The notes under the pieces are model-generated. The model was not told the origin of the DNA, did no database searches, and saw nothing but the letters and a program-made list of their open reading frames with translations. From contig JAPLKU010000022.1 in assembly GCA_026387935.1 (NCBI GenBank), forward strand, positions 520 through 64,519: a stretch of 64,000 nt of DNA. Reading direction: 5' to 3'. This document shows, piece after piece, positions 1 through 64,000 of the stretch (its first letter is position 1; each line of letters starts with the position of its first letter). The position numbers and the translations under genes are program-made. This DNA is from Gemmatimonadota bacterium. Lineage in GTDB: Bacteria; Gemmatimonadota; Gemmatimonadetes; Gemmatimonadales; Gemmatimonadaceae.

Positions 1-614
1 CGCGGTTGACGATCGTCGCGGGGGCGCACGTCCACCTGCATCACGTCCCACGTGCGGGCGCCCACGCGGATGGAGAGCGAATCGGTGATCGCGAACTCGT
101 AGGCGTCCCTTCCTCGGCCGGAAAGCGGGTGCGGCACGTCGCGCACCTCGTCTCCGTCGCCCAGCCGAATGATGGCTGGGAAGTTGTTCTGGACGATTGC
201 GAGGTGGTCGCGGTGGTAGTTGATGTCCGTGGGGAGCATCAGGGTGTCCCGCCGCCCGACGACGCGCTGCTTGCTCTGATTTGGTGCGCGCCAATAGACT
301 TCCACCGCGAGTTCGTCGGCGCGCACGACCTGCGGCGGATCGGGGTACCCTTCCCCGAGCTGCGCAAGAAAGGTCAGGTATCCGTGCGCGACCGCGCGAT
401 AGTCAGCGAGTCCAGAGTCCGCGAGCTGCGCTGACCGCCGCGCGATGGCCCGGTCCACGAGAGAGATTGTGCGAGGATCGTTCCAGACCGCGGCGGCGGA
501 TTCGCGCCCACCCTGCGCCTGGAGCGCAGGCAGGGGGGCGGTCGATGCAGTCAGTACGCAAACGACAGCGAGCACACGGACCGCCAGGCCGTTGGCGGCG
601 ACACGAGGAGGCAT
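1..614 (-). CDS. hypothetical secreted protein (3' end runs off the window)
   Basis: The reverse frame is open from the window edge to ATG 614..612. The N-terminus MPPRVAANGLAVRVLAVVCVLTASTAPLPALQA|QGG looks like a signal peptide. Forward ORF 6..434 is its antisense shadow. Confidence 0.5.
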   Translation of the reverse strand, partial: MPPRVAANGLAVRVLAVVCVLTASTAPLPALQAQGGRESAAAVWNDPRTISLVDRAIARRSAQLADSGLADYRAVAHGYLTFLAQLGEGYPDPPQVVRADELAVEVYWRAPNQSKQRVVGRRDTLMLPTDINYHRDHLAIVQNNFPAIIRLGDGDEVRDVPHPLSGRGRDAYEFAITDSLSIRVGARTWDVMQVDVRPRDDRQP

Positions 615-686
615 GGTGGCAGTATCGCGGGGTGCCCGTGTGTGGGCAACGGAGGCAGGCGGCGCCGAAACGCCGGAGCTGGCTCG

Positions 687-2219
687 ATGAAAGGCGGATT
701 CGCCGAGTTCATGAGCCGGGCCCGGGTGCACTCGCTCGTGCCAGTCTGGCGCGACTGCCTGCTGGACCTCGACACGCCCGTGTCAGCCTACGCGCGGCTG
801 CGCGCGGCCGGCACCCCGGGCGCGTCGCGATTCGCCTTTCTGCTTGAGAGCGCGCCGGCCGGCAGCGACACCTGGGCGCGCTACACCTTTCTCGGCGCCG
901 ATCCGACGGCCGCGTGGCGGTTGGTGGATGGTACGGTCGAAGACTGGGATACCGCGCGTGGCTGGCATGGCGCGCGTCGGCCGGCCGACCCCATTGAGGA
1001 CCTGCGCGAGCAATTGTCGGCGCGCATGCCGATCGACGCGCCAGAAGCGGGACCGTTCTGGGGCGGCGCGGTGGGCTACTTCGCGTATGACGTCGTCCGG
1101 CACATCGAAGATCTGCCGTCCCCGCCGCCGCGCGGTGTGGCGGCGCCGGATTCCGTGTTCGTGTTCACGCGGACGATGGTGATCATCGACAACCTCAAGG
1201 CGCAGGCACGGGTCACCTGTGCGGTACCGCTCGACGCGGATCTCTCCGAACCGGCGTTGCGCGCGGCGTGGGATGCGGCGCAGCGCGACATCGACGCCGT
1301 GATCACCAGGCTGCGGACCGGCCCATCACTGAAGCCGATTGATCTCGACGCGACGGCCGCGCCGGCAGAGGGGCGCTCGACCTATTCGCGAGAAGCGTTC
1401 ATGGCCGGTGTGGAGCGCATCAAGGAGTACATCGTGGCGGGCGACTGCTTTCAAGCACTGCTCGCCCGGCGCATCGTGGTGCCACACGACTTCGACGGGA
1501 CGGCGCTCTACCGCGCGATTCGTGCGCTGAATCCGTCGCCGTACATGTATCACCTCCTCCTCGACGGCGTGGAAATCGTCGGCAGCTCACCCGAGTTGCA
1601 GGTGCGCGTCACCGACGGCAAGGCGATAGTGCGGCCAATTGCCGGCACCTGTCCCCGCGGCGCCACACCCGAGGAAGATGCGCGGCTCGCCGATGCCCTC
1701 CTGCGCGACGAAAAGGAACGCGCGGAGCATGTGATGCTCGTGGACCTCGGCCGCAACGACATCGGCCGTATCGCCGAGTACGGCTCGGTGAAGGTCACGC
1801 AACTGATGGTGGTCGAGCGCTTTTCACACGTGCAGCACATTGTGAGCGAAGTGGAGGGCACGATTGCCGCCGACCGCTCGTGCCTCGGGGTGTTCCGTGC
1901 CACGTTCCCGGCGGGCACGATGACCGGCGCGCCAAAGGTGCGCGCGATGGAGATTATCGATTCGTTGGAGCCGGAACGACGCGGGCCCTATTCGGGCGCC
2001 ATTGGGTATGTAGCCTACGGCGACCGCCGGATGGATCTGGCGATCACGATTCGCACCTGCGTGATTGCCGGAGGCGAGGCGAACGTGAATGCCGGCGCCG
2101 GAATCGTGGCGGACTCGGTTCCGGAAAAAGAGTGGGCGGAAACAGAGGTGAAGGCGCGTGCAATGCTGACCGCGATCGGTCGTGTACGAGCGGCCAATAC
2201 GCCATATTCTGTGCAATGA
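687..2219 (+). CDS. trpE: anthranilate synthase component I
   Basis: ORF 642..2219, with ATG 687 (MKGGFAEF) as the most plausible start. Chorismate-binding motifs are present: LLESA, NPSPYMY, GAPKVRAMEII, RGPYSGAIGY. Confidence 0.85.
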   Translation: MKGGFAEFMSRARVHSLVPVWRDCLLDLDTPVSAYARLRAAGTPGASRFAFLLESAPAGSDTWARYTFLGADPTAAWRLVDGTVEDWDTARGWHGARRPADPIEDLREQLSARMPIDAPEAGPFWGGAVGYFAYDVVRHIEDLPSPPPRGVAAPDSVFVFTRTMVIIDNLKAQARVTCAVPLDADLSEPALRAAWDAAQRDIDAVITRLRTGPSLKPIDLDATAAPAEGRSTYSREAFMAGVERIKEYIVAGDCFQALLARRIVVPHDFDGTALYRAIRALNPSPYMYHLLLDGVEIVGSSPELQVRVTDGKAIVRPIAGTCPRGATPEEDARLADALLRDEKERAEHVMLVDLGRNDIGRIAEYGSVKVTQLMVVERFSHVQHIVSEVEGTIAADRSCLGVFRATFPAGTMTGAPKVRAMEIIDSLEPERRGPYSGAIGYVAYGDRRMDLAITIRTCVIAGGEANVNAGAGIVADSVPEKEWAETEVKARAMLTAIGRVRAANTPYSVQ

Positions 2220-2623
2220 CGCTGCAGCTTTCCGGCATCGACAACGAGTACGCGTTCGAACTGCGCCCCAAGACGACGATGGTCCTCGGCCGGGCCGTGA
2301 ACTCGGACTGCGCCGTGGTTGAGGCCACCGTCTCGCGGCGTCACGCGGAAATGGCCGTCACGGAAGAAGGGATTCAGGTGAAGGACCTGGGCTCCAGCAA
2401 CGGGACGTTCGTGAACGGCGTAAAGATTGACAGTTATTTCGTTGCGCCTGGCGATACGGTAAACACGGCGAGCCGCCTGTGCGGCAAAGCTGGGGCGGGC
2501 GAGATTCTCGTGAGCGAGAAGTTCAAGGACTCGCTCATGACGCCACCGCGCATGACACCGATGCCGCCGATGGAGTTGAAGAACAAGAGCCAGCCCGTCA
2601 CAGTATTCAAAGTCGTGCGGTGA
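2216..2623 (+). CDS. FHA-domain protein with a C-terminal fragment of a class III nucleotidyl cyclase domain
   Basis: ATG 2216 overlaps the trpE stop (ATGA). Residues 1-83 fit the FHA consensus (VLGR, VSRRHAEM, DLGSSNGTFVNG, APGD). Residues 84-135 (VNTASRLCGKAGAGEILVSEKF...ELKNKSQPVTVFKV) match only the tail of cyclase domains. Confidence 0.7.
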   Translation: MTLQLSGIDNEYAFELRPKTTMVLGRAVNSDCAVVEATVSRRHAEMAVTEEGIQVKDLGSSNGTFVNGVKIDSYFVAPGDTVNTASRLCGKAGAGEILVSEKFKDSLMTPPRMTPMPPMELKNKSQPVTVFKVVR

Positions 2624-3405
2624 GCGAGTCCGGCACGCCCGCAGGGTATCGCGAGAGCGCGCTCGGTACGGCGACAATGGTCGCCCGCGAGCACCAGCAC
2701 GACGCGATTCGCGAGACGCTGGCGCGAGGCACGCTCCACCAGTGGGCGGCCACGCAGCCCAATGCGCGGCCATTTCAAGGGCGAGACATTGCGTGGGCGA
2801 CTGCGCTGGGCAACGGGACCAAAGTCGTCGTGCGGCATTCACGCCATGGCGGCGCACTCGCGGCGCTCACCGGCGATCTCTTCCTCGCACCGACGCGTGC
2901 CCCGCAAGAGTTGCGGACGGTGTTGCGGTTGCGCGAAGCGGGAGTGGCCACGCCGGAGATGATCGCGTATGTCGTGTACGCCGCCATCGGACCCTTTCGG
3001 CGCGCTGACGTGGCCACCGCCCTCGTAGATGGCGTTGATTTGCCGCGCGCATGGACGACCAGCCCAACTCCCTCAGCTCGCCAGCCGATGATTGACGCGG
3101 TGGCGGCGCTCCTGAAGTCGCTGGCGGCCGTCGGCGCCCATCATCCGGACCTGAACGCGAAGAATATGCTCATCGGCACCCAGGCCGGCGCTCCGCGCGC
3201 CTGGGTGCTGGACGTGGACCGCGTGACATTCGGGCGCGCCAACGATCCGGCGATCGCGAAAAAGAACATGATGCGGTTGGGCAGTTCGCTACTCAAGCTT
3301 GGCACCGCGCACGGGCTCGATATCAGGGAGGAGGACTGGCAGCGTCTCGCCGCTCAGGCTGGGGTGGTGGTCTCGCCCGGTAAGCCGGTACCGGTGCTCC
3401 GATGA
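2620..3405 (+). CDS. lipopolysaccharide kinase family protein (Kdo/WaaP-like)
   Basis: GTG 2620 overlaps the preceding stop (GTGA); ATG 2677 is an alternative start. It has a kinase catalytic-loop-like HPDLNAKNML motif, followed by VLDVDRV. Confidence 0.6.
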   Translation: MSESGTPAGYRESALGTATMVAREHQHDAIRETLARGTLHQWAATQPNARPFQGRDIAWATALGNGTKVVVRHSRHGGALAALTGDLFLAPTRAPQELRTVLRLREAGVATPEMIAYVVYAAIGPFRRADVATALVDGVDLPRAWTTSPTPSARQPMIDAVAALLKSLAAVGAHHPDLNAKNMLIGTQAGAPRAWVLDVDRVTFGRANDPAIAKKNMMRLGSSLLKLGTAHGLDIREEDWQRLAAQAGVVVSPGKPVPVLR

Positions 3406-4469
3406 AGCCGGCGCTCCGCAATGCCGGCGCACCCGGCGCCGATGTGCCACTCGACCATGTACTGGTGGTGATGATGAGCGCGGTGGGCGACGCGGTGCAC
3501 GTCTTGCCGGTGCTGCACGCCATCAAGCGGGTTTCGCCTGCGACGAAGGTGACGTGGGTACTGCAGCCCGGGCCGGCCACCCTCGTGCGTGGGCATCCAC
3601 TCGTCGACGACATCGTGTTGTTCGACCGCTCGGCGGGCCTCCGCGGGTTTCTCGATGTGCGTCGCGAGCTCGCCACACGCCCGGCGAGCGTCGTCTTGAA
3701 CCTCCAGGTGTACTTCAAGGCCGGGATCATCACGACGTTCACGCAGGCGCCGGTGAAGCTCGGATTCGACCACGCGCGCGCACGGGACATGAACTGGCTC
3801 TTCACCACGCACCGTATTCCACCGCATGCGATGCAGCACGTGCAAGACCAGTATTTCGAGTTCTCCGATTGGCTTGGCATGCCGTCGGAGCCGGTGACCT
3901 GGGGCCTCGGCCCCTGGAATGACGAAGAGCGGGCCTGGCAGCGTGAGTTCATCGCGCCATTCGAACGGCCAATCGCACCGATCGTCATTGCGACGAGCAA
4001 AGCGCAGAAGGACTGGATGCCGGAGCGATGGGCCGAGGTGTGCGACGCCCTCTGGCACGATTTCGGGCTTCAGCCTGTGCTTGTGGGCGGTAAGTCGCCG
4101 CGCGAGCTGGCGGCCGAACAGGTGATTTTTGCAAGAGCGAACCAGAAACCGGTGTCGGCGCTCGGCAGCGGACTGCGCAGGCTCGCCGCGATCATCGACT
4201 CGGCCGCGCTGGTGCTCTCGCCGGACACGGGACCGCTGCACATGACGGTGGCGCTTCAGCGACCGGTGGTGTCGCTGATTGGATATTCGAACCCAAAGCG
4301 CGTCGGCCCCTACCGGTGGTGCCGCGACCTCATGATTGACGCGTATGGCGAGCCGGGCGAGGACTACCCGGTGTCGATGGAGAACCGGCTGGACCGAATG
4401 CCGCGGATCTCCGTGCGCGACGTACTGGATCGCGTGGAACGGTGGCGCAGCAGCTACAAGACGGGTTGA
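3402..4469 (+). CDS. glycosyltransferase family 9 (ADP-heptose:LPS heptosyltransferase-like)
   Basis: ATG 3402 overlaps the preceding stop (ATGA). The N-terminus VLVVMMSAVGDAVHVLPVLHAIK and the C-terminal SPDTGPLHMTVAL are typical of GT9. Confidence 0.8.
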   Translation: MKPALRNAGAPGADVPLDHVLVVMMSAVGDAVHVLPVLHAIKRVSPATKVTWVLQPGPATLVRGHPLVDDIVLFDRSAGLRGFLDVRRELATRPASVVLNLQVYFKAGIITTFTQAPVKLGFDHARARDMNWLFTTHRIPPHAMQHVQDQYFEFSDWLGMPSEPVTWGLGPWNDEERAWQREFIAPFERPIAPIVIATSKAQKDWMPERWAEVCDALWHDFGLQPVLVGGKSPRELAAEQVIFARANQKPVSALGSGLRRLAAIIDSAALVLSPDTGPLHMTVALQRPVVSLIGYSNPKRVGPYRWCRDLMIDAYGEPGEDYPVSMENRLDRMPRISVRDVLDRVERWRSSYKTG

Positions 4470-4508
4470 CGGTTCACGGTTGGCGGCTGACGGTTGACGG
4501 CTGACGGT
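4467..4508 (+). repeat. six tandem heptamers (TGACGGY-like) starting at the stop codon of the GT9 gene
   Basis: The units are TGACGGT TCACGGT TGGCGGC TGACGGT TGACGGC TGACGGT. The TGAs at 4488, 4495 and 4502 fall in three different frames. Confidence 0.8.
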
Positions 4509-4557
4509 CACCAGCAGATCAGCAGTCGAGCAGCTTCAGAATTTCTTTTGCGCGGCT

Positions 4558-5184
4558 CTAGAGGTCTTCGAACTTACTGCGCTCACTAGCGGTGACTATT
4601 CCGCGCGTAAAGTCATACTGCAGGCCGACTTCCGAGACCAATGCAACCAGCCGCCGGAGGCCGAGGCCCATCACGCTGAAGTAGTCGCCCTCGACGCGAT
4701 CAATCAGCGTCGCGCCGAATCCCTGAATCCCATACGCACCAGCTTTGTCCATCGGCTCGCCGGTGCCGACGTAGTCACGAATCTCATCGTCGCTGAGTGC
4801 GCGAAACACCACTTCCACGCGCTCGACGCCCGACGCCGTGTGGCCATTGAACGCGACCGCGACCGCGGTGAAGACTCGATGCCGGCGCCCACTCAGCCGC
4901 CGCAGCATCCGCGCCGCGTCAGCGGCATCGACAGGCTTCCCGAGCACGTCGTCATCCACGACGACGATCGTGTCGGCGGCGATCACGACGGCACCGGCAT
5001 CCTGCGCGGCAATCTTGTGCGCCTTTCCGCGTGCGAGGCGTTCTGCGTACACCAGCGGCGCTTCACCAACGAGCAGCGTTTCGTCGATATCGGCGGGGCG
5101 AACCTCGTGCGTGACGCCGATCAGGGAGAGCAACTCGCGGCGGCGCGGTGATGCCGAGGCAAGAATGACGCGTGGCGCGCTCAT
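4558..5184 (-). CDS. maf: Maf-like nucleoside triphosphate pyrophosphatase
   Basis: The N-terminus VILASASPRRRELL and the GAYGIQG motif fit the Maf family. Its ATG overlaps the dtd stop (ATGA). Confidence 0.85.
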   Translation of the reverse strand: MSAPRVILASASPRRRELLSLIGVTHEVRPADIDETLLVGEAPLVYAERLARGKAHKIAAQDAGAVVIAADTIVVVDDDVLGKPVDAADAARMLRRLSGRRHRVFTAVAVAFNGHTASGVERVEVVFRALSDDEIRDYVGTGEPMDKAGAYGIQGFGATLIDRVEGDYFSVMGLGLRRLVALVSEVGLQYDFTRGIVTASERSKFEDL

Positions 5185-5618
5185 CGCTCGAGCCAGAGCG
5201 TCACGGGTCCGTCGTTGACGAGATCGACTTGCATGTCGGCGCCAAATTCACCGGTGGAGACCTGCACGGCACGTTCGCGCAGTGCGACGACGAACTGCTC
5301 GTAGAGTGGCGTTGCCAGATCGGGATGGGCGGCCTGAATAAAACTGGGCCTGCGCCCCTTTTGCGCGTCGCCGTAGAGCGTGAACTGCGACACGACGAGC
5401 AACGCACCGCCCACGTCGGCGAGGGCGAGGTTCATCTTCCCTTCCACGTCGCTGAACAGCCGGAGCCCGACAATCTTGTCGGCCATCCACTGCACCTTTT
5501 CTTCCGTGTCGCCCTGCGTAAACCCGACCAGGATGACGAATCCGAGCGCGATGCGGCCGGTTTCGCGCCCTGCGACGGTGACGGCTGCGCGCGATACGCG
5601 CTGGAGGAGGACTCGCAT
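5181..5618 (-). CDS. dtd: D-aminoacyl-tRNA deacylase
   Basis: The start is ATG 5618 (MRVLLQRVSRA), inside ORF 5181..5660. The SQFTLYGD motif is present. Confidence 0.9.
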   Translation of the reverse strand: MRVLLQRVSRAAVTVAGRETGRIALGFVILVGFTQGDTEEKVQWMADKIVGLRLFSDVEGKMNLALADVGGALLVVSQFTLYGDAQKGRRPSFIQAAHPDLATPLYEQFVVALRERAVQVSTGEFGADMQVDLVNDGPVTLWLER

Positions 5619-5837
5619 TGGAGGTAAGATAGCGGGACATGGACAAAGATCGCCGCACACTGGACTGGATACACGCCGGCCATTACCACGGGATGTGGGG
5701 CGCCGTGGGGATGTTCATCTTCGGCAGCTCGATGGTTGGATTTGGGCTTCCACTCACGCACGCGAGGCCATCGCGCGCATCAAGGCCGAGCCGGACACTG
5801 GAGCGTAGCGCGGCGATACCGGTGGCCGCGCGGGCGG

Positions 5838-7664
5838 CTACTCGACCGTGACGCTCTTGGCGAGGTTGCGCGGCTGGTCCACATTCGCCCCGCGTTTGAC
5901 CGCGATGTAGTAGGCGAGCAGCTGGAGCGGCACCGCGGCCAGAATCGGCATCAGCATGTCGAGCGTCTCCGGGATCCGGATCTCGTAGTCAATGAGGCCT
6001 TTGAGATTCGGCTCATCGCGGCTCGTGATGACAATGGTGCGGCCATGGCGCGCGCGCACTTCCTGAATGTTCGAGACCACTTTTTCGAACACCGCATCGT
6101 GCGGCGCAACGAACACCACCGGCATCTCCTCGTCGATCAGCGCAATGGGGCCATGCTTCATTTCCGCCGCCGGATAGCCCTCGGCGTGGATGTAGGAAAT
6201 CTCCTTCAGCTTGAGGGCACCTTCGAGCGCCGTTGGGAAACTGTAGCCGCGGCCGAGGTAGAGAAAATTTGTCGCATCCTTGAACTCTTCGGCGATGGTT
6301 TCGATGGCCTTCGCCGATTCGAGCACCGTTCGGATCTGGTCGGGCAGGTGGTGCATCGCCTGCGCGATTTCGCGGCCGCGCACAACGGAGAGATCGTGCT
6401 TCCGTGCCAGCTTGAGCGTGAACAGCGCGAGCGCCACCACTTGGCTGGTGAATGCCTTGGTGCTGGCGACGCCTATTTCTGGCCCGGCGTGCAAGTACAC
6501 GCCGCCGTCGTCTTCTCGAGCGATGGTGGATCCGACGACATTGACGAACCCCAACGTGCGCGCCCCGCGCCGTTTGGCCTCGCGCATCGCGGCCAGGGTG
6601 TCGGCCGTCTCCCCCGATTGCGACATCACAATACAAAGCGTGCGATCGGTGACGATCGGGTTCTTGTACCGGAACTCCGATGCGTACTCCACCTCGACCG
6701 GAATACGACACAGTTCCTCAATCATCATCTCGCCGATGAGCGCCGAGTGCCAGGAGGTGCCGCAGGCGGTGATAATGACGTTGTCGATGTGGAGCAGTTC
6801 GTCGTGTGAGAGGTTCAGACCGCCGAGCTTTGCGGTGCCGTCGTCGAGAATAAGGCGGCCGCGCATGGTGTTCTCGACGCTCGTGGGCTGCTCGAAGATT
6901 TCCTTGAGCATGAAGTGGTCGAAGCCACCGCGCTCGATTTCAGCCAGATCCCAGAGGATGCGATCCACTTTCCGCGACATCGGCGTGGCGTGGGCGTCGA
7001 TGACCCGGTATGAATCGCGCTCGATGACGGCGATATCGCCATCATCCAGGTACACCACCTGGCGCGTGTGCGCGAGGATCGCCGAGGGGTCAGAGGCGAG
7101 AAAGTTTTCGCCGACGCCGACGCCGATGAGGAGCGGGCTTCCCTTTCGCGCCGCCACGATCTTGTTGGGATCCTTGTCGCACATGACCGCAAGCCCGTAC
7201 GTCCCCTCGATTTTGCTCAGCGCCGCGAGGAGGGCCTCTTCAAGCGACCCATCGAAGAGCTCCTGAATGAGATGGGCGATGACTTCGGTGTCCGTGTCAG
7301 ACGTGAACACATAGCCAAGTTCCTGCAACGCCGATCGAAGCGCATTCGCATTCTCGATGATGCCGTTGTGCACCACTGCGACCGTGCCATCGGCGGAGCG
7401 ATGCGGATGGGCGTTTTTCTCCGTTGGCGGACCGTGCGTAGCCCAGCGCGTGTGGCCGATGCCGACATGTCCAGCGAGCGGTGCTGCCGCCAGTGCGGCT
7501 TCGAGCTTCGCAATCTTGCCCGGCGTACGCCGTGTGTTGAGCGTCTTGCCGTCGTAGACTGCGACGCCGGCAGAGTCATAGCCGCGATACTCCATGCGCT
7601 TCAGCCCCTCGATGAGGAGCGGAACCACGTCCTTGGGTCCGAGGTAGCCGATAATGCCGCACAT
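5838..7664 (-). CDS. glmS: glutamine--fructose-6-phosphate aminotransferase
   Basis: It has the MCGIIGY N-terminal nucleophile, tandem SIS domains, and the characteristic C-terminal ...NLAKSVTVE. Confidence 0.95.
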   Translation of the reverse strand: MCGIIGYLGPKDVVPLLIEGLKRMEYRGYDSAGVAVYDGKTLNTRRTPGKIAKLEAALAAAPLAGHVGIGHTRWATHGPPTEKNAHPHRSADGTVAVVHNGIIENANALRSALQELGYVFTSDTDTEVIAHLIQELFDGSLEEALLAALSKIEGTYGLAVMCDKDPNKIVAARKGSPLLIGVGVGENFLASDPSAILAHTRQVVYLDDGDIAVIERDSYRVIDAHATPMSRKVDRILWDLAEIERGGFDHFMLKEIFEQPTSVENTMRGRLILDDGTAKLGGLNLSHDELLHIDNVIITACGTSWHSALIGEMMIEELCRIPVEVEYASEFRYKNPIVTDRTLCIVMSQSGETADTLAAMREAKRRGARTLGFVNVVGSTIAREDDGGVYLHAGPEIGVASTKAFTSQVVALALFTLKLARKHDLSVVRGREIAQAMHHLPDQIRTVLESAKAIETIAEEFKDATNFLYLGRGYSFPTALEGALKLKEISYIHAEGYPAAEMKHGPIALIDEEMPVVFVAPHDAVFEKVVSNIQEVRARHGRTIVITSRDEPNLKGLIDYEIRIPETLDMLMPILAAVPLQLLAYYIAVKRGANVDQPRNLAKSVTVE

Positions 7665-7673
7665 GGGAGCTAG

Positions 7674-7701
7674 AGGGCAGAAGGGAGACGGGAGACGGGC
7701 G
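7674..7701 (-). repeat. four tandem heptamers in the glmS leader
   Basis: The plus strand reads AGGGCAG AAGGGAG ACGGGAG ACGGGCG. On the transcribed strand this is C-rich (CGCCCGT CTCCCGT CTCCCTT CTGCCCT) and lies 10-37 nt upstream of the glmS ATG. Confidence 0.7.
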
Positions 7702-7730
7702 TAACGACCCGACGAACGACGTGCACGGCG

Positions 7731-9098
7731 CTACACCGCCGACGCGAGCGATGCCCGTCCGCGCGCGATCAGCTCTGCCGCTGCGTCGCGCGTTGGAGCC
7801 TCGGCAATCACGCGGATGATCGGCTCGGTGCCGGATGGGCGGAGGTGAATCCACCGGTCCTTCCAGGCGAGCCGAAGCCCGTCTTCAGTGTTGGCTGCCG
7901 CATCGGGGAACGCCGCGCGCAGCGCCGTGTAGGCGCCGTGGAGGGGTCCATCGGTGCGAGGAAGCTTGTCCTTGATGATCACGTATCGGGGTGAAGCGGC
8001 AACGATCTTCGAAATTGGCAACGGGTCATCGACCATCAATTGCAAGGTCAATGCCACCGCCAGCGGCGCATCACGGCCGAGGTGGAGCTCAGGCAGAATC
8101 ACGCCGCCATTCCCCTCTCCACCGATTACCGCCCCCTCTGTACGCATGCGGAGCGCGACGTTCACCTCGCCAACGGGCGCGTGAACGAGCGTCTGTCCGG
8201 CATCGCGCACCGCGTCATCAACCACCTGGCTCGTGGACAGATTGGCGACAACGTGTCCCTTTCGATGTCGCAACACGACACGGCAGGCGAAGGCCAGCGT
8301 GTAGTCCTCGCCGATTGCCGAGCCCCGATCGGAGACCAGCGCGAGACGGTCCACGTCCGGGTCGGTCGCGAACCCGACAGCGGCGCCCGTCTCACGAACG
8401 AGGCGCTCGAGGTCGCCGAGGTTCTCGGGGATGGGCTCGGGCGGGCGTGGAAAGCGGCCATCAGGAGCCGTATTGATCGAGCGCACGTCACATCCAAGTC
8501 GGGCGAGCAGCGCCGGGATGATGATGCCGCCCGCGCCACTGCAGGCGTCGTAGGCCACGCGAAACGTTTTTGCGCGAATCGCGTCGCCATCAACAAACGG
8601 CAATGCAAGCACCGCGTCGATGTGGCGGGAGACCGCGCCGGCATCAACCGATGTTGTGCCGAGTGCGTCGTAGGTGACGTAGGGAATTCCGCTCTCGAGG
8701 AGTGTGCGCATTTCTGCGCCGGCGGCTGCGCTCAGGAAGAGCCCGTCTGGCCCGATGAACTTGAGCGCGTTCCACTCGATGGGATTGTGGCTGGCCGTAA
8801 TGCAGAGTCCGCCTGCCGCGTGGTGGTGCTCGACCGCCATCTGCAGCGTGGGCGTCGTCGTGAGCCCGAGGTCGATCACATTGGCGCCAACCGACTCGAG
8901 TGCCGCACGCGCCACACTGTGGAAGAGCGGACCGCTCACGCGGCTATCGCGACCGAGCACAATGGATTTTGCGGCGCCCTTGCCAATGGCCCACGCCCCG
9001 AAGGCGCCGGCATAGCTGGACACGACTACCGGATCGAGACCGAATCCGACTCGCCCCCGGATGCCGGAAACAGAGATCATCAGACGAGGATCGGGCAT
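7731..9098 (-). CDS. alpha-D-phosphohexomutase (likely phosphoglucosamine mutase)
   Basis: ATG 9098 (MPDPRLMISVSGIRG) is preferred over TTG 9116. It has the phosphoserine loop ITASHNP. Position next to glmS suggests a GlmM role. Confidence 0.75.
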   Translation of the reverse strand: MPDPRLMISVSGIRGRVGFGLDPVVVSSYAGAFGAWAIGKGAAKSIVLGRDSRVSGPLFHSVARAALESVGANVIDLGLTTTPTLQMAVEHHHAAGGLCITASHNPIEWNALKFIGPDGLFLSAAAGAEMRTLLESGIPYVTYDALGTTSVDAGAVSRHIDAVLALPFVDGDAIRAKTFRVAYDACSGAGGIIIPALLARLGCDVRSINTAPDGRFPRPPEPIPENLGDLERLVRETGAAVGFATDPDVDRLALVSDRGSAIGEDYTLAFACRVVLRHRKGHVVANLSTSQVVDDAVRDAGQTLVHAPVGEVNVALRMRTEGAVIGGEGNGGVILPELHLGRDAPLAVALTLQLMVDDPLPISKIVAASPRYVIIKDKLPRTDGPLHGAYTALRAAFPDAAANTEDGLRLAWKDRWIHLRPSGTEPIIRVIAEAPTRDAAAELIARGRASLASAV

Positions 9099-9144
9099 CG
9101 TGGAAAAATAAGACAAGCGCAGGGCGGGCGGCTATCTTTTGACC

Positions 9145-10314
9145 ATGACCCGCGCCTACGACGAAGATTCCAAGTACGGTCTCTCCACCCGCGGCATTCA
9201 CGCGGGCCAGCGTCCCGACCCCACCACCGGCGCGATCATGCCGCCGATCGTCCAGACGAGCACCTTCGTCCAGGAAGCGCTCGGCGTCAACAAAGGCTAC
9301 GAATACGCCCGCGGGACCAACCCGACGCGGCAGGCATTTGAGCGCAACGTCGCGTCGCTCGAAGGTGGCCGCCACGGCTTTGCCTTCTCCAGCGGAATGG
9401 GCTGCCTCACCTCGCTGTCGCTGCTCTTCAAATCGGGCGACCACATCGTCTGCGGCGAGAACGTGTATGGCGGCACCTACCGGCTTTTCGACAAAATTCT
9501 CAAGAACTTCGGCCTGACGTTCAGTTTCGTGGACACGCGCGACCCGCAACGGATCGAAGACGCGATGACCGCGAAGACCGTCGCCGTGCTGGTCGAAACG
9601 CCGACGAACCCGTTGATGCGCATCACCGACATCGCTGCGGCATCCGCGATCGCCAAACGGAAGAAGGCGTTGCTGATCGTCGACAACACTTTTGCGTCGC
9701 CGGTTTTCCAGCAGCCGCTCGCGCTTGGGGCGGACGTGGTTTATCACTCGACCACGAAGTACCTGAATGGCCACAGCGACATGATTGGCGGCATCGCGCT
9801 GCTCAACGACGATGATCTTGCCGCGCGCCTGCAGTTCATCGTGAATGCCGCCGGCGCAATTCCAGGGCCATTTGATTCCTGGCTCGCCATGCGCGGCACC
9901 AAGACGCTCGCACTCCGCATGAGGCAGCACGACGCCAACGGCCGTCAGGTGGCCGCGTGGCTCGAACAGCGGCTTGGCGCGGAGCGGGTGTTCTACGCCG
10001 GACTCCCGTCACACCCGCAGCATGCCCTGGCGACGAAGCAAATGAGTGGTTTTGGCGGCATGATCTCGGTTGAAATGAAAACAAAAGACGATGCGAACAC
10101 CGTGCTCAAGCGGGTCCGCGTTTTTTCGCTTGCGGAATCACTCGGCGGTGTGGAGTCGCTGATCAGTCATCCTGCCTCCATGACGCATGCGTCGGTGGAA
10201 CTCGATCGCCGGACAGCGTTGGGCGTGACGGAGGGGCTGATTCGCCTCTCCGTGGGCGTCGAAGATGCCGAAGATTTGCTCGCCGATCTGGAGCAGGCGC
10301 TGAAGGGCTATTAG
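9145..10314 (+). CDS. Cys/Met-metabolism PLP-dependent enzyme (cystathionine gamma-synthase/lyase family)
   Basis: ATG 9145, with TTG 9139 as an alternative start. The PLP-lysine motif STTKYLNGHSD and family-typical TRGIHAGQ are present. Confidence 0.85.
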   Translation: MTRAYDEDSKYGLSTRGIHAGQRPDPTTGAIMPPIVQTSTFVQEALGVNKGYEYARGTNPTRQAFERNVASLEGGRHGFAFSSGMGCLTSLSLLFKSGDHIVCGENVYGGTYRLFDKILKNFGLTFSFVDTRDPQRIEDAMTAKTVAVLVETPTNPLMRITDIAAASAIAKRKKALLIVDNTFASPVFQQPLALGADVVYHSTTKYLNGHSDMIGGIALLNDDDLAARLQFIVNAAGAIPGPFDSWLAMRGTKTLALRMRQHDANGRQVAAWLEQRLGAERVFYAGLPSHPQHALATKQMSGFGGMISVEMKTKDDANTVLKRVRVFSLAESLGGVESLISHPASMTHASVELDRRTALGVTEGLIRLSVGVEDAEDLLADLEQALKGY

Positions 10315-10395
10315 GGCTGTTTTACGGCCGACTCGCTGTCACTTTTCGGCGCCCTTTGACGTAGGGCTGGTACCCGACGGAACCAGGAGATTCGC

Positions 10396-11379
10396 ATGGC
10401 AACGCGTGTAGTCCTTACCGATATCTCGTCCACGGCGTGGGAGCATCCCGCCGATCGTGCCGCGCTCAGCACCTTGCGGGCGATTCCTGGTTTTGACGAA
10501 GCCATCCGGCGCATCGCCGGGTTTATCGGCGACCGCGCGTTGCGGCAACTCTTCCTCGGCAGCGCCGTGCGTGTGGGACCCACGCAGCGTCCGCGCCTCA
10601 ATGAGATGCTCACCGAAGTGCTCGCGACGATGGACTGGCCCGATCGCCCCGAGCTCTACGTCACACAGTCTCCGGTCATGAACGCCGCGGCGGTGGGATT
10701 CGACAAACCGTTCATTGTCCTCAATTCGTCGGTGCTCGAGCACCTGACGGAGGACGAGCAGCGCGCCATCATCGCGCACGAAGTTGGCCACATCATGAGC
10801 GGCCACGTCGTGTATCGGACCATCGCGATCATCATTCTGTACTTCGGCCTGCTGGCGCTGCCCTTCCTCGCCGCGGCCGTGATGTTTCCGTTCCAACTCG
10901 CGCTGCTGGAGTGGTATCGCAAAGCCGAGTTTTCCGCAGACCGCGCGGCGTTGCTTGGGGTGCAGGATCGCCACACCGCCATGATGCTGCAGCTTAAGCT
11001 TGCCGGTGGCCCGGCGTACGATCACCCGATTGACCTCGAGGCCTTTATGGCGCAGGCGTCTGAGTACGAGACCAAGGGCGATGCGTGGGATCGCGTGCTG
11101 CAGATCCTGAACACCGTCATGCGCGATCATCCGTTCGCCACGGTTCGTGCCGGTGAACTGCAACGCTGGATTGACGCCGGTGCGTACGACAAGATCGTGG
11201 CCGGCACGTATGCCAAGCGCACCGATGTCAAGGACGCGCCGGCCGATTTCAAGAAGGACTTCGCGGAAGCAGGCGACTACTACGGCGACCAGGCGCGTGC
11301 GGCGTATGGGAAGCTGACGGAAGTAGTTGGCCGCGCGAAGGATGCCTTCAACGACGCGTTCAGCGGCGCTTCGCGGTGA
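10396..11379 (+). CDS. M48 family zinc metallopeptidase
   Basis: It has the HExxH motif AHEVGHIMSGH, followed by hydrophobic segments. An AGGAG Shine-Dalgarno-like sequence precedes the ATG. Confidence 0.8.
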   Translation: MATRVVLTDISSTAWEHPADRAALSTLRAIPGFDEAIRRIAGFIGDRALRQLFLGSAVRVGPTQRPRLNEMLTEVLATMDWPDRPELYVTQSPVMNAAAVGFDKPFIVLNSSVLEHLTEDEQRAIIAHEVGHIMSGHVVYRTIAIIILYFGLLALPFLAAAVMFPFQLALLEWYRKAEFSADRAALLGVQDRHTAMMLQLKLAGGPAYDHPIDLEAFMAQASEYETKGDAWDRVLQILNTVMRDHPFATVRAGELQRWIDAGAYDKIVAGTYAKRTDVKDAPADFKKDFAEAGDYYGDQARAAYGKLTEVVGRAKDAFNDAFSGASR

Positions 11380-12656
11380 AAGTGATCATCGTCGGTGGAG
11401 GCGGGCGCGAACATGCGCTCGCATGGAAACTCCACCGCGATGATCCCTCGCTGGAGCTGATTGCGGCACCCGGAAACCCGGGAATCGCGGAACTCGGTCG
11501 CTGCGAAGCGATTGCCGCAACCGATATCGATGCGCTCTCGGCGCTCGCGCGCCGGGAGAAAGCCGATCTCACCGTTATTGGCCCTGAAGGGCCGCTCGAA
11601 GCGGGCATCGCCGACCGTTTTCGCGAACAGGGGCTCGCCGTGTTCGGCCCAACCAGCGGCGCCGCGCGGATTGAAACGTCCAAGACGTGGGCGAAGGCGC
11701 TGATGCTGCGCGCCGGCGTTCCCACCGCGGCGGCGGAGACATTCAGCGACCCCGCGGGCGCGCGTGCCGAGGTGCGGCGGCTTGGCGCGCCGGTGGTAAT
11801 CAAGGCCACTGGGCTGGCGGCGGGAAAAGGCGTGGTGGTGGCGCAGACGCTGCGCGACGCCGACGATGCCATCGCCATGATGCTGGAGAAGCGTGCCTTT
11901 GGCGACGCCGGTGGCGAAGTCCTCGTCGAGCAGTTCATGACAGGTGAGGAGCTTTCGATTTTCGCGCTCACCGACGGCACGCATGCGCAGGTGATGCTGG
12001 CTGCGCAGGACCACAAGCGGATCGGCGAAGGCGACACGGGCCCGAATACCGGTGGGATGGGCGCCTACACCCCGGTTTCGATCGCGAGTGACGCGGTGAT
12101 GGACGACGCGATGGACCGCGTGTTCATGCCGACGCTCGCGGCGATGCGTGCCGAGGGGGTTCCGTTCACCGGACTGCTGTACGCGGGTCTGATGCTCACG
12201 CCTGACGGTCCCAAGGTGGTGGAATTCAATTGTCGGTTCGGAGATCCCGAGACCGAGGCGATCCTGCCGATGATGGAGTCGTCGTTGCTCGACCGAATGC
12301 TCACGATTGCGCACAGCGGGTCGCTGAAGGACCTCTCGCCGCTCCGATGGCGGAGTGGCGCGTCGGTGACCACCGTTATCGCGGCCGCTGGGTATCCCGG
12401 CTCGGTGAAGAATGGTGATCGGATTTCCCTCCCGCCGATCACCGACGGCGTGACGGTGTTTCACGCCGGCACCAAGCGCGACGCCGATGGAGCGCTCGTC
12501 ACGGCGGGCGGACGCGTGCTCGCGGTGACGGCCACAGGCCCGACGCTTCGTGCCGCACAGCACGCGAGCGCCGGCTACGCGGCGGCCGTGACGTTCACGG
12601 GCCGCCAGTTTCGCCGCGACATCGGATGGCGCGACCTCGCACGAGCCGGTGCCTGA
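11376..12656 (+). CDS. purD: phosphoribosylamine--glycine ligase
   Basis: GTG 11376 overlaps the previous stop. The N-terminus KVIIVGGGGREHALAWKL and ATP-grasp architecture fit PurD. Confidence 0.95.
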   Translation: MKVIIVGGGGREHALAWKLHRDDPSLELIAAPGNPGIAELGRCEAIAATDIDALSALARREKADLTVIGPEGPLEAGIADRFREQGLAVFGPTSGAARIETSKTWAKALMLRAGVPTAAAETFSDPAGARAEVRRLGAPVVIKATGLAAGKGVVVAQTLRDADDAIAMMLEKRAFGDAGGEVLVEQFMTGEELSIFALTDGTHAQVMLAAQDHKRIGEGDTGPNTGGMGAYTPVSIASDAVMDDAMDRVFMPTLAAMRAEGVPFTGLLYAGLMLTPDGPKVVEFNCRFGDPETEAILPMMESSLLDRMLTIAHSGSLKDLSPLRWRSGASVTTVIAAAGYPGSVKNGDRISLPPITDGVTVFHAGTKRDADGALVTAGGRVLAVTATGPTLRAAQHASAGYAAAVTFTGRQFRRDIGWRDLARAGA

Positions 12657-13479
12657 ACTTCCGGAAGTTGAAACGATGGCGCGCGTGCTCCACGCCTCCG
12701 TGGTGCGTGGTGCGACTATCGATGACGTGCAGGTGTACCGCAGCAACGTCCTGCGCGACTGCACCGCGAAGTCGCTGAAGCATCGCGCGGAGGGAGCCAC
12801 ATTCGACCGATTCTGGCGTCGCGCCAAGTATGTCGTCGGCGAACTCTCGACGGGTGACCGAATCGTCGTGTCACCGCGATTCACCGGATCGCTCGACATC
12901 GAACGCGGTGGCTGGCACAACGCCCGCGGCGACTACACGGTGATCGTCTTTGCGCTGAAGGATGGGAATGCCCTCCGCTACCGTGACGTCCGCCGCCTTG
13001 GCACCGTCGCGTTGATGTCCCCCAATCGATTCACGGAATGGGAAGGCGCCATGGGCCCAGAGCCGCTCGAGGCGACATTCACGCCAGCCGTATTTGCCAA
13101 GAACGTTCGGAGTTCATCGCGCGCCATCAAGACGGTACTCATGGACCAGCGCCGCGTGGCCGGCATCGGGAATATCTATGCGAACGAGGCGCTTTGGCAC
13201 GCGAAGATTCGGCCATCACGGCGCGCGTCAACGCTGACGCTTGCTGAATCGGGCCGCCTCCACAAAGAGTCCGTTGCCGTCCTGCGTTCGGCCGTGGATC
13301 AGGGAGGGACGAGTTTTCGCGACTACCGCGATCCCAACGGCGAGCGCGGTGGGTTTTTGGGGCTCGCCAAGGTGTACAGCCGGCAGGGCCAGCCCTGCGT
13401 GCGGTGCGGTACGACGCTGAAGTCGTCGCACGCGATCGAGAACCGGATCACGGTATGGTGCACGGGATGCCAGAAGTAG
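12649..13479 (+). CDS. mutM: formamidopyrimidine-DNA glycosylase
   Basis: The N-terminus is (M)PELPEVET, and there is a C-terminal zinc finger CVRCG...WCTGC. The start overlaps the purD end. Confidence 0.9.
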   Translation: MPELPEVETMARVLHASVVRGATIDDVQVYRSNVLRDCTAKSLKHRAEGATFDRFWRRAKYVVGELSTGDRIVVSPRFTGSLDIERGGWHNARGDYTVIVFALKDGNALRYRDVRRLGTVALMSPNRFTEWEGAMGPEPLEATFTPAVFAKNVRSSSRAIKTVLMDQRRVAGIGNIYANEALWHAKIRPSRRASTLTLAESGRLHKESVAVLRSAVDQGGTSFRDYRDPNGERGGFLGLAKVYSRQGQPCVRCGTTLKSSHAIENRITVWCTGCQK

Positions 13480-13504
13480 CGACGTTCCTGCAGGGCGCCA
13501 GCTG

Positions 13505-14632
13505 ATGGCCCTCCGCCGTCGCCGACGGAAGGAACTCCCGCCCCTCGTCGAGGCACGGCGTGACACGATGCTCGCCGCGGTCAAGAGTGACGCGCGCGAC
13601 AAGCCGGGCACTTACCGTCTCCTCGCGGAAGACGGCGAGGTGCTGTACGTCGGCAAATCGAAAGGTGTGCGCACGCGTTTGCTGACCCATTTCCGCGCCG
13701 AGTATCCACGCGACAAAAGCGCGCGGATGATCGCGGAGGCCCATAGCGTTGCGTGGGACTACGAACCCAGCGAGTTCGCGGCGTGCATATCGGAGCTCCG
13801 GCTCATCAAGCGGTGGCGCCCACGGTACAACGTGGCCATGAAGCGTGACGCGCGGCACTACGCGTTTATCCGACTCACCGCCGGGCCGGCGCCCAAGCTG
13901 CATGTGGTGCGAGGTTCGCATGGTCACGACGATGCGACCTACTTCGGTCCGTTTCATGGCGCCGTCCAACTCGCTGAAGCACTTCGCGAACTCAACGACG
14001 CGCTGGGGCTCCGTGACTGCGCGCTCGACACGCGGATGCATTTCGCTGACCAAGTGGAGCTGCCGGTTGCCGTCGCGCGGACGCCGGGGTGTATTCGCTA
14101 TGAAATCGGGCGCTGCCTTGGGCCGTGCGTGGCCGCAACGACGGCCGCGCAGTACGACGAGCGCGTCCGCCTCGCGCGCGAGTTTCTCGCCGGGCGGCAC
14201 GATGCCCCAATCGTCGCACTCCGCGAAGCGATGGAAGCGTCGAGCGAGCGACTCGAGTTCGAGCGCGCTGCCGCGTTGCGTGACAAGGTCACGCGCCTTG
14301 AATCGCTGCAAGCCCAGTTCACTCGGCTGCGCTTTGCTGTCGAAACCCTTTCGTTCACGTACACGGTTTCCGGCGATGGCGGCGACGACCGGGCGTACGT
14401 GATCCGGCGAGGCCGGGTGCGACACGAGGGTCCGGCGCCGCGCACGCCGGCCGAACAGGCGTTGTTCGACGCGCGCGTGGCGGAAGTGTTCGCGCCGGTC
14501 GCTCGCGATTCCGGTGCGGTGCCCGCGCATGAGATTGATGAGTTGTTGCTGGTGGCGAGCTGGTTCCGCCAACATCCGGCCGAGCTCGAACGGGCAACGC
14601 CGACGGCGCCTGCGCTCACCCGCAGCGCGTAG
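13505..14632 (+). CDS. UvrC-homologous GIY-YIG nuclease (Cho-like, lacks the UvrC C-terminal half)
   Basis: It has a GIY-YIG module (GTYRLL...VLYVGKS...R) and a UVR-like helix ERAAALRDKVTRLESL. At 375 aa it has no HhH region. Confidence 0.7.
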   Translation: MALRRRRRKELPPLVEARRDTMLAAVKSDARDKPGTYRLLAEDGEVLYVGKSKGVRTRLLTHFRAEYPRDKSARMIAEAHSVAWDYEPSEFAACISELRLIKRWRPRYNVAMKRDARHYAFIRLTAGPAPKLHVVRGSHGHDDATYFGPFHGAVQLAEALRELNDALGLRDCALDTRMHFADQVELPVAVARTPGCIRYEIGRCLGPCVAATTAAQYDERVRLAREFLAGRHDAPIVALREAMEASSERLEFERAAALRDKVTRLESLQAQFTRLRFAVETLSFTYTVSGDGGDDRAYVIRRGRVRHEGPAPRTPAEQALFDARVAEVFAPVARDSGAVPAHEIDELLLVASWFRQHPAELERATPTAPALTRSA

Positions 14633-14689
14633 CCGTACCCGAGGCTACGGCAGTTCTTCGCGGCCGGAAGTGGTTTCAACATCCATCGT

Positions 14690-14883
14690 GGGGTCTCGGC
14701 GCTAACGCGTCATCGGACAAGCGCCGGATGCAGCAGAGACCAGCCGGATACGGCAACTGACTGGGGGCACTACACCGACGGTGCCATTCCAGGCAGTTCC
14801 CCCAGGTATTTGCCGTGGTCGCACCCACGAAGCATCCGCTCGAGTCCGGCGGTGTTCCGCACCCGCGCTAGCGCCGAGACACC
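14690..14883 (+). repeat. copy A of an inverted-repeat-bounded structured intergenic repeat family (MITE-like or RNA element)
   Basis: The left end GGGGTCTCGGCGCTAACGCG and the right end CGCGCTAGCGCCGAGACACC are near-perfect inverted repeats. There is a central stem CTGGGGG(14761)...CCCCCAG(14805). It shares ordered modules with the copies at 37557 and 45225. Confidence 0.75.
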
Positions 14884-14929
14884 GGTCGATCGCGCAGTGA
14901 CTCGATGCATGACGCGTCGAGCCGGTTTT
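14881..14929 (+). terminator. possible hairpin plus T-run just after repeat copy A
   Basis: ACCGGTCGA...TCGAGCCGGT can form a 9-bp stem with one bulge, followed by TTTTG. The loop is long, so the call is weak. Confidence 0.3.
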
Positions 14930-14950
14930 GAAACCGCTTCTAGAGGCAAC

Positions 14951-15430
14951 TCACGGGTCGTAGGCGAGCGGAATGATGGTCACCTCGGCGCGGCCATTCA
15001 CTATACGCAAGCGTGCAACGGAAGGCTCCAGATCAAATCGCCGCGCTCCAGCAGCCCCCGGATTTATCACAAGCGTGTTCCCCACCTGCGCCACGAGTTG
15101 TCGGTGCGTGTGGCCATAGACAATCACCTCTGCGGCGTAGGTGGCCGCGAGCAACACCGGCGTCGGCCGGCGCACCTCGTGGCCATGACTGACGTGAATG
15201 CGCACACCGCCGATCGTCAGGTCGAGGGCGCTGACAAGACCAGGATGGTCCGATGGGTCGGTGTTGCCGTACACGGCCTGGACCGGTGCAATCACCGACA
15301 GCTCATCCAGAATCTCTTCGCCGCCAACATCGCCCGCGTGCAGAATCAGTTCGACACCCGCGAGCGCGGCGTGCACGTCTGGGCGGAGCAGCCCGTGCGT
15401 ATCAGAGATCAGGCCGATGTCACGCGACAT
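14951..15430 (-). CDS. YfcE/MJ0936-type metallophosphoesterase
   Basis: The motifs LISDTHG, HAGD, GNTD and SHGH occur in canonical order. Confidence 0.8.
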   Translation of the reverse strand: MSRDIGLISDTHGLLRPDVHAALAGVELILHAGDVGGEEILDELSVIAPVQAVYGNTDPSDHPGLVSALDLTIGGVRIHVSHGHEVRRPTPVLLAATYAAEVIVYGHTHRQLVAQVGNTLVINPGAAGARRFDLEPSVARLRIVNGRAEVTIIPLAYDP

Positions 15431-15436
15431 AGGGAC

Positions 15437-16048
15437 TCACCTCCAGCGCTTACCTACCGCGTGCTCGACGTCCAGCTGATCGAGTACTCGGGCGACGACA
15501 AAATCGATGAGGTCCTCCATCGATTTCGGACGGTGATAGAACGCGGGTGCAGCCGGCAACACCACGGCTCCAGCCCGCGTGAGGCGAAGCATGTTCTCGA
15601 GGTGAATCGCCGAGAGCGGCGTTTCGCGCGGCACCAGCACCAGCTTGCGTCGCTCCTTGAGCGTGACATCGGCGGAGCGTTCCACGAGCGAACGCGACGT
15701 GCCGGCGGCGATCGACGCGACGGTGCCCATCGAGCAGGGGCAGATGACCATGCCGGCCGTGAGTACCGATCCACTCGCCGGCGCCGCGCCTCGATCGCCG
15801 TCGTCGAAGACGCGGACATGCGCGTCGAAGCGCTTCTTGCCGATCGCGAGTCGCAGGCCGTCGAGGTCGGCCACGTCGGACTCTGTCTGCAGCAGGCGGT
15901 AGCCGTGCGCGGAAACGATCAGCCAGACGTCGCGCTTCGCCTCGACGAGTGCGTCAAGAAGGCGGATGGCGTAGGGCGCGCCGCTCGCGCCGGTCAGCGC
16001 GAATACGATCGGCAGGCCGACAGCGGGAGTCTTCGGAGTGCGCGGCAT
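15437..16048 (-). CDS. ubiX: UbiX-family flavin prenyltransferase
   Basis: It has the flavoprotein signature ALTGASGAPYAIRLL. The start overlaps the stop of the upstream prenyltransferase gene. Confidence 0.9.
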   Translation of the reverse strand: MPRTPKTPAVGLPIVFALTGASGAPYAIRLLDALVEAKRDVWLIVSAHGYRLLQTESDVADLDGLRLAIGKKRFDAHVRVFDDGDRGAAPASGSVLTAGMVICPCSMGTVASIAAGTSRSLVERSADVTLKERRKLVLVPRETPLSAIHLENMLRLTRAGAVVLPAAPAFYHRPKSMEDLIDFVVARVLDQLDVEHAVGKRWR

Positions 16049-16974
16049 CAGTACACTCGGTCGATGAGCATGAATACAAAGAAGACGATACTGATCACCC
16101 CATTCATCGTGAAAAACGCCGCATCGAGGCGGGATTGGTCTTCCTCAGTGACGAGCGAATGCTCATAGGCCAGCAACAGGGCTACCACCCCGACACCGAG
16201 CCAGGAGAGTTTTCCCGGATGCGTGATGCCAGCCGCGGCACTCACCACGATGGCCAGCAGGCCGACGGTGACCGCGTGCATCGCGCGCGAAACCCGAAGG
16301 GCGCTCCGCAGCCCGACCGTCGCTGGAAGCGAGTACAGACGGTGTTTTCGGTCAAAGGCGATGTCCTGCAAGGCGTACAGGATGTCGAAGCCAGCGCCCC
16401 AAGTCATCACGGCCGCAACGAGTGCTGGAATCACCCACCAGGGGTCGCTCCAACGTCCGGTCACGGCGAGATAGCCGCCGGCCGGCGCGATGCCCATGCC
16501 GACGCCAAGCACGAGATGCGACCAGCGGGTGAAGCGTTTCGTGTAGCTGTAAATGAAGACCCAGCCGAGTGCGAACGGCGCGAGCGCCAGGCAGAGCGGA
16601 TTAAGCCGCCACGCGGCGACCATGAAAACGGCCGCGGCGACACCAACGGCCACTGACGCCTCGGTGACGCTCAGCTTCCCGCTCGGGAGTTCACGCATCG
16701 CCGTGCGCGGATTCCTGGCATCGATCGCGCGATCCACGATGCGATTGAATCCCATCGCGGCGAATCGTGCCGCGGTGAATGCCAGAACGACCCACGCGAC
16801 GGTCTCCCAGCGGACCGTCGCGACGTAGGACGCGAGCACCACGCCGACGAGCGCGAACGGCAGCGCGAACACCGTGTGCGGAAGCCGCACGAAGTTCGCG
16901 TACACGGCGAGGCGCGAGGCGCCCGCCATCGTCTGGCCTTCACGAGGCGTCAGGGGTTCATTCGCGGCACCCAT
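16048..16974 (-). CDS. UbiA-family aromatic prenyltransferase
   Basis: ATG 16974 lies 4 nt after the UbiD stop; ATG 16929 is an alternative start. It is polytopic and carries the Asp-rich motifs NRIVDRAIDARN and DILYALQDIAFD. Confidence 0.8.
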   Translation of the reverse strand: MGAANEPLTPREGQTMAGASRLAVYANFVRLPHTVFALPFALVGVVLASYVATVRWETVAWVVLAFTAARFAAMGFNRIVDRAIDARNPRTAMRELPSGKLSVTEASVAVGVAAAVFMVAAWRLNPLCLALAPFALGWVFIYSYTKRFTRWSHLVLGVGMGIAPAGGYLAVTGRWSDPWWVIPALVAAVMTWGAGFDILYALQDIAFDRKHRLYSLPATVGLRSALRVSRAMHAVTVGLLAIVVSAAAGITHPGKLSWLGVGVVALLLAYEHSLVTEEDQSRLDAAFFTMNGVISIVFFVFMLIDRVY

Positions 16975-16978
16975 CGCG

Positions 16979-18460
16979 TCAGCGACCGCCGAGCCCGAGC
17001 GATGGCCAGATGGCGTCGACACGCGCCTTCGTCGCGGCATCCATCTCGATGACGTCTGGCCAGTTTCTCGTAAATCCTTCCTCGGGCATCTTCTTGGTAC
17101 CGTCGAGCCCGAGCTTTGAGCCGTACGTAAATGTGCGGCTCGAGTGATCGAGGACGTCCACCGGACCCATCGTAAACCTGGCGTCACGCTCGGGGTCGAT
17201 GTTGTTCAGCGCCACCCACCACGCCTCCTGCGGGTTGCGCACGTTGACCCAGGCGTCCACGATCACGAGCACCTTGGCGAGCGACATCAGTCCGGCGCCC
17301 CAAAGCGCATTCATCACCTTGAACGCGTGCCCCGGGAACTCCTTCTTGATTGAGACGAATACGAGGTTGTGGAATATCCCTTCGGCCGGCATGTGGTAAT
17401 CCACGATTTCCGGCGTAGTCAGCTTCAGCAGCGGGAGGAAGATCCGCTCCGTCGCGTGCCCGAGGTAGAAATCTTCCATCGGCGGCCGGCCAACGATGGT
17501 CGTGGCGTACACGGCCTTCTTCCGCATCGTCACCGCAGTGACATGCACCTGCGGATAGAGATCGGCCTCTGAGTAGAATCCCGTGTGATCGCCGAACGGG
17601 CCTTCGGTAACCAACGCCTCGCTCGGATCGATGTATCCCTCGATGACAAACTCCGCATCGGCGGGGACTTCGAGATCACAGGTGACGGCTTTCGCGAGGT
17701 GGACCGGTGCCTTGCGCAGGAATCCGGCGAAGATGAACTCGTCCACGGTCGGCGGGAGCGGTGCGCTTGCCGAATAGACCGATGCGGGATCGGCACCGAT
17801 CGCGATCACGACTTCCATCTTCTCGCCACGCTCGGCCATCTCGCGCCAGTGCGCCGCGCCAACCTTGTGGCGTTGCCAGTGCATCGCGAGCGTGTTCTTG
17901 GACAGCACCTGCACCCGGTACATCCCGACGTTTCGAATGCCGCGCTTGGGGTCCTTGGAGATCACCATCGGCAGCGTGATGTACGGCCCACCATCGTGCG
18001 GCCAGCAGGTAATGATCGGAAGCTTCCGCAGGTCGATGTCGCCATCGCGCCAGACAATTTCCTGGCAGGAGGGCGTACCACTCTTCATGCGCGGCGGGAA
18101 CTTCGCGACTTCGAGAAGCCGTGGGAGCAGCGACAGCTTTCCGCGAATGCCTTCCGGGACCTTGAGGTCGAGCAGCTGCGTGATGCGGGCGCCATGCTCA
18201 TCGAGATCCTTCACCCCCAGCGAGAGCGCCATGCGCGACATCGAGCCGAAGAGATTGATCGCCACCGGATACGCGGACTTCGAGCCGTCGTCGAGAATCA
18301 CGTGCTCGAACAACAGCGCCTTCCCGCCGCCGGGCTGCTTCATTACGCGATCAGTAATCTCGGCGAGCTCGAGCTTTGCACGCACGGGCTGCGTGATGCG
18401 CACCAGTTCGCCGGCGGCGTCGATCGCCGAAATGAATTCAGAGAGGGTATCGAGCGTCAT
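16979..18460 (-). CDS. UbiD-family (prenyl-FMN dependent) decarboxylase
   Basis: ATG 18460 overlaps the upstream stop (ATGA). Length and sequence are typical of UbiD (ITCWPHDGGPYITLP). Confidence 0.9.
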   Translation of the reverse strand: MTLDTLSEFISAIDAAGELVRITQPVRAKLELAEITDRVMKQPGGGKALLFEHVILDDGSKSAYPVAINLFGSMSRMALSLGVKDLDEHGARITQLLDLKVPEGIRGKLSLLPRLLEVAKFPPRMKSGTPSCQEIVWRDGDIDLRKLPIITCWPHDGGPYITLPMVISKDPKRGIRNVGMYRVQVLSKNTLAMHWQRHKVGAAHWREMAERGEKMEVVIAIGADPASVYSASAPLPPTVDEFIFAGFLRKAPVHLAKAVTCDLEVPADAEFVIEGYIDPSEALVTEGPFGDHTGFYSEADLYPQVHVTAVTMRKKAVYATTIVGRPPMEDFYLGHATERIFLPLLKLTTPEIVDYHMPAEGIFHNLVFVSIKKEFPGHAFKVMNALWGAGLMSLAKVLVIVDAWVNVRNPQEAWWVALNNIDPERDARFTMGPVDVLDHSSRTFTYGSKLGLDGTKKMPEEGFTRNWPDVIEMDAATKARVDAIWPSLGLGGR

Positions 18461-19251
18461 GCTTTTTCCCCAACGTGAAGCGCGGCGATCCCAAACGTCA
18501 GCGCGCGCCATGAGACATTGATGAATCCGGCCGTTCGCATGCGATCGGCGAGTAGGTCGCGATCTGGAAAGTTGGCGACCGATGCGGGCAAGTAGCGGTA
18601 TGCCGTGGCGTGGCCGCTGACGAGCCCGCCGATGAGCGGCAGTATCTGCCGGAAATAGAAGAGATAGGCCGCGCGAACCGGAGCGAACGACGGCGTCGAG
18701 AATTCCAGGATCACGAAGCGCGCTCCCGGCGAAAGCACTCGTGCTACTTCGCGGAGCGCCTCGTCCAGGCCGGCCACGTTGCGAATGCCGAATGCCACGA
18801 TGGCGCCGTCACACTTGGCGTCGGCCATAGGCAGCGACAGCGCATCGGCAACGACGGGATCGATCCGATTCGGTGGCCCCTTCCCCCGCCCGGACCGCAG
18901 CATCGGTTCGGCGAAGTCGGCCGCGAGCACGCGACCGGAAAACCCTGCAGTGGACGCCAGCGCAGCAGAGACGTCGAGCGTGCCGGCACAGAGATCGAGG
19001 TAGGCACCGGCCGGTCGCCGCGACCAGCCAAGCGCCGCGATGGCCGAGCGGCGCCAGAGCCGGTCGATTCCGAGGCTGAGGACCCTGTTGAGCAGGTCGT
19101 AGCGCGGGGCAATATCGGAGAAGATGCGCTGCACATACGCGCGTTTCTCCGGCCCGCCTTTGGCGGCTGCCGTGGCGGCCGCTGTAGCGGCGGCTGTAGC
19201 GGCAGTTTCCGCCCCCCGGGCGTTTACAACGTCGATTTCTGCACTTGCCAT
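18457..19251 (-). CDS. ubiE: demethylmenaquinone/ubiquinone C-methyltransferase
   Basis: The start is ATG 19251. It has the YVQRIFSDIAPRYDLLNRVLSLG motif and the SAM-binding LDLCAGT. The N-terminal extension contains ATAA repeats. Confidence 0.85.
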   Translation of the reverse strand: MASAEIDVVNARGAETAATAAATAAATAAAKGGPEKRAYVQRIFSDIAPRYDLLNRVLSLGIDRLWRRSAIAALGWSRRPAGAYLDLCAGTLDVSAALASTAGFSGRVLAADFAEPMLRSGRGKGPPNRIDPVVADALSLPMADAKCDGAIVAFGIRNVAGLDEALREVARVLSPGARFVILEFSTPSFAPVRAAYLFYFRQILPLIGGLVSGHATAYRYLPASVANFPDRDLLADRMRTAGFINVSWRALTFGIAALHVGEKA

Positions 19252-19307
19252 GAGAACCTGCAAGTTGCCCGTGCGTGGGGGGCCGGGCAAGTTTCGACCA
19301 GACCAGC

Positions 19308-19910
19308 ATGGCGCCCACGCCCGATCTCTCGAACGTCCCGGACGCAGATGTCGTCGCCCTCGCCCAGCACGGGCGCGAGGACGGCTTTCGTGAACTCGTG
19401 CGCCGGTACGAGCGCCCGGTGTTCTCGCTCATCTTCCGCATGGTGCGCGACAGTGCGTCGGCCGAAGACCTGGCCCAGGACACGTTCATCAAGGTTCTGA
19501 ACCACATCGACAAATACCGGCCAGAGTTCAAACTCTCCAGCTGGCTCTTCAAGATCGCGCACAATGTCGCGATCGATCACCTGCGCCGCCGCCAGCTCGA
19601 CACGATCTCCATGAGTGGGTCGCCGCACGCAGGCAGCGAGGCAGAGATCGCAGCCACCTCGTTCGAGATCGCGAGCGGCGAAGAGAGCGCGCTCGACCAG
19701 ATGGAGGCGCGCGAACTCGGCTCCACCATCGAAAAGGCGATCGGCACGCTGAGGCCGGAGTACCGGTCGTGCATCATGCTCCGGCATGTCGAAGGTCGCT
19801 CCTACGAAGAAATCGCGGCCACGCTCGACCTGCCCCTCGGTACGGTCAAGACCTACATCCACCGCGCTCGAATTCAGCTCCGAGAGCAGTTCGAACATCT
19901 CCGGGAATGA
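19308..19910 (+). CDS. ECF-type RNA polymerase sigma factor
   Basis: The start is ATG 19308. Region 2 (FRELVRRYERPVFSLIFRMV...DLAQDTFIKV) and region 4 (SYEEIAATLDLPLGTVKTYIHRAR) are recognisable. Confidence 0.85.
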   Translation: MAPTPDLSNVPDADVVALAQHGREDGFRELVRRYERPVFSLIFRMVRDSASAEDLAQDTFIKVLNHIDKYRPEFKLSSWLFKIAHNVAIDHLRRRQLDTISMSGSPHAGSEAEIAATSFEIASGEESALDQMEARELGSTIEKAIGTLRPEYRSCIMLRHVEGRSYEEIAATLDLPLGTVKTYIHRARIQLREQFEHLRE

Positions 19911-20015
19911 TACCGAACGCATCCCGAAATACTTCTGCTTGCCAACGGCCAGCTGCCTGCGGTTACCGTGAAACCCCGTATTCCCCCGCCCCGTACATCT
20001 TTTTGTGAGGATCGA

Positions 20016-20606
20016 ATGAACCACCGTCACCTGCTTCCGAATGAGTTCGACCTGCTCCTGGATGGAGAGGTCGGCTTTGGTGTTGCGCCCCTCAAGGCGC
20101 ACGTCGATGACTGCGCTGAGTGTCGTGCGCGGCTCGAGGAGGCGCGCGTCGTGATTGACGCGCTTGACGACCTCCCCCGATTCGCTCCGGCACCAGCGTT
20201 CGCCAATCGCGTCATGGCGAATGTGCAGGTGGTCGAGCCCTGGCATCTCGCGATGTTCGCGGCGGCCCAGCGGCTACTGCCAAGAACAAAACCCCTGCGC
20301 GTCGTCATGGCCGCATCGGCGTCGGTCGTCGCGATTGGCGTCTCGTCCGCTGCGGTCTGGCTGGCGTTCCGCGCCGACGTCGCGATCTACCTCGCCGGAC
20401 TCGCCGATCAGCGCGCGCGGACTATGGTGACGGCAGCGCTCGGCTCGTTCGTGCAATCGGTGCTTGGCACCGGTGCCGTGAACACCATCAGCTCCCAAGG
20501 TACGGCCGCGATTGCGGTGGGGGCCAACGTGGTGTTCGTGGCCGCTGGATCGGCCGCGCTGGGATTGCGCGCGGTCGCGTCGGCTTCACGTCGGGCGCGG
20601 GAATAA
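20016..20606 (+). CDS. anti-sigma factor (zf-HC2 type, membrane-spanning)
   Basis: The start is ATG 20016. It has the HxxxCxxC motif HVDDCAECR and a central hydrophobic helix, and lies directly downstream of the ECF sigma gene. Confidence 0.7.
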   Translation: MNHRHLLPNEFDLLLDGEVGFGVAPLKAHVDDCAECRARLEEARVVIDALDDLPRFAPAPAFANRVMANVQVVEPWHLAMFAAAQRLLPRTKPLRVVMAASASVVAIGVSSAAVWLAFRADVAIYLAGLADQRARTMVTAALGSFVQSVLGTGAVNTISSQGTAAIAVGANVVFVAAGSAALGLRAVASASRRARE

Positions 20607-20609
20607 CCC

Positions 20610-21746
20610 ATGCGCCCTGAGGGAATGGTCGCACGCCACGCGCGTGCGCTTGTGTCCGTTATTGCCGTGCTCGTCGTCGGTGCGCTCGTTTCGGCGTTCA
20701 CCTGGCGTGACACGCAGCAGGTGCAGGACTCCACGCAGACGAAGGCGCCTCAACTCAGTGCCGTGCTTGCCGGCCTTGCCGGCGGTGACCTGCCGCCACT
20801 CCCAGCCGAGCGCGCGTTCAAGCCAGGCGCGATGACGATTGCCGCGGGGTCGCGCGTTGATGGCCCTGTCGCGATTTCGGGCGGCAGCGCCGAGGTCTAC
20901 GGCACAGTGAACGGCGATCTGGTCACGTTCGGCGGCGACATCAACGTGCATGAACGCGGTGAGATCACGGGAAATGCCATCGCGATCGGCGGCGTGGTGC
21001 ATGTGCGCGGCGGCCATGTTGGCGGCCAGACGCTGACGCTCTCCAGTGAGTTCGGTGCGCCGGCGCCGGTAGATGCATCGAAGCGCGTCATGCAGCAGCT
21101 CGCGCTCGTGGGCGGCTGGCTCTGCGTGCTGATCGGGCTCAGCGTAGGCGTGCTGGTATTGGCGTCCGACAATCTCTCCGCCGTCGCCGATGCGCTCGAG
21201 CGGCACTATGGCAGCACGATTGTTGCCGGACTCGCGGGCCAAGTCGCCTTTGCGCCGCTCCTCGTTGCACTGATCGTGGCGCTCGTACTCTCGGTGCTCG
21301 GCATCCTGCTCGTACCTTTTGCCGCCGTGGCCTACGTCATACTCGCCGCCGGCCTCATTTCAGTCGGATTCCTCGCCACCGCGGTCGTCATCGGACGCGG
21401 CTGGCGCTCCGCTGCACCGGGAAGTGATCGCGCGCGTCGCGCCGCAACGTTGCAGGCGATGGTCGTTGGAATTGTGGTGCTGTTGTTGCCGTGGGCGCTC
21501 GCCGCATTGCTTGCGGCGTGGCCAGTGGCGGAGACGTTGGCACGTGGCGTGGCATTTGCCATCACCTGGGTTGCGGCGACTGCCGGAATCGGCGCCACAT
21601 TAATTTCTCGCGCGGGCATCACGCGCGCGCAAAGCCGTCAGGCGGTGCGCGCCATGGCCAGCCCAAGCTGGCAGACGCCGACACCAGTGTCCGGCGTAGT
21701 CGCCGCACGGCGCCCGGCCGCCACGCCGACCGCAGGTCCGCGGTGA
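20610..21746 (+). CDS. membrane protein with a bactofilin-like (polymer-forming) beta-helical repeat region
   Basis: An N-terminal TM segment is followed by the repeats GPVAISGGSAEVYGTVNGDLVTFGGDINVHERGEITGNAIAIGGVVHVRGGHVGG and several further TM helices. Confidence 0.55.
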   Translation: MRPEGMVARHARALVSVIAVLVVGALVSAFTWRDTQQVQDSTQTKAPQLSAVLAGLAGGDLPPLPAERAFKPGAMTIAAGSRVDGPVAISGGSAEVYGTVNGDLVTFGGDINVHERGEITGNAIAIGGVVHVRGGHVGGQTLTLSSEFGAPAPVDASKRVMQQLALVGGWLCVLIGLSVGVLVLASDNLSAVADALERHYGSTIVAGLAGQVAFAPLLVALIVALVLSVLGILLVPFAAVAYVILAAGLISVGFLATAVVIGRGWRSAAPGSDRARRAATLQAMVVGIVVLLLPWALAALLAAWPVAETLARGVAFAITWVAATAGIGATLISRAGITRAQSRQAVRAMASPSWQTPTPVSGVVAARRPAATPTAGPR

Positions 21747-22594
21747 ACGCGGCTCGCGCCGTTGGTGTGATTCTCGCGACCGTCGCCGCTGCGACGCCCG
21801 CGAGCGCACAGCAATGGCGCACGCTGGAATCGTCGCGGCAGATTCGCTCGACGGACGCGGCCACGGTGCGCGTCGAGTATGCAGCCGGCACGATTGACCT
21901 GCTGCCGATGTCCGATGTTTTGCTTTATCGGATGACACTGACCTATGACGCAGAGCGATCGCAGCCGATCGCCGCGTTCGACGAAGCCGCTGGCACCGTG
22001 ACGATCGGGACGCGCAGCGCCTCGTCGCACTGGGACCATGGCAAGAGCGACGGGAGCACCTTTCGCGCTGAACTTTCCAGGAACGTGCCGCTCCGGGTTT
22101 CAATGGAACTGGGCGCCGCGCGTGGAACCATCTAGCTGGGCGGACTGCGACTGCAGGACCTTTCGCTCAAGACCGGCGCGACGAAGCTCACGTTTGATTT
22201 TGCTGAGCCGAATCCTGAGTCGCTGCAGAATTTTGACTTGTACGTTGGCGCCGCCGAAATCACCGTCACACGCGCAGGCAATGCGCGCGCGAGCCGCGCG
22301 TCACTGAATGTTGGCGTGGGATCGCTCGACTACGACCTTGACGGCGCCTGGACCGGCGACACCGAACTCTCCATCAACCTTGCACTCGGCAAGTTCACGC
22401 TGCGCGTGCCGCCGGACGCGGGCGTGCGCGTGACGGGAAACAGTTTTCTGGTGGACTTTGACAAGGCCGGCCTGGAGAAGCGCGGGAATACTTGGTATTC
22501 GCCGGGCTACGACGTGGCCAAGCAGCGCGTGACGATCCAGATGAGCGCGGCGTTCGGCCAGTTCAACCTCATGCGCCGCAAGAACACGCCTTAA
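21743..22594 (+). pseudogene. secreted beta-solenoid (LiaF-C / DUF4097-like) protein interrupted by an in-frame TAG at 22133..22135
   Basis: GTG 21743 overlaps the previous stop. ORFs 21743..22135 and 22136..22594 are in the same frame. The repeat pattern continues across the stop (..MELGAARGTI*LGGLRLQDLSLKTGATKLTFDF..). Confidence 0.55.
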
Positions 22595-22601
22595 ACCCGC
22601 T

Positions 22602-23729
22602 CTAGCGGTCGAGCGTCTCCGCCACGGCCGCCATCGCGCGCGCCGCAGGTGAGTCCGGCGCTCCAATCACAATCGGTGTTCCGGAGTCCCCGCCCTCACG
22701 TACGGGCTGGTAGAGCGGAATCTCGCCAAGGAGCGGCACCCCGAGTTCGAGCGCCAGCCGCGCGCCTCCGCCAGATCCGAAGATGGGCAGCTTGGATCCA
22801 TCCGGCATCTCGTACCAGCTCATGTTCTCGACAACGCCGAGGATGGGCACGCCAACGCGCTCGAACATCTTCGCGCCACGGAGCGCGTCGCCGACGGCGA
22901 CTTCCTGCGGCGTGGTGACAATCACCGCGCCCGCGAGGTGCGCGGCCTGCACAAGGGAGAGCTGCGCATCACCGGTGCCGGGCGGCATGTCAACGAAGAG
23001 ATAGTCGAGGCGCCCCCACTTCACGTCCCGCAGAAACTGGTTGATGATCTTCATGACGATGGGGCCACGCCAGATGGCGGGCTGGTCGCGCTCGATCATG
23101 AACCCGAGCGACATGAGCTTCACCCCATGCGCTTCTGGCGGTACGATCTTTTCGTTTTCCACCGGCGGCGCCACCATCACACCCATCATGCGAGGGATGT
23201 CGGGCCCATAAATGTCGGCATCGAGCAGTCCGACGTGCTTGCCCGCCTTCGCGAGCGCCGTGGCGATGTTCACGGTGACGGTGCTCTTGCCGACGCCACC
23301 CTTGCCCGACGATATCGCGATGATCTTTCCTAGCGCGGGAAAAGCGACGGGCGTTGGTGCTGGGGTCGGCTTCGGCGCGGCCGCGGGCTCCGGCATCATC
23401 GGCAGCGGCACTCGGCGCGGCGCAGCAGCAATGGCGGCAGCCGGGGCACCAATGGGTACGCCAGCACTGCGCGCGTCGGCCACGCCTGAGGCCCTCTTCA
23501 CCTCCACGCGCACATCCGTCACACCTTCGACGCCCTCGACGCCCTGCCGAACATCACGGGCGAGCGTCGGATCGTCGCCGGCGCTGAGTTCAAGGGTGAT
23601 ACGCACGCGACCTTCCGTACTGGTGGCCACGTCGACGATCTGTTCGCCGTGCACCACATCGATGCCGGTACGGCGGTTGATCACCTTGATGAGCGCGTTC
23701 TCAACCCGCGCGGTCAGTGTTTCGGCCAT
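22602..23729 (-). CDS. Mrp/ApbC/NBP35-family Fe-S cluster carrier ATPase
   Basis: It has an N-terminal DUF59-like domain, a Pro/Ala linker, and the deviant Walker A motif [10 protein letters not shown]. Confidence 0.9.
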
Positions 23730-23753
23730 GATGATATCCGCTCAGATGTGGCG

Positions 23754-24773
23754 TTATGCGTTTGCGAGTACCGCGCGCGCGGCAGCGGTTACCTTCGCCT
23801 TCACATCCGCGAGCGCGCCTTCGATGAGTGCGCCGGACGCCTTGGCATGGCCGCCGCCGCCAAACTGTTTCGCGATGGCGTTTGCGTCCACGTCACCGAT
23901 GCTGCGAAACGACACTTTCACTTTTCCGTGACCCAGGTCGCGAAAGAGCAGCGCGAGCCGGGTTCCTACAATGGAGCGAGGATACTCGGCAACTCCGTCG
24001 AGATCTTCTGCCGAGACGTCGTAGCGTTCCAAGGCACCGGCTTCGACGTCAATGGTAGCGAGGCCAACGGCGGCGTCGACTTCAATCGTGCGCAGCGCAT
24101 CACTCACAAGCTTCAGGCGACCAACCGGCACCGACGCATAAATGCGCCGGTACATCATTTCCGGGTCCACGCCTGCGGCAATCATCTGTGAGGCGACGGC
24201 CAGACATCGCGATGATGTGTTACTGAACCGAAAGCCGCCCGTGTCCGTGAGCAGCGCCGTGTAGATCGCCGTCGCGATGCCCGGTGTGATCTCGAGGCCG
24301 AGCACCACGGCCACGTCATAGATGAGTTCGCCGGTCGCACAGGCGGTGGTGTCCGTGACCATCAGCGGGCCGGGTGGTTCCCTGCCGGGCAAATGATGGT
24401 CAATCACAAGCGGCTTGTTCGGAAGTGCGCGAACGGCATCGGCCAGATTGCCAAGCCGACCCACGTCGCTGATGTCGAGCACCACGAGACGCTCCACGTC
24501 ACGCAGCGCGGCGGCTCCCTTTGGCGAATGGTCCTTCACTCCGCCGTCGAGCAGATACCGGAACATTTCCGGCCAGGGCGTGGGATTCACGATGCGCACA
24601 TCAACGCCCTTCTGCATCAGGAGTTGCGCAAGCGCCGACTCCGATCCGCAGCCGTCTCCGTCCGCATTGATGTGCGTGGAGAGCGCGATGCGCTTGGCCG
24701 CAAGCAATTCCGGCGCGAGCGCCTCGATGGCGGCGCGGCGGGCAGCGGGAATCTGAAGCGTGTCGACGACCAT
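23754..24773 (-). CDS. DHH/DHHA1 phosphoesterase (NrnA-like oligoribonuclease/pAp phosphatase)
   Basis: The DHH motifs HINADGDGCGS and VIDHH and the DHHA1 motif GGGGHAKASG are present. Confidence 0.8.
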   Translation of the reverse strand: MVVDTLQIPAARRAAIEALAPELLAAKRIALSTHINADGDGCGSESALAQLLMQKGVDVRIVNPTPWPEMFRYLLDGGVKDHSPKGAAALRDVERLVVLDISDVGRLGNLADAVRALPNKPLVIDHHLPGREPPGPLMVTDTTACATGELIYDVAVVLGLEITPGIATAIYTALLTDTGGFRFSNTSSRCLAVASQMIAAGVDPEMMYRRIYASVPVGRLKLVSDALRTIEVDAAVGLATIDVEAGALERYDVSAEDLDGVAEYPRSIVGTRLALLFRDLGHGKVKVSFRSIGDVDANAIAKQFGGGGHAKASGALIEGALADVKAKVTAAARAVLANA

Positions 24774-24796
24774 GCGGCGGTGGCGGAAAAGAGGAC

Positions 24797-24828
24797 GGCG
24801 CCCGGCCAGTGATTCCTGACCGGGCGCC
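24797..24828 (-). terminator. intrinsic terminator downstream of the permease gene
   Basis: GGCGCCCGGCCAG / CTGACCGGGCGCC forms a 13-bp stem with one mismatch and a 6-nt loop. On the minus strand it is followed by GTCCTCTTTTCC. Confidence 0.6.
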
Positions 24829-24874
24829 GCCGAAAGATACCGCGTGCTACGCGGTGTTACATGGTGCTGCTGGC

Positions 24875-26356
24875 TTATGACGCTTCGGTGTTCAGCTTGG
24901 AGTGGCTCTTGCTGTAGCCGAAGTAGATGAACATGCCGATGAGCAGCCAGACGCCAAGTCGCAGCCAGTTGGTCCAGCCGAGGCCGTAGATCATTGCACC
25001 GCAGACCACGATACCGAGCACGGCCACGACGGGCACCATCGGAACCTTGAACGTGCGCACAAGGTCAGGACGCCGAACCCGAAGGATCCAGACGCCGGCG
25101 CACACCAGCATGAACGCGAAGAGCGTCCCGATGCTCGTCATTTCACCAACGACGCTGTCGGGGAGGAAGGCCGCGAAGAGTGACGTGAACACGAAGAAGA
25201 GCATGTTCGACTTCCACGGCGTCCGGAATTTCGGATGCGTATCCGAGAACACCTTCGGCACGAGGCCGTCGCGGCTCATGGAGTAGAACACGCGCGACTG
25301 ACCGAGGAGCATCACCAGGATGACCGAGCTGAAGCCGGCCAGGATGGCCACGGTGACGAAGTTGGCCAGCCAGCCATAGCCGGTCATGTACTTCTGAATA
25401 GCGAAGGCGACTGAGGCTTCCTTGCCTGCCGTGCGGAAATCTTCCACCGTCGCGACGCCGGAGAGGACGTGGGCGAAGAGGATGTAGAGAATCGTGCAGA
25501 TGACGAGCGAGCCAAGAATGCCGATGGGCATGTCGCGACCGGGATTCTTCGCTTCCTGCGCCGCCGTAGATACGGCGTCAAATCCGATGTAGGCGAAGAA
25601 GACGACACCTGCCGCACCCAGGATGCCCATGATGCCGCCGTACGCATGCGTGACGCCCTGCGCTGTCGTGTACGTCGTGGCCGCGGGAATGTACGGCGTG
25701 TGATTCGCCGAATTCATGAAGCCCCAGCCCACCGCAATCACGATCATGACGATCGCAACCTTCGTGATGACGATGATGCCGTTGAGCAGCGCAGACTCCT
25801 GCGTGCCGCGCATGAGCACCATGGAGAGCAGACCAAGAATCAGGACCGCCGGGAGATTGGCGATGCCATGAATCCCCGTGGTTGACACTTCCATCGCCGA
25901 ATGGCTCCAGGCGTATGGCACCTCGGAAATCCCGAGGATTCGCAGCAGGTTGTTGAGGTACTGGCTCCACGCGATGGCCACTGTCGCGGCGCCAACGGCG
26001 TACTCGAGCACCAAGTCCCACCCGATGATCCAGGCGACGAACTCGCCCATCGTCGTGTAGGAATAGGTATACGCGCTGCCGGCGATAGGGATCATCGAGG
26101 CGAACTCAGCGTAGCAGAGTCCGGCGAAGGCGCAACCAATGCCCGCGACGATGAAGGCGAGCGTGACCGACGGGCCGGCGCGTTCGGCGATCGCTGCCGC
26201 CGTCCGGACGAAGAGGCCGGCGCCGATGATGGCGCCAATGCCGAGGCCGATGAGCGACCAGGCGCCGAGCGTGCGTTTGAGCCCGCTGTCGCCGGAAGCG
26301 CCGCTGTCCGCCATGAGGCGATCAATCGACTTGGTTCGGAACAGTGCGTTAGCCAC
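24875..26356 (-). CDS. APC-superfamily amino acid permease
   Basis: The start is GTG 26356. It has about 12-14 TM helices, and the N-terminal LKRTLGAWSLIGLGIGAIIGAGLFV is typical of cationic amino-acid transporter-like permeases. Confidence 0.85.
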   Translation of the reverse strand: MANALFRTKSIDRLMADSGASGDSGLKRTLGAWSLIGLGIGAIIGAGLFVRTAAAIAERAGPSVTLAFIVAGIGCAFAGLCYAEFASMIPIAGSAYTYSYTTMGEFVAWIIGWDLVLEYAVGAATVAIAWSQYLNNLLRILGISEVPYAWSHSAMEVSTTGIHGIANLPAVLILGLLSMVLMRGTQESALLNGIIVITKVAIVMIVIAVGWGFMNSANHTPYIPAATTYTTAQGVTHAYGGIMGILGAAGVVFFAYIGFDAVSTAAQEAKNPGRDMPIGILGSLVICTILYILFAHVLSGVATVEDFRTAGKEASVAFAIQKYMTGYGWLANFVTVAILAGFSSVILVMLLGQSRVFYSMSRDGLVPKVFSDTHPKFRTPWKSNMLFFVFTSLFAAFLPDSVVGEMTSIGTLFAFMLVCAGVWILRVRRPDLVRTFKVPMVPVVAVLGIVVCGAMIYGLGWTNWLRLGVWLLIGMFIYFGYSKSHSKLNTEAS

Positions 26357-26446
26357 GCCTTACCCCCTTTGGGTTGCCATGTGAAACAGCGCCTGAACTT
26401 GTCAGGTGGGGAACAACCGCGTCAAGAAGAGCGACCGGAAGAGCGA

Positions 26447-28024
<1,578 letters not shown>

Positions 28025-28084
28025 CTAACGACGGGAATGGGGACGGTACCCAGGGAGGTGCGCAGCGAAGGGTGAGGGGATGGG

Positions 28085-28468
28085 TCAACCAGCGCCCGTT
28101 TTTCCTCCCCCGTCTGCCCCGGCATCTCCCGCCGCACCGGCACCCGTTCCCTTCCCGTCACCGCTTTTGGCTACGCCACCGACAAGATCCGACGCCACCG
28201 ACTTCCCGGCGGCGGCAACCCCTCCCAGCACTCCCATCGCTTTGCTCATCAGCGACATCGTCTCCGCAACGGTCGACGCGGACACCTTTCCCGCGCGCAT
28301 CGTATCCTCGACGCCCTCGGCGAATCGCTGGAAAACATTTGGCGGCGCCGGCTTGGATTCGGCGTATTTCGACTCGAGGAACTCGATGTAATCGAGCACC
28401 TGGTACGCGCGCTCGTCGGACAGCGTCTCGAGTTTGCGTATGACGCGGTCGGTCAGGAACTGGTTCAT
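28085..28468 (-). CDS. hypothetical protein (helical N-terminus, Gly/Ala-rich tail)
   Basis: This is the only long ORF in the interval with GC-rich third codon positions. I recognise no family with confidence. Confidence 0.45.
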   Translation of the reverse strand: MNQFLTDRVIRKLETLSDERAYQVLDYIEFLESKYAESKPAPPNVFQRFAEGVEDTMRAGKVSASTVAETMSLMSKAMGVLGGVAAAGKSVASDLVGGVAKSGDGKGTGAGAAGDAGADGGGKTGAG

Positions 28469-28476
28469 TGGGGGCA

Positions 28477-28506
28477 GACGTTAGATGGTAGGACGGTAGA
28501 CGGTAG
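28477..28506 (-). repeat. tandem heptamers (GACGGTA-like) in the leader of the 28468 gene
   Basis: The plus strand reads GACGTTA GATGGTA G GACGGTA GACGGTA. The transcribed strand is C-rich (TACCGTC repeats) and lies 9-38 nt upstream of the ATG. Confidence 0.7.
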
Positions 28507-28511
28507 TGCGC

Positions 28512-29522
28512 TCACCCGCGCCAGCGTTTTCGCTCACCCCGTACATCAATGTGTACGTACGGAGCCACGCCGCGGTTACCGTACACCCCCATTCCGCCAA
28601 CCAGTTCTGGGTAGTCTCGCTCGACCAGCTCCACCGCACGGGCCATGGCGAGGATGTCGAAATACGACACGCGGCCATCTTGATCGGCATCCATCGCCAG
28701 ATCAATCGCATCGCCGTACTGGTGGCGGCTATCGCCGGCCGCCCGCGGAACCCGGCGGTTGTGGAGCGGCGTTCGGAACCCTGAATGGACGTTGACGGTC
28801 AAAATCCGCTCGCGCGCACCGAGCCGATCGAGCACCAGTTCGACTTTGTCGAGAATCCGACGGTCGAGCGCCAGATACTTGGGCCACTGTTCCTGCTGGG
28901 CGTCGTGCGTGATGAAGTCAGCGAGTTGCAGGTGGTTGCTCACCCAGAGCGGGGCGTCATCGGCCCACACCTCTACGAAGCCGAGCGGCGGCGGTGTGGC
29001 GTCGCCACGGGCGCGCTCCCAGCGATACGTGCCGATGCGGTAGCCATTGAGGCTTGACCCGAGCTTTTCGGAGAACGGAACGAGCACGGCGACGAGGATT
29101 TCGCTGACAATCGTCCGTTTGCCGTCGGCGATGACCGCCAGATGAAAGAGGCCCGACCGCTTGGGTGACCGCACACCGGCGCCGACGAGCTCGGTATCGG
29201 GCTCCACCGCCGCCGAGTCCGAGGCGCGCACCCACTGGTAGCGAGGCGCGGAGGTGTTCAGCTGCAGTTGCATGGGAAACTCGAACGGCTCGCCGGGCAG
29301 CTTGAGTTGGAGCCGCACCTCGCCACTCCTGCCACGCGCAGACGGCGCGAGCGAGACCGGCGGTCGCGCCGGTTCGCCGCCAAAGACCGTGCCGAGAAGT
29401 TTGCTGGGCGGAAACGTGACGAGCACGGCCACCACGACGATGGCAATCACGCCGACCACGATCGCGCGCTTGTACGACCAACGCTCGTCGGCGCGGTCGG
29501 GCGGAATCAGGTGGCTGGTCAT
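28512..29522 (-). CDS. membrane-anchored peptidase M15A / DUF882-like cell-wall hydrolase
   Basis: The start is ATG 29522, followed by a TM helix (VVGVIAIVVVAVLV). The C-terminal metal motif is HSGFRTP...HQYGDAIDL...YVHIDVRG. Confidence 0.65.
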   Translation of the reverse strand: MTSHLIPPDRADERWSYKRAIVVGVIAIVVVAVLVTFPPSKLLGTVFGGEPARPPVSLAPSARGRSGEVRLQLKLPGEPFEFPMQLQLNTSAPRYQWVRASDSAAVEPDTELVGAGVRSPKRSGLFHLAVIADGKRTIVSEILVAVLVPFSEKLGSSLNGYRIGTYRWERARGDATPPPLGFVEVWADDAPLWVSNHLQLADFITHDAQQEQWPKYLALDRRILDKVELVLDRLGARERILTVNVHSGFRTPLHNRRVPRAAGDSRHQYGDAIDLAMDADQDGRVSYFDILAMARAVELVERDYPELVGGMGVYGNRGVAPYVHIDVRGERKRWRG

Positions 29523-29574
29523 GCGGTGTGGAACCCGCCAGTCGCACGCAGGCCGAGTCGCGGCGCGGCCACGA

Positions 29575-30633
29575 TCAACGCTTGGCGATCGAGAGCAAAT
29601 CCAGAATAGGCGAACCCGAGGGCTCGCTGCGCCCGCTGCGCACACGCGCCGTGATGCTCACTTTGGCGAGCGGTGGCATGGCGCGCGCTTCCGCGAGGAG
29701 CGCGCCGGGCACGGCCAGATAGAGAATCGCGTTTTCCTGTCCCGGGCCGCGCGCCAGCAAATAGGGCTCATCGCGCAGGAGTTCAACGCGGAGCGGGTCG
29801 GCAATTTGCAGCGACATCACCTCGACCTCCCACTGCACGACACGTCCCTTCATTGCCTGCGGATCGGCTCGCAGGTCCGCGGCGGTCACCGACGGCGGTG
29901 CTGCCGACTCGCCGGTGACGAGATCCTTTTCCGGAATCCAGCCGTCGACACGCACGCGGACCCAACCGAACTGACGCGCAATGACTGCGACCGAACTGCC
30001 GCCAGCGATTCCGCCGAGCACACGGCCAACGGGCAGATCTCGAAAGCGCGTGCCGGTGGACGAAATCGTGCCGCTCGGTTTTCCGCTCGCGCCGGCTTTT
30101 GCCGGTGCATCCGGAGCATCCGGTGCATCCGGTGGGACTGCACTGCTCGCGGCCGGGGCAGTTGCGCCCGCCGAGCTTGGCGCGGCAGCCTTGGTCGCGC
30201 CCCGCGCACTGCTGGCCGCGACAGACTTCTGCACCGCGGCCGTGGCAATCCACGCTGAGCGTCGCACACGCGTCCAGGCGCCATCGCGACTGACGGTGTG
30301 CAAGCCGGTGCCGGGCTGCAGCACGGCCATGACGGCGCCCTTGGACGACGGCTGAGCGCGAAGGCGGAGTGTGAGCCGGCCGGACACAGAGGCCGGAAAG
30401 CTGTCGCGCTTGGCCCCCAGCCTCGAGGCATCCACCCATCCGTCGAATGTCACCAAGGTTTCCGTGCCCGTCGCGGCGCCGGTGGTCAGCTTGATGCCCG
30501 GCGAGAGTAACGCGACAACCGACCCACCGGGCCGGCCGCGCACATCGGTGGCCAGCGCAAGCGTGACCTGGGCGCGCATTGGCGCGGCGGAGGCCACCAG
30601 AGAGAGAACGAGGGCTGAAATCGCGAGGCGCAT
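29575..30633 (-). CDS. secreted protein with SH3b-like repeats
   Basis: The start is ATG 30633, with signal peptide ...APMRA|QV. Segments of the type LRLRAQPSSKGAVMAVLQPGTGLHTVSRDGAWTRVR are repeated, and there is an internal PDAPDAPDAP repeat. Confidence 0.55.
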   Translation of the reverse strand: MRLAISALVLSLVASAAPMRAQVTLALATDVRGRPGGSVVALLSPGIKLTTGAATGTETLVTFDGWVDASRLGAKRDSFPASVSGRLTLRLRAQPSSKGAVMAVLQPGTGLHTVSRDGAWTRVRRSAWIATAAVQKSVAASSARGATKAAAPSSAGATAPAASSAVPPDAPDAPDAPAKAGASGKPSGTISSTGTRFRDLPVGRVLGGIAGGSSVAVIARQFGWVRVRVDGWIPEKDLVTGESAAPPSVTAADLRADPQAMKGRVVQWEVEVMSLQIADPLRVELLRDEPYLLARGPGQENAILYLAVPGALLAEARAMPPLAKVSITARVRSGRSEPSGSPILDLLSIAKR

Positions 30634-30774
30634 CGCTGGAAGGGCTGCGTCACAGAAACTACATTGCATCGCGCATCGAGCGCTGCCGGCGCCGCGTCAG
30701 GCGCCGTTACAAACTGTGAGTGGCGCCCACTCGCAGACGCCTCAACATACCCACTCACCGGCTCCCGGTCTACG

Positions 30775-32331
30775 ATGTCTCGCGCCGCACAGCGCCCAGT
30801 GGTGCTCCTCGTCCTCGACGGTTGGGGCTATCGCCCTCAGCCTGAGGGGAACGCGATTGCGCACGCGCAGGTGCCCGTGTGGAATCGCCTCTGGAACCGA
30901 GCCCCGCGCACATTGCTCGACGCCTCGGGCCTGGCCGTCGGGCTGCCAGCAGGCCAGATCGGCAACAGCGAGGTTGGGCACCTGAACCTGGGCGCCGGCC
31001 GTGTGGTCACGCAGGATCTGCCGCGCATTTCAGAGGCGATCCGGAGCGGCGATTTCTATCGCAATGACGTGCTGCGTTCCGCCTGCGCGAACGCCAAGGC
31101 ATCGGGCGGCACGCTGCATCTGATGGGACTCGTGGGTGAGGGCGGAGTGCACGCGCACCAGTCGCATGCCGTCGCACTTGTTGAACTCGCCCATCGCGAA
31201 GGCGTTCCGCGGATCGCCCTGCACTGCCTGCTCGACGGCCGCGACACGATGCCCACCTCCGGACTCGGCTACCTCACCGATCTCGCTGCCGCCATCAAGG
31301 GCCGCGCTGTAATCGCGAGTGTGGGCGGGCGTTATCTCGGCATGGATCGTGACAACCGCTGGCCGCGGATCGAGAAGTGGTACCGCGCCTCGGTGGACGG
31401 CACCGCGCCTCAGGCGACGGATGCGCTGCAGGTGGTGCGCGACGCCTACGCGCGCGGCGAAACCGACGAGTTTGTCACGCCGATGACCATCGCCGCGAAT
31501 GGCGTTCCGGTCGCGCCGATGCGCGATGGCGACGCCGTGATCTTCTGGAACTACCGCTCGGATCGTATGCGGCAGATCGTTCGCGCCCTGACCGTGGAGG
31601 GGTTCGACGGCTTTGCCACGGCGCCGCGCCCCAAGGTGCAGGTCGCCACGATGACGCAGTATGACGCGACCTTTCGCGTGCCGTCGGCATTCGCGCCAAA
31701 CTCTATGGCGAAGATCGTGGCCGAGGTGCTCTGCGACTCGGGCATGTCGACCCTGCGGACGGCAGAAACCGAGAAGTATGCCCATGTGACATACTTCTTC
31801 AACGGCGGGGTGGAGATTCCCTACCGGGGCGAGGAACGGATCCTCGTGCCGAGCCAACAGGTGGCGACGTATGACCTGGCGCCGGAAATGAGCGCGTTTG
31901 GTATCACGGATGTGCTCTGCAAGTCGATCGAGGCCGGGAGCCACGAATTCACGCTATGCAACTATGCGAACGGTGACATGGTAGGACATACGGGAAACTT
32001 CGCGGCCACGGTGCGGGCCTGCGAAGTGGTGGACGAATGCCTTGCGCGCATTGTCGCGAGCGCCGAACGCACCGGCGCGCGGCTACTGATTACGGCTGAC
32101 CATGGGAACTGCGAAATGATGATTGATCCGGCGACCGGCGGGCCGCATACCGCCCACACCACCAACCCGGTGCCCTTCCTGCTGGTTGACCCAACCGCCA
32201 CGAACGGCATGGTGTCGCTCCGGAGCGGTGGCACACTGAGCGACGTGGGCCCGACGATCCTCGGCATGCTTGGCGTGGAACTGCCGGCCGAGATGACGGG
32301 GCGTGACCTGCGCGCGAAGGTGGCCGCATGA
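30775..32331 (+). CDS. gpmI: 2,3-bisphosphoglycerate-independent phosphoglycerate mutase
   Basis: The start is ATG 30775. It has VLLVLDGWGY and ITADHGN, with length typical of iPGM. Confidence 0.9.
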   Translation: MSRAAQRPVVLLVLDGWGYRPQPEGNAIAHAQVPVWNRLWNRAPRTLLDASGLAVGLPAGQIGNSEVGHLNLGAGRVVTQDLPRISEAIRSGDFYRNDVLRSACANAKASGGTLHLMGLVGEGGVHAHQSHAVALVELAHREGVPRIALHCLLDGRDTMPTSGLGYLTDLAAAIKGRAVIASVGGRYLGMDRDNRWPRIEKWYRASVDGTAPQATDALQVVRDAYARGETDEFVTPMTIAANGVPVAPMRDGDAVIFWNYRSDRMRQIVRALTVEGFDGFATAPRPKVQVATMTQYDATFRVPSAFAPNSMAKIVAEVLCDSGMSTLRTAETEKYAHVTYFFNGGVEIPYRGEERILVPSQQVATYDLAPEMSAFGITDVLCKSIEAGSHEFTLCNYANGDMVGHTGNFAATVRACEVVDECLARIVASAERTGARLLITADHGNCEMMIDPATGGPHTAHTTNPVPFLLVDPTATNGMVSLRSGGTLSDVGPTILGMLGVELPAEMTGRDLRAKVAA

Positions 32332-33038
32332 GAATGACTCGTGTTGTGCTCGGCGTCGTCGCGGCGGTGATCAGCGCGACGCCGATGGCCGCGCAGGAAG
32401 TCGTCGGCAAACTTCCTCCGCAGAGCACGCTACAGGACCTGAATGACGGCCAACGCTGGGGACTTTTCGCTGGCTGGCTGACAACCGGGCGCGATCCGGT
32501 CGGCATTCGCGGCAATTCAGCCCCGATCGTGGGTGCGCGGTACGATCTGCTGATGGGCTCGCCGGCCTACCTCTCGATGCGACTTTACGGTGTAAAGTCG
32601 ACGCATGCCGTCATCAACCCGAACGCCCCGTTGGCGACGCGGTTCAGTGGCGCAACGGCGTCGTCCAACCAGATTGGCGCCGATGCGAGTGTCGAAATCT
32701 CGCTCACGGGCGAACGCACCTGGTACGGACTGCAGCCGCTCACGCGGGTTGGGATCGGATTCATTTCCGGCGTGATCGGGAACAGCTTTGATCTCGGTGG
32801 CTACAAGCCCGGCACGAGCGTGGTCTACCTCTACGGACTTGGCGCGCGCTGGCCGATGGGCAAGAACGGCGACTTCCGTGTGGACGCGAACTGGATGGTC
32901 TATCAGGTGCGCTATCCGCAGGCGTATCACATGTCCACCAGCGCTGACGCCGCCGCCGTGCCCGGTTCGGGAACGCTGACGCCGCTCACGAACAACCGGG
33001 CAATTACGGCATCCTGGACCTGGGGCATCTTCAGGTGA
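32328..33038 (+). CDS. hypothetical secreted / outer-membrane beta-barrel-like protein
   Basis: The ATG overlaps the gpmI stop. It has signal peptide ...TPMAA|QE, alternating beta-strand-like composition, and a C-terminal aromatic residue (..WGIFR). Confidence 0.5.
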   Translation: MRMTRVVLGVVAAVISATPMAAQEVVGKLPPQSTLQDLNDGQRWGLFAGWLTTGRDPVGIRGNSAPIVGARYDLLMGSPAYLSMRLYGVKSTHAVINPNAPLATRFSGATASSNQIGADASVEISLTGERTWYGLQPLTRVGIGFISGVIGNSFDLGGYKPGTSVVYLYGLGARWPMGKNGDFRVDANWMVYQVRYPQAYHMSTSADAAAVPGSGTLTPLTNNRAITASWTWGIFR

Positions 33039-33070
33039 TGGCCCTCGGCGCGCACCGGGTGCCGCGCTAG

Positions 33071-33502
33071 ATGCGCGGCGCATCGCTAACGCGCCGGGTG
33101 AGGTTCACCGCCACCCACCGCTACTGGCGTCCCGAGTGGGACGACGCGCGCAATCGCGCCACCTTCGGCGCCTGCGCCGCCCCTGAGCCCCATGGGCACG
33201 ATTACGCCTGCGACGTCACGGTCGGTGGCGAGATACCCGCGAAGACCGGCATGGTGATTGACCTCGCCGTCCTTGACCGCGTACTCAACGAAGAGATTGT
33301 CGCGCCGCTGCACGGCCGCTCGCTCAACGATGCGGTCGCGGAGTTCGCCGCTGGCGCGCGCATTCCCACCTGTGAAGAACTCGCCCGGCTCATTGCCACG
33401 CGTGTCGGAAACGCCCTCGTCGCCGCCCGGACGGGGGCGCTCGTGCTCAGCGTACGCGTGGCCGAAGACGATTCGCTGAGTGCGAGCTGGACCGAGCGTT
33501 GA
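33071..33502 (+). CDS. queD: 6-carboxytetrahydropterin synthase (PTPS/QueD family)
   Basis: It has FTATHRY and the HGHDY zinc/catalytic motifs, with size typical of QueD. Confidence 0.8.
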   Translation: MRGASLTRRVRFTATHRYWRPEWDDARNRATFGACAAPEPHGHDYACDVTVGGEIPAKTGMVIDLAVLDRVLNEEIVAPLHGRSLNDAVAEFAAGARIPTCEELARLIATRVGNALVAARTGALVLSVRVAEDDSLSASWTER

Positions 33503-34119
33503 CGCCTCGACTGTCGGCGCGCCGCTGTGCAGGCGCCATCCTCGCGGGCGGCCAAGGTTCGCGAATGGGTGGCGCACCGAAAGGGCTGATGGAAATCGGC
33601 GGATCCCGGTTGATTGACCGCGTCGCCGCCGCGCTGCGCCCCGTCACGGACGAACTGATGCTGGTCGCCAACGAACCGTCTGCCGACGCATGGCTCCCCG
33701 GCATCCGGCGCGTCGCCGACGTGCAACGTGGACTTGGCGCGCTCAGCGGTATTCACGCCGCGCTGTCCGCCAGTGATACCGATGTCCTTGTTGTCGCCTG
33801 GGACGCGCCGTTCGTTCCGGCCGGTCTGTTGCGCGAACTCCGTGCCGCAGGCGAGCGGCATGGCGCCGGGATGGCCGCACCATTGAGCAAATCCCCGTGG
33901 GGGTTCGAGCCACTCTGCGCCTGGTTCGCACATGATGCCTTGCATGCCACCGGCACGCTGCTCGGCGCCAACGATGGGCGCGTTGGCGCGCTGGCCGAAC
34001 GGCTGCAATTGGTCACCGTGGACGCCGCGTCGTGGGGTGATCCAGATGACATCTTTTTCAACGTGAATACGCCAGACGATTTCGTGCGGGCGGCGGAAAT
34101 CGCCGCGCGCCTCAGCTGA
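33499..34119 (+). CDS. mobA: molybdenum cofactor guanylyltransferase
   Basis: The start overlaps the queD stop. The N-terminal motif is LAGGQGSRMGGAPKGL. Confidence 0.8.
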   Translation: MTPRLSARRCAGAILAGGQGSRMGGAPKGLMEIGGSRLIDRVAAALRPVTDELMLVANEPSADAWLPGIRRVADVQRGLGALSGIHAALSASDTDVLVVAWDAPFVPAGLLRELRAAGERHGAGMAAPLSKSPWGFEPLCAWFAHDALHATGTLLGANDGRVGALAERLQLVTVDAASWGDPDDIFFNVNTPDDFVRAAEIAARLS

Positions 34120-35468
34120 TGGCGCTGCGTCCCGTTGGGAATTGTGCGGCGCTGGCCGGGGCATTGTTGCTGGCCGCAGGCTGCGCCGCCGCCGCCGTCA
34201 GCGGGGCACCAGCTCCGATCGGACCCACACCGCTCAGCGTCACGGCTTTTACGCGACTGGTTGATTCGATGGTCCTCGCACCTGCGTTCGCGAACGCGCA
34301 CTGGGGCGTGTTGATCGTCGATCCGACTGCGGGCGACACGCTCTATTCACGGAACGCGGGCAAGCTCTTCATGCCCGCGTCGAACCAGAAACTCCTGACC
34401 GGCGCAACGGCGCTCACACTCCTCGGCCCGGATTATCGCTTTCGCACACAGTTCTCTGCCGCCGGGCGCATCACGAACGGAGCGCTGAACGGCGACCTCA
34501 TCGTCACCGGCTCTGGCGACCCCACGTTTTCTGATACGATGTGGAATGGCGATCACCGGAATGCATTCCGCGCCATGGCCGATTCGCTGCTCGCGCATGG
34601 GGTGCAACACATTACGGGCTCGTTGCTGCGCGGCAGCACGCCGTTTCCGGACAATGCGTGCGGGTATGGTTGGGAGCTCGACGATCTCGACGAAGCCTAC
34701 GGCGCCTGCGTGCAGGATCTGTTCGTCAACGAGGGGTACACGCGCGTCGCGCGCGCGCGCTTTCCGGGCGACACGGTCATGACGGTCGTGGCGATCCGCG
34801 ATCCGCGCGGCGCGTTCTTCGGCGCGCTGCGCTCGGCGTTTGTGGAGCGCGGCGTAACGATGGCCGGCTACGTGGACACCTTGCGCGTGGCCTCTGGCAC
34901 ACGGCTACCGCCGATCTTCGCCATGCGATCGCCGCCGCTGTCCGCGATTGTGAAGCGGATGATGAAACCGTCGCAGAACCAGGTCGCCGAACTGCTGTAC
35001 AAGACGCTCGGCCGCGAAAAGGGTGGCGCCGGCACGGCCGACAGTGCGCGCCGCGTGGTGGAACGCCAGTTGCGCGCCTGGGGAATCGACACGCTGGGGT
35101 TCGCCGTGCGTGACGGCAGTGGCATGTCGCGGCACGACTTCATCGCGCCAAACACGATCATTCGTGTCCTCGATGTGATGCGCCGCAGCGAGCACTTCAC
35201 GCTCTGGTACGACGCGCTGCCCATTGCCGGCGTCGATGGCACGATTGCCAGCCGCATGCGTGGCACGCCCGCACAGGGCAATGTGCATGCGAAGACGGGA
35301 ACGGTGGACAAGGCGCGCTCGCTTTCCGGTTATGTCACCACGACTGACGGCCGCCTGCTCGAGTTCAGCTTCCTCTGCAACAACTTCACGACGCCTAATC
35401 GAGCCGTGGAACAGGTGCAGGATGCGATCCTCGTATCGCTCGCTGGGCGCCCGCGCCCAACGAAGTAG
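34119..35468 (+). CDS. dacB: D-alanyl-D-alanine carboxypeptidase/endopeptidase (PBP4, S13 family) lipoprotein
   Basis: It has the lipobox LLAAGC, the active-site segment MPASNQK, and KTGT. Confidence 0.85.
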   Translation: MALRPVGNCAALAGALLLAAGCAAAAVSGAPAPIGPTPLSVTAFTRLVDSMVLAPAFANAHWGVLIVDPTAGDTLYSRNAGKLFMPASNQKLLTGATALTLLGPDYRFRTQFSAAGRITNGALNGDLIVTGSGDPTFSDTMWNGDHRNAFRAMADSLLAHGVQHITGSLLRGSTPFPDNACGYGWELDDLDEAYGACVQDLFVNEGYTRVARARFPGDTVMTVVAIRDPRGAFFGALRSAFVERGVTMAGYVDTLRVASGTRLPPIFAMRSPPLSAIVKRMMKPSQNQVAELLYKTLGREKGGAGTADSARRVVERQLRAWGIDTLGFAVRDGSGMSRHDFIAPNTIIRVLDVMRRSEHFTLWYDALPIAGVDGTIASRMRGTPAQGNVHAKTGTVDKARSLSGYVTTTDGRLLEFSFLCNNFTTPNRAVEQVQDAILVSLAGRPRPTK

Positions 35469-35474
35469 GCACTC

Positions 35475-36746
35475 GTGGCTGACGAATCACTGAAGGTTTC
35501 GCTTGAAGTCGCCGACGCTGTCGCGCGCGTGGTAGCAGCGATCTCCTGTCTTTCCGTCGAGCGCGTGCCGTTGTCGAGCGCACGAGGCCGCGTGCTGGCA
35601 TCACCAGTCGTATCGCGCGTGTCGCTGCCTCCCTGGGACAACTCGGCGATGGATGGCTACGCTGTTCGCGCGGAAGACATCGCCGCGATTCCGACCACGC
35701 TCCGTGTGCTGGAAACCGTCGCGGCAGGACAATTTCCAACGCAGCCGGTGGCGAAGGGCACGGCGATTCGCATCATGACCGGCGCGCCGACTCCAGCCGG
35801 CGCCGATACGGTCGTTCGCGTCGATGACACCGACGGCGGACGCGAGCGCGTCGTCGTTCGTCTCAACCGCGATGCGCGAAAGAACGTGCGTCCGCGCGGC
35901 GAGGATATCATTGCGGGCCGCGAGGCCCTCGCCGCCGGCACGACGCTTGGGCCCGCGCAGAGGGGCGGGCTGGCGGCGGTCGGCACAATCGACGTGGACG
36001 TTTACCGAGTGCCACGGGTCGCGATCCTCACCTCGGGCGACGAGTTGGTCACCACCGATCGGTTTGACGAAGTGCTGGCCGGCAAGAAGATCGTGTCGTC
36101 CAACAGTGTCACGCTGCACGAGCTCGTGCGCGACGCCGGCGCCGAACCGGTAGACCTCGGCATTGCCGCCGACACGCCGGCCTCGCTGCGTGAGCATCTC
36201 GCGCGCGCCGTGGCGCCGCCGGGTGCAGACCTGATCATCACGTCTGGCGGGATTTCCGTGGGCGAATTCGATTTCATGCGTCCTGTGCTCGCCGAACTCG
36301 GCGCGTCGCTCGACTTCTGGCGTGTGCGGATGCGTCCTGGAGCGCCAATTGGATTCGGCATGCTCGGCACAACGCCCTGGCTTGGGCTTCCGGGGAATCC
36401 CGTGTCGACGATGGTCACCTTCGAGCTCTTTGCGCGACCGGCGATTCGAAAGATGCGCGGCCACGCAGCACTCTTTCGGTCGCCAATTCCGGTCACTGTC
36501 GAGGAACCGATTTCGGTGAGTGTGGAGCTGACGCATTTCCTTCGCGCCGTGGTAACGCGGCACGACGACGGCCACCGCACCGCGCGGCTGACCGGTTCAC
36601 AAAGCTCGGGTATTCTCTCGTCCATGGCGCTCGCGAATGCGCTCGTGATCGTGCCGCGCGGCACGTTGCAGGTGGCGGCAGGCGCGACGTTGATGGCGAT
36701 TCCGCTTGGCGTGGAGGGCGCATTCGACGAGCGCTTCAGCGCGTGA
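35475..36746 (+). CDS. moeA: molybdopterin molybdenumtransferase
   Basis: The MoeA fold motifs PPWDNSAMDGYAV and IITSGGISVGEFD are present. Confidence 0.9.
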   Translation: MADESLKVSLEVADAVARVVAAISCLSVERVPLSSARGRVLASPVVSRVSLPPWDNSAMDGYAVRAEDIAAIPTTLRVLETVAAGQFPTQPVAKGTAIRIMTGAPTPAGADTVVRVDDTDGGRERVVVRLNRDARKNVRPRGEDIIAGREALAAGTTLGPAQRGGLAAVGTIDVDVYRVPRVAILTSGDELVTTDRFDEVLAGKKIVSSNSVTLHELVRDAGAEPVDLGIAADTPASLREHLARAVAPPGADLIITSGGISVGEFDFMRPVLAELGASLDFWRVRMRPGAPIGFGMLGTTPWLGLPGNPVSTMVTFELFARPAIRKMRGHAALFRSPIPVTVEEPISVSVELTHFLRAVVTRHDDGHRTARLTGSQSSGILSSMALANALVIVPRGTLQVAAGATLMAIPLGVEGAFDERFSA

Positions 36747-37441
36747 CGGAACCCGTGGCTTCGCTCGCCGACTTGCCCTTTGAACTCGCGGCGCTCGATC
36801 ACCGACATGTGATGGCGTTCACCGACGTGGTGCTGCCGAGTGGGCCGGTGCATCTCGAACATCCGCGCAACGCGGACGATCTGATTACGGAAGCGGATTA
36901 CGTGATGGACGAACGGCTGCCCTACTGGGCCGACCTCTGGCCGTCGGCGCTGTCGTTCGCGCGAATCTTTCCCGACATCACGCCGCAAGCCGGGCGCATG
37001 CTCGAACTGGGCTGCGGCCTCGGCCTCGTGACCATCGCGGGACTCCGCGCCGGCCATGAGGTGACCGCGACGGACTACTACGACGACGCCCTGCTCTTCA
37101 CGCAGCGAAACGCGATTCGCGTCACCGGCAAAACGCCGGAGACGCGTATGGCCGACTGGCGACACTGGCCGACCGATCTTGGCCGATTTGACCTCATCGT
37201 GGCTTCCGACATTCTCTATGAGCGGTCGTACGCGCCGTTGGTGGCGGGGATTATTGAGTCCTCACTCGCGCCAGGGGGTGTCGTGTTCGTGGCGGATCCG
37301 GGCCGCATCGGCATGGATGACTTTCGCGCCGAGTGCGCGGAGCGAAACTTGGTGATCGGCGAGAAACTGAAGGTTCCATATCAGGATGGAGCAATCAATC
37401 AGGTGATCACGATTCACGAGATCCGACGGGAAGCGATGTGA
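36743..37441 (+). CDS. class I SAM-dependent methyltransferase (protein-lysine methyltransferase-like)
   Basis: GTG 36743 overlaps the moeA stop. It has PYWADLWPS and the SAM motif LELGCGLGLV. Confidence 0.7.
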   Translation: MTEPVASLADLPFELAALDHRHVMAFTDVVLPSGPVHLEHPRNADDLITEADYVMDERLPYWADLWPSALSFARIFPDITPQAGRMLELGCGLGLVTIAGLRAGHEVTATDYYDDALLFTQRNAIRVTGKTPETRMADWRHWPTDLGRFDLIVASDILYERSYAPLVAGIIESSLAPGGVVFVADPGRIGMDDFRAECAERNLVIGEKLKVPYQDGAINQVITIHEIRREAM

Positions 37442-37556
37442 TCCTCGAGCAGGCGGTGCGCGCGGCGGCGAATGCGCCCGCGGAGCCGAAGATCAGGGCC
37501 GGATCATCATGAACAGTGCGCCGCCAAGGGTTGCGAGACGACCAATCGGATAGGCA

Positions 37557-37787
37557 GGGGTCTCGGTACTATCGTTGGAAACGGACAACCGCCGGAGGGA
37601 TCGGACAAGGCCCGGATACAACAACGACAACGACAACCACAACGACAACCACAACGACGACTGACCGGGGAACTACCACCACCGCTCGCGCTCGCGAGGT
37701 AGTCGCAGTTCCCCCCAAAGAGCGTCCGTGCCGAAGAGCTCCGATTCGTCCGGTACTTGTCCGCCACCCGCGATAGCGCCGAGACCC
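37557..37787 (+). repeat. copy B of the inverted-repeat-bounded structured repeat family, with an expanded (CAACGA/CAACCA)n tract
   Basis: The left end is GGGGTCTCGGTACTATCG and the right end is CGCGATAGCGCCGAGACCC. The central stem is GGGGAACTACC(37667)...GGTAGTCGCAGTTCCCC(37714). The right end stops 4 nt before the stop codon of the minus-strand gene. Confidence 0.75.
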
Positions 37788-37791
37788 GTCT

Positions 37792-40700
37792 TTACGGCTT
37801 TTTCGGCGGCACCACCGGCTTCGGATCGTGCGCGTCGATCTTCTTCGTGTTCACCTGCAGCGCGTCCTCGTTCACCCAGTACTTCGGGCCAAACGGAACA
37901 GCCCTCGGCCAGATCTGGTCGAGCGACATGCCGTCATAGAGCATTCCGCCCTTCATCACGTACTGCATGTCGATCGTATTACGGATGTTGTCGAGTGGAT
38001 TCTTGTTGAGCACCATCAGATCGGCAAGCTTGCCGACTTCGATCGACCCGAGATCCTTGTCGGCGCCGAGGAAGCGCGCGCCGTGCAGGCTGGCCACTTC
38101 GAGAGCGCCCATGTTGCCCAGCGCGCTTGCGCCCATCCACACTTCCCAGTGCGGCGCGATGCCATGGTGTTCACCATGTGACCCGATGGCGCCCCAGCCG
38201 CCTTCGGCGATGATGTCGGCCATCGCCTGCGCAACAAGCGGATAACTGTAGTCCGTGGCAGGACGTTGCCAGCGCACGCGCGTTTGCGGCACGAGCATGC
38301 GCCACGGAAACCAGAGGCGCTGCTTCGGATCCTTCCACACGTCGCTTTCGCCAAACCAGTACTCGATGCTCCACGCACTCGGCCCCGCGACGACGAGCGT
38401 GGGCGAGTATGTGGCTCCGGCCTTTCCGAGGAACTTGGCGCCGTCGGAGTACATCGGGACTTCGCTGAACGAGTGTTCCCACCCGGTCTGTCCGTCCATG
38501 ATGAATCCGAGGTCCTCCATGAAGTGCCCGCCCTCGGAGGTCTCGTTGATTCCGACGGTGCGCGATGCTTCGGCCATCCACTGCCGCTGATCGCGGCGGG
38601 GCTGGGCGTATTGCTTGATGGACACGGCTCCCCAATCGGCCATCTTGCGGACGGCGGCGAGTGCGTCGGCCGGATTGTTCATCTCGTTCGCGCGTGCGGC
38701 GTCGCCGGCGGTGATATTGTCGCCCGTGCTGAATCCGCGCGGCCCGATCATCTCGCCAGCCTCGATGAGCTCGGCAGTCGGGAACATGTTCTGTGAGTAC
38801 ATCGACACGTCGGTCGTCGTGGTCACGCCGTAGGCCAGGTAGATGGCCTGCTCGTAGTCGTGCGTGGGGCGCATGCCTCGCCACTCGCGGTAATGGTGCG
38901 CGTGCATGTCCACGAAGCCCGGGATGATTGTCTTGCCGCTTGCATTCACTACCCTGCCGACGCCAGCCGTCGGGCAGTTGCCGACGCAGGTGATGCGCCC
39001 GTCCTTGACCACGACCGTCCCGCGCTCGATGACCTGGCGCTTATTGAGCGTCACGATGCGCGCGTTCGTCAGGGCGATGGAGCCGCTGGCGACGGAGCCG
39101 CGTGGTACCGACACGGCGAGCTTCACCGTATCCGTCTTGCCGTTTTCCATGTGATGCACGAAGAACCGCTCGCCGCTGCCGTACTCAAGTGTGTTCTTGT
39201 CGCGCCAGCGCGGAAACAGTCCGCCGTCACGCGTCAGCTGGGTGACCGGAAACTGGCCGCGTCGCTTCTCGATTCTTTGTACTTCGCCGCCGAGTCCGCC
39301 GTATGCCATGGGCGCGACGTACACGTTGTCGCCTTCCTGGAAGGCGACGAATTCGCCGGTGGGCGAGGGGACAATTTCGTCAGCCGCCGGGAAGGAGAGG
39401 TCTTCCTGCTTGTCGCTCCCGTCCAGCTTCGACGACATGAGGGCCGTACCGCCACCACGCCCACCAGCGCCCGCCTTTTCATCAATCCAGAACACCCGAC
39501 CATCGGGACCGAACGAGGGACGCACCAGCTGGCGGCGCGCTTCGTTGCCCACCGAGGCGCCGGACGGGCGCAGCACCTTCGAGAAGGCGATGCCGGTGTC
39601 ACCGGCGGTGCCGGCATTCGCATTGAGCGATACCAGGTCGTACCAGGAGTTGTGCGTCAGCGTGCGCTGGCGTGCCGTAGCACCTTCGCCGCGCGCGACG
39701 ACGATGAGCCGGCCATCGGGACTCCAGACCGGATCCACATAGTCACCGGATTCACTCGTCACGCGCTGCGGAGTGCCGCCAGTGGCCGCCACTGTCCAGA
39801 CGTGACCGCGCGCCGTGTCCTCCCAGGTCACGAAGGCGATGGAGCGGCCATCGGGGCTCCATGTGGGCGCGTACTCCAGTGGTTGGAAGGCAGCGTCTGT
39901 GAGGCGCTTTGGCGTGCCCGTGGCGCCCGGTTGCGTGTAAATGCGACCGACGGACTGGAACGCGATCGTCTTTCCATCTGGCGACGCGCTCGGCCAGCGG
40001 AAGAACTTCGCGGCCACGGGTCCATCGGCGATCCGGAATTCCTTGCGCGCCATTTCTGAAATGGTGCGGTGCACCGTCGCGGTGTACGGAACGGTGGTGA
40101 CGGCCTTCGTTGCGATATCGAGACGACGGATCTTCCCACCCTGCGCGATGACGAGACTCTTCCCGTCCTTCGACCATTTGTAGCGCGCCAACACGCCGAG
40201 CGTCTTGGAACCCGAGGTGACCATCGGATCGATCGGATCCATGACCATGCGTTCCGCGCCGGTCTTCATGTCGCGCAACCAGAGTGCACTGCGCGGCCCG
40301 TACTTGTGGCCCTTGTACTCGAGCAGTCCGTCCGGAATCTGGCGGCCAAAAGCGAGCCATCGCCCGTCCGGCGAAATCTCCGGTACCGCGCCACCACCAG
40401 AGGAGAAGCGTCCCGCAGCCGCGCCAACGCTTTCGCCATTGGTAATGTCGACCGTTTCGCCGTTCTTCATTTCAAACCGCCGGAGCTGAATGGAGCCGCT
40501 GAGCATCTCCTTCGTGTCCGTGGTCATCGTGACCTGGTAGTACAGGTACTTCCCGTCACTCGACACGCTCGGCCACGACGGCGCGCCGTTGCCGCCCGCG
40601 CCGCGACCACCGCCAGCACCGACGAGGGACACTCCCTGGCCACCGTCCTTGTGATACATCCACAGCCCGCCGCCGGCTCCAGCGCCGCCGTCACCGCCGC

Positions 40701-41202
40701 CGCGACCGCCTTTGCGCACGATGATGTAGTTGCCGTCAGGCGTCCACGCCGGTTCGACTGCCGTGGCGTTGAGGTCGCTGAACACCGCGTGCGGATTCGA
40801 GCCGTCGGCGTTCATGACCCAGAGGTTGTACTGACCACGGCGGTCCGTGATGAACGTGATCAGCTTGCCGTCGGGCGAGATACGCGGCTGGAAGTTCAGC
40901 GCTACGCCGCTGTTTTGCGTGAGCACCGTGGCAGCGCCGCCCGTCGCGGGCACCCGATAGATGTGCCCGAGCAGATCAAATGCGACCCAGCTGCCGTCAG
41001 GGGAGATGTCGACCGATGTCCAGGTTCCTTCGGACGTCGTGAAGTCGATGTCGCGTGTCTTGCCGCGTGCGAGCGTGACGTCCCAGGCGGCGCGCCCACC
41101 TCCGCCACCTTGGGCATCGGTGGCGCCGCCCCGCTGCGCGAAGAGGGGCAGCGCAGAGACGAGCATTGCGACGACGACTGCGGATCGGGTTCGGATAGAC
41201 AT
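37792..41202 (-). CDS. secreted TolB-like beta-propeller / amidohydrolase fusion protein
   Basis: The start is ATG 41202, with signal peptide ...LPLFA|QRGG. It has repeated PD40-type blades (SPDG...) and a C-terminal amidohydrolase metal motif IPGFVDMHAHH. Confidence 0.8.
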   Translation of the reverse strand: MSIRTRSAVVVAMLVSALPLFAQRGGATDAQGGGGGRAAWDVTLARGKTRDIDFTTSEGTWTSVDISPDGSWVAFDLLGHIYRVPATGGAATVLTQNSGVALNFQPRISPDGKLITFITDRRGQYNLWVMNADGSNPHAVFSDLNATAVEPAWTPDGNYIIVRKGGRGGGDGGAGAGGGLWMYHKDGGQGVSLVGAGGGRGAGGNGAPSWPSVSSDGKYLYYQVTMTTDTKEMLSGSIQLRRFEMKNGETVDITNGESVGAAAGRFSSGGGAVPEISPDGRWLAFGRQIPDGLLEYKGHKYGPRSALWLRDMKTGAERMVMDPIDPMVTSGSKTLGVLARYKWSKDGKSLVIAQGGKIRRLDIATKAVTTVPYTATVHRTISEMARKEFRIADGPVAAKFFRWPSASPDGKTIAFQSVGRIYTQPGATGTPKRLTDAAFQPLEYAPTWSPDGRSIAFVTWEDTARGHVWTVAATGGTPQRVTSESGDYVDPVWSPDGRLIVVARGEGATARQRTLTHNSWYDLVSLNANAGTAGDTGIAFSKVLRPSGASVGNEARRQLVRPSFGPDGRVFWIDEKAGAGGRGGGTALMSSKLDGSDKQEDLSFPAADEIVPSPTGEFVAFQEGDNVYVAPMAYGGLGGEVQRIEKRRGQFPVTQLTRDGGLFPRWRDKNTLEYGSGERFFVHHMENGKTDTVKLAVSVPRGSVASGSIALTNARIVTLNKRQVIERGTVVVKDGRITCVGNCPTAGVGRVVNASGKTIIPGFVDMHAHHYREWRGMRPTHDYEQAIYLAYGVTTTTDVSMYSQNMFPTAELIEAGEMIGPRGFSTGDNITAGDAARANEMNNPADALAAVRKMADWGAVSIKQYAQPRRDQRQWMAEASRTVGINETSEGGHFMEDLGFIMDGQTGWEHSFSEVPMYSDGAKFLGKAGATYSPTLVVAGPSAWSIEYWFGESDVWKDPKQRLWFPWRMLVPQTRVRWQRPATDYSYPLVAQAMADIIAEGGWGAIGSHGEHHGIAPHWEVWMGASALGNMGALEVASLHGARFLGADKDLGSIEVGKLADLMVLNKNPLDNIRNTIDMQYVMKGGMLYDGMSLDQIWPRAVPFGPKYWVNEDALQVNTKKIDAHDPKPVVPPKKP

Positions 41203-41283
41203 GGCCACGGTCTCGGGTGGGGAGTTTCGTCCCAAAAGGTGCAGCGAAGCCGACGTTCGCGCGAGTATTATTCGCTCCCGCCC

Positions 41284-42450
41284 ATGAACTTCGACTCAAC
41301 TCCTGTCCTGCCGCACGGCTTTCGCTGCGCGAGCCGCAATGTCGGCCTCAAGCCGGTCGCCAAGGATCTGGCGCTCTTCGTGAGTGATGTGGATTGCGCG
41401 GCCGCCGTGCTCTTCACCAGAAATCAGTTTCCGGGCGCGCCGGTGTTGCTTGGGCGTGAAACGATCAAGGGCGGCGTACTCCGCGCCGTAATCGTGAACA
41501 GCAAGGTGAGCAACGTCGCGACGGGCGAGGCCGGGCTGCAGTTCGCCCGCCGCATGGCTGCTGGCGCTGCGGCTGAAGTGGGCACCGATGCCAGGAAGGT
41601 GCTGGTGAGTTCTACCGGCGTCATTGGCGTGGCGCTCCCGATCGAGAAGATCGAAGCCGGTATGCGCGGCATGGCCGCCGACTTGCAGGCTGACCCGATG
41701 CCCGGTGCGCACGGCATCATGACGACGGATACGCATCCGAAAGTGTTATCCGTGCGCGTGGGCCAGGCAACGATCACCTGGATTGCCAAGGGCGCGGGCA
41801 TGATCGAACCGAACATGGCGACGATGCTGGCCTACATCTTCACCGATGCCACGTTCGATGCGCCGACGCTCGATGGCATGCTTCGCCGCGCCGCCGACGT
41901 CTCGTTCAACATGCTCTCAATCGACACGGACACGAGCACATCGGACACCTGCGCGTTGCTGGCGAATGGCATGGCCGGCCCAACGGACCCCGCGTCATTC
42001 GAGGCAGCGCTCGTGGCAGGCTGCATTCGCATGGCCGAGATCATTGCAAGAGACGGCGAAGGGGCGAAGCACCTGATCAAGGTGCGCGCGCGCGGCGCCA
42101 AGTCTGTTGGCGAAGCGCGGACCATCGCGAAGTCGGTCGTGAACTCGCCACTGGTGAAAACCATGGTCGCCGGCGCCGATCCGAATGTGGGCCGCTTGCT
42201 CATGGCGATCGGGAAGTGTTTCGATGTCACGATCGACCGCTCGAAGACCGACGCGTGGATTAACGGCCACCAAGTGGTTGCCGGTGGCGTGCGAGGCGCG
42301 TTCGACGATGACGTCGTGCGAAAGGCCCTCGGCAATGAGGTCGTGACGATCGAAGTTGCGCTTGGCGTCGGGACCGGCGACGCGACCGCGTTTGGGTGTG
42401 ACCTCACGCAAGGCTACATCGACGAGAACGCGGCGTACTACTCTAGTTGA
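41284..42450 (+). CDS. argJ: bifunctional glutamate N-acetyltransferase / amino-acid acetyltransferase
   Basis: The start is ATG 41284 (MNFDSTPVLPHGF). The autocleavage-site region is PNMATMLAYIFTDA. Confidence 0.9.
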   Translation: MNFDSTPVLPHGFRCASRNVGLKPVAKDLALFVSDVDCAAAVLFTRNQFPGAPVLLGRETIKGGVLRAVIVNSKVSNVATGEAGLQFARRMAAGAAAEVGTDARKVLVSSTGVIGVALPIEKIEAGMRGMAADLQADPMPGAHGIMTTDTHPKVLSVRVGQATITWIAKGAGMIEPNMATMLAYIFTDATFDAPTLDGMLRRAADVSFNMLSIDTDTSTSDTCALLANGMAGPTDPASFEAALVAGCIRMAEIIARDGEGAKHLIKVRARGAKSVGEARTIAKSVVNSPLVKTMVAGADPNVGRLLMAIGKCFDVTIDRSKTDAWINGHQVVAGGVRGAFDDDVVRKALGNEVVTIEVALGVGTGDATAFGCDLTQGYIDENAAYYSS

Positions 42451-42579
42451 CAGCAGGTAGCTGGCGGTAGGAAGATGGCGCGCCGCGGCGAACCGCTCGC
42501 TCGCGCAGCGCGGTAGCTGGTGGCATCTTCTGGCGTTGACCGTACACGCCCTACACGCCGTCCTCATCAGGAGATTCGC

Positions 42580-45210
42580 ATGATCCCCACCCTTCGCCGT
42601 CTGGCCGCGCTGGCCGCGCTGGCCTCGATCGGCATCGCCGCATCCGCCGTATCCGCCGCCGCCCAGCAGCCGCGCGAAGCAGTCGTTCGCGCCAACTGGG
42701 AGCTCGCCAACAAGTTCGGTACGCAGGCGCTGCAACGGATCAATTACTCCACCGCCCTTCAGGCCCGCTGGATCGGCAAGACCGATTCGATGTGGTACAA
42801 CTGGAAGGACCACAACGGAAACGGATTTCTCCTCATCGTTCCGGCGCTCAAGACCAAGAAGCCGCTCTTCGATCACGCGAAGCTCGCGGCGCAGCTCGCC
42901 ACGCTGCACAAGAAACCATATGACGCAAACTCGCTTCCCTTCACCACGATCACGTGGGTGAAGGACCACAAGCGATTCCGCTTCAACACCGACACCGGCA
43001 CCATGGCGTCACGCTACGAGTGGAACATGGCGACCGAAACGCTGACCACACTCGGCCGACCTATTCGCGCTGATTCAATCGTTCCCGATGAAGAGCGCGA
43101 GGAAGGTAGCGGCGGCCGCGGCGGACAGGGCGGCGGCGGTGGTCGTGGAGGCGGCGGCCCGGATTTCCGGAACTGGTCCCCTGACAGCACCATGTTCGTC
43201 TTTGCGCGCGCACACAATCTCTATTTCGTCGAAAAGGGAAAGACCGACACGACGAAGATTTCGACCGACGGCGAGAAGAATCACTCTTTCGGATTCCGCG
43301 ACACGACCGAAGTGCAGGACAGCACCCAGCAGGACAATCAGGGCGGCGGCGGGCGCGGCGGTGCTGCCAATCGAGACCCGCGTGTGCGCGCCAATGTTAC
43401 GTGGTCGCCGGATTCGAAAGCCTTCGTGATTCCGCGCCAGGATCAGCGAAAGGTCAAGGAACTCTACCTCGTCAATTCACTGGCCGATCCGCGCCCCACG
43501 CTGAGTGCGTACTCGTACGCGATGCCTGGTGAGGACAATGTCGGGCTGTCCGAGCTCTACGTCTGGAAGAAGGGGACCCCGACAGTGGCGCCGGTCAACA
43601 TCAAGAAGTGGCGTGATGAGCGGATCATGAACATCCATTGGACCGTCGGGTCGGACAAGATCCGGCTCGTGCGGCGTGACCGGCCGCAGCGGCATCTCGA
43701 ACTGATCGAGTTGACGCTCTCGACCGGCGCCGTCAAGACGTTGATCACCGACGCGGTCGAGAACGCGAATCTCGAGACGCCACAGGTGCGCTATGTGAGG
43801 ACGGGTGGCGACATCATCTGGTGGTCGGAAAAGACCGGCTGGGGTCACTATTATCTGTACGACTTCAACGGCGCATACAAGAAACCGCTCACCGAAGGTC
43901 CGTGGCGCGCCGACCAGATCACGGACATCGATACGATCGCGGGCGTCGTGTTCGTTTCAGGCGTGGGACGTGAAGCGGGCGAGAATGTCTACTACCGGCA
44001 CACCTATCGCGTGAACGGCGACGGGACCGGGTTCGCACTACTCGATCCGGGCAACTCGAATCACACGACGACGCTGAGTCCGAGCAAGAAGTTTGTCGTC
44101 GACAACTCGTCGCGCATTGAATTCGCCCCGAAGGCGGTACTGCGCGACGTGACGGGCAAGGCCGTGATGGATCTCGAGGAAGCCGATCTCTCCGGCATCA
44201 AGGCCGCCGGGTGGAAGCCGCCCGAGCAGTTCATCGTGAAGGCCGCCGACGGCGTGACGGACATCTACGGTAACCTGTGGAAGCCCTTCGATTTCGATTC
44301 CACAAAGAAGTACCCGATTATCGCGCACGTGTACCCGGGCCCGCAGACGGAAGGCGTCAACATTCCGTTCGCCGCCGGTGGCGTGCCGCAGCAGCTCGCG
44401 CAGCTCGGGTTCATCGTCATACAGCTCGGCAATCGCGGCGGCAATCCGCTCCGGTCCAACGCGTACCAGAGCTTCAGCTATTACAACATGCGCGACTATG
44501 CGCTGGCCGATAAGAAGGCCGGTATCGAGCAGCTCGCATCACTGCACAAGTGGATCGACATCGACCGCGTGGGCATCTTCGGCCACTCGGGCGGTGGATT
44601 CCTGACCGCCGCGGCGATGATGACGCCGCCGTACAACGACTTCTTCAAGGTCGGCGTGTCGAGCTCGGGGAATCACGACAACAACATCTATAACCAGAAC
44701 TGGAGCGAGCAGTACCACGGCCTGAAGACCGTCGTGGCAACTGCCACCACAGCTGCGGCGGCGGGCGGTGCGGCCGGCCGTGGTGGGCGGGCGGGTGGCG
44801 CGAACGGTGGGGCAAACGGCGGGGCAAACGGCGGCACTGGTGGGCCTGGCGCAGTGAGCGGGTCGCCCGGCCGCATCGCGGGCCCGTCATCGCCGGCAGA
44901 CACCGGCTACGCGGACGATTCGCTGCGCTACCAGATTCGCGTGCCGACCAACATCGAGCTGGCGCCGAACCTGAAGGGCCGGCTCCTGCTCGCGACGGGC
45001 GACATGGACAACAACGTCCACCCCGGCAACACGATCCGGATGGCGAACGCGCTGATCAAAGCGAACAAGCGCTTCGACTTCATCCTGTTACCCGGCCAGC
45101 CGCACGGCTACGGGCCCATGCAGAACTACTTCAACCGGCAACTCATGGAGTACTTCGCAGAGCATCTGCTGGGCGATTACTACCGAGCGGGTGCGGAGAT
45201 CAAGCCGTAG
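42580..45210 (+). CDS. secreted dipeptidyl-peptidase IV-like S9 serine peptidase
   Basis: ATG 42580 is preceded by AGGAG. It has signal peptide ...SAAA|QQ, an N-terminal propeller, the catalytic nucleophile motif GHSGGGF, and three Gly/Arg-rich insertions. Confidence 0.85.
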   Translation: MIPTLRRLAALAALASIGIAASAVSAAAQQPREAVVRANWELANKFGTQALQRINYSTALQARWIGKTDSMWYNWKDHNGNGFLLIVPALKTKKPLFDHAKLAAQLATLHKKPYDANSLPFTTITWVKDHKRFRFNTDTGTMASRYEWNMATETLTTLGRPIRADSIVPDEEREEGSGGRGGQGGGGGRGGGGPDFRNWSPDSTMFVFARAHNLYFVEKGKTDTTKISTDGEKNHSFGFRDTTEVQDSTQQDNQGGGGRGGAANRDPRVRANVTWSPDSKAFVIPRQDQRKVKELYLVNSLADPRPTLSAYSYAMPGEDNVGLSELYVWKKGTPTVAPVNIKKWRDERIMNIHWTVGSDKIRLVRRDRPQRHLELIELTLSTGAVKTLITDAVENANLETPQVRYVRTGGDIIWWSEKTGWGHYYLYDFNGAYKKPLTEGPWRADQITDIDTIAGVVFVSGVGREAGENVYYRHTYRVNGDGTGFALLDPGNSNHTTTLSPSKKFVVDNSSRIEFAPKAVLRDVTGKAVMDLEEADLSGIKAAGWKPPEQFIVKAADGVTDIYGNLWKPFDFDSTKKYPIIAHVYPGPQTEGVNIPFAAGGVPQQLAQLGFIVIQLGNRGGNPLRSNAYQSFSYYNMRDYALADKKAGIEQLASLHKWIDIDRVGIFGHSGGGFLTAAAMMTPPYNDFFKVGVSSSGNHDNNIYNQNWSEQYHGLKTVVATATTAAAAGGAAGRGGRAGGANGGANGGANGGTGGPGAVSGSPGRIAGPSSPADTGYADDSLRYQIRVPTNIELAPNLKGRLLLATGDMDNNVHPGNTIRMANALIKANKRFDFILLPGQPHGYGPMQNYFNRQLMEYFAEHLLGDYYRAGAEIKP

Positions 45211-45224
45211 TGATCGACAAGCAT

Positions 45225-45418
45225 CACCGACTTTGGACGCGGATCAAACGGATGTGAACGACGATTAGGCGGATACGGCAACGACAACTGCAACAATAGG
45301 GGGAACTGCAACCACATCGGGCGTGGTCGCAGTTCCCCCAATCAGTTGAGGCCGCCGGCCCTGAACAATCCGGACAAGTCCGGCCGTTGTCCGATTCCCG
45401 CGCTAGCGCCGAGACCCC
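45225..45418 (+). repeat. copy C of the structured repeat family (left arm degenerate)
   Basis: It shares GGATACGGCAACGACAAC and the central hairpin GGGGGAACTGCAACCAC(45299)-7 nt-GTGGTCGCAGTTCCCCC(45339). The right end CGCGCTAGCGCCGAGACCCC stops 5 nt before the minus-strand stop codon. Confidence 0.7.
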
Positions 45419-45423
45419 TGCTC

Positions 45424-48400
45424 CTACATCGCGATCTTCGCGTCGGTGATCGGCTTCAGCTTCCCTGCCCACTGCTTGTTGAAGTCGGCAATCGTCTTGG
45501 TCATCAGCTCGGCGAACTTCGCTTTCGCGGTCTTGAGATCCTGCTCTATGTCGCCGAGCACCTGCACAGCCGCGTCGGTCGGCCGGTGGTCGGCGCCGCC
45601 GGCCACGTCACCTGCGCCGGTGCCGACGTCGCCGTTCAACCAAATGAGCTTCATGAAGATCTTCATCGTCTCGACGTAGTACTTATCGTCGCTCATGAGG
45701 TCGGAGTTCGTCAACATGAGCAGTTCCACGTCCTTGATCTTGCCATCAAGCGTCAGCAGCGCGGCCTTCGCATCGGGCTTGGTCGTATCCGCCTTCGCGA
45801 TGTCCTGCACCTGGCGCCGCATTACCTCGATGCGGTTGATCATCTGGACCGTTGCGTTCATGTCGTCACGCACTTTCGTCTGCGCCTTGGTCGAGGCGAC
45901 GATGTCAGCCACTGGCTGCTTGACATCCTTATCAAGGAGCACGGCGAACGGGCGAGTCTGCGACTTGCCGGCAACGGTCACGCGCACGCTGTACTTGCCG
46001 GGAGCCGCGAGTGGACCGTTCCGTTGCGGACCATCGATGCCCCAGTGGATGATGGGCCGAGTGTCCTTGCCCGCAAACCGGGGATCCTCCCAGATGTGCG
46101 GCTGCTCCGGTGGCGTGTGCCGCATTTCCACCTGCATCGGCGGCTCGTAGCGCAGGTTCCACGCGACCTTGTTCAGCCCCGGACGCCCGCGGCCGTTCAT
46201 CGTGCGGATCACTACGCCCGCCGAGTCGAGTACCTCCAGCTTGATCAATCCGTCGGTCACAGCCTTCAGGTCGAACTGGAAGTCCGCTCGACCGCTTCGG
46301 GCCTCACGGTAACCGGTGCGCGGCGCGAAGAGGTGGAAGTCAGCCGCCGCCGCGGCCTTGTCCTTTTCTTCGAGCGGTGCAATGTCGCGCAGGATGAAGA
46401 CGCCGCGTCCGTACGTCGACACGACCACATCATGCCACTCCTTCGGCGTCTCGATCCAGCTCACGGGGGCAGGCGGAAGCCCCGTCTTGAAGTGCGTCCA
46501 GTTCGCGCCGTCGTTCATCGAGTAGTAGAACGCGTGCGCCGTGCCGGCGAAGAGCATTCCCTTCCGGTTCGGGTTTTCACCCACCGACATCACGTAGTCG
46601 AGCGGATGTCCGTTCGGCAGATCACCCGTGACCTCCTTCCACGTCTTGCCGAAGTCTGTTGTCTTGTAAATGTGCGGCGATCGATCGTCGACCATGTGGT
46701 AGTCGGCCGTGAAATACGCCGTGCCCGCGTCGTGCCACGACGGCGTGATCTGCCGGATCGTGCCCAGCGGCTTCATTCCGACGTTCTTGGTGACGTCGTT
46801 CCACGTCGTGCCGCCATCGCGTGTGTTCCACACCTTGCCGTCGTTCGTGCCGGCCCAGATCAGCCCCTTCCGGATCTGGCTCGGCGCAATAGAGAACACC
46901 AGCGCGCCGTAGAACTGGCCAAGATTGTCGCCAACCACGCCGCCCGAGTTGACGATCATCGACTTGTCGCGTGTCGAGAGGTCGGGACTGGTCACCTTCC
47001 ACGTCTGCCCGCCATTGGACGTCTTGAAGATCACCTGACAGCCGTAGTAAACCGTGTTGTGGTCGAAGGGATCAATCGCAAGCGGCGGCGTCCAGTGGCA
47101 CCGGTACTTGATATCGTCGGGCGGCGAGTCAAGCGTGATGCCAAAGGGGGCCACCGAGCGTGCCAGCCCCGCCTTGTTGTCGAACCGCGTCACCTTGTTG
47201 CCGTAGCAGCTGGCCCAGATGATGTCGGCGTCGGTCGGGTCCGCGAGCGTGAAGCCCGACTCGCAGCCGCCGATTCCATGCTGCCAGGTGCCGACGCTCG
47301 CGTACGCGGCGTTGCCCGAACCGCCTGCACCACCACCGCGACCGCCGCGCCCACCCACGCCTCCCTGAGGCGGAATCGGCCCGAAGTCGATTGTCGTCGA
47401 GTCGACGGGCGCACGCGCGGCCGTCGAGTCGGCGACGCCGCTCGCGCCGCTCCCACTGCGGCCACCGCGGCCACCAAGACCGCCCGCTGCCGCAGAATCC
47501 GGAACGGGCGGGCCGAAGCCGCCACGCCCGCGTCCACCGCCGCCCGGAGGCGCCTCGACCACGTTGCTCGGTCCGCGAATCGTGCCATTGTCCTGGCGAT
47601 TCGTCAGCACCCAGTACGGAACCTGCTTGTCGGTCGAGACGTGATACATCTGGCCGTTGGGCAGCGTGACCGTGCCCGACTGTGCACCGTGCGTAGATGT
47701 GACCCGCGCGCCGGCATCGTTCGTGAGACCGAAGTGGTCGGCGTTAACTGGATCCCACCAGATGTCGTGATTGTCGCCGCCCCACGGCCGCTCGACGAAG
47801 GTCTTGGCTCCGTCGGTGGACTGGAAGAACGTCGAGCTCGCCAGAAGAATCTCATCGGGGTTCGACGGAGAGACCTCGAGGCGCGTGTAGTAGCCCGCGC
47901 GCCCGATCAGCGGTCGCTGCCAGTTCCACACCTTCCACGTGACTCCAGCGTCGTCTGAGCGCCAGACGGATCCCTGATCGGCGGTCTGCATCAGCGCGTA
48001 CACCCGCTTGCCATTGCTCGGCGCAACGGCCACGTCCACCTTGCCGACACCCGCCTTGGGCAGGCCATTCGCGAGGCGGGTCCAGGTTTCGCCCGCGTCG
48101 TTCGTCTTCCAGACGCCGCTGCCCGGGCCGCCGCTGTACATCGCCCACGTGGCCATCTTCACTTCCCACGTGCCGGCATAGAGGACGCGCGGATCCTGCT
48201 TGTCCATCGAGAGGCCCGAGCAACCTGTTTTGTCGTCGACAAAGAGCACGCGGCGCCAGCTGTTGCCGCCGTCGCCGGTACGGAACACTCCGCGCTCCTG
48301 CTGCGGCCCCGTTACACGACCGATTGCGCAGACATACACGATGTCGGGGTTGGTCGGATGGATGATGACCTTCCCGATCCGGCCGACTTCCCTGAGGCCC

Positions 48401-48837
48401 ATGTTCTTCCAGGTTGTTCCGGCATCGGCCGACTTGTAGACGCCGTCGCCGGCGATGTCCGCGTCGCGAATCACCCACGCCTCGCCGGTCCCGGCCCAGA
48501 CGATGTCGTGGTTCGATTGCGAGACGGCGAGCGCACCGATCGCCTGCACACCGGTCTCGTCAAAAATCGGCACGTTGGTCGTACCGTTGTTGGTCGACTT
48601 GAAGATGCCGCCCGAGGCGCTGCCGAAATACCAGGTATTGTTGTCACCAGGCACGCCGGCGATGGCGGAGACTCGGCCGCCGTCGGTCGGCCCAATGAAC
48701 TGGAACCAGAGCGAGTCGGCGCGAACGGGCGCGGTGGGCGCCGCGGTGGGCTGTTGGGCGGAGAGAGGCACGCCCGAGGCTGCGCCGACAGAAGCGAGCA
48801 GAGCGACGGATGCGATTAGGCGGGGGCGGAGCGACAT
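45424..48837 (-). CDS. secreted BNR/Asp-box repeat protein (sortilin/VPS10- or GH74-like double propeller)
   Basis: The start is ATG 48837, with signal peptide ...VPLSA|QQ. It has many S-x-D-x-G-x-T-W boxes (SADAGTTW, TGDGGNSW, TNDAGETW, SDDAGVTW, STDGAKTF, SNGGQTW, TRDGGTTW, TTDFGKTW, MNDGANW). Confidence 0.8.
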   Translation of the reverse strand: MSLRPRLIASVALLASVGAASGVPLSAQQPTAAPTAPVRADSLWFQFIGPTDGGRVSAIAGVPGDNNTWYFGSASGGIFKSTNNGTTNVPIFDETGVQAIGALAVSQSNHDIVWAGTGEAWVIRDADIAGDGVYKSADAGTTWKNMGLREVGRIGKVIIHPTNPDIVYVCAIGRVTGPQQERGVFRTGDGGNSWRRVLFVDDKTGCSGLSMDKQDPRVLYAGTWEVKMATWAMYSGGPGSGVWKTNDAGETWTRLANGLPKAGVGKVDVAVAPSNGKRVYALMQTADQGSVWRSDDAGVTWKVWNWQRPLIGRAGYYTRLEVSPSNPDEILLASSTFFQSTDGAKTFVERPWGGDNHDIWWDPVNADHFGLTNDAGARVTSTHGAQSGTVTLPNGQMYHVSTDKQVPYWVLTNRQDNGTIRGPSNVVEAPPGGGGRGRGGFGPPVPDSAAAGGLGGRGGRSGSGASGVADSTAARAPVDSTTIDFGPIPPQGGVGGRGGRGGGAGGSGNAAYASVGTWQHGIGGCESGFTLADPTDADIIWASCYGNKVTRFDNKAGLARSVAPFGITLDSPPDDIKYRCHWTPPLAIDPFDHNTVYYGCQVIFKTSNGGQTWKVTSPDLSTRDKSMIVNSGGVVGDNLGQFYGALVFSIAPSQIRKGLIWAGTNDGKVWNTRDGGTTWNDVTKNVGMKPLGTIRQITPSWHDAGTAYFTADYHMVDDRSPHIYKTTDFGKTWKEVTGDLPNGHPLDYVMSVGENPNRKGMLFAGTAHAFYYSMNDGANWTHFKTGLPPAPVSWIETPKEWHDVVVSTYGRGVFILRDIAPLEEKDKAAAAADFHLFAPRTGYREARSGRADFQFDLKAVTDGLIKLEVLDSAGVVIRTMNGRGRPGLNKVAWNLRYEPPMQVEMRHTPPEQPHIWEDPRFAGKDTRPIIHWGIDGPQRNGPLAAPGKYSVRVTVAGKSQTRPFAVLLDKDVKQPVADIVASTKAQTKVRDDMNATVQMINRIEVMRRQVQDIAKADTTKPDAKAALLTLDGKIKDVELLMLTNSDLMSDDKYYVETMKIFMKLIWLNGDVGTGAGDVAGGADHRPTDAAVQVLGDIEQDLKTAKAKFAELMTKTIADFNKQWAGKLKPITDAKIAM

Positions 48838-48896
48838 GCGTGTGTGATCCTCAGGGTCATGGTCAAACAGACCTCGGAAGATACGGAACCGCCTTG

Positions 48897-50957
48897 CTAC
48901 ACCGCTAACCGCCCGGCGACTACCTCGGCAATGTCCAGCACGGTAACATCGGCATCGCGCGCCTTCACGCTGTCGGCCAGCATCGTCATGCAGAAGGGGC
49001 ACGCCACAGCGATCGTCGTCGCACCGGTCGCGAGCGCCTCCTCGGCACGCTCCGCGTTGATTCGCTTGCCGCCTTCAGCCACATGTTCTTCCATGAACAT
49101 CCGGCCGCCGCCAGCACCACAGCACATGCCGCGATCGCGCGAGCGCGGCATTTCCACGAGTTCCATGACGGGCAATGCGCGCTTGAGGGCTTCGCGCGGC
49201 GCGTCGTACACCTCGTTGTAGCGACCGAGGTAGCAGGAGTCGTGGTAGGTGAACTTGCTCACCGGTTCGTGGAGATCAGCGCGGAGCGGCACCTTCCCTG
49301 CCGCGAGCAACTCTTCGATGAACGTCGAATGGTGGATGACGTCGAAGTGCCCACCCCACTGAGGGAACTCGTTGCCCATCTGGTGGAAGCAGTGCGGGCA
49401 GGCGGTCACCACCTTCGTCACCGCGTAGGTATTGAGGACACCAACGGCGTCCTTCGCGAGCATCTGGTAGAGGTACTCGTTGCCCATGCGTCGCGCGGGA
49501 TCGCCGTGGCACTTTTCTTCCTGCGCCAGAATCGCGAACCGCACGCCGGCAGCCTTCATGATCTTCGCAAACGCGACGGTAGTCTTCTTCGCGCGATCGT
49601 CAAACGAGCCCATGCAGCCAACCCAATAGAGCACGTCGGGCTTCTCGCCGCGGCCATGCAGTTCAGCCATCGTCGGGATGTCCATGCCGTCGGCCCACTT
49701 CGCGCGGTCGGCCGGGTCGAACGCCCAGGGCGAACCCTTCTGCTCCATGGACTCGAACGCCGGCAGGATCTCTTCCGGGAAGCGCGATTCCCCGAGGACG
49801 AGGTTGCGGCGCAGTTCGTTGATCACGGAGAGCTGATCAATGGAGACTGGGCATTCGGTCACGCAGGCGCGGCACGAAGTGCAGGCCCAGAGTTCGTCTT
49901 CGGTGATGTAGGTATCGAGCAGCGCGCGCGCGGTGGTTGCTCCGGCGGTTGTGACGGCGGTGCCGCCGGCACTCCGCCCAATCAGTCCGATCCCAGCGGC
50001 CGCCGATTTCTCTTCCAACCGCTCGCGGACGTTCACCATGATCTTGCGCGGGCTCAGCGGTTTGCCCGTGATGTTCGCCGGACACACGCTCGTGCAGCGG
50101 CCGCATTCCGTGCAGGCGAATCCATCGAGCAAGGATTTCCAACTCAGCTGCTCAACGTCCTTTGCGCCGAAGACTTCGAGGTCGCCTTCGAGGTCCATCG
50201 CCGACATGACGCCAACCTGCCCAGGCCCACTCGTGTTCGAGAGGTACACGTTCGGCAGCGACACCACGACGTGCAGGTGCTTCGAATACGGCAGATAGTT
50301 CAGGAAACTGAGCACCAGCAATCCGTGCGACACCCAGAACAGGCGCTCAAGTGTGAGTGCAGCACTTGGCGAGACGACCACCGATGACAACGCGGCAATC
50401 ACCGCCGAGATCGGCCGGAGCAAGCCAATACCGGGTTCCGGATTGGCGACCATCGCCATCGCCTGATCGCCGAACATCGTGATCATCAGCGCGCCGATCC
50501 ACGACAGAATCAACAACGGGTCATTCGGATGCGTCTCGGCGCCCATCAACCGCTTCACCCGCTTGGTGATGCGGCGGAAAAGCGCAAACGACACCGCGAG
50601 CAGCACCAGCGCGCCCCAGACGTCCTGATTGATCGTGTAGAAGCGGTACAGCACGCCCGGCAGGACCTTCGCGAAACTGAACGACGGGAACACACCGGCG
50701 ACAAGAAACTCGATCGTGCCGGCGGTCAGCACGCAGAAGCCCCAGAAAATCGCCGCGTGCATCGGGCCCGCAACCGAATCGCGGAAGATCTTCTTCTGGA
50801 AGATTCCGATCGAGAGCAGGTTGCCCAACCGTGCGCCGACATCGCTCCAACGGGAGTCGTCGAGTCGGCCCATGCGCAGTTCAAGGATGAGTCGCCACGC
50901 GTTCCAGGCAAACAAGCCGAACGCGGCGACTACGACGAGCGCAAAGACGATGTGCAC
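48897..50957 (-). CDS. membrane-anchored Fe-S oxidoreductase (heterodisulfide-reductase-like CCG domains; EtfD-like)
   Basis: It has N-terminal TM helices, two 4Fe-4S ferredoxin motifs ([24 protein letters not shown]), and C-terminal cysteine-rich CCG-type motifs (..CCGAGGG..). It lies directly downstream of etfBA. Confidence 0.75.
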
Positions 50958-50961
50958 GGCG

Positions 50962-51951
50962 CTAGCCGCTCTTCGCCTTCTTCACCGCGTCCGTCAGCAC
51001 GGGGAGCACCTGCAGAACATCGCCGACGATGCCATAGTCCGCCACCTTGAAGATCGGCGCCTCACGGTCCTTGTTGATGGCGACGATCGTCTTCGCCGTG
51101 CGCATGCCTGCAAGGTGCTGAATCGCACCAGAGATGCCGCAGGCGACATACAAATCCGGACTGACGAGCCGTCCCGTCTGGCCGATCTGGTCCGAGTGCG
51201 GACGCCAGCCATCGTCGGTCACCGCGCGGGTTGCGCCGACCGCTGCATTTCCGAACGCCGCCGCGAGATCTTCGACGAGCTTGAAGTTTGCCGCCTCTTT
51301 GAGGCCGCGGCCGCCGCTGATGATCACCGGCGCTTCGCCGAGGTCGAGCTTCGCACCGCCTGATACCTCGGTGGCGGTCACCTTCACGCGCACCGACGAC
51401 GGATCGATCACGCTGGTGATCGTCTCGATGGTACCGGCCTTCGCGCTTTCCTTCGGCAGTACCGCACCGGCACGCAACGAAATGATGGCCGGCGTCGCCT
51501 TGAGCGAGAAGGTCTGAATGACCTTGTTCGTGTAGCCGGGGTGCTTCACAGTGGCGGTGTCGCCAGCAATGCTGAACTCCGTGACGTCGGACGCATACGG
51601 CACACCGAGCTTTGCCGCCGAACGCGCCACGAGGTCATGCCCCTGCGCGCTGGCAGCGAAGAACGCCGCGCCGTACCCGCTCGTGATTCGCGCCGCGATC
51701 GTGGCGGCGAGTGCCTCGGGATTGTAATGCGTGAATCCGGCGTGCTCGAGCACGATCACGACGTCGGCGCCATGCGCGGCGAGCTTGGCCGCGTGCTGGC
51801 CAATTCCGGGCGCGCCGGCAATCATCGCGTGCACCTGCCCACCCGTCTGGTCGGCCACTTGGCGCGCGGCCGTGACGGCCTCAAGCGAGGCGCGGCGAAT
51901 ATTGCCGAGGCAACTCTCGGCGAAGGCGAAAGTATTGTTGGAGTTGCTCAC
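50962..51951 (-). CDS. etfA: electron transfer flavoprotein subunit alpha
   Basis: GTG 51951 overlaps the etfB stop. The FAD-binding C-terminal region is [17 protein letters not shown]. Confidence 0.9.
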
Positions 51952-52700
51952 AGGATCTTGGCCTCTTCCTTGAGGAGGCGGACAAGCTCGGGCACGGCAT
52001 CGGGGCCCTCGCCAATGATGCGGCCACCTGTGCGTTCCGGAGGAAGCTCCAGCGATTCAAGGGTGTACCGCTGCGCGCCAAGTTGCGCCGGGCGCACGTC
52101 CATCGGTTTCTTCTTTGCCGCCATGATCCCCTTGAGCGAGGGGTATCGCGCGCGCGCGATGCCTTCATCAATCGAGAGCACTGCCGGCAGCGTGCACTCG
52201 ACGAGCTCGAACGCCCCCTCAAGTTCGCGGCGCGCTTTCACCATGCCGCCTTCGACATCGAGCTTCGTGATCGCGCCGATGTACGGCCTGTCGAGCAGTT
52301 CGGCGAGTTGCGCCCCGACCGACCGGTTTTGCGTATCCACCGCCATGCGGCCGGTGAGAATCAGGTCGTACGCGCCTTCCTTGAGCTCGGCCGCCAATGC
52401 AGATGCAATTGCATAGCCGTCGTGAACAGGAGTGTCATGCTTGAGCTGAACGGCGCGGTGGGCGCCCATCGAGAGCGCCTTGCGCAGGGTCTCCTGCACG
52501 GCGTCGGGGCCAACGGAGACGACCGTCACCTCACCCGCGCCCGCCTTTTCAGTTAGCTGAATGGCCACTTCGGCAGCGTACCCGTCGAAGTCGCTCATAT
52601 CGAATTTGAGACCGGCTTCGTCAACCGCCTTTCCGCCGGCGGCGATCTTGAAGCGCACGTCCTGGTCGGGGACGCGCTTGATGCAAACGGCGATTTTCAT
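51948..52700 (-). CDS. etfB: electron transfer flavoprotein subunit beta
   Basis: The N-terminus MKIAVCIKRVPD is typical of EtfB. Confidence 0.9.
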   Translation of the reverse strand: MKIAVCIKRVPDQDVRFKIAAGGKAVDEAGLKFDMSDFDGYAAEVAIQLTEKAGAGEVTVVSVGPDAVQETLRKALSMGAHRAVQLKHDTPVHDGYAIASALAAELKEGAYDLILTGRMAVDTQNRSVGAQLAELLDRPYIGAITKLDVEGGMVKARRELEGAFELVECTLPAVLSIDEGIARARYPSLKGIMAAKKKPMDVRPAQLGAQRYTLESLELPPERTGGRIIGEGPDAVPELVRLLKEEAKIL

Positions 52701-52778
52701 TGCCCGTTGAGTCTGATGTTCACAGAAGAAAATTTAGCGCCCGCACACATCGAACAACAGCAACGGCGAGTAGACAGG

Positions 52779-52806
52779 TCACGGTTGTCGGTTATCGGTT
52801 GTCGGT
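52779..52806 (-). repeat. four tandem heptamers upstream of etfB
   Basis: The plus strand reads TCACGGT TGTCGGT TATCGGT TGTCGGT, which is (ACCGAYA)n on the minus strand. The array lies 79-106 nt upstream of the etfB ATG. Confidence 0.7.
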
Positions 52807-52830
52807 CGCCCGCACCACCGGCGCCCGACG

Positions 52831-53054
52831 CCCGTGTACCTCGCCAACGCCGTCAAGCACGGGCGAGAGGTCGCGATCAAGGTGCTGCTGCCGGAACCGT
52901 CAGCCACGCTCGGCGCCGACCGGTTTGAGCGCGAGGGAATGCTGCCTACGGCCTCGACACATCACCGGCAGCGTTCATCGCAGGGCACTACTGCTGGGTC
53001 ATCGCGAACTGGAACGACGGTTTGAAGACAGAAGGCTGGTTCCTGCTCAAGTAG
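52831..53054 (+). pseudogene. collapsed remnant of a Ser/Thr protein kinase gene
   Basis: PVYLANAVKHGREVAIKVLLPEPSATLGADRFERE matches kinase subdomains I-III (the VAIK lysine). There is no catalytic loop, no proper start, and a frame change before the terminal stop at 53052. Confidence 0.5.
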
Positions 53055-53078
53055 CGTGACCGGCTGATTAGTCGAAGC

Positions 53079-53113
53079 GGGCCCCGGGACTTCCCGGGGC
53101 CCGTTCTCGTTTC
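53079..53113 (+). terminator. strong intrinsic terminator after the kinase remnant
   Basis: The palindrome GGGCCCCGGGA-CT-TCCCGGGGCCC can form a stem of about 9 bp, almost entirely G:C, followed by GTTCTCGTTTC. Confidence 0.6.
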
Positions 53114-53161
53114 GGGCCGCAAACGCTTATCGTACAGCAACCACCGCCGGAGGGTCGCTCG

Positions 53162-53968
53162 ATGGCTGCAACAGGAGATTCCGGTTCCGTGCGCCTCGTG
53201 GCGCTGATCACCGGCGCGACCGCCGGTATTGGGCGCGTGTTCGCCCAGCGCTTGGCCGCCAGTGGGCATGACCTGATTCTTGTCGCGCGCGATGCCACGC
53301 GCTTGAGCGCGCTGGCCGATGAGCTTTCGCTCCAGTACGGCATTACCGCCGAGCCTCTCGCGGCGGACCTTGCGCGCGACGACGGCATGCGCCGCGTGGC
53401 CGATCGCATCGCACAGGAACCGCGGCTCGCCGTGCTGGTCAACAATGCCGGCTTTGGTACGAAGGGCCGCTTGGTCAATCGTCCGGTAGCCGAGCAGGCG
53501 ACAATGCTGGAACTACACGTGATGGCACCGATGATTCACACGCGCGCCGCGCTTCCGGGCATGATCGAGCGCCGCCGCGGCTGGATCATCAACGTGGCGT
53601 CGGTGGCGTCGTACACCTACTCGATGGGCAACGTGAACTACTGCGCCACCAAGGCGTACCTGCGCGTCTTCAGCGAATCACTGGCGCTCGAGCTCGCGGG
53701 AACCGGTGTTCAGGTGCAGGCGCTCTGCCCGGGATTCACCCACACCGAGTTCCACGACCGCGCCGGAATGGACAAGACCACGATCGCCGGCCTGCTCTGG
53801 CTGACGTCAGACCGGGTGGTGGACGAATCCTTGGCGCAGATCGCCGCGGGCGGGCACCCCGTGTGTGTGCCCAGCCTTCGCTTCAAACTGATTGTGCTGC
53901 TGCTGCGGCACATGCCCGAGTGGGCCATGCGCCCGATGCGCGCGAGGTACGGAAAACTCAGGACGTAG
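53162..53968 (+). CDS. short-chain dehydrogenase/reductase
   Basis: It has the cofactor motif TGATAGIG and the catalytic YCATK (YxxxK). Confidence 0.85.
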   Translation: MAATGDSGSVRLVALITGATAGIGRVFAQRLAASGHDLILVARDATRLSALADELSLQYGITAEPLAADLARDDGMRRVADRIAQEPRLAVLVNNAGFGTKGRLVNRPVAEQATMLELHVMAPMIHTRAALPGMIERRRGWIINVASVASYTYSMGNVNYCATKAYLRVFSESLALELAGTGVQVQALCPGFTHTEFHDRAGMDKTTIAGLLWLTSDRVVDESLAQIAAGGHPVCVPSLRFKLIVLLLRHMPEWAMRPMRARYGKLRT

Positions 53969-53989
53969 CGGGTAGCCGATCACGTCGCC

Positions 53990-55219
53990 CTACTTGAACG
54001 CGTTCATCCCGGTCACGGCCATCCCGAGGATGAGCGAATGCACGTCGTGCGTTCCCTCATACGTGTAGACGCTTTCGAGGTTCGCCATGTGCCGCATGCT
54101 CGCGTACTCGGCAAGAATGCCGTTGGCACCGAGTAGCCGACGCGCTTCGCGCGCGATATCTGTGGCGATGTTCACATTGTTCCGCTTGGCCAGTGAGACT
54201 TGCTGCGGCGTGAAGGTGCCGGCGTCCTTCATGCGACCCAGGTGAAGTGACACAAGCTGGCCCTTCACGATTTCGGTAATCATCTCGGCGAGCCGCACCT
54301 GCTGAATCTGAAATCCGCCGATGGGTTTGTCGAACATAATGCGCGTCTTCGAGTACTCCAGCGCCTCTTCGTAGCAGGCCATCGCCGCGCCGAGGGCGCC
54401 CCACGAGATGCCGTAGCGCGCTTGCGTGAGGCACATGAGCGGACTCTTCAAGCCGCCGGACTTCGGCAGGATCGCGTCGGCCGGCAGGTGCACATCGGCG
54501 AATACGAGCTCGCTCGTGTCGCTCGCTCGGAGCGAGAGCTTGCCTTTCTGGTCCTTGGCCGAGAAACCCGTCGAGTTCGTCGGAACGAGAAAGCCGCGAA
54601 CGCTCGTGCCCTCCGTGTCGTTGTCCTCGGTCTTGGCCCAGACAACGGCCACCACAGCCGCTGACCCGTTGGTGATCCACATCTTTGCTCCGTTCAGAAT
54701 CCAGGAGCCGTCCTTCTGCTTCCGCGCGCGGGTAATCATCCCAGCGGGATTCGAACCATAGTCAGGCTCGGTGAGGCCGAAGCAACCAATCGCCTCGCCC
54801 TTGGCCATTTTTGGCAGCCAGTGCTTCTTCTGCTCTTCGGAGCCGAAGGCGTAGATGGGATACATCACGAGCGCGCCCTGCACGCTGGCGAAGGAGCGCA
54901 CGCCGGAATCGCCGCGCTCGAGTTCCTGCATGATGAGCCCGTAGCTCACGTTGTTGAGCCCGGCGCAGCCGTATTCCTCGGGGAGGTTCGCGCCGAAGAA
55001 TCCGAGTTCGCCCATTTCGGGAATCAGCTGCTTCGGGAACTTCCCCTCCACATAACAATCCCCGATGATCGGAAGCACGCGCTCGTCCACGAAGCGACGA
55101 ACGGTGTCGCGAACCGCGCGCTCTTCTTCGGTCAGGGCGGCGTCAATATTGAACAGGTCGCCCTCGCGGGGCTTGAGTTCCGGGGAGGCGAGATGGGTGT
55201 CGTGTGGGGGGGTAGCCAT
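53990..55219 (-). CDS. acyl-CoA dehydrogenase, glutaryl-CoA dehydrogenase-like
   Basis: The start is ATG 55219. GCFGLTEPDYGSNPAGM and WITNG are typical of GCDH-type ACADs. ETF genes are nearby. Confidence 0.8.
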   Translation of the reverse strand: MATPPHDTHLASPELKPREGDLFNIDAALTEEERAVRDTVRRFVDERVLPIIGDCYVEGKFPKQLIPEMGELGFFGANLPEEYGCAGLNNVSYGLIMQELERGDSGVRSFASVQGALVMYPIYAFGSEEQKKHWLPKMAKGEAIGCFGLTEPDYGSNPAGMITRARKQKDGSWILNGAKMWITNGSAAVVAVVWAKTEDNDTEGTSVRGFLVPTNSTGFSAKDQKGKLSLRASDTSELVFADVHLPADAILPKSGGLKSPLMCLTQARYGISWGALGAAMACYEEALEYSKTRIMFDKPIGGFQIQQVRLAEMITEIVKGQLVSLHLGRMKDAGTFTPQQVSLAKRNNVNIATDIAREARRLLGANGILAEYASMRHMANLESVYTYEGTHDVHSLILGMAVTGMNAFK

Positions 55220-55279
55220 GCGCTTAACACTAGTTGAGCGGCGGCAATGGAACACCGTGGCGGGGCCCGGCGACGCCCC

Positions 55280-55924
55280 TCAATCCACCGGCCGCGTCGC
55301 GCGAGGCACGACCCCCACCTCGCGCGCCTTTTTTTTGAACGCTGCGCCGTGGTCCAGCGGAAGCCCGGCCTCGTCCTGCCACTGGTGTACCATCTCGTGT
55401 AGCAGTGTGTGCAGCGCCTCTCGCACACCGTCGCGACGCAGGTGCCGTACAGAAATCGCGATCTCCGCGCCAATCCCGCGGCGTCCGGGCGCATAGTGCC
55501 CAAGCCTCGCCTTCATTCGGCGTGAGACGCGTATTACCGGCGTGCCAAGCACTCCGCCGAATCGCTCGGCGTTGAACCGCGCGTGGCATTCGACGAGTCG
55601 CGCCACGATCGGTGTGTCTTCAGGGTGCGTGCGCTCAACACGAGCCGGCCGGTCATCGTGCTGAATCTGCGCCGCCCACGTGGTAATCGCGCTGCGCGCG
55701 GCCGTTCGAGAGCCTCCACTCCGCATCACGAAGTCCACGACGGCCTGCTGCACCTCGATGGGCGCATCGCGATAGCCCCGGTGCACACGAAGTGTCCGGC
55801 CCCGAATACTGACCATCGTCCGCCGGTTCCGGGTGAGCTTCAGCTCGTCAACCCGGCTCAGCCCGAGCGCGCGATATCGCGCAAGCAGTACGGCGGAATC
55901 GTCATGTAGTGCAGTGGCGCTCAT
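55280..55924 (-). CDS. SprT-like zinc metalloprotease domain protein
   Basis: The start is ATG 55924. The HExxH motif occurs in the context LLHEMVHQWQDE. Confidence 0.7.
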   Translation of the reverse strand: MSATALHDDSAVLLARYRALGLSRVDELKLTRNRRTMVSIRGRTLRVHRGYRDAPIEVQQAVVDFVMRSGGSRTAARSAITTWAAQIQHDDRPARVERTHPEDTPIVARLVECHARFNAERFGGVLGTPVIRVSRRMKARLGHYAPGRRGIGAEIAISVRHLRRDGVREALHTLLHEMVHQWQDEAGLPLDHGAAFKKKAREVGVVPRATRPVD

Positions 55925-55941
55925 CCCGTTGCGATCGCCCC

Positions 55942-56787
55942 CTACACCTGGTGTTTCGTCTCGGCCGTCCGTGCCCACTTGGACACGCGTGCGCGGGTGA
56001 ACTCGCGTGCCGACGCGCTCCACTCGTGCAACGTGACGGACAGAATCGCACCGTCATACTCGATCAAGTTCCACGACCCCGGGCGCCCGCCGCGCGTGCG
56101 GTCCGTCAGTGTACCAGCGGTGGAGACCACAAACCGGCGCCGCGCCGACTGCACTTCCTCGACGCGCTCTTCGTGGTCGTGCCCACAGCAGACGATATCG
56201 GCGCCGGTGTGCGATGCGTCCACGATCCCGAACGCTCGACTCGCGAGCCCCCACCGCTTGGAGAGATTTCCGCGCAGCACGTTGTGGTGGAGCACCAACA
56301 CCTTCAGGTCAGTCGGCGGCGCGAGCGAAAAGGCCATGCGGGCCCGTTCCCATTGCCGGCCACGAACGGCGCCGACAACGGAGAGGTCGCGCGGCCGCGT
56401 CGTCAGCGTATAGGGCTGGATGCCGTGCGCCGAGTTGAGGCCGACAATCGTCGCGCCGGGCACGCTCACGCGTGGCTCGAGGTCGGAGCGGACGTACTCG
56501 CGGTAGCGCGAAAACATCGCGTACCTGTGCCCGGCGCCGAGGAACGACGTCCACCAGGCGCAATCATGATTTCCAGGAACCACCACGGTTGGCGCGCGTT
56601 CTTCGCAGCGGCGGACGAAGGCGCCGGCACGCTCGAACTCCTTGCGCCGAGTGCGTTGCGACAGATCGCCCGAGATGACAATTGCGTCGAACGGTACGCT
56701 CGCGATGTACGCTTCCAGCGCCGCCACCTGCTCCGGGACGCTGTGGCGCCCGAAGTGCAGGTCCGACGCGTGGAGAATGCGCGTCAT
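55942..56787 (-). CDS. calcineurin-like metallophosphoesterase
   Basis: The start is ATG 56787 (MTRILHASDLHFG). The motifs SGDL, GNHD and GHDH occur in order. Confidence 0.75.
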   Translation of the reverse strand: MTRILHASDLHFGRHSVPEQVAALEAYIASVPFDAIVISGDLSQRTRRKEFERAGAFVRRCEERAPTVVVPGNHDCAWWTSFLGAGHRYAMFSRYREYVRSDLEPRVSVPGATIVGLNSAHGIQPYTLTTRPRDLSVVGAVRGRQWERARMAFSLAPPTDLKVLVLHHNVLRGNLSKRWGLASRAFGIVDASHTGADIVCCGHDHEERVEEVQSARRRFVVSTAGTLTDRTRGGRPGSWNLIEYDGAILSVTLHEWSASAREFTRARVSKWARTAETKHQV

Positions 56788-56800
56788 CGCGAGAACACCA

Positions 56801-57814
56801 TCACAGGTGGGCGATGACCGCGTCGGTGAACTGGGCGGTGCTCGCTGTGCCGCCCACATCGCCAGTGATCGCCTTCTGCTCGCGCAGTACGGTCTCGATC
56901 GCATTCTGAATTCGCGTCGCCAGTGCACCCTGTCCAGCGTGATCGAGCATCTGACAGGCCGCCAGCATCACTGCCGTCGGATTCGCGATCCCCTTCCCTG
57001 CGATATCAGGCGCCGTTCCATGGACGGCTTCAAAAATCGCGGCGTCCTTGCCGATATTCGCGCCCGGCGTGAGCCCGAGTCCGCCAACGAGCCCCGACGT
57101 GAGGTCCGACAGAATGTCGCCGAACAGATTCGTTGTCACGATCACATCGTAGCGCTCGGGCTTTGACACGAGCTCCATCGCGCAGGCGTCCACGATCCGT
57201 TCCTCGACGGCCACTTTGCCCGTGTATTCCTTCGCGATTTCGCGGCCGACATCGAGAAAGAGTCCCTGTGAATACTTGAGAATATTGGCCTTGTGCACGA
57301 GCGTCACCTTTTTGCGCCCCAGTCGCACCGCCAGATCAAACGCGTACCGATGAATGCGCTCGGCGCCGTACCGCGTGACCACGGCAATCGACTGGGCGGC
57401 CGCACGCTCATCGGTACCAATCTTGATGTAGTTCTCGATGCCGATGTACAGCCCTTCCGTATTCTCGCGAACAAGAATGATGTCCACATCCTTGAACCGA
57501 AGATTCGGCAGCACCGTCTTGGCAGGGCGCACATTCGCGTAGAGATCAAACTCTTTCCGCAGCGCCACGTTGATCGAGCGGAACCCCTTCCCCGACGGGG
57601 TCTCGAGCGGGCCCTTCAGCGCCAGCTTCGTTCGCTTGATGGACGCGATGGTCTGATCCGGCATCGGGTCGTTGTGTGCCGCGACGGCGGCCATACCGGC
57701 CAGCTGACGGTCCCAGGTGATATCGGCGCCGCTCGCGGCGATGAGGCGAACAGTGGCGTCGGTGACTTCGGGGCCGATTCCATCACCGGGAATCAGCGTT
57801 GCGTGAATCGTCAT
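56801..57814 (-). CDS. isocitrate/isopropylmalate dehydrogenase family enzyme (likely NAD-dependent isocitrate dehydrogenase)
   Basis: It has [21 protein letters not shown], and is 337 aa long. Confidence 0.8.
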
Positions 57815-57855
57815 GAATCGAATAAGGGTTGAACTTGAAAACCACTGGCAGGGGC

Positions 57856-58518
57856 CTAGCGGGGCGAGATGAGGTCGGCGACCCGCGCCGCGAGTGCGCC
57901 GATTTCGGCCGCGGAGAACGTGGTGCCAGCGTCACCAATCACGTCACTGAACCAGACAATCGACCCGGCGCGACCGTCAACGAGGACTACGCTCAGTATC
58001 GGATGCGTTGCGCCGGCCTTCCGTCCGAACCAGAGGTCCACGGGAATGAGTGCGTACCGCGCATCTCCCAGCGCGATCACCGAGCGCAGGTTGTTGACAA
58101 CACCGCTTGGCGCCGGATCGCCGGGTTTTTTCTGCGGATTGCGAAATCCTGCCGCGCCGAGCGAGTACGGGTCGCTGGCATAATCCGAGTTGCGCTTAGC
58201 CAGGCGGGCGATATCGGCCGCGTACGCCCACTTCTTCCCGATACCGCGCGCCGCAATTGCTCCGCCGATCGAGTCGTCGAGTGCAATTCGGAGCGCCGCC
58301 CAGTCAGCCGACTTCACCAGCGAAAGGCTGTCTCCCCGGAGAAACTGGACCGGCATGACCGCCAGCTTCTGCGAGGCAAACCCACCGAGCGGCGGCTCAC
58401 CAGGCAGTGGCACAGCAATCTGGCCGGGTCGGGCCTGGCCCGAAACGGCCGCCAGTGGTAGGGCGGGCAAAACAAGCGCCGCTGCGCAGACCAGGCGACG
58501 AAATGATAGGCTAGGCAC
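57856..58518 (-). CDS. hypothetical secreted protein
   Basis: The start is GTG 58518, with signal peptide ..LPLAAVSG|QA. I recognise no family. Confidence 0.45.
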   Translation of the reverse strand: MPSLSFRRLVCAAALVLPALPLAAVSGQARPGQIAVPLPGEPPLGGFASQKLAVMPVQFLRGDSLSLVKSADWAALRIALDDSIGGAIAARGIGKKWAYAADIARLAKRNSDYASDPYSLGAAGFRNPQKKPGDPAPSGVVNNLRSVIALGDARYALIPVDLWFGRKAGATHPILSVVLVDGRAGSIVWFSDVIGDAGTTFSAAEIGALAARVADLISPR

Positions 58519-58597
58519 ACCCGAAAGCTAATCGGCCAAGACGGCCAATACGCCCTGCTGGTTGCGACGACCCCGGCTTGGCGGGCATTTTCTTCGG

Positions 58598-60670
58598 ATG
58601 CCCATTCTCAAGAAGCTCATCTGGGTCCTCATCGCCGTCGTCGGCGCTTCGGCCCTTGGCTACATCGCAGTCCAGCACGGCGAGACGATCAACGCGGGTT
58701 GGCTGCTCACCGCCGCCATCTGCATGTATCTCGTCGCCTACCGATTCTACAGCAAGATCATTGCGGCGAAGATTTTCGCGCTTGATCCGGCGCGAGCAAC
58801 GCCTGCCGAGCGACTCTCGGACGGTCGTGATTTCGTGCCGACAAATCGGTGGATCGTCTTCGGACACCATTTCGCAGCGATTGCCGGCCCTGGTCCGCTC
58901 ATCGGACCAACGCTCGCGGCCCAGTTTGGCTACCTGCCGGGCTTCCTCTGGATAATTGTTGGCGTCGCACTTGGCGGCGCCGTACAGGACTGCCTCATCC
59001 TTTGCGCTTCGGTGCGCCGCGACGGCAAATCGCTCGGCCAGATGGCGAAGGATGAGATCGGCACGGTGGCGGGATACACCGCACTGGTGGCGACCTTCGG
59101 CATCATGATCATCCTGATCGCCGTACTGGCGCTGATCGTGACCAACGCCCTTCGGTCAAGCCCCTGGGGCACCGTGACGCTCGCCCTGACGATTCCCATC
59201 GCGATGATCATGGGATTGTTCATGCGCTACGTGCGGCCGCACCGCGTGCTCGAAGCCACAGCGCTTGGGCTCGTGATGCTCGTTTTCGCGCTCTTTGCCG
59301 GCAAATGGGTTGCCGAGAATCCGACGCTCGCGCCGATTTTTACGCTGAGCGGCACGCAGTTAGCCGTGTGGATCATGATCTATGGATTCGCGGCGTCGGT
59401 GTTGCCGGTGTGGCTGCTCCTCGCCCCACGCGACTACCTCTCGGCGTTCGTGAAGATTGGCGTTGTGGCGGCGCTCGGCGTTGGCATTTTCATCATGCTG
59501 CCGTCGCTCAAGATGCCGGCCACGACGAGTTTCTTCTCGTCAGGCAACGGGCCGGTGTTTGCCGGCAAGGTGTTCCCGTTTGTGTTCATTACGATTGCCT
59601 GCGGCGCGATTTCAGGATTCCACGCGCTGGTCAGCTCGGGCACGACGCCGAAGCTGTTGGCGAATGAGGCCGACGCGCGATTCATCGGCTACGGCGGCAT
59701 GCTCACTGAATCGCTCGTCGCAGTTATGGCCTTGATCGCGGCCTGCATTCTGGACCCGGGCGCCTACTTCGCCATCAACGCACCGGCTGGCCTGATTGGC
59801 ACGACCGTCGAAAGCGCCTCGGCGGCGGTGGCCAACTGGGGATTCGTCATCACGCCGGACAAGTTGACGGCGCTCGCCGCGAGTGTGCAGGAGAGTTCGC
59901 TACTGTCGCGCACGGGTGGCGCACCGTCGCTCGCCGTTGGAATGGCCAACATTTTTGCCAGCGTATTCGGCGGCGGCGCAGCGATGGCCATCTGGTATCA
60001 CTTCGCGATCATGTTCGAGGCCCTGTTCATCCTCACCACGCTCGACGCCGGCACGCGCGTCGGGCGTTTCATGCTGCAGGACATGGGCAGCCACGTCTGG
60101 AAGCCGTTCGGCCGCGTTTCATGGCAACCGGCTTCGATCAGCGCGAGCGCCATTGTCGTGCTGTCGTGGGGCTACTTCCTCTATCAGGGCGTGACCGATC
60201 CACTTGGTGGCGTCAACACGTTGTGGCCGCTCTTTGGCATCTCGAACCAGCTACTCGCCGCCATCGCGCTCTGCGTCGGCACGACGGTGATCATCAAGAT
60301 GGGCAAGAAACAGTACGCGTTCATCACGTTGATTCCGCTCACCTGGCTGACGATCGTGACGATGACGGCCGGCTACCAGAAGATTTTTGCGGCTGATCCG
60401 AAGCTTGGATTCCTGGCTCATGCGCGCTGGATTGAGAGCTTTGTGGCGGCCGGCAACCTTCCGCCTGGCGTGAAGAGCGTTGGCGACACCGGGCGCATGC
60501 TGTTCAACGACCGGCTCGATGCGGGAGTGGCAGGATTTTTCATGGTCGCGGTGATTGTGATTCTTACGGCGTCCATTCGTGAGTGGCTTGCTGTGATCAA
60601 TGGCAAGAAGGCGGCCGTGAGCAGTGAAGTGCCGTTCACGCCGCGCGCTGGGCTGGCGCCGAACTCGTAG
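58598..60670 (+). CDS. cstA: carbon starvation protein A (peptide/pyruvate transporter family)
   Basis: The start is ATG 58598. It has the CstA N-terminal signature YLVAYRFYSKIIAAKIFALD...RDFVPTNRWIVFGHHFAAIAGPGPLIGP and is polytopic. Confidence 0.9.
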   Translation: MPILKKLIWVLIAVVGASALGYIAVQHGETINAGWLLTAAICMYLVAYRFYSKIIAAKIFALDPARATPAERLSDGRDFVPTNRWIVFGHHFAAIAGPGPLIGPTLAAQFGYLPGFLWIIVGVALGGAVQDCLILCASVRRDGKSLGQMAKDEIGTVAGYTALVATFGIMIILIAVLALIVTNALRSSPWGTVTLALTIPIAMIMGLFMRYVRPHRVLEATALGLVMLVFALFAGKWVAENPTLAPIFTLSGTQLAVWIMIYGFAASVLPVWLLLAPRDYLSAFVKIGVVAALGVGIFIMLPSLKMPATTSFFSSGNGPVFAGKVFPFVFITIACGAISGFHALVSSGTTPKLLANEADARFIGYGGMLTESLVAVMALIAACILDPGAYFAINAPAGLIGTTVESASAAVANWGFVITPDKLTALAASVQESSLLSRTGGAPSLAVGMANIFASVFGGGAAMAIWYHFAIMFEALFILTTLDAGTRVGRFMLQDMGSHVWKPFGRVSWQPASISASAIVVLSWGYFLYQGVTDPLGGVNTLWPLFGISNQLLAAIALCVGTTVIIKMGKKQYAFITLIPLTWLTIVTMTAGYQKIFAADPKLGFLAHARWIESFVAAGNLPPGVKSVGDTGRMLFNDRLDAGVAGFFMVAVIVILTASIREWLAVINGKKAAVSSEVPFTPRAGLAPNS

Positions 60671-60701
60671 GACGACAAACTTTTCTCTACTTCTCACGCA
60701 A

Positions 60702-63164
60702 ATGCATCGCACCCGAATCGTCGTGCTCACCGTCGCGGGCGGCCTGCTCGCCGCAGCGCCGGATACGGCAATCGCTCAGGGCGCAAAGCCCGCTGCCGCG
60801 AAGTTCGAGATGACCATCCCGAACATCATGCGTGGCCCGGAGCACTATGGGCGTGAGCCGCAGCAGGTGCGCTGGTCGCCAGACGGGCAGTGGATCTACT
60901 TCCAGTGGCTGCCACCATCGACGGATTGGCGCGACACGCCAAAGCCGTATCGCGTGCGCGCCCAGGCCGGCGCCAAGCCAGAGCTTGTGAGCGCTGAAGA
61001 GATGGATCGCATGACGCCGCTCGTGGCGAATGGCGTCATGTCGCCAGATCGCTCCAAGAAGCTCACCGAAGCGCGCGGCGAGCTCTGGCTCGTGGATATG
61101 CGCACGTCGACGGTGCGCCGGCTCACGGAGACGGTCGCCAACGAAGGCGGCGGCCGATTCTCCAGCGATGGCCAGCGCGTGATTTTCACGCGCGACGGCA
61201 ATGCGTTCTCCGTCGAACTCTCGACCGGCGCGGTGAAACAGCTCACAGACATCCGCACGCCAGGTGATGCCGCAGCGGCTGCTCCGGTGGCAGGCGCTGG
61301 CGGTGGTGGTCGTGGCGGCGGGCGTGGTGCTGCTCCGCCGCCGGTGGCGCAGGGCGCAGGCCGAGGCGGTCGCGGTGGCAACGCCCAGCGCACCACGCTC
61401 GAAGCGGAGCAACTCAAGCTATTCGAGGTCATTCGCGACCAGGCCCGCGCCGATTCCATCCGTCGCGGCGACGTGCGCGAAGATCCGTCGCTCCCGCGCA
61501 CCGTGAATCTCAATGCAGGCGAGCGGGTGCAGCAAATCACCGTCAGCCCCAACAGCGGCTCGGTGATTTTCACGACGACGACCGCCGCAGCTGACCAGCG
61601 CGCGACGATCGTTCCGAACTACGTCACTTCGAGCGGATTCACGGAAGACATTCCGAGCCGCACCTTCGTCGGCGACCTGCTGCCGGCCGGCCGCATCGGA
61701 TTCCAAGCGCTGCCGCGGGGCAACGTCGTCTGGATTGCACCGATCGACGGCGAGACCAATCCGCCCGCGAACCAGAACATCGTCGCATGGAATGAATCGG
61801 GCTCCGCAGCGATCATCACCGCCACGACACGCAGCTGGAAGCGCCGCCAGATGTCAGTCGTTGACGGCAAGACCGGCGCGATCAAGGCCTTCGAAGTACT
61901 CAACGACACCGCCTGGGTCGGCGGACCATGCCAGGGCTGCGCCGGCTGGTACGACAACGACCGTCGGATTTACTGGACCAGCGAGACGAATGGCTGGGCG
62001 CAGATTCACTCCGCCGCGGCCGACGGCTCCGATCGCAAGGAAGTCACCGCGCTCGGCAAGTGGGAGGTGTACGACGTCGCCCTCACCGCCGACAGACAGT
62101 CGTTCCTCTACCATTCGAGTGAAGTCTCGCCGTACGACCGCGACCTCTGGACCGTTCCGGTTGCCGGCGGCGCGCGTACCAAGCTCACGAACGCAAAGGG
62201 CGGCCATCAGGTGGTGCTCTCGCCCGACGAAAAGCAGATGGCCGATGTCTGGTCGACGAACGTGCATCCGCCCGAGATTTACCTCTCCACGAAGGGTGCC
62301 TCTGCTGCGCCCGCGCAGCTGACGCTAAGCCCAAGCCCGGAGTTCATCGCGGGCCCGTGGAAGGAAATGGATGTGGTGTATATCCCCGCAAGCGACGGCG
62401 TGCCGGTGCCGGCGCACGTGTACAAGCCGCAGGACTTCGGCGCGAAGCCGAACGGCGCCGCCGTCATCTGGGTGCATGGCGCCGGCTACGCGCACGAAGT
62501 GCACCACTATTGGAAGGGCGGCTACGCGCGCGAGTACATGTTCAACACCTTCCTCGCGCAGAAGGGCTACACGGTGCTCGACATCGACTACCGTGCGAGC
62601 GCTGGCTACGGGCGCGATTGGCGCACCGCCATCTATCGCTACATGGGTGGCCGCGACCTCGGCGACCAGGTGGACGGCTCGAAGTACCTCACGAAGAACT
62701 TCGGCATCGACCCCGAGCGCATCGGGATGTACGGTGGCAGCTACGGCGGATTCATGACGCTGATGGCACTGTTCACGCAGCCGAAGTATTTCGGCGCCGG
62801 CGCTGCGCTCCGCAGCGTGACCGACTGGGCGCACTACAACCACCAGTACACGAGTCAGATTCTCAACCAGCCGCAGGACGACACGCTGGCGTATCATCGC
62901 TCGTCGCCGATCTTCCTGGCCGAGGGCCTCGAGGATCCGCTCGTGATGCTGCACGGTATGGTGGACACGAACGTGCACTTCCAGGACATCGTGCGGCTCA
63001 CGCAGCGCCTGATTGAACTGGGCAAGACCAACTGGTCGCTCGCACCGTATCCGGTGGAAGACCATGGCTTTACGAGACCGAGCAGCTGGGCGGATGAGTA
63101 TCGCCGGATCTTCGAGCTGTACGAGACGACGATCGGCCCGAAGGGGAGCAAGGCGAAGCAGTGA
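60702..63164 (+). CDS. secreted S9 family serine peptidase with an N-terminal propeller
   Basis: The start is ATG 60702, with signal peptide ..DTAIA|QG. The nucleophile motif is GGSYGGF, with a C-terminal HG...D..V acid/His region and a Gly/Arg-rich insertion. Confidence 0.85.
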   Translation: MHRTRIVVLTVAGGLLAAAPDTAIAQGAKPAAAKFEMTIPNIMRGPEHYGREPQQVRWSPDGQWIYFQWLPPSTDWRDTPKPYRVRAQAGAKPELVSAEEMDRMTPLVANGVMSPDRSKKLTEARGELWLVDMRTSTVRRLTETVANEGGGRFSSDGQRVIFTRDGNAFSVELSTGAVKQLTDIRTPGDAAAAAPVAGAGGGGRGGGRGAAPPPVAQGAGRGGRGGNAQRTTLEAEQLKLFEVIRDQARADSIRRGDVREDPSLPRTVNLNAGERVQQITVSPNSGSVIFTTTTAAADQRATIVPNYVTSSGFTEDIPSRTFVGDLLPAGRIGFQALPRGNVVWIAPIDGETNPPANQNIVAWNESGSAAIITATTRSWKRRQMSVVDGKTGAIKAFEVLNDTAWVGGPCQGCAGWYDNDRRIYWTSETNGWAQIHSAAADGSDRKEVTALGKWEVYDVALTADRQSFLYHSSEVSPYDRDLWTVPVAGGARTKLTNAKGGHQVVLSPDEKQMADVWSTNVHPPEIYLSTKGASAAPAQLTLSPSPEFIAGPWKEMDVVYIPASDGVPVPAHVYKPQDFGAKPNGAAVIWVHGAGYAHEVHHYWKGGYAREYMFNTFLAQKGYTVLDIDYRASAGYGRDWRTAIYRYMGGRDLGDQVDGSKYLTKNFGIDPERIGMYGGSYGGFMTLMALFTQPKYFGAGAALRSVTDWAHYNHQYTSQILNQPQDDTLAYHRSSPIFLAEGLEDPLVMLHGMVDTNVHFQDIVRLTQRLIELGKTNWSLAPYPVEDHGFTRPSSWADEYRRIFELYETTIGPKGSKAKQ

Positions 63165-63418
63165 GCACGATGAGTTCAGCGACGCGCGATGCGAACCCGA
63201 CCACCCCTGCCGCCGATAAGGCGGCGGGCGGTCGCAGAACAAACACCCTTACGCGCGCGCTGGCCATTGTGCGGCGCATTGTCGGTGTCCCCGACTACGA
63301 GGGATACCGCAAGCACATGGCGGTCTGCCACCCCGATCAGCCGCTGCTCACGGAAAATGAATTCGCGGAAGAGCAGATGACGGCGAAGTACTCGCGGCCG
63401 GGGCAGCGCTGCTGCTAG
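63161..63418 (+). CDS. ybdD: YbdD/YjiX-family small protein (DUF466)
   Basis: GTG 63161 overlaps the peptidase stop; ATG 63170 is an alternative start. The family signature is GVPDYEGYRKHMAVCHPDQPLLTENEF...RCC. Confidence 0.8.
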   Translation: MSTMSSATRDANPTTPAADKAAGGRRTNTLTRALAIVRRIVGVPDYEGYRKHMAVCHPDQPLLTENEFAEEQMTAKYSRPGQRCC

Positions 63419-63431
63419 GCGCCGTATCTGG

Positions 63432-63695
63432 TTACTTCAGCCAGAAGATCGCGGTTCCGCACTGCGCGCCCTTGGTGCCTGTCCCCGTAACATTGAATCT
63501 CAAAGGCGTCGTCGCGACGGTGTAGTACTCGACGCCAATGATCTCGCTCGCGCTGACACTATTGCGATCGAAGCGTTGATTCACGATGCCATTTACGATG
63601 ATTTGAGGTTCGCAGAGTTTGCCATTCCGCGTGCTCACGAGAATCTCGTACGGCCCTCGCTGCACCGCGCGAATACCGGGAATCTGACCAGGCAA
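63432..63695 (-). CDS. orphan 87-aa ORF resembling the C-terminal end of plug/carboxypeptidase-regulatory-type outer-membrane proteins (possible gene remnant)
   Basis: It has a TTG start just after an in-frame stop. The segments IVNG....SASEIIGVEYY....CGTAIFWLK resemble a TonB-plug-like module. G+C is visibly lower than in the surroundings. Confidence 0.3.
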   Translation of the reverse strand: MPGQIPGIRAVQRGPYEILVSTRNGKLCEPQIIVNGIVNQRFDRNSVSASEIIGVEYYTVATTPLRFNVTGTGTKGAQCGTAIFWLK

Positions 63696-64000
63696 GAGGG
63701 CCGCGACTCACTCGAGCGGCGCGCCGACGCTGGTCAGTTCAGGACCAGGTATTAGGTTTAAAAATGTTTCACAGAATAGCCGGAACGCTTTGTGCCGCTT
63801 TGCTGCTCCATGCCACCTTGGCCAGCGTGGCAGTCGCCTGCGCAGCGGCCATGCATGGATCGGCTAGCAGCGCACCCGGCGGCGAGGCACATCAGCATGG
63901 AGCCGCCCATTCCGCCATTCCGCGCAGCGCGGGAGCGCAGGGATGCCGTCCGAGATGGCGCACAACACGTCGCCGGCGTCGAGTGACGCCCCCTGCGACG

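Follow-up and report, generated by a model that had tools for sequence, protein, structure and literature searches.

A dispersed family of non-coding palindromic repeats in the intergenic regions of Gemmatimonadaceae

The region at positions 14690-14883 of the analysed DNA (a stretch of 64,000 nucleotides, called the window in the following) holds a repeat copy which we refer to as copy A. It is best explained as one copy of a lineage-restricted palindromic DNA repeat family of Gemmatimonadaceae, which is non-coding, non-autonomous and mosaic, and whose arms would be the substrate of an enzyme acting in trans. We assign this explanation a probability of about 0.6. Most likely the family is a selfish element of the REP/BIME or MITE kind and not a structured RNA gene, and the most defensible wording is that of a dispersed repeat which is selfish or semi-domesticated. 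A MITE-like mobile element and a terminator or 3'-end stabiliser of the REP/BIME/ERIC type were among the roles suggested in a preliminary description of the window, and a dispersed element of the MITE or REP/BIME type is the best reading of a unit that occupies many unrelated sites and whose full form is missing from orthologous sites.

Results

Extent and structure of copy A

The preliminary description recognised an element at 14690-14883 with near-perfect 20-nt inverted repeats as ends, a second complementary tier inside them and a central hairpin. We recovered all three: the terminal 20-mers match as inverted repeats at 18/20 positions, the arms reach a length of 39 nt with 77% complementarity in the repeat finder, and a G5/C5-clamped hairpin lies in the centre (Table 1). 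Allowing up to three mismatches, the terminal 20-mer occurs five times in the window, compared with 0.08 expected occurrences. The 194 nt of the inner element fold with -100.9 kcal/mol on the + strand and -110.8 kcal/mol on the - strand (z = -6.1 and -5.7, respectively), which is equalled by 0/200 shuffled sequences.

The bounds given before are those of a real inner element, but not of the full unit. Because related copies elsewhere have an outer inverted repeat in common with copy A, we define the copy A unit as ~14667-14940, a composite of ~275 bp, which is directly followed by TAG at 14941-14943. Outer arms are present on the A-type copies of several metagenome loci (L158, L180, L157/L171, L153 and L142), and the composite aligns to L180 (5085-5397) with ~75% identity over ~314 bp. 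On the right side, copy A and its nearest relatives possess a 40-nt extra segment which holds a small hairpin. The neighbouring genes of copy A, a UvrC-like GIY-YIG gene and a Metallophos_2 gene, are convergent and separated by a spacer of 318 bp, and the A region is 99-100% identical across strain-level copies. The proteins encoded around the repeats are of types usual in Gemmatimonadaceae, and exact protein matches locate the region on contigs of lake-water metagenomes and on two NCBI MAGs.

Just left of the outer repeat, at 14633-14660, there is another small hairpin, CCGTA-CCCGAGGC-TACGG. Analogous C-rich/G-rich mini-hairpins are found at the equivalent place in the left flanks of L158 and L180, so this may be yet another mosaic module.

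Table 1. Positions of the three repeat copies and their modules in the window
Feature	Position	Strand	Remarks
Copy A, full composite unit	14667..14940	.	Bounded by the outer inverted repeat GAAGTGGTTTCAA / TTGAAACCGCTTC
Copy A, outer repeat, left	14667-14679		GAAGTGGTTTCAA
Copy A, inner element	14690..14883	.	Two arms and core
Copy A, left terminal inverted repeat	14690..14709	+	GGGGTCTCGGCGCTAACGCG; contains GCGCTA-CGC, near palindrome GCGCTAGCGC
Copy A, left arm interior	14710..14757	+	CGGA boxes ~10 bp apart: CGGAC 14714, CCGGA 14724, CCGGATACGGCAAC 14744
Copy A, central G5/C5-clamped hairpin	14761..14805	.	CTGGGGG...CCCCCAG
Copy A, TCCG boxes of the right arm	14832-14863		Mirror the CGGA boxes
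Copy A, right terminal inverted repeat	14864..14883	-	CGCGCTAGCGCCGAGACACC
Copy A, small extra hairpin	~14901-14920		CTCGA..TCGAG
Copy A, outer repeat, right	14928-14940		TTGAAACCGCTTC
Copy B	37557..37788	.	Left terminal repeat degenerate, GGGGTCTCGGTACTATCGTT
Copy B, hexamer microsatellite	37621..37658	+	(ACAACG/ACAACC) x 6.3; length differs between strains
Copy B, central hairpin	37667..37716	.	GGGGAAC...GCAGTTCCCCCC
Copy C	45225..45418	.	Left-truncated, without left terminal repeat
Copy C, central hairpin	45299..45339	.	GGGGGAACTGC...GCAGTTCCCCC; on the - strand followed by TATTGTTGCA, terminator-like scan passed

Copies B and C

Profiles built from the three window copies, and later from 21 copies, detected exactly these three copies in the 64-kb window and no fourth one. 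The modules of copy A recur at the two further places named in the preliminary description, 37557..37787 and 45225..45418, except that copy B ends at 37788 and that copy C has lost its left terminal repeat. The three copies had also been described as lying in the same orientation. All of them score best on the + strand, and for the asymmetric core this orientation holds; the arms themselves are nearly symmetric, and the scores of family members on the two strands are almost equal.

Copy B lies between convergent methyltransferase and PD40/amidohydrolase genes, with its right end 3 nt from the stop codon of the latter (37792-41235, - strand). Its alignment to L146, a strain which is 97-99% identical, contains 18 gap columns, corresponding to three hexamer units, and the length of the hexamer array also differs between L136 and L146. 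Compared with L146 (671-1164), the window has a deletion of ~494 bp at ~37490 which removes the larger part of a small ORF located between copy B and the methyltransferase gene, leaving 37442-37556 as its remnant.

Copy C lies between convergent genes for a DPP-IV/S9 peptidase and a sortilin/BNR protein. Its homology begins ~14 nt past the DPP-IV stop codon, and its right end is 5 nt from the stop codon of the sortilin/BNR gene (45424-49002, - strand). In a 97% identical strain (L135, 5420-5594) the DPP-IV/S9 peptidase gene beside copy C (42512-45145 in the window) is almost wholly absent and only short remnants are kept, a 2.6-kb presence/absence polymorphism ending ~80 nt from copy C.

Census and architecture of the family

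A metagenome scan with a specific arm pattern based on the terminal inverted repeats yielded 59 contigs, in which the family profile gave 66 non-overlapping hits, corresponding to ~45 distinct loci. Second or third copies were found on contigs that had been ascertained for one copy only (L180, L138, L147 and L168). The density of such bystander copies is ~1 per 30-45 kb and that of the window 1 per 21 kb; a density of ~1 per 20-45 kb extrapolates to ~100-200 copies per genome. That the three window copies belong to a multi-copy family is supported by ~45 further loci from a single scan. The copies come from freshwater and soil Gemmatimonadaceae, range from roughly 100 to 290 bp in size, and all of those seen are intergenic. 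In agreement with the preliminary description, the element has no coding capacity.

We aligned 72 non-redundant arms and 21 full-length copies. The family unit consists of two arms of ~55 bp in inverted orientation around a variable core. Each arm carries the terminal repeat GGGGTCTCGGCGCTAnCGCG, which is nearly invariant among the 72 arms, followed by three CGGA boxes spaced ~10 bp apart, about one helical turn. On one side, a CCGGATACGGCAAC box follows and then the (CAACNN)n hexamer array, which together with the G5/C5-clamped hairpin makes up the core. The consensus of this central hairpin is GGGGGAACTGCAAC...GTTGCAGTTCCCCC, and on both strands it is followed by tails of the AAGTATTTGC or AAGTCGTTG type. 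Some copies, A included, have the further outer inverted repeat GAAGTGGTTTCAAAACC. The arms are the most conserved part, above the core, and the termini are more conserved than any loop, with the limitation that ascertainment by an arm pattern inflates the apparent arm conservation in the metagenome sample. Outside the elements, there is no excess of the 8-mer GTCTCGGC. The hexamer array is slippage-prone and a genuine microsatellite: strains with 97-99% identity elsewhere (L135, L136 and L146) differ in it by whole units.

Besides full-length copies, there are arm-only minis of 105-128 bp without a core (L173, L147, L168, L134, L138 and L139) and tandem arrays (L154, and L004 in a Gemmatimonadota MAG). 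In five loci (L132, L145, L165, L184 and L128) both ends carry 3-6 iterations of the terminal 11-mer, with periods of 16-28 bp. An extreme copy is L165 (3559-4148), with 5.4 units of the terminal 28-mer GGGTCTCGGCGCGGATGCCGTGAGGGAA at its left end and a hexamer array of ~54 units of CAACAG/CAACAA (~300 bp). The array of L004 (500-1100, Gemmatimonadota MAG147) consists of three tandem units of ~159 bp, each bounded by GTCTCGGCGG...CGCGATAGCGCCGAGAC and with nested inverted repeats inside; it belongs to the family as a more remote member. Copies from different loci mostly show identities of just 55-87% to each other, so that nothing points to a very recent burst.

As in the preliminary description, in which no described family was recognised, we found no described relative of the element in Rfam or by BLAST against plasmids and phages, and a scan of viral contigs with the inner and outer repeats gave chance matches only. 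Full-text literature searches returned no description of an interspersed repeat family of this kind in Gemmatimonadota.

The matches listed in a genome-contig scan with CGCGNTAGCGCCGAGAC contained no Gemmatimonadaceae family member. They consisted of chance coding hits and of a repeat in Mesorhizobium, present at L003, L007, L015, L020-L024 and at least about 50 further loci among those listed, which is unrelated and carries the exact 17-mer CGCGATAGCGCCGAGAC of the Gemmatimonadaceae terminal repeat. The Mesorhizobium repeat is palindromic, ~180 bp long and built as CCTTCTCCCCTTGTGGGAGAAGG ... GGATCGGCGCGATAGCGCCGAGACGGATGAGGGGTG ... CACCCCTCATCC ... CCTTCTCCCACAAGGGGAGAAGG, and in it the 17-mer belongs to a hairpin on one side (TCGGCGC-GATA-GCGCCGA) and is not a terminal repeat. 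The presence of the same 17-mer in both repeats is probably a coincidence plus ascertainment.

Sequence conservation and base pairing

A structured small RNA had been among the roles considered for the element. We projected the fold of one typical copy onto the alignment of 21 copies and shuffled the pairing partners among copies (n = 500). Standard pairs make up 82.0% of the cells compared with 81.3 +/- 0.5% after shuffling, a value reached by 63/500 shuffles, and the covariation score is 0.088 compared with 0.083 (116/500). Ten pairs of the outer stem never vary, and the variable stem columns are mismatched in 7-11 of the 21 copies. Since the covariation is like that of the shuffles, the pairing reflects two arms which each keep a conserved palindromic consensus, and not compensatory change. 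The arms are therefore conserved as sequence and not as base pairs, and the structured small RNA fails a refuting condition that the preliminary description had set.

The folds of 22 copies range from -86 to -134 kcal/mol and are mostly one long hairpin, in which the GGA boxes of one arm pair with the other arm; the fold energies show no consistent strand preference. No Rfam family matches at the gathering threshold, and at E <= 10 there are two chance-level matches only. A scan for sigma-70-like promoters in or beside the copies found none. The covariation, strand, Rfam and promoter results argue against a structured RNA gene and favour conservation of the arms for recognition by a protein.

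Gene context and orthologous sites

The preliminary description placed each copy between the 3' ends of convergent genes. This is correct for all three window copies, but the family is found in tandem and divergent regions as well. The copy in L158 is 92% identical to copy A over the inner element and has the outer module in common with it, and neither L158 nor L180 carries any gene that flanks copy A. Instead, the L158 copy is flanked by the divergent starts of genes for an AlaX-like protein and an S9 peptidase, and one of the L180 copies (L180a) by tandem genes for an ABC ATPase and a Cys/Met PLP enzyme. As the neighbours of these copies differ, the A-type composite is found in convergent as well as divergent and tandem contexts. 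When all loci were roughly tallied, with ORF calls based on GC3, there were ~16 convergent, ~12 tandem and 2 divergent sites, and the element ends are often 3-7 nt from stop codons. Such a placement is the pattern expected under selection against promoter disruption.

To obtain syntenic relatives, we used homologues of the flanking proteins. At the A site, the spacer of 318 bp in the window corresponds to 30 bp in L187 (86% protein identity) and 75 bp in L189 (88%). The B site is a 20-bp spacer in L193 (75% protein identity). The C site of L193 is 80 bp long and has an arm-less core hairpin only, with a CCGGATACGG box and in the opposite orientation, and the C site of L192 (80% identity) has an unrelated long hairpin. 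Altogether, the 71.6 kb of the relatives gave two weak partial hits to the family profile, compared with three copies in the window. The full element is thus missing at the A, B and C sites of relatives with 75-88% protein identity, which means that the window copies are lineage-specific gains or, less likely, that there were repeated losses elsewhere. The preliminary description had proposed to look for empty sites; the spacers of the relatives are not alignable with the window, so that they show no clean insertion junctions and the element boundaries cannot be read from them.

Several other features were observed at these sites. In L125 (10502-12363, 76% identity) the place of copy A is taken by two genes, for a Ser/Thr kinase and a TPR protein, and in another intergenic spacer of this locus (16695-16761) there is a solitary arm-like fragment, CGATAGCGCCGAGACGCC. 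The long hairpin of L192 (13391-13490) is perfect, follows the sortilin-like gene and reads AGCAAGAAACAAGA-AGGGCGGGCCGA...TCGGCCCGCCC-TCTTGTTTCTTGCT. It may mark another palindromic repeat family, and its CAAGAAC motif recalls the L004 units.

Orthologous copies have 9 substitutions in 601 positions and the flanking genes 115 in 7005, which are similar rates with too few substitutions to show constraint or neutrality.

Ends, target sites and candidate enzymes

Target-site duplications were another proposed check, and the flanks of 35 end pairs showed no direct repeat at the inner ends. The outer ends of the A-type copies read CTA|...|TAG at 8/14 ends, which fits a TA duplication in a CTAG target, the habit of IS630, and a repeat that includes CTAG equally well. 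We considered that the terminal repeats are the halves of a split palindromic CTAG target and found no support for this: the loci examined contain neither an intact GTCTCGGCGCTAGCGCCGAGAC palindrome (up to four mismatches) nor a closely spaced end pair, in scans that are not suited to ascertain such sites.

In ~390 kb of contigs there is no transposase, RAYT or other recurrent enzyme gene near the copies. None of the 59 metagenome contigs contains an ORF enclosed by a pair of terminal repeats, and no autonomous IS with the same terminal repeats was found in these contigs, the window or the viral contigs. Searching ~0.7 Mb of Gemmatimonadaceae loci with the E. coli RayT protein by tblastn gave nothing below E = 0.3, although a single-copy gene would rarely be included in such a sample. 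The recurrent neighbour genes belong only to the large paralogous families of the phylum, namely MacB/FtsX, ABC ATPases, S9 peptidases and PD40 amidohydrolases. Because no enzyme gene lies beside the copies and no pair of terminal repeats encloses an ORF, the mobilising activity is one that we infer entirely.

Comparison with known repeat systems

The family works most like the REP/BIME/REPIN elements and the Correia-type MITEs, but fails defining features of each. With the RAYT-associated REP/BIME/REPIN elements of Proteobacteria it has in common that it is short, non-coding, extragenic and multi-copy, that two inverted conserved units surround a variable spacer and form a long hairpin, that mosaic combinations and tandem clusters occur, that the inner ends show no target-site duplication, and that the copies are enriched at gene 3' ends. 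At these ends, REP/BIME/REPIN elements can act as barriers at the mRNA 3' end. A REP unit is an imperfect palindrome of 20-40 nt, with a stem-loop of its own and a conserved 5' GT(A/G)G head. In contrast, the 72 arms of the family start with GGGGTCTCGGCGC and have neither a conserved intra-arm hairpin nor a GTAG/GTGG head. The family further differs in its longer unit (~200-290 bp), its hexamer microsatellite, its phased CGGA boxes, its host phylum Gemmatimonadota and in that no RAYT gene was found in the ~0.7 Mb searched.

Bacterial MITEs, above all the Correia elements (CREE/NEMIS) of Neisseria and MITEs of the IS630 type, resemble the family in their terminal inverted repeats of ~20 bp, their size of 100-300 bp with full-length and internally deleted classes, their intergenic position without a cognate transposase nearby and their possible effect on transcription ends. 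Like MITEs, the family is small, flanked by terminal inverted repeats, free of ORFs and present or absent at orthologous sites, and its outer repeat may resemble the Correia terminal repeat. The outer ends of the A-type module are what an IS630-type TA duplication in CTAG would give, where CTAG could equally be part of the repeat. Unlike MITEs, the family shows no target-site duplication at its inner ends, and no autonomous IS with the same ends was found.

Further candidates were rejected. Tn3-derived TIMEs have a 38-bp inverted repeat of the Tn3 type and a 5-bp target duplication. The family is similar to them in arms of ~38-39 bp starting with GGGG and in its non-autonomous size, but the 5-bp flanks differ (ATCGT and GGTCG for A, AGGCA and TCTTT for B) and there is no conserved inner end of the TAAG type. 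The attC sites of integrons are imperfect palindromes that end in the R''/R' core sites RYYYAAC / GTTRRRY; here the ends read GCTAnCG / CGnTAGC, with CTAG or ATAG in most copies, and no integrase is encoded nearby. None of the Rfam families matches. A CsrA or Hfq sponge, suggested by the CGGAUG and CAACNN motifs, was dismissed as the main reading, as the fold pairs the GGA boxes and shows no strand bias, and neither covariation nor a promoter is seen.

Discussion

Under the preferred explanation, the arms would be recognition sites for a DNA enzyme that is encoded elsewhere in the genome and acts in trans, perhaps a transposase, or a domesticated one as in the REP/RAYT systems, which copies or moves the unit. 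Through selection, the remaining copies would mainly be those immediately 3' of stop codons. A transcript reading through into a copy could then fold into a hairpin of about -100 kcal/mol directly after the stop codon, and between convergent genes the element would probably be a 3'-end barrier or insulator incidentally. Judged from its sequence, such a by-product role as terminator, 3'-end hairpin or bidirectional barrier is plausible. In a more specific version, Gemmatimonadaceae would possess a domesticated DNA enzyme, encoded by an unrecognised single-copy gene, that has the arms as its substrate. Repeat and enzyme would form a partnership like that of REPIN and RAYT with a different protein and DNA architecture, without self-folding REP units and without target-site duplication, dispersing a bidirectional hairpin/terminator cassette with a hexamer microsatellite to gene ends. 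We consider this version distinctly doubtful.

A rival reading, in which the host selects a bidirectional terminator or 3'-end stabiliser for convergent gene pairs that need insulation, appears unlikely. The core hairpin with its T-enriched tails would be the functional part here and the arms would merely lengthen the stem. It would account for the position of 3/3 window copies between convergent genes, 3-57 nt from stop codons, and for the T content of the 12 nt past the core hairpin, with tails such as AAGTATTTGC and AAGTCGTTG, of ~31% on both strands compared with a background of 17.6%. Measured against an intrinsic terminator, a G+C-rich hairpin with a U-tract, the core of C passes the terminator-like scan on the - strand, while A and B fail it and the T-enriched tails are not true U-tracts. 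Some hairpin seems to be retained at the C junction, since the relatives have either the arm-less core hairpin or an unrelated long hairpin there, whereas the B site of a relative manages with its 20-bp spacer. It is the arms and not the core that are most conserved, the minis possess arms without a core, ~12 copies are found in tandem contexts and the well-annotated L158 copy is located between divergent gene starts; the iterated termini and tandem arrays are left unexplained by a terminator.

A cluster of sites for a host DNA-binding protein, nucleoid-associated or topology-related, that was spread by recombination instead of transposition would fit the three CGGA boxes per arm with their ~10-bp phasing, the symmetric iteration of the terminal 11-mer (3-6 times) at the two ends of some copies, and the conservation of sequence rather than pairing. 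IHF and gyrase are known to bind BIMEs. A composite that is 92% identical at unrelated loci is more easily obtained by copying of a unit, so we hold this to be very unlikely as an account of its own; it is compatible with the preferred explanation and the two do not exclude each other. We give still less credence to a structured small RNA or cis-regulatory RNA gene, for instance a protein sponge acting through CGGA/GGAUG or CAAC repeats. The very stable folding (z ~ -6), the repeated GGA-containing boxes (CGGAUG) and the single-stranded CAACNN repeats would be in its favour, but the covariation does not exceed what column conservation gives, neither strand folds consistently better, and there is no promoter-like site and no Rfam match even at E <= 10 beyond chance level. 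Furthermore, the copies lie in either orientation relative to their neighbour genes, the fold pairs the GGA boxes of one arm with the opposite arm, conservation is higher in the termini than in any loop, and sister species lack the full element at all three orthologous sites.

We therefore retain a dispersed palindromic DNA repeat as the preferred explanation. It is a new family of a familiar kind, as interspersed palindromic intergenic repeats are an expected genomic feature and not a surprise; unusual in detail are the CGGA boxes with their phasing, the hexamer microsatellite inside the unit and the iteration of the termini. Apparently it is the first interspersed repeat family described for Gemmatimonadota, as the full-text searches found none earlier. 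The family accounts for oversized convergent intergenic regions in Gemmatimonadaceae genomes and is a marker for annotators and for those who assemble MAGs; since many contigs end inside copies, it probably breaks assemblies. The polymorphic hexamer array offers loci for strain typing. If the cognate enzyme is found, the family would be an independent example of a repeat with a domesticated transposase outside the Proteobacteria.

Follow-up and report, generated by a model that had tools for sequence, protein, structure and literature searches.

The 231-nt element at 37557–37787, hereafter copy B, is a multi-tier imperfect palindrome that ends 4 nt from the TAA of an amidohydrolase gene on the minus strand. 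It is probably one of a set of dispersed, non-coding, multi-tier palindromic repeats of REP/BIME/ERIC-like and MITE-like character, and it carries a slippage-prone tract. The family to which it belongs consists of long hairpin-forming DNA repeats of freshwater Gemmatimonadaceae that have not been described previously, and no description of interspersed repeats of Gemmatimonadota was found in the searchable literature. The window, that is, the whole 64-kb stretch of DNA analysed here, contains three family copies (A, B and C) and no more, all of them intergenic, and the proteins that it encodes are those of housekeeping genes only. The features of the window are listed below by coordinates, strand and nature, with the evidence in parentheses.

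14690–14883, plus strand: copy A, full-length family member (nhmmer, E = 7.3e-38)
36743–37441, plus strand: methyltransferase gene, the last of the MoeA operon (Pfam Methyltransf_23 and Methyltransf_25; synteny in L101, L102 and L107)
37438–37553, plus strand: gene remnant made of N-terminal and C-terminal pieces (comparison with L101 13496–14224 and L107 13635–14435)
37557–37787, plus strand: copy B, full-length family member, 231 nt (sequence; nhmmer; MFE)
37557–37577, plus strand: left arm of copy B, 5' side of the outer stem, GGGGTCTCGGTACTATCGTTG (alignment A2, columns 1–21)
37582–37617, plus strand: 5' side of the second tier of copy B, CGGACAAC-CGCCGGA and then GGGATCGGACAAGGCCCGGAT (family helices 2 and 3; MFE)
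37618–37661, plus strand: CAAC hexamer microsatellite of copy B, 7 units plus 2 nt (TRF; allele comparison)
37667–37714, plus strand: core hairpin of copy B, GGGGAACT...AGTTCCCC (30 distinct family cores)
37733–37766, plus strand: 3' side of the second tier of copy B, GAAGAGCTCCGATTCGTCCGG-TACTTGTCCG-CCA (alignment A2, columns 225–262)
37767–37787, plus strand: right arm of copy B, 3' side of the outer stem, CCCGCGATAGCGCCGAGACCC (exact family motif CCCGCGnTAGCGCCGAGAC)
37792–41235, minus strand: PD40/Tricorn-like amidohydrolase gene (ORF list; Pfam PD40, Amidohydro_1 and Amidohydro_3)
about 45240–45421, plus strand: copy C, half copy with the hexamer tract, the core and the right half but without the left arm (profile search; sequence)

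Anatomy and surroundings of copy B

All strings quoted in the initial annotation are found at the coordinates given there. Its reading of copy B as a structured repeat built like copy A is supported, and the family profile matches both copies. The nhmmer match to copy B covers profile positions 2–206 (E = 2.9e-32). The left arm GGGGTCTCGGTACTATCGTTG is the family consensus GGTCTCGGCGCTAGCGCGG with 3 changes; the left-arm string GGGGTCTCGGTACTATCG lies at 37557–37574 and the right-arm string CGCGATAGCGCCGAGACCC at 37769–37787, and the core halves GGGGAACT and AGTTCCCC occupy 37667–37674 and 37707–37714. The second tier has to be redrawn. GGACAAG (37604–37610) had been paired with CTTGTCC (37756–37762), but both the MFE structure and the family alignment assign CTTGTCC to the first GGACAAC at 37583–37589. 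Family helices 2 and 3 (GGA/UCC and GCCGGA/UCCGGC) are paired in 97% of cells. The modelled fold of copy B is stronger than chance on both strands, with an MFE of -105.7 kcal/mol (z = -6.4) for the plus strand and of -117.6 kcal/mol (z = -3.7) for the minus strand, neither of which is equalled by any of 200 shuffles. Copy A, when its outer stem and a side hairpin are included, forms a composite of about 14664–14944, and its outer tier is also found in L099 5070–5400. A sortilin-like gene (45424–49002, minus strand) has its TAG 5 nt from the end of copy C.

Copy B separates the methyltransferase gene from the amidohydrolase gene, which are convergent. The amidohydrolase ORF encodes 1147 aa when counted from its first start codon (homologues, 1124–1142 aa), and its orthologues carry the names Gemmatimonadaceae or Gemmatimonas. 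The spacer GTCT (37788–37791) lies between copy B and TTA (37792–37794), which is the TAA of the amidohydrolase gene, and these coordinates confirm that the minus-strand mRNA enters GGGTCTCGGCGCTATCGCGGG 4 nt past the stop codon. With the hairpin beginning so close to the stop codon, at a distance of 4 nt, ribosomes that terminate there would have to melt its base. On the opposite side, the TAG of the gene remnant (37551–37553) is located 3 nt ahead of copy B. The gene is intact in relatives (242–266 aa), and L036 retains 499 nt more of it than the window does.

Distribution, gene context and transcription of the family

The family is characterized by near-invariant inverted arms of 20 bp, GGTCTCGGCGCTAGCGCGG and CCGCGCTAGCGCCGAGACC, and by a conserved core hairpin, GGGGGAACT...AGTTCCCCC, with variable tiers between them. 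The invariance of the right arm is partly an ascertainment effect because the right arm was the scan pattern. Arms have the form (G)GGTCTCGG at the start, other arm strings being GGGGTCTC, with which copy B begins, and GGTCTCGGCGCTAGCGC; most copies begin with nGGTCTC and have no conserved GGGG. There are about 30 full copies (189–245 nt), 6 short forms (113–125 nt) and many half copies, and arm-only and core-only forms also occur at unrelated loci. The core is a separate module, which stands alone at L102 5878–5932 and is combined with different arms at L107 13452–13594. The right-arm motif CCCGCGnTAGCGCCGAGAC is present in 94 metagenome stretches, at least 12 family copies come from one metagenome, and the depth of right-arm words is 18–22 times the single-copy depth in three metagenomes. 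A comparison of the core-plus-arm pattern with 185,579 species genomes gives one true match, a Gemmatimonadetes MAG.

Terminal inverted repeats are present in the form of a near-invariant 17-bp outer helix that is 96% paired, and the stems are paired in 95.4% of cells across the family alignment. Covariation of the stems, which the initial annotation had put forward as a check, is not seen in this alignment: 2 of 35 pairs change on both sides, a number that is reached by 430 of 500 shuffles, and the stems are instead kept by sequence identity. In the apical stem, 216 cells are paired, the mean of the shuffles being 206 ± 4. The use of G.U versus A.C mismatches to identify the strand under selection was abandoned because the signals conflict, the conserved tiers containing 33 G.U and 16 A.C mismatches and the whole element 61 G.U and 101 A.C mismatches.

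The genes around the elements were called with a codon log-odds model. Across 33 independent elements, 44 flanks are directed towards the 3' end of a gene and 13 towards a 5' end (p = 5e-5). Of 24 gaps, 14 are convergent, 9 are tandem and 1 is divergent. The distance between element and stop codon has a median of 33.5 nt and does not exceed 7 nt in 6 of 44 cases. An element may have the same orientation as the upstream gene or the opposite one, and the element at L101 9699–9862 sits in a 5' region. The states of sites A, B and C differ among relatives and include full, arm-only, other-arm, core-only and remnant forms. The orthologous site B holds an arm-only hairpin of about 40 nt in L101 and, in L107, the same core flanked by other arms, while a 20-nt gap in which only GCCGAGAC remains is found in L102, where site C consists of the core only. 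The site B element appears to be older than the divergence of lineages that share 83–89% identity in the neighbouring protein. A search for clean empty sites at A, B and C through orthologues of 71–90% identity found none and revealed remnants, other modules or broken synteny.

No direct repeat of at least 3 nt that would represent a target-site duplication is found at any offset around 22 copies. A parent element, sought as a pair of arms 0.4–7 kb apart, was not detected in the limited sample of about 0.8 Mb of fetched DNA; neither a parent element nor a transposase is present in the 64-kb window, and there is no RAYT gene among its roughly 45 genes. Because no duplication, empty site, parent or transposase was found, it is the dispersal alone that points to mobility of the family. 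The family may be spread or maintained by an enzyme that acts in trans on the conserved arms, which it would recognise, and that is encoded elsewhere than in the window, and copies would persist where insertion is tolerated, decay through deletion and swap modules. Several known classes of element do not account for copy B. A Tn3-derived miniature element (TIME), which is suggested by GGGGTCTC at the start of copy B, is rejected because there is neither a 5-bp duplication nor a 38-bp Tn3-type end, and the nGGTCTC start of most copies also disfavours it. The arms have no RYYYAAC/GTTRRRY boxes of an integron attC site, copy B lies between housekeeping genes that converge on it, and no integrase is found in the window. 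Neither context nor motifs match retron msr/msd or CRISPR, and blastn searches for a plasmid or phage origin returned nothing for copy B in plasmids and nothing for the composite copy A in phages.

Family copies other than copy B are co-transcribed with neighbouring genes. X27 reads join flanking genes to elements at window positions 14850–15000 (copy A) and at L086 3496–3646, and one further X27 read lies wholly within L099b (5141–5291). RNA contigs at copy A cover 14797–14958 and 14850–15000, and the sole contigs of run X26 in 20 kb of the window sit on the right half of this copy. These X26 contigs could represent a separate, stable RNA that has its own function. In L099b, which is in a tandem context, RNA is detected inside the element and just past it, and this suggests read-through rather than efficient termination. 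No contig of three RNA-type runs matches copy B, the CAAC tract being hit only by unrelated low-complexity contigs. Rfam gives no match at the gathering score in the whole window and none at E <= 10 in 37500–37850. A terminator consensus scan of 37200–38100 calls nothing at copy B; the U-rich CCGUCUUUACGGCUUUUU 3' of the right arm on the plus strand is not a canonical terminator tail. As RNA, the hairpin of roughly 100 bp in the 3' UTR would most likely insulate the two convergent genes from each other or form a barrier at their 3' ends.

These observations also bear on the view that the family is a host-selected module, namely a bidirectional terminator or 3'-end stabiliser between convergent genes whose copies are kept alike by selection or gene conversion. 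Such an origin is unlikely. The marked preference for gene 3' ends and for convergent gaps agrees with it, but the single divergent gap, the 13 flanks that face 5' ends and the 5' location of the L101 9699–9862 element do not. RNA contigs stop or pile up around the right half of copy A; however, RNA lies on both sides of L099b and no U-tract terminator is called. The apparent age of the site B element speaks for this view, as does the presence in relatives of different hairpins at comparable junctions, such as the terminator-like one at L101 5375–5452. However, half copies, isolated arms and isolated cores exist and orthologous sites may have lost the element altogether, which shows that the intact structure is needed nowhere, and termination does not require near-identical 20-bp arms at unrelated loci.

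The CAAC tract

The CAAC tract is a hexanucleotide microsatellite that is seeded by the 2-unit repeat of the family consensus and changed in length by slippage, and its length itself is probably neutral. The tract of copy B reads ACAACA, ACGACA, ACGACA, ACCACA, ACGACA, ACCACA, ACGACG and AC, and its 44 nt comprise 22 A, 17 C, 5 G and no T. TRF reports 6.3 copies of period 6 and 3.2 copies of period 12. The corresponding segments had been quoted correctly, as GGCAACTGAC for copy A and as GGCAACGACAACTGCAACAATAG for copy C. Polymorphism in tract length between strains had been predicted and is indeed observed: alleles at the orthologous locus measure 26 nt in L036, 44 nt in the window and 62 nt in L018 (4, 7 and 10 hexamers), and the copy C orthologue in L017 has one CAACTG unit more. 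The strains that differ in tract length are at least 98% identical, and in a strain that is 99.57% identical over 8.6 kb an 18-nt tract difference is the sole indel. These alleles were read from the assembled metagenome contigs L036 and L018, Logan contigs being broken at the tract. The proposal of a tract that varies in length across copies therefore stands, but a long CA tract is not a feature of the family, since most copies have 2–2.5 units (12–15 nt), copy A has 10 nt and expansion is limited to a few loci. The short CAAC-rich stretch of 2–2.5 units 5' of the core is conserved across the family.

The tract had also been described as single-stranded, and in plus-strand RNA it is predicted to be mostly unpaired, with P(paired) of 0.15 as compared with 0.71 elsewhere in the element; this prediction holds for all three alleles, the rest of the fold being unchanged. 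Typical rut sites are stretches of roughly 70–80 nt of unstructured, C-rich and G-poor RNA upstream of the termination zone. It is conceivable, though improbable, that copy B is a cis-acting RNA in which the CA-rich, G-poor unpaired tract loads Rho or another RNA-binding protein and tunes termination or decay by its length. The composition of the tract (39% C, 11% G, T-free) and its unpaired state would suit such a platform, but 44 nt (26–62 nt in other strains) between strong helices is shorter than a typical rut site. Family members are transcribed, but the abutting amidohydrolase gene is read from the minus strand, so that its mRNA would contain the GU-rich complement of the tract, which is predicted to be about half paired, and the CA-rich strand would be present only in read-through from the methyltransferase operon. 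A CAAC-rich stretch is kept 5' of the core family-wide, but the long tract is peculiar to the copy B locus. Length polymorphism could serve as a tuning knob; however, free variation among such closely related strains argues against a constrained platform. The absence of a covariation signal, the inconsistent strand bias of G.U and A.C mismatches and the occurrence of both element orientations relative to the upstream gene also speak against a platform.

A broader proposal is that the family goes beyond selfish DNA and is a Gemmatimonadaceae-specific modular 3'-UTR device, in which the hypervariable CAAC/GUUG tract acts as a contingency switch whose length sets the loading of an RNA-binding factor (Rho, Hfq-like or other) and thereby tunes read-through or stability of the flanking genes between strains. 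Nested exchangeable hairpin modules would then insert into or replace one another at convergent junctions, and the X26 fragment would be a processed stable product. The probability of this proposal is low.

The remaining possibility, a small protein of 86 aa encoded by the ORF at 37516–37776 (plus strand) with the tract read as poly-threonine and the frame kept by hexamer steps, is very improbable: the frame is open, the tract consists of Thr codons (ACA ACA ACG ACA...) and allele differences are multiples of 3 nt, but GC at the three codon positions is 0.60, 0.69 and 0.56 as compared with about 0.65, 0.47 and 0.78 in real genes here, a mirror ORF of equal length exists on the opposite strand, copy A is spanned by no ORF, the same site is a 40-nt hairpin in L101 and a 20-nt gap in L102, and the ORF start falls within the gene remnant.

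Significance and relation to known repeat systems

Gemmatimonadota are abundant in lakes and soils and have been little studied genetically. The family breaks short-read assemblies, as Logan contigs end at the tract and the arm, and contigs L110 and L111 break off at the equivalent junction. The tract provides a ready VNTR marker for separating strains that are more than 99.5% identical, and family members point to the places in these genomes where genes have been lost and modules exchanged. If the long hairpins shape mRNA 3' ends, the family would also be relevant to gene expression in this phylum.

REPs located near a stop codon reportedly affect the expression of the upstream gene and mRNA stability. 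The REP/BIME/REPIN elements of Proteobacteria are mobilised by RAYT tyrosine transposases (PMC3116915, PMC3733652) and have at one end a tetranucleotide, GTAG or CGTC, that is conserved (PMC3733652, which makes no mention of Gemmatimonadetes). The present family resembles them in being extragenic, GC-rich, hairpin-forming and multicopy, in its location behind genes and between convergent genes, in its co-transcription as 3' UTRs and in the absence of target-site duplication. Like BIMEs, it is a mosaic of modules in differing combinations, and the arm-only form of L101 (about 40 nt) is of REP size. However, typical family copies are 110–245 nt long with 3–4 nested tiers, whereas REPs are units of 20–40 nt or doublets of about 100 nt. 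The arms have no GTAG, and CGTC occurs in a minority of them, GGTC prevailing; consistently, CGTCTCGG is restricted to a minority of copies, namely those of L101, L060 and the L020/L044 subfamily. In addition, no RAYT was found and the phylum is different.

ERIC elements are reportedly imperfect palindromes of at least 100 nt that are confined to transcribed intergenic regions, their means of spread is said to be unknown, and their size variants are said to arise from internal deletions and from insertions at fixed internal positions. The family shares long imperfect palindromes, transcribed intergenic sites and size variants with the ERIC/IRU elements of enterobacteria (overview in PMC3184786). 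However, the sequence is unrelated, the taxon is another one, the interior is far less conserved than the arms, and the element contains a microsatellite. MITEs such as Correia/NEMIS of Neisseria (PMC10969869) are similar in having terminal inverted repeats, a non-coding and dispersed nature and a size of 100–250 bp, in being co-transcribed with neighbours, with long RNA hairpins possible, and in retaining the termini in internally deleted variants. Unlike MITEs, the family has no target-site duplication, and neither a cognate IS with the same termini nor a clean empty site was found.

The pneumococcal BOX element, boxA-(boxB)n-boxC (PMC3049150), is likewise modular, intergenic and transcribed, has an internal subunit in a variable number of tandem copies, differs in length between copies and strains, and forms stable structures. 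The variable unit is a 45-nt module in BOX but a 6-nt microsatellite here, the sequences are unrelated and the BOX host is Gram-positive. TIRtrons, in which RAYT-like "TIRYT" transposases lie between long inverted repeats, give rise to repeat families of moderate abundance, notably in Acidobacteria (PMC3733652). No such gene was seen in the present case, and the GGGGWSAS motif does not fit the arms GGGGTCTC. Purely by analogy, however, TIRtrons may be a plausible model for a family with inverted arms of about 20 bp and no target-site duplications in a soil and freshwater phylum. The kind of element is familiar, and the finding is useful rather than surprising.

Structure and distribution of the repeat family

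Copy B probably belongs to a family of REP/BIME/ERIC-like and MITE-like palindromic repeats that accumulate and decay behind genes, with a slippage-prone tract in copy B itself. Searched with a profile of 21 non-redundant full copies, the window has exactly three members, which share one orientation. Copy C, named as a relative in the initial annotation, is indeed a member but only a half copy without the left arm.

Features in the window
14691-14881, copy A (profile match)
37558-37786, copy B (profile match)
45240-45416, copy C (profile match)
37557-37787, copy B element, from GGGG to GACCC
37618-37661, CA tract of copy B, 44 nt (22 A, 17 C, 5 G, no T)
37667-37674 and 37707-37714, copy B core, GGGGAACT and AGTTCCCC
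37792-41235, minus strand, PD40/Tricorn-like amidohydrolase ORF, 1147 aa from the first start codon

Consensus anatomy of the family
5' arm, GGTCTCGGCGCTAGCGCGG
tier 2, 5' side, CGGACAAC-nGCCGGA
following variable stretch, ending in 2-2.5 CAACNN units, then TGACT
core hairpin, GGGGGAACTGCAACGAC...GTCGTTGCAGTTCCCCC
3' of the core, AAGT...GCCGAAGACATCCGG
tier 2, 3' side, TCCGGC-nTTGTCCG
3' arm, CCGCGCTAGCGCCGAGACC

All strings quoted in the initial annotation are found at their assigned positions, and the right arm of copy B is, as described there, followed by 4 nt (GTCT) and by TTA at 37792-37794, the TAA of the minus-strand amidohydrolase gene, whose homologues are 1124-1142 aa long. The second-tier partner of CTTGTCC is not GGACAAG, as proposed, but the first GGACAAC (37583-37589), according to both the MFE fold and the family alignment. 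The fold is well beyond shuffled controls on the plus strand (MFE -105.7 kcal/mol, z = -6.4) and on the minus strand (-117.6, z = -3.7).

Because the element is a nearly perfect palindrome, its orientation is set from internal asymmetry, and it is ambiguous in four lineages. The palindrome extends outward in some copies. An outer stem GAAGTGGTTTCAA/TTGAAACCRCTTC (also given as GAAGTGGTTTCAA/TTGAAACCGCTTC) and a side hairpin GTGACTCGATGCATGAnGCGTCGAG make copy A a composite of about 14664-14944, and since the same parts occur at an unrelated locus, L099 (5070-5400), they form an extra tier in some family members.

Of the cells in a consensus structure of 35 pairs, 95.4% are paired. The stem covariation looked for does not stand out: only two pairs have changed on both sides, and 430 of 500 shuffles reach that number. 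With a covariation score of 0.083, the alignment lies above the shuffle mean of 0.071, and 12 of 500 shuffles score as high; compensatory variants occur in the core, such as GCAAC/GTTGC versus GCCAC/GTGGC, and core pairing is slightly over shuffles (216 vs 206 +/- 4). Such pairing without excess covariation indicates that the stems are held by sequence identity, as is expected more from recent copying, or from recognition of the arms by a protein, than from a constraint on RNA structure; right-arm invariance is partly built in because the right arm was the scan pattern. G.U outnumbers A.C in the conserved tiers (33 to 16) and is outnumbered by it over the element as a whole (61 to 101, p = 0.002), and the comparison yields no usable strand signal.

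A strict core-plus-arm pattern, searched in one genome per species (185,579 species), has one true match, in a Gemmatimonadetes MAG (L004 2231-2436); the other five are chance matches within coding sequence of unrelated taxa. The right-arm motif CCCGCGnTAGCGCCGAGAC occurs in 94 stretches of JGI metagenomes, a sample ascertained on the right arm. They comprise about 30 full copies (189-245 nt), six coreless short forms (113-125 nt) made of arms and second tier, many half copies reduced to the right arm, some with the core and some without it, at least three further subfamilies with common termini and different interiors, and some chance matches in coding sequence. These subfamilies (~115-130 nt; termini GTCTCGGC...CGCGnTAGCGCCGAGAC, interiors unrelated) lie at metagenomic loci L080, L085 and L045, at L020, L044, L048, L066 and L097, and at L050, L090, L022 and L069. 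The best matches of proteins encoded beside copies carry the names Gemmatimonadaceae or Gemmatimonas. Plasmid and phage collections give no match, and neither does Rfam, even at E <= 10. About 20 metagenomes from lakes, rivers and drinking water contain the window sequence, and Logan contigs end at the arm and at the tract. In three metagenomes the right-arm word has 18-22 times single-copy depth; family copy number is based on this ratio and 64 kb of sequence.

Setting behind genes and transcription

Genes were called with a home-made codon log-odds model trained on these loci, which reproduces the known window genes. After orthologous duplicates are collapsed, the flanks of 33 independent elements face gene 3' ends 44 times and 5' ends 13 times (binomial p = 4.7e-5). 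Of the gaps with a called gene on either side, 14 lie between convergent, 9 between tandem and 1 between divergent genes. The ratio of 3' to 5' ends is 26:4 on the right-arm side and 18:9 on the other, which is not a significant difference (Fisher p = 0.11). The median distance to the stop codon is 33.5 nt, with 15 of 44 within 20 nt and 6 of 44 within 7 nt, so that the 4-nt spacing of copy B is ordinary for the family. The roughly 45 window genes are all housekeeping, with no transposase, integrase or RAYT-like gene among them. By synteny with L101 and L102, contigs of relatives, an ArgJ gene is expected on the plus strand at ~41.3-42.45 kb, within a long ORF (40069-42450) that overlaps the amidohydrolase gene start; the mechanical start at 40069 is almost certainly too far upstream for ArgJ.

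The RNA data are contig-level, unstranded and sparse, and DNA carry-over is possible. Neither copy B nor copy C is covered by an RNA contig in the RNA-type runs searched, and the contigs that match the CAAC tract are unrelated low-complexity sequence. A lake metatranscriptome read exactly matching 14850-15000 joins the Metallophos gene 3' end to the copy A right arm. In the RNA-labelled run X26, the only part of window 1-20000 covered is 14797-14958, the copy A right half and adjacent spacer; its source may be a stable fragment of RNA or else carried-over DNA. In run X27, one exact read (5141-5291) lies entirely within the element L099b, a second (4964-5112) lies just past its left end and into the next gene, a hint of read-through of this element. 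Another X27 read covers a gene 3' end and the adjoining 64 nt of the L086 element, and one more family copy lies on an X27 contig of 789 nt. Reads linking genes to elements indicate that family members are co-transcribed with their neighbours.

The hairpin may act in RNA as a 3'-end barrier or insulator. Since the stem of copy B starts 4 nt after the stop codon, terminating ribosomes would have to open its first base pairs, a proposal based on knowledge of E. coli REPs near stop codons. That the element is a terminator module selected by the host is a minor possibility.

Length variation of the hexamer tract

TRF resolves the copy B tract as period 6 x 6.3 or period 12 x 3.2. Two contigs, L036 and L018, carry the copy B locus with identical flanks, and the strain polymorphism in tract length anticipated by the initial annotation is observed.

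Tract alleles at the copy B locus (a = ACGACA, b = ACCACA)
L036, 26 nt, 4 hexamers, 'a b'
window, 44 nt, 7 hexamers, 'a a b a b'
L018, 62 nt, 10 hexamers, '(a b) x 4'

Over 8.6 kb L018 matches the window at 99.57% identity, with a sole indel, +18 nt in the tract; for L036 the identity is 97.99% over 2.6 kb and the tract difference -18 nt. The copy C orthologue L017 has one additional CAACTG unit, and the copy A orthologue L034 has no indels in 5.3 kb. Tract length does vary among copies, but most have just 2-2.5 units; family-wide, the only expanded tracts are those of the copy B locus, of L081 (six GCAACT units) and of L017 (three units). The best-supported reading is that the copy B tract is slippage-prone and has expanded in its own lineage. 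A heptamer tandem repeat (6.4 copies of GGTTGAC, or 3.2 copies at period 14) lies at 4464-4508, at the heptosyltransferase gene end in the gap preceding maf.

In plus-strand RNA the predicted pairing probability of the tract is 0.44 with 4 units, 0.15 with 7 and 0.11 with 10; it is ~0.71 for the rest, whose predicted fold is constant across alleles. The proposed single-stranded loop is predicted for the plus strand, and the GU-rich complement on the minus strand is predicted to be about half paired. A loading platform for Rho or another RNA-binding protein, suggested from the tract composition, would suit this predicted plus-strand loop; it is nevertheless improbable, since a long tract is peculiar to this locus, its length varies freely and falls below that of a usual rut site, and the mRNA of the abutting gene carries the GU-rich strand. 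A poly-Thr peptide encoded by the region is scarcely credible.

History of the sites and comparison with known repeats

Site B lies where the amidohydrolase stop faces the MoeA-methyltransferase operon, and the full element is present there in the window, L036 and L018. In L101, where the neighbouring protein is 89% identical, the site is occupied by an arm-only hairpin of 40 nt, GCGTCTCGGCCCTATCGG-TGGA-CGCCGATAGCGCCGAGACC; because its CTATCG/CGATAG variant and TGGA loop match B-specific sequence, it is best read as a deletion derivative. L107 and L108 (89%) have the same core with other arms (CGGCGGGGACGCGGA...), L102 (83%, synteny kept) has a 20-nt gap with TAGCGTTGCCGAGAC as sole remnant, and in L103 (80%) and L104 (77%) synteny is broken and the arm absent. 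Window 37438-37553 is what an internal deletion has left of a gene for 242-266 aa; L101 (13496-14224) and L107 (13635-14435) have this gene intact, between those for the methyltransferase and the element site. L036 has 499 nt more of it than the window and L018 has the same deletion, so this deletion is polymorphic among close strains.

At site C, L102 has the core hairpin alone, and L101 has different gene neighbours and a gap with a classical terminator-like hairpin. At site A, the UvrC-like and Metallophos genes of L109 and L112 are separated by a Ser/Thr kinase-TPR gene of ~1.9 kb (624 aa in L112, 3718-5592; split into 328 + 284 aa in L109). Window 14634-14662 (CTACGGCAGTTCTTCGCGGCCGG) holds its last ~20 nt followed by composite copy A, which occupies the place of the missing gene. 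Relatives differ in what fills equivalent convergent gaps: three tandem copies of a 14-nt unit (CCTCGGAYCTCTCA) in L112 3629-3717, a 13-nt tandem repeat of at least 7 copies and then an assembly gap in L111 3570-3650, and a classical bidirectional terminator-like hairpin in L101 5375-5452. Among the relatives compared there is no clean empty site at A, B or C. Judged from these sequences, the three sites appear to show deletion, decay and module exchange.

No target-site duplication of at least 3 nt is found at any offset in 22 copies. No arm pairs lie 0.4-7 kb apart in the fetched loci, and thus a parent element is not seen. A trans-acting enzyme may recognise the arms. The arm end is tandemly duplicated in L101 9854-9920 and L099 ~5300-5345; this part of the right arm (GCCGAGAC + ~15 nt) is duplicated two to three times beside the element, which may be the footprint of a process that copies or resolves ends.

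The family falls within a known class, the interspersed palindromic repeats of bacteria. It is unsurprising in kind, and it is useful for assembly, strain typing and the study of Gemmatimonadaceae genome dynamics. Such repeats seem not to have been described before in Gemmatimonadota; the literature searched contains no paper on them for this phylum. The family differs from REPs in lacking the defining GTAG/CGTC head and from MITEs in lacking the defining target-site duplication and parent. Location, mosaicism and the absence of target-site duplications are points of resemblance to REP/BIME elements, size and the internal insertion/deletion variants to ERIC, terminal inverted repeats to MITEs, and variable internal repeat number to BOX elements.
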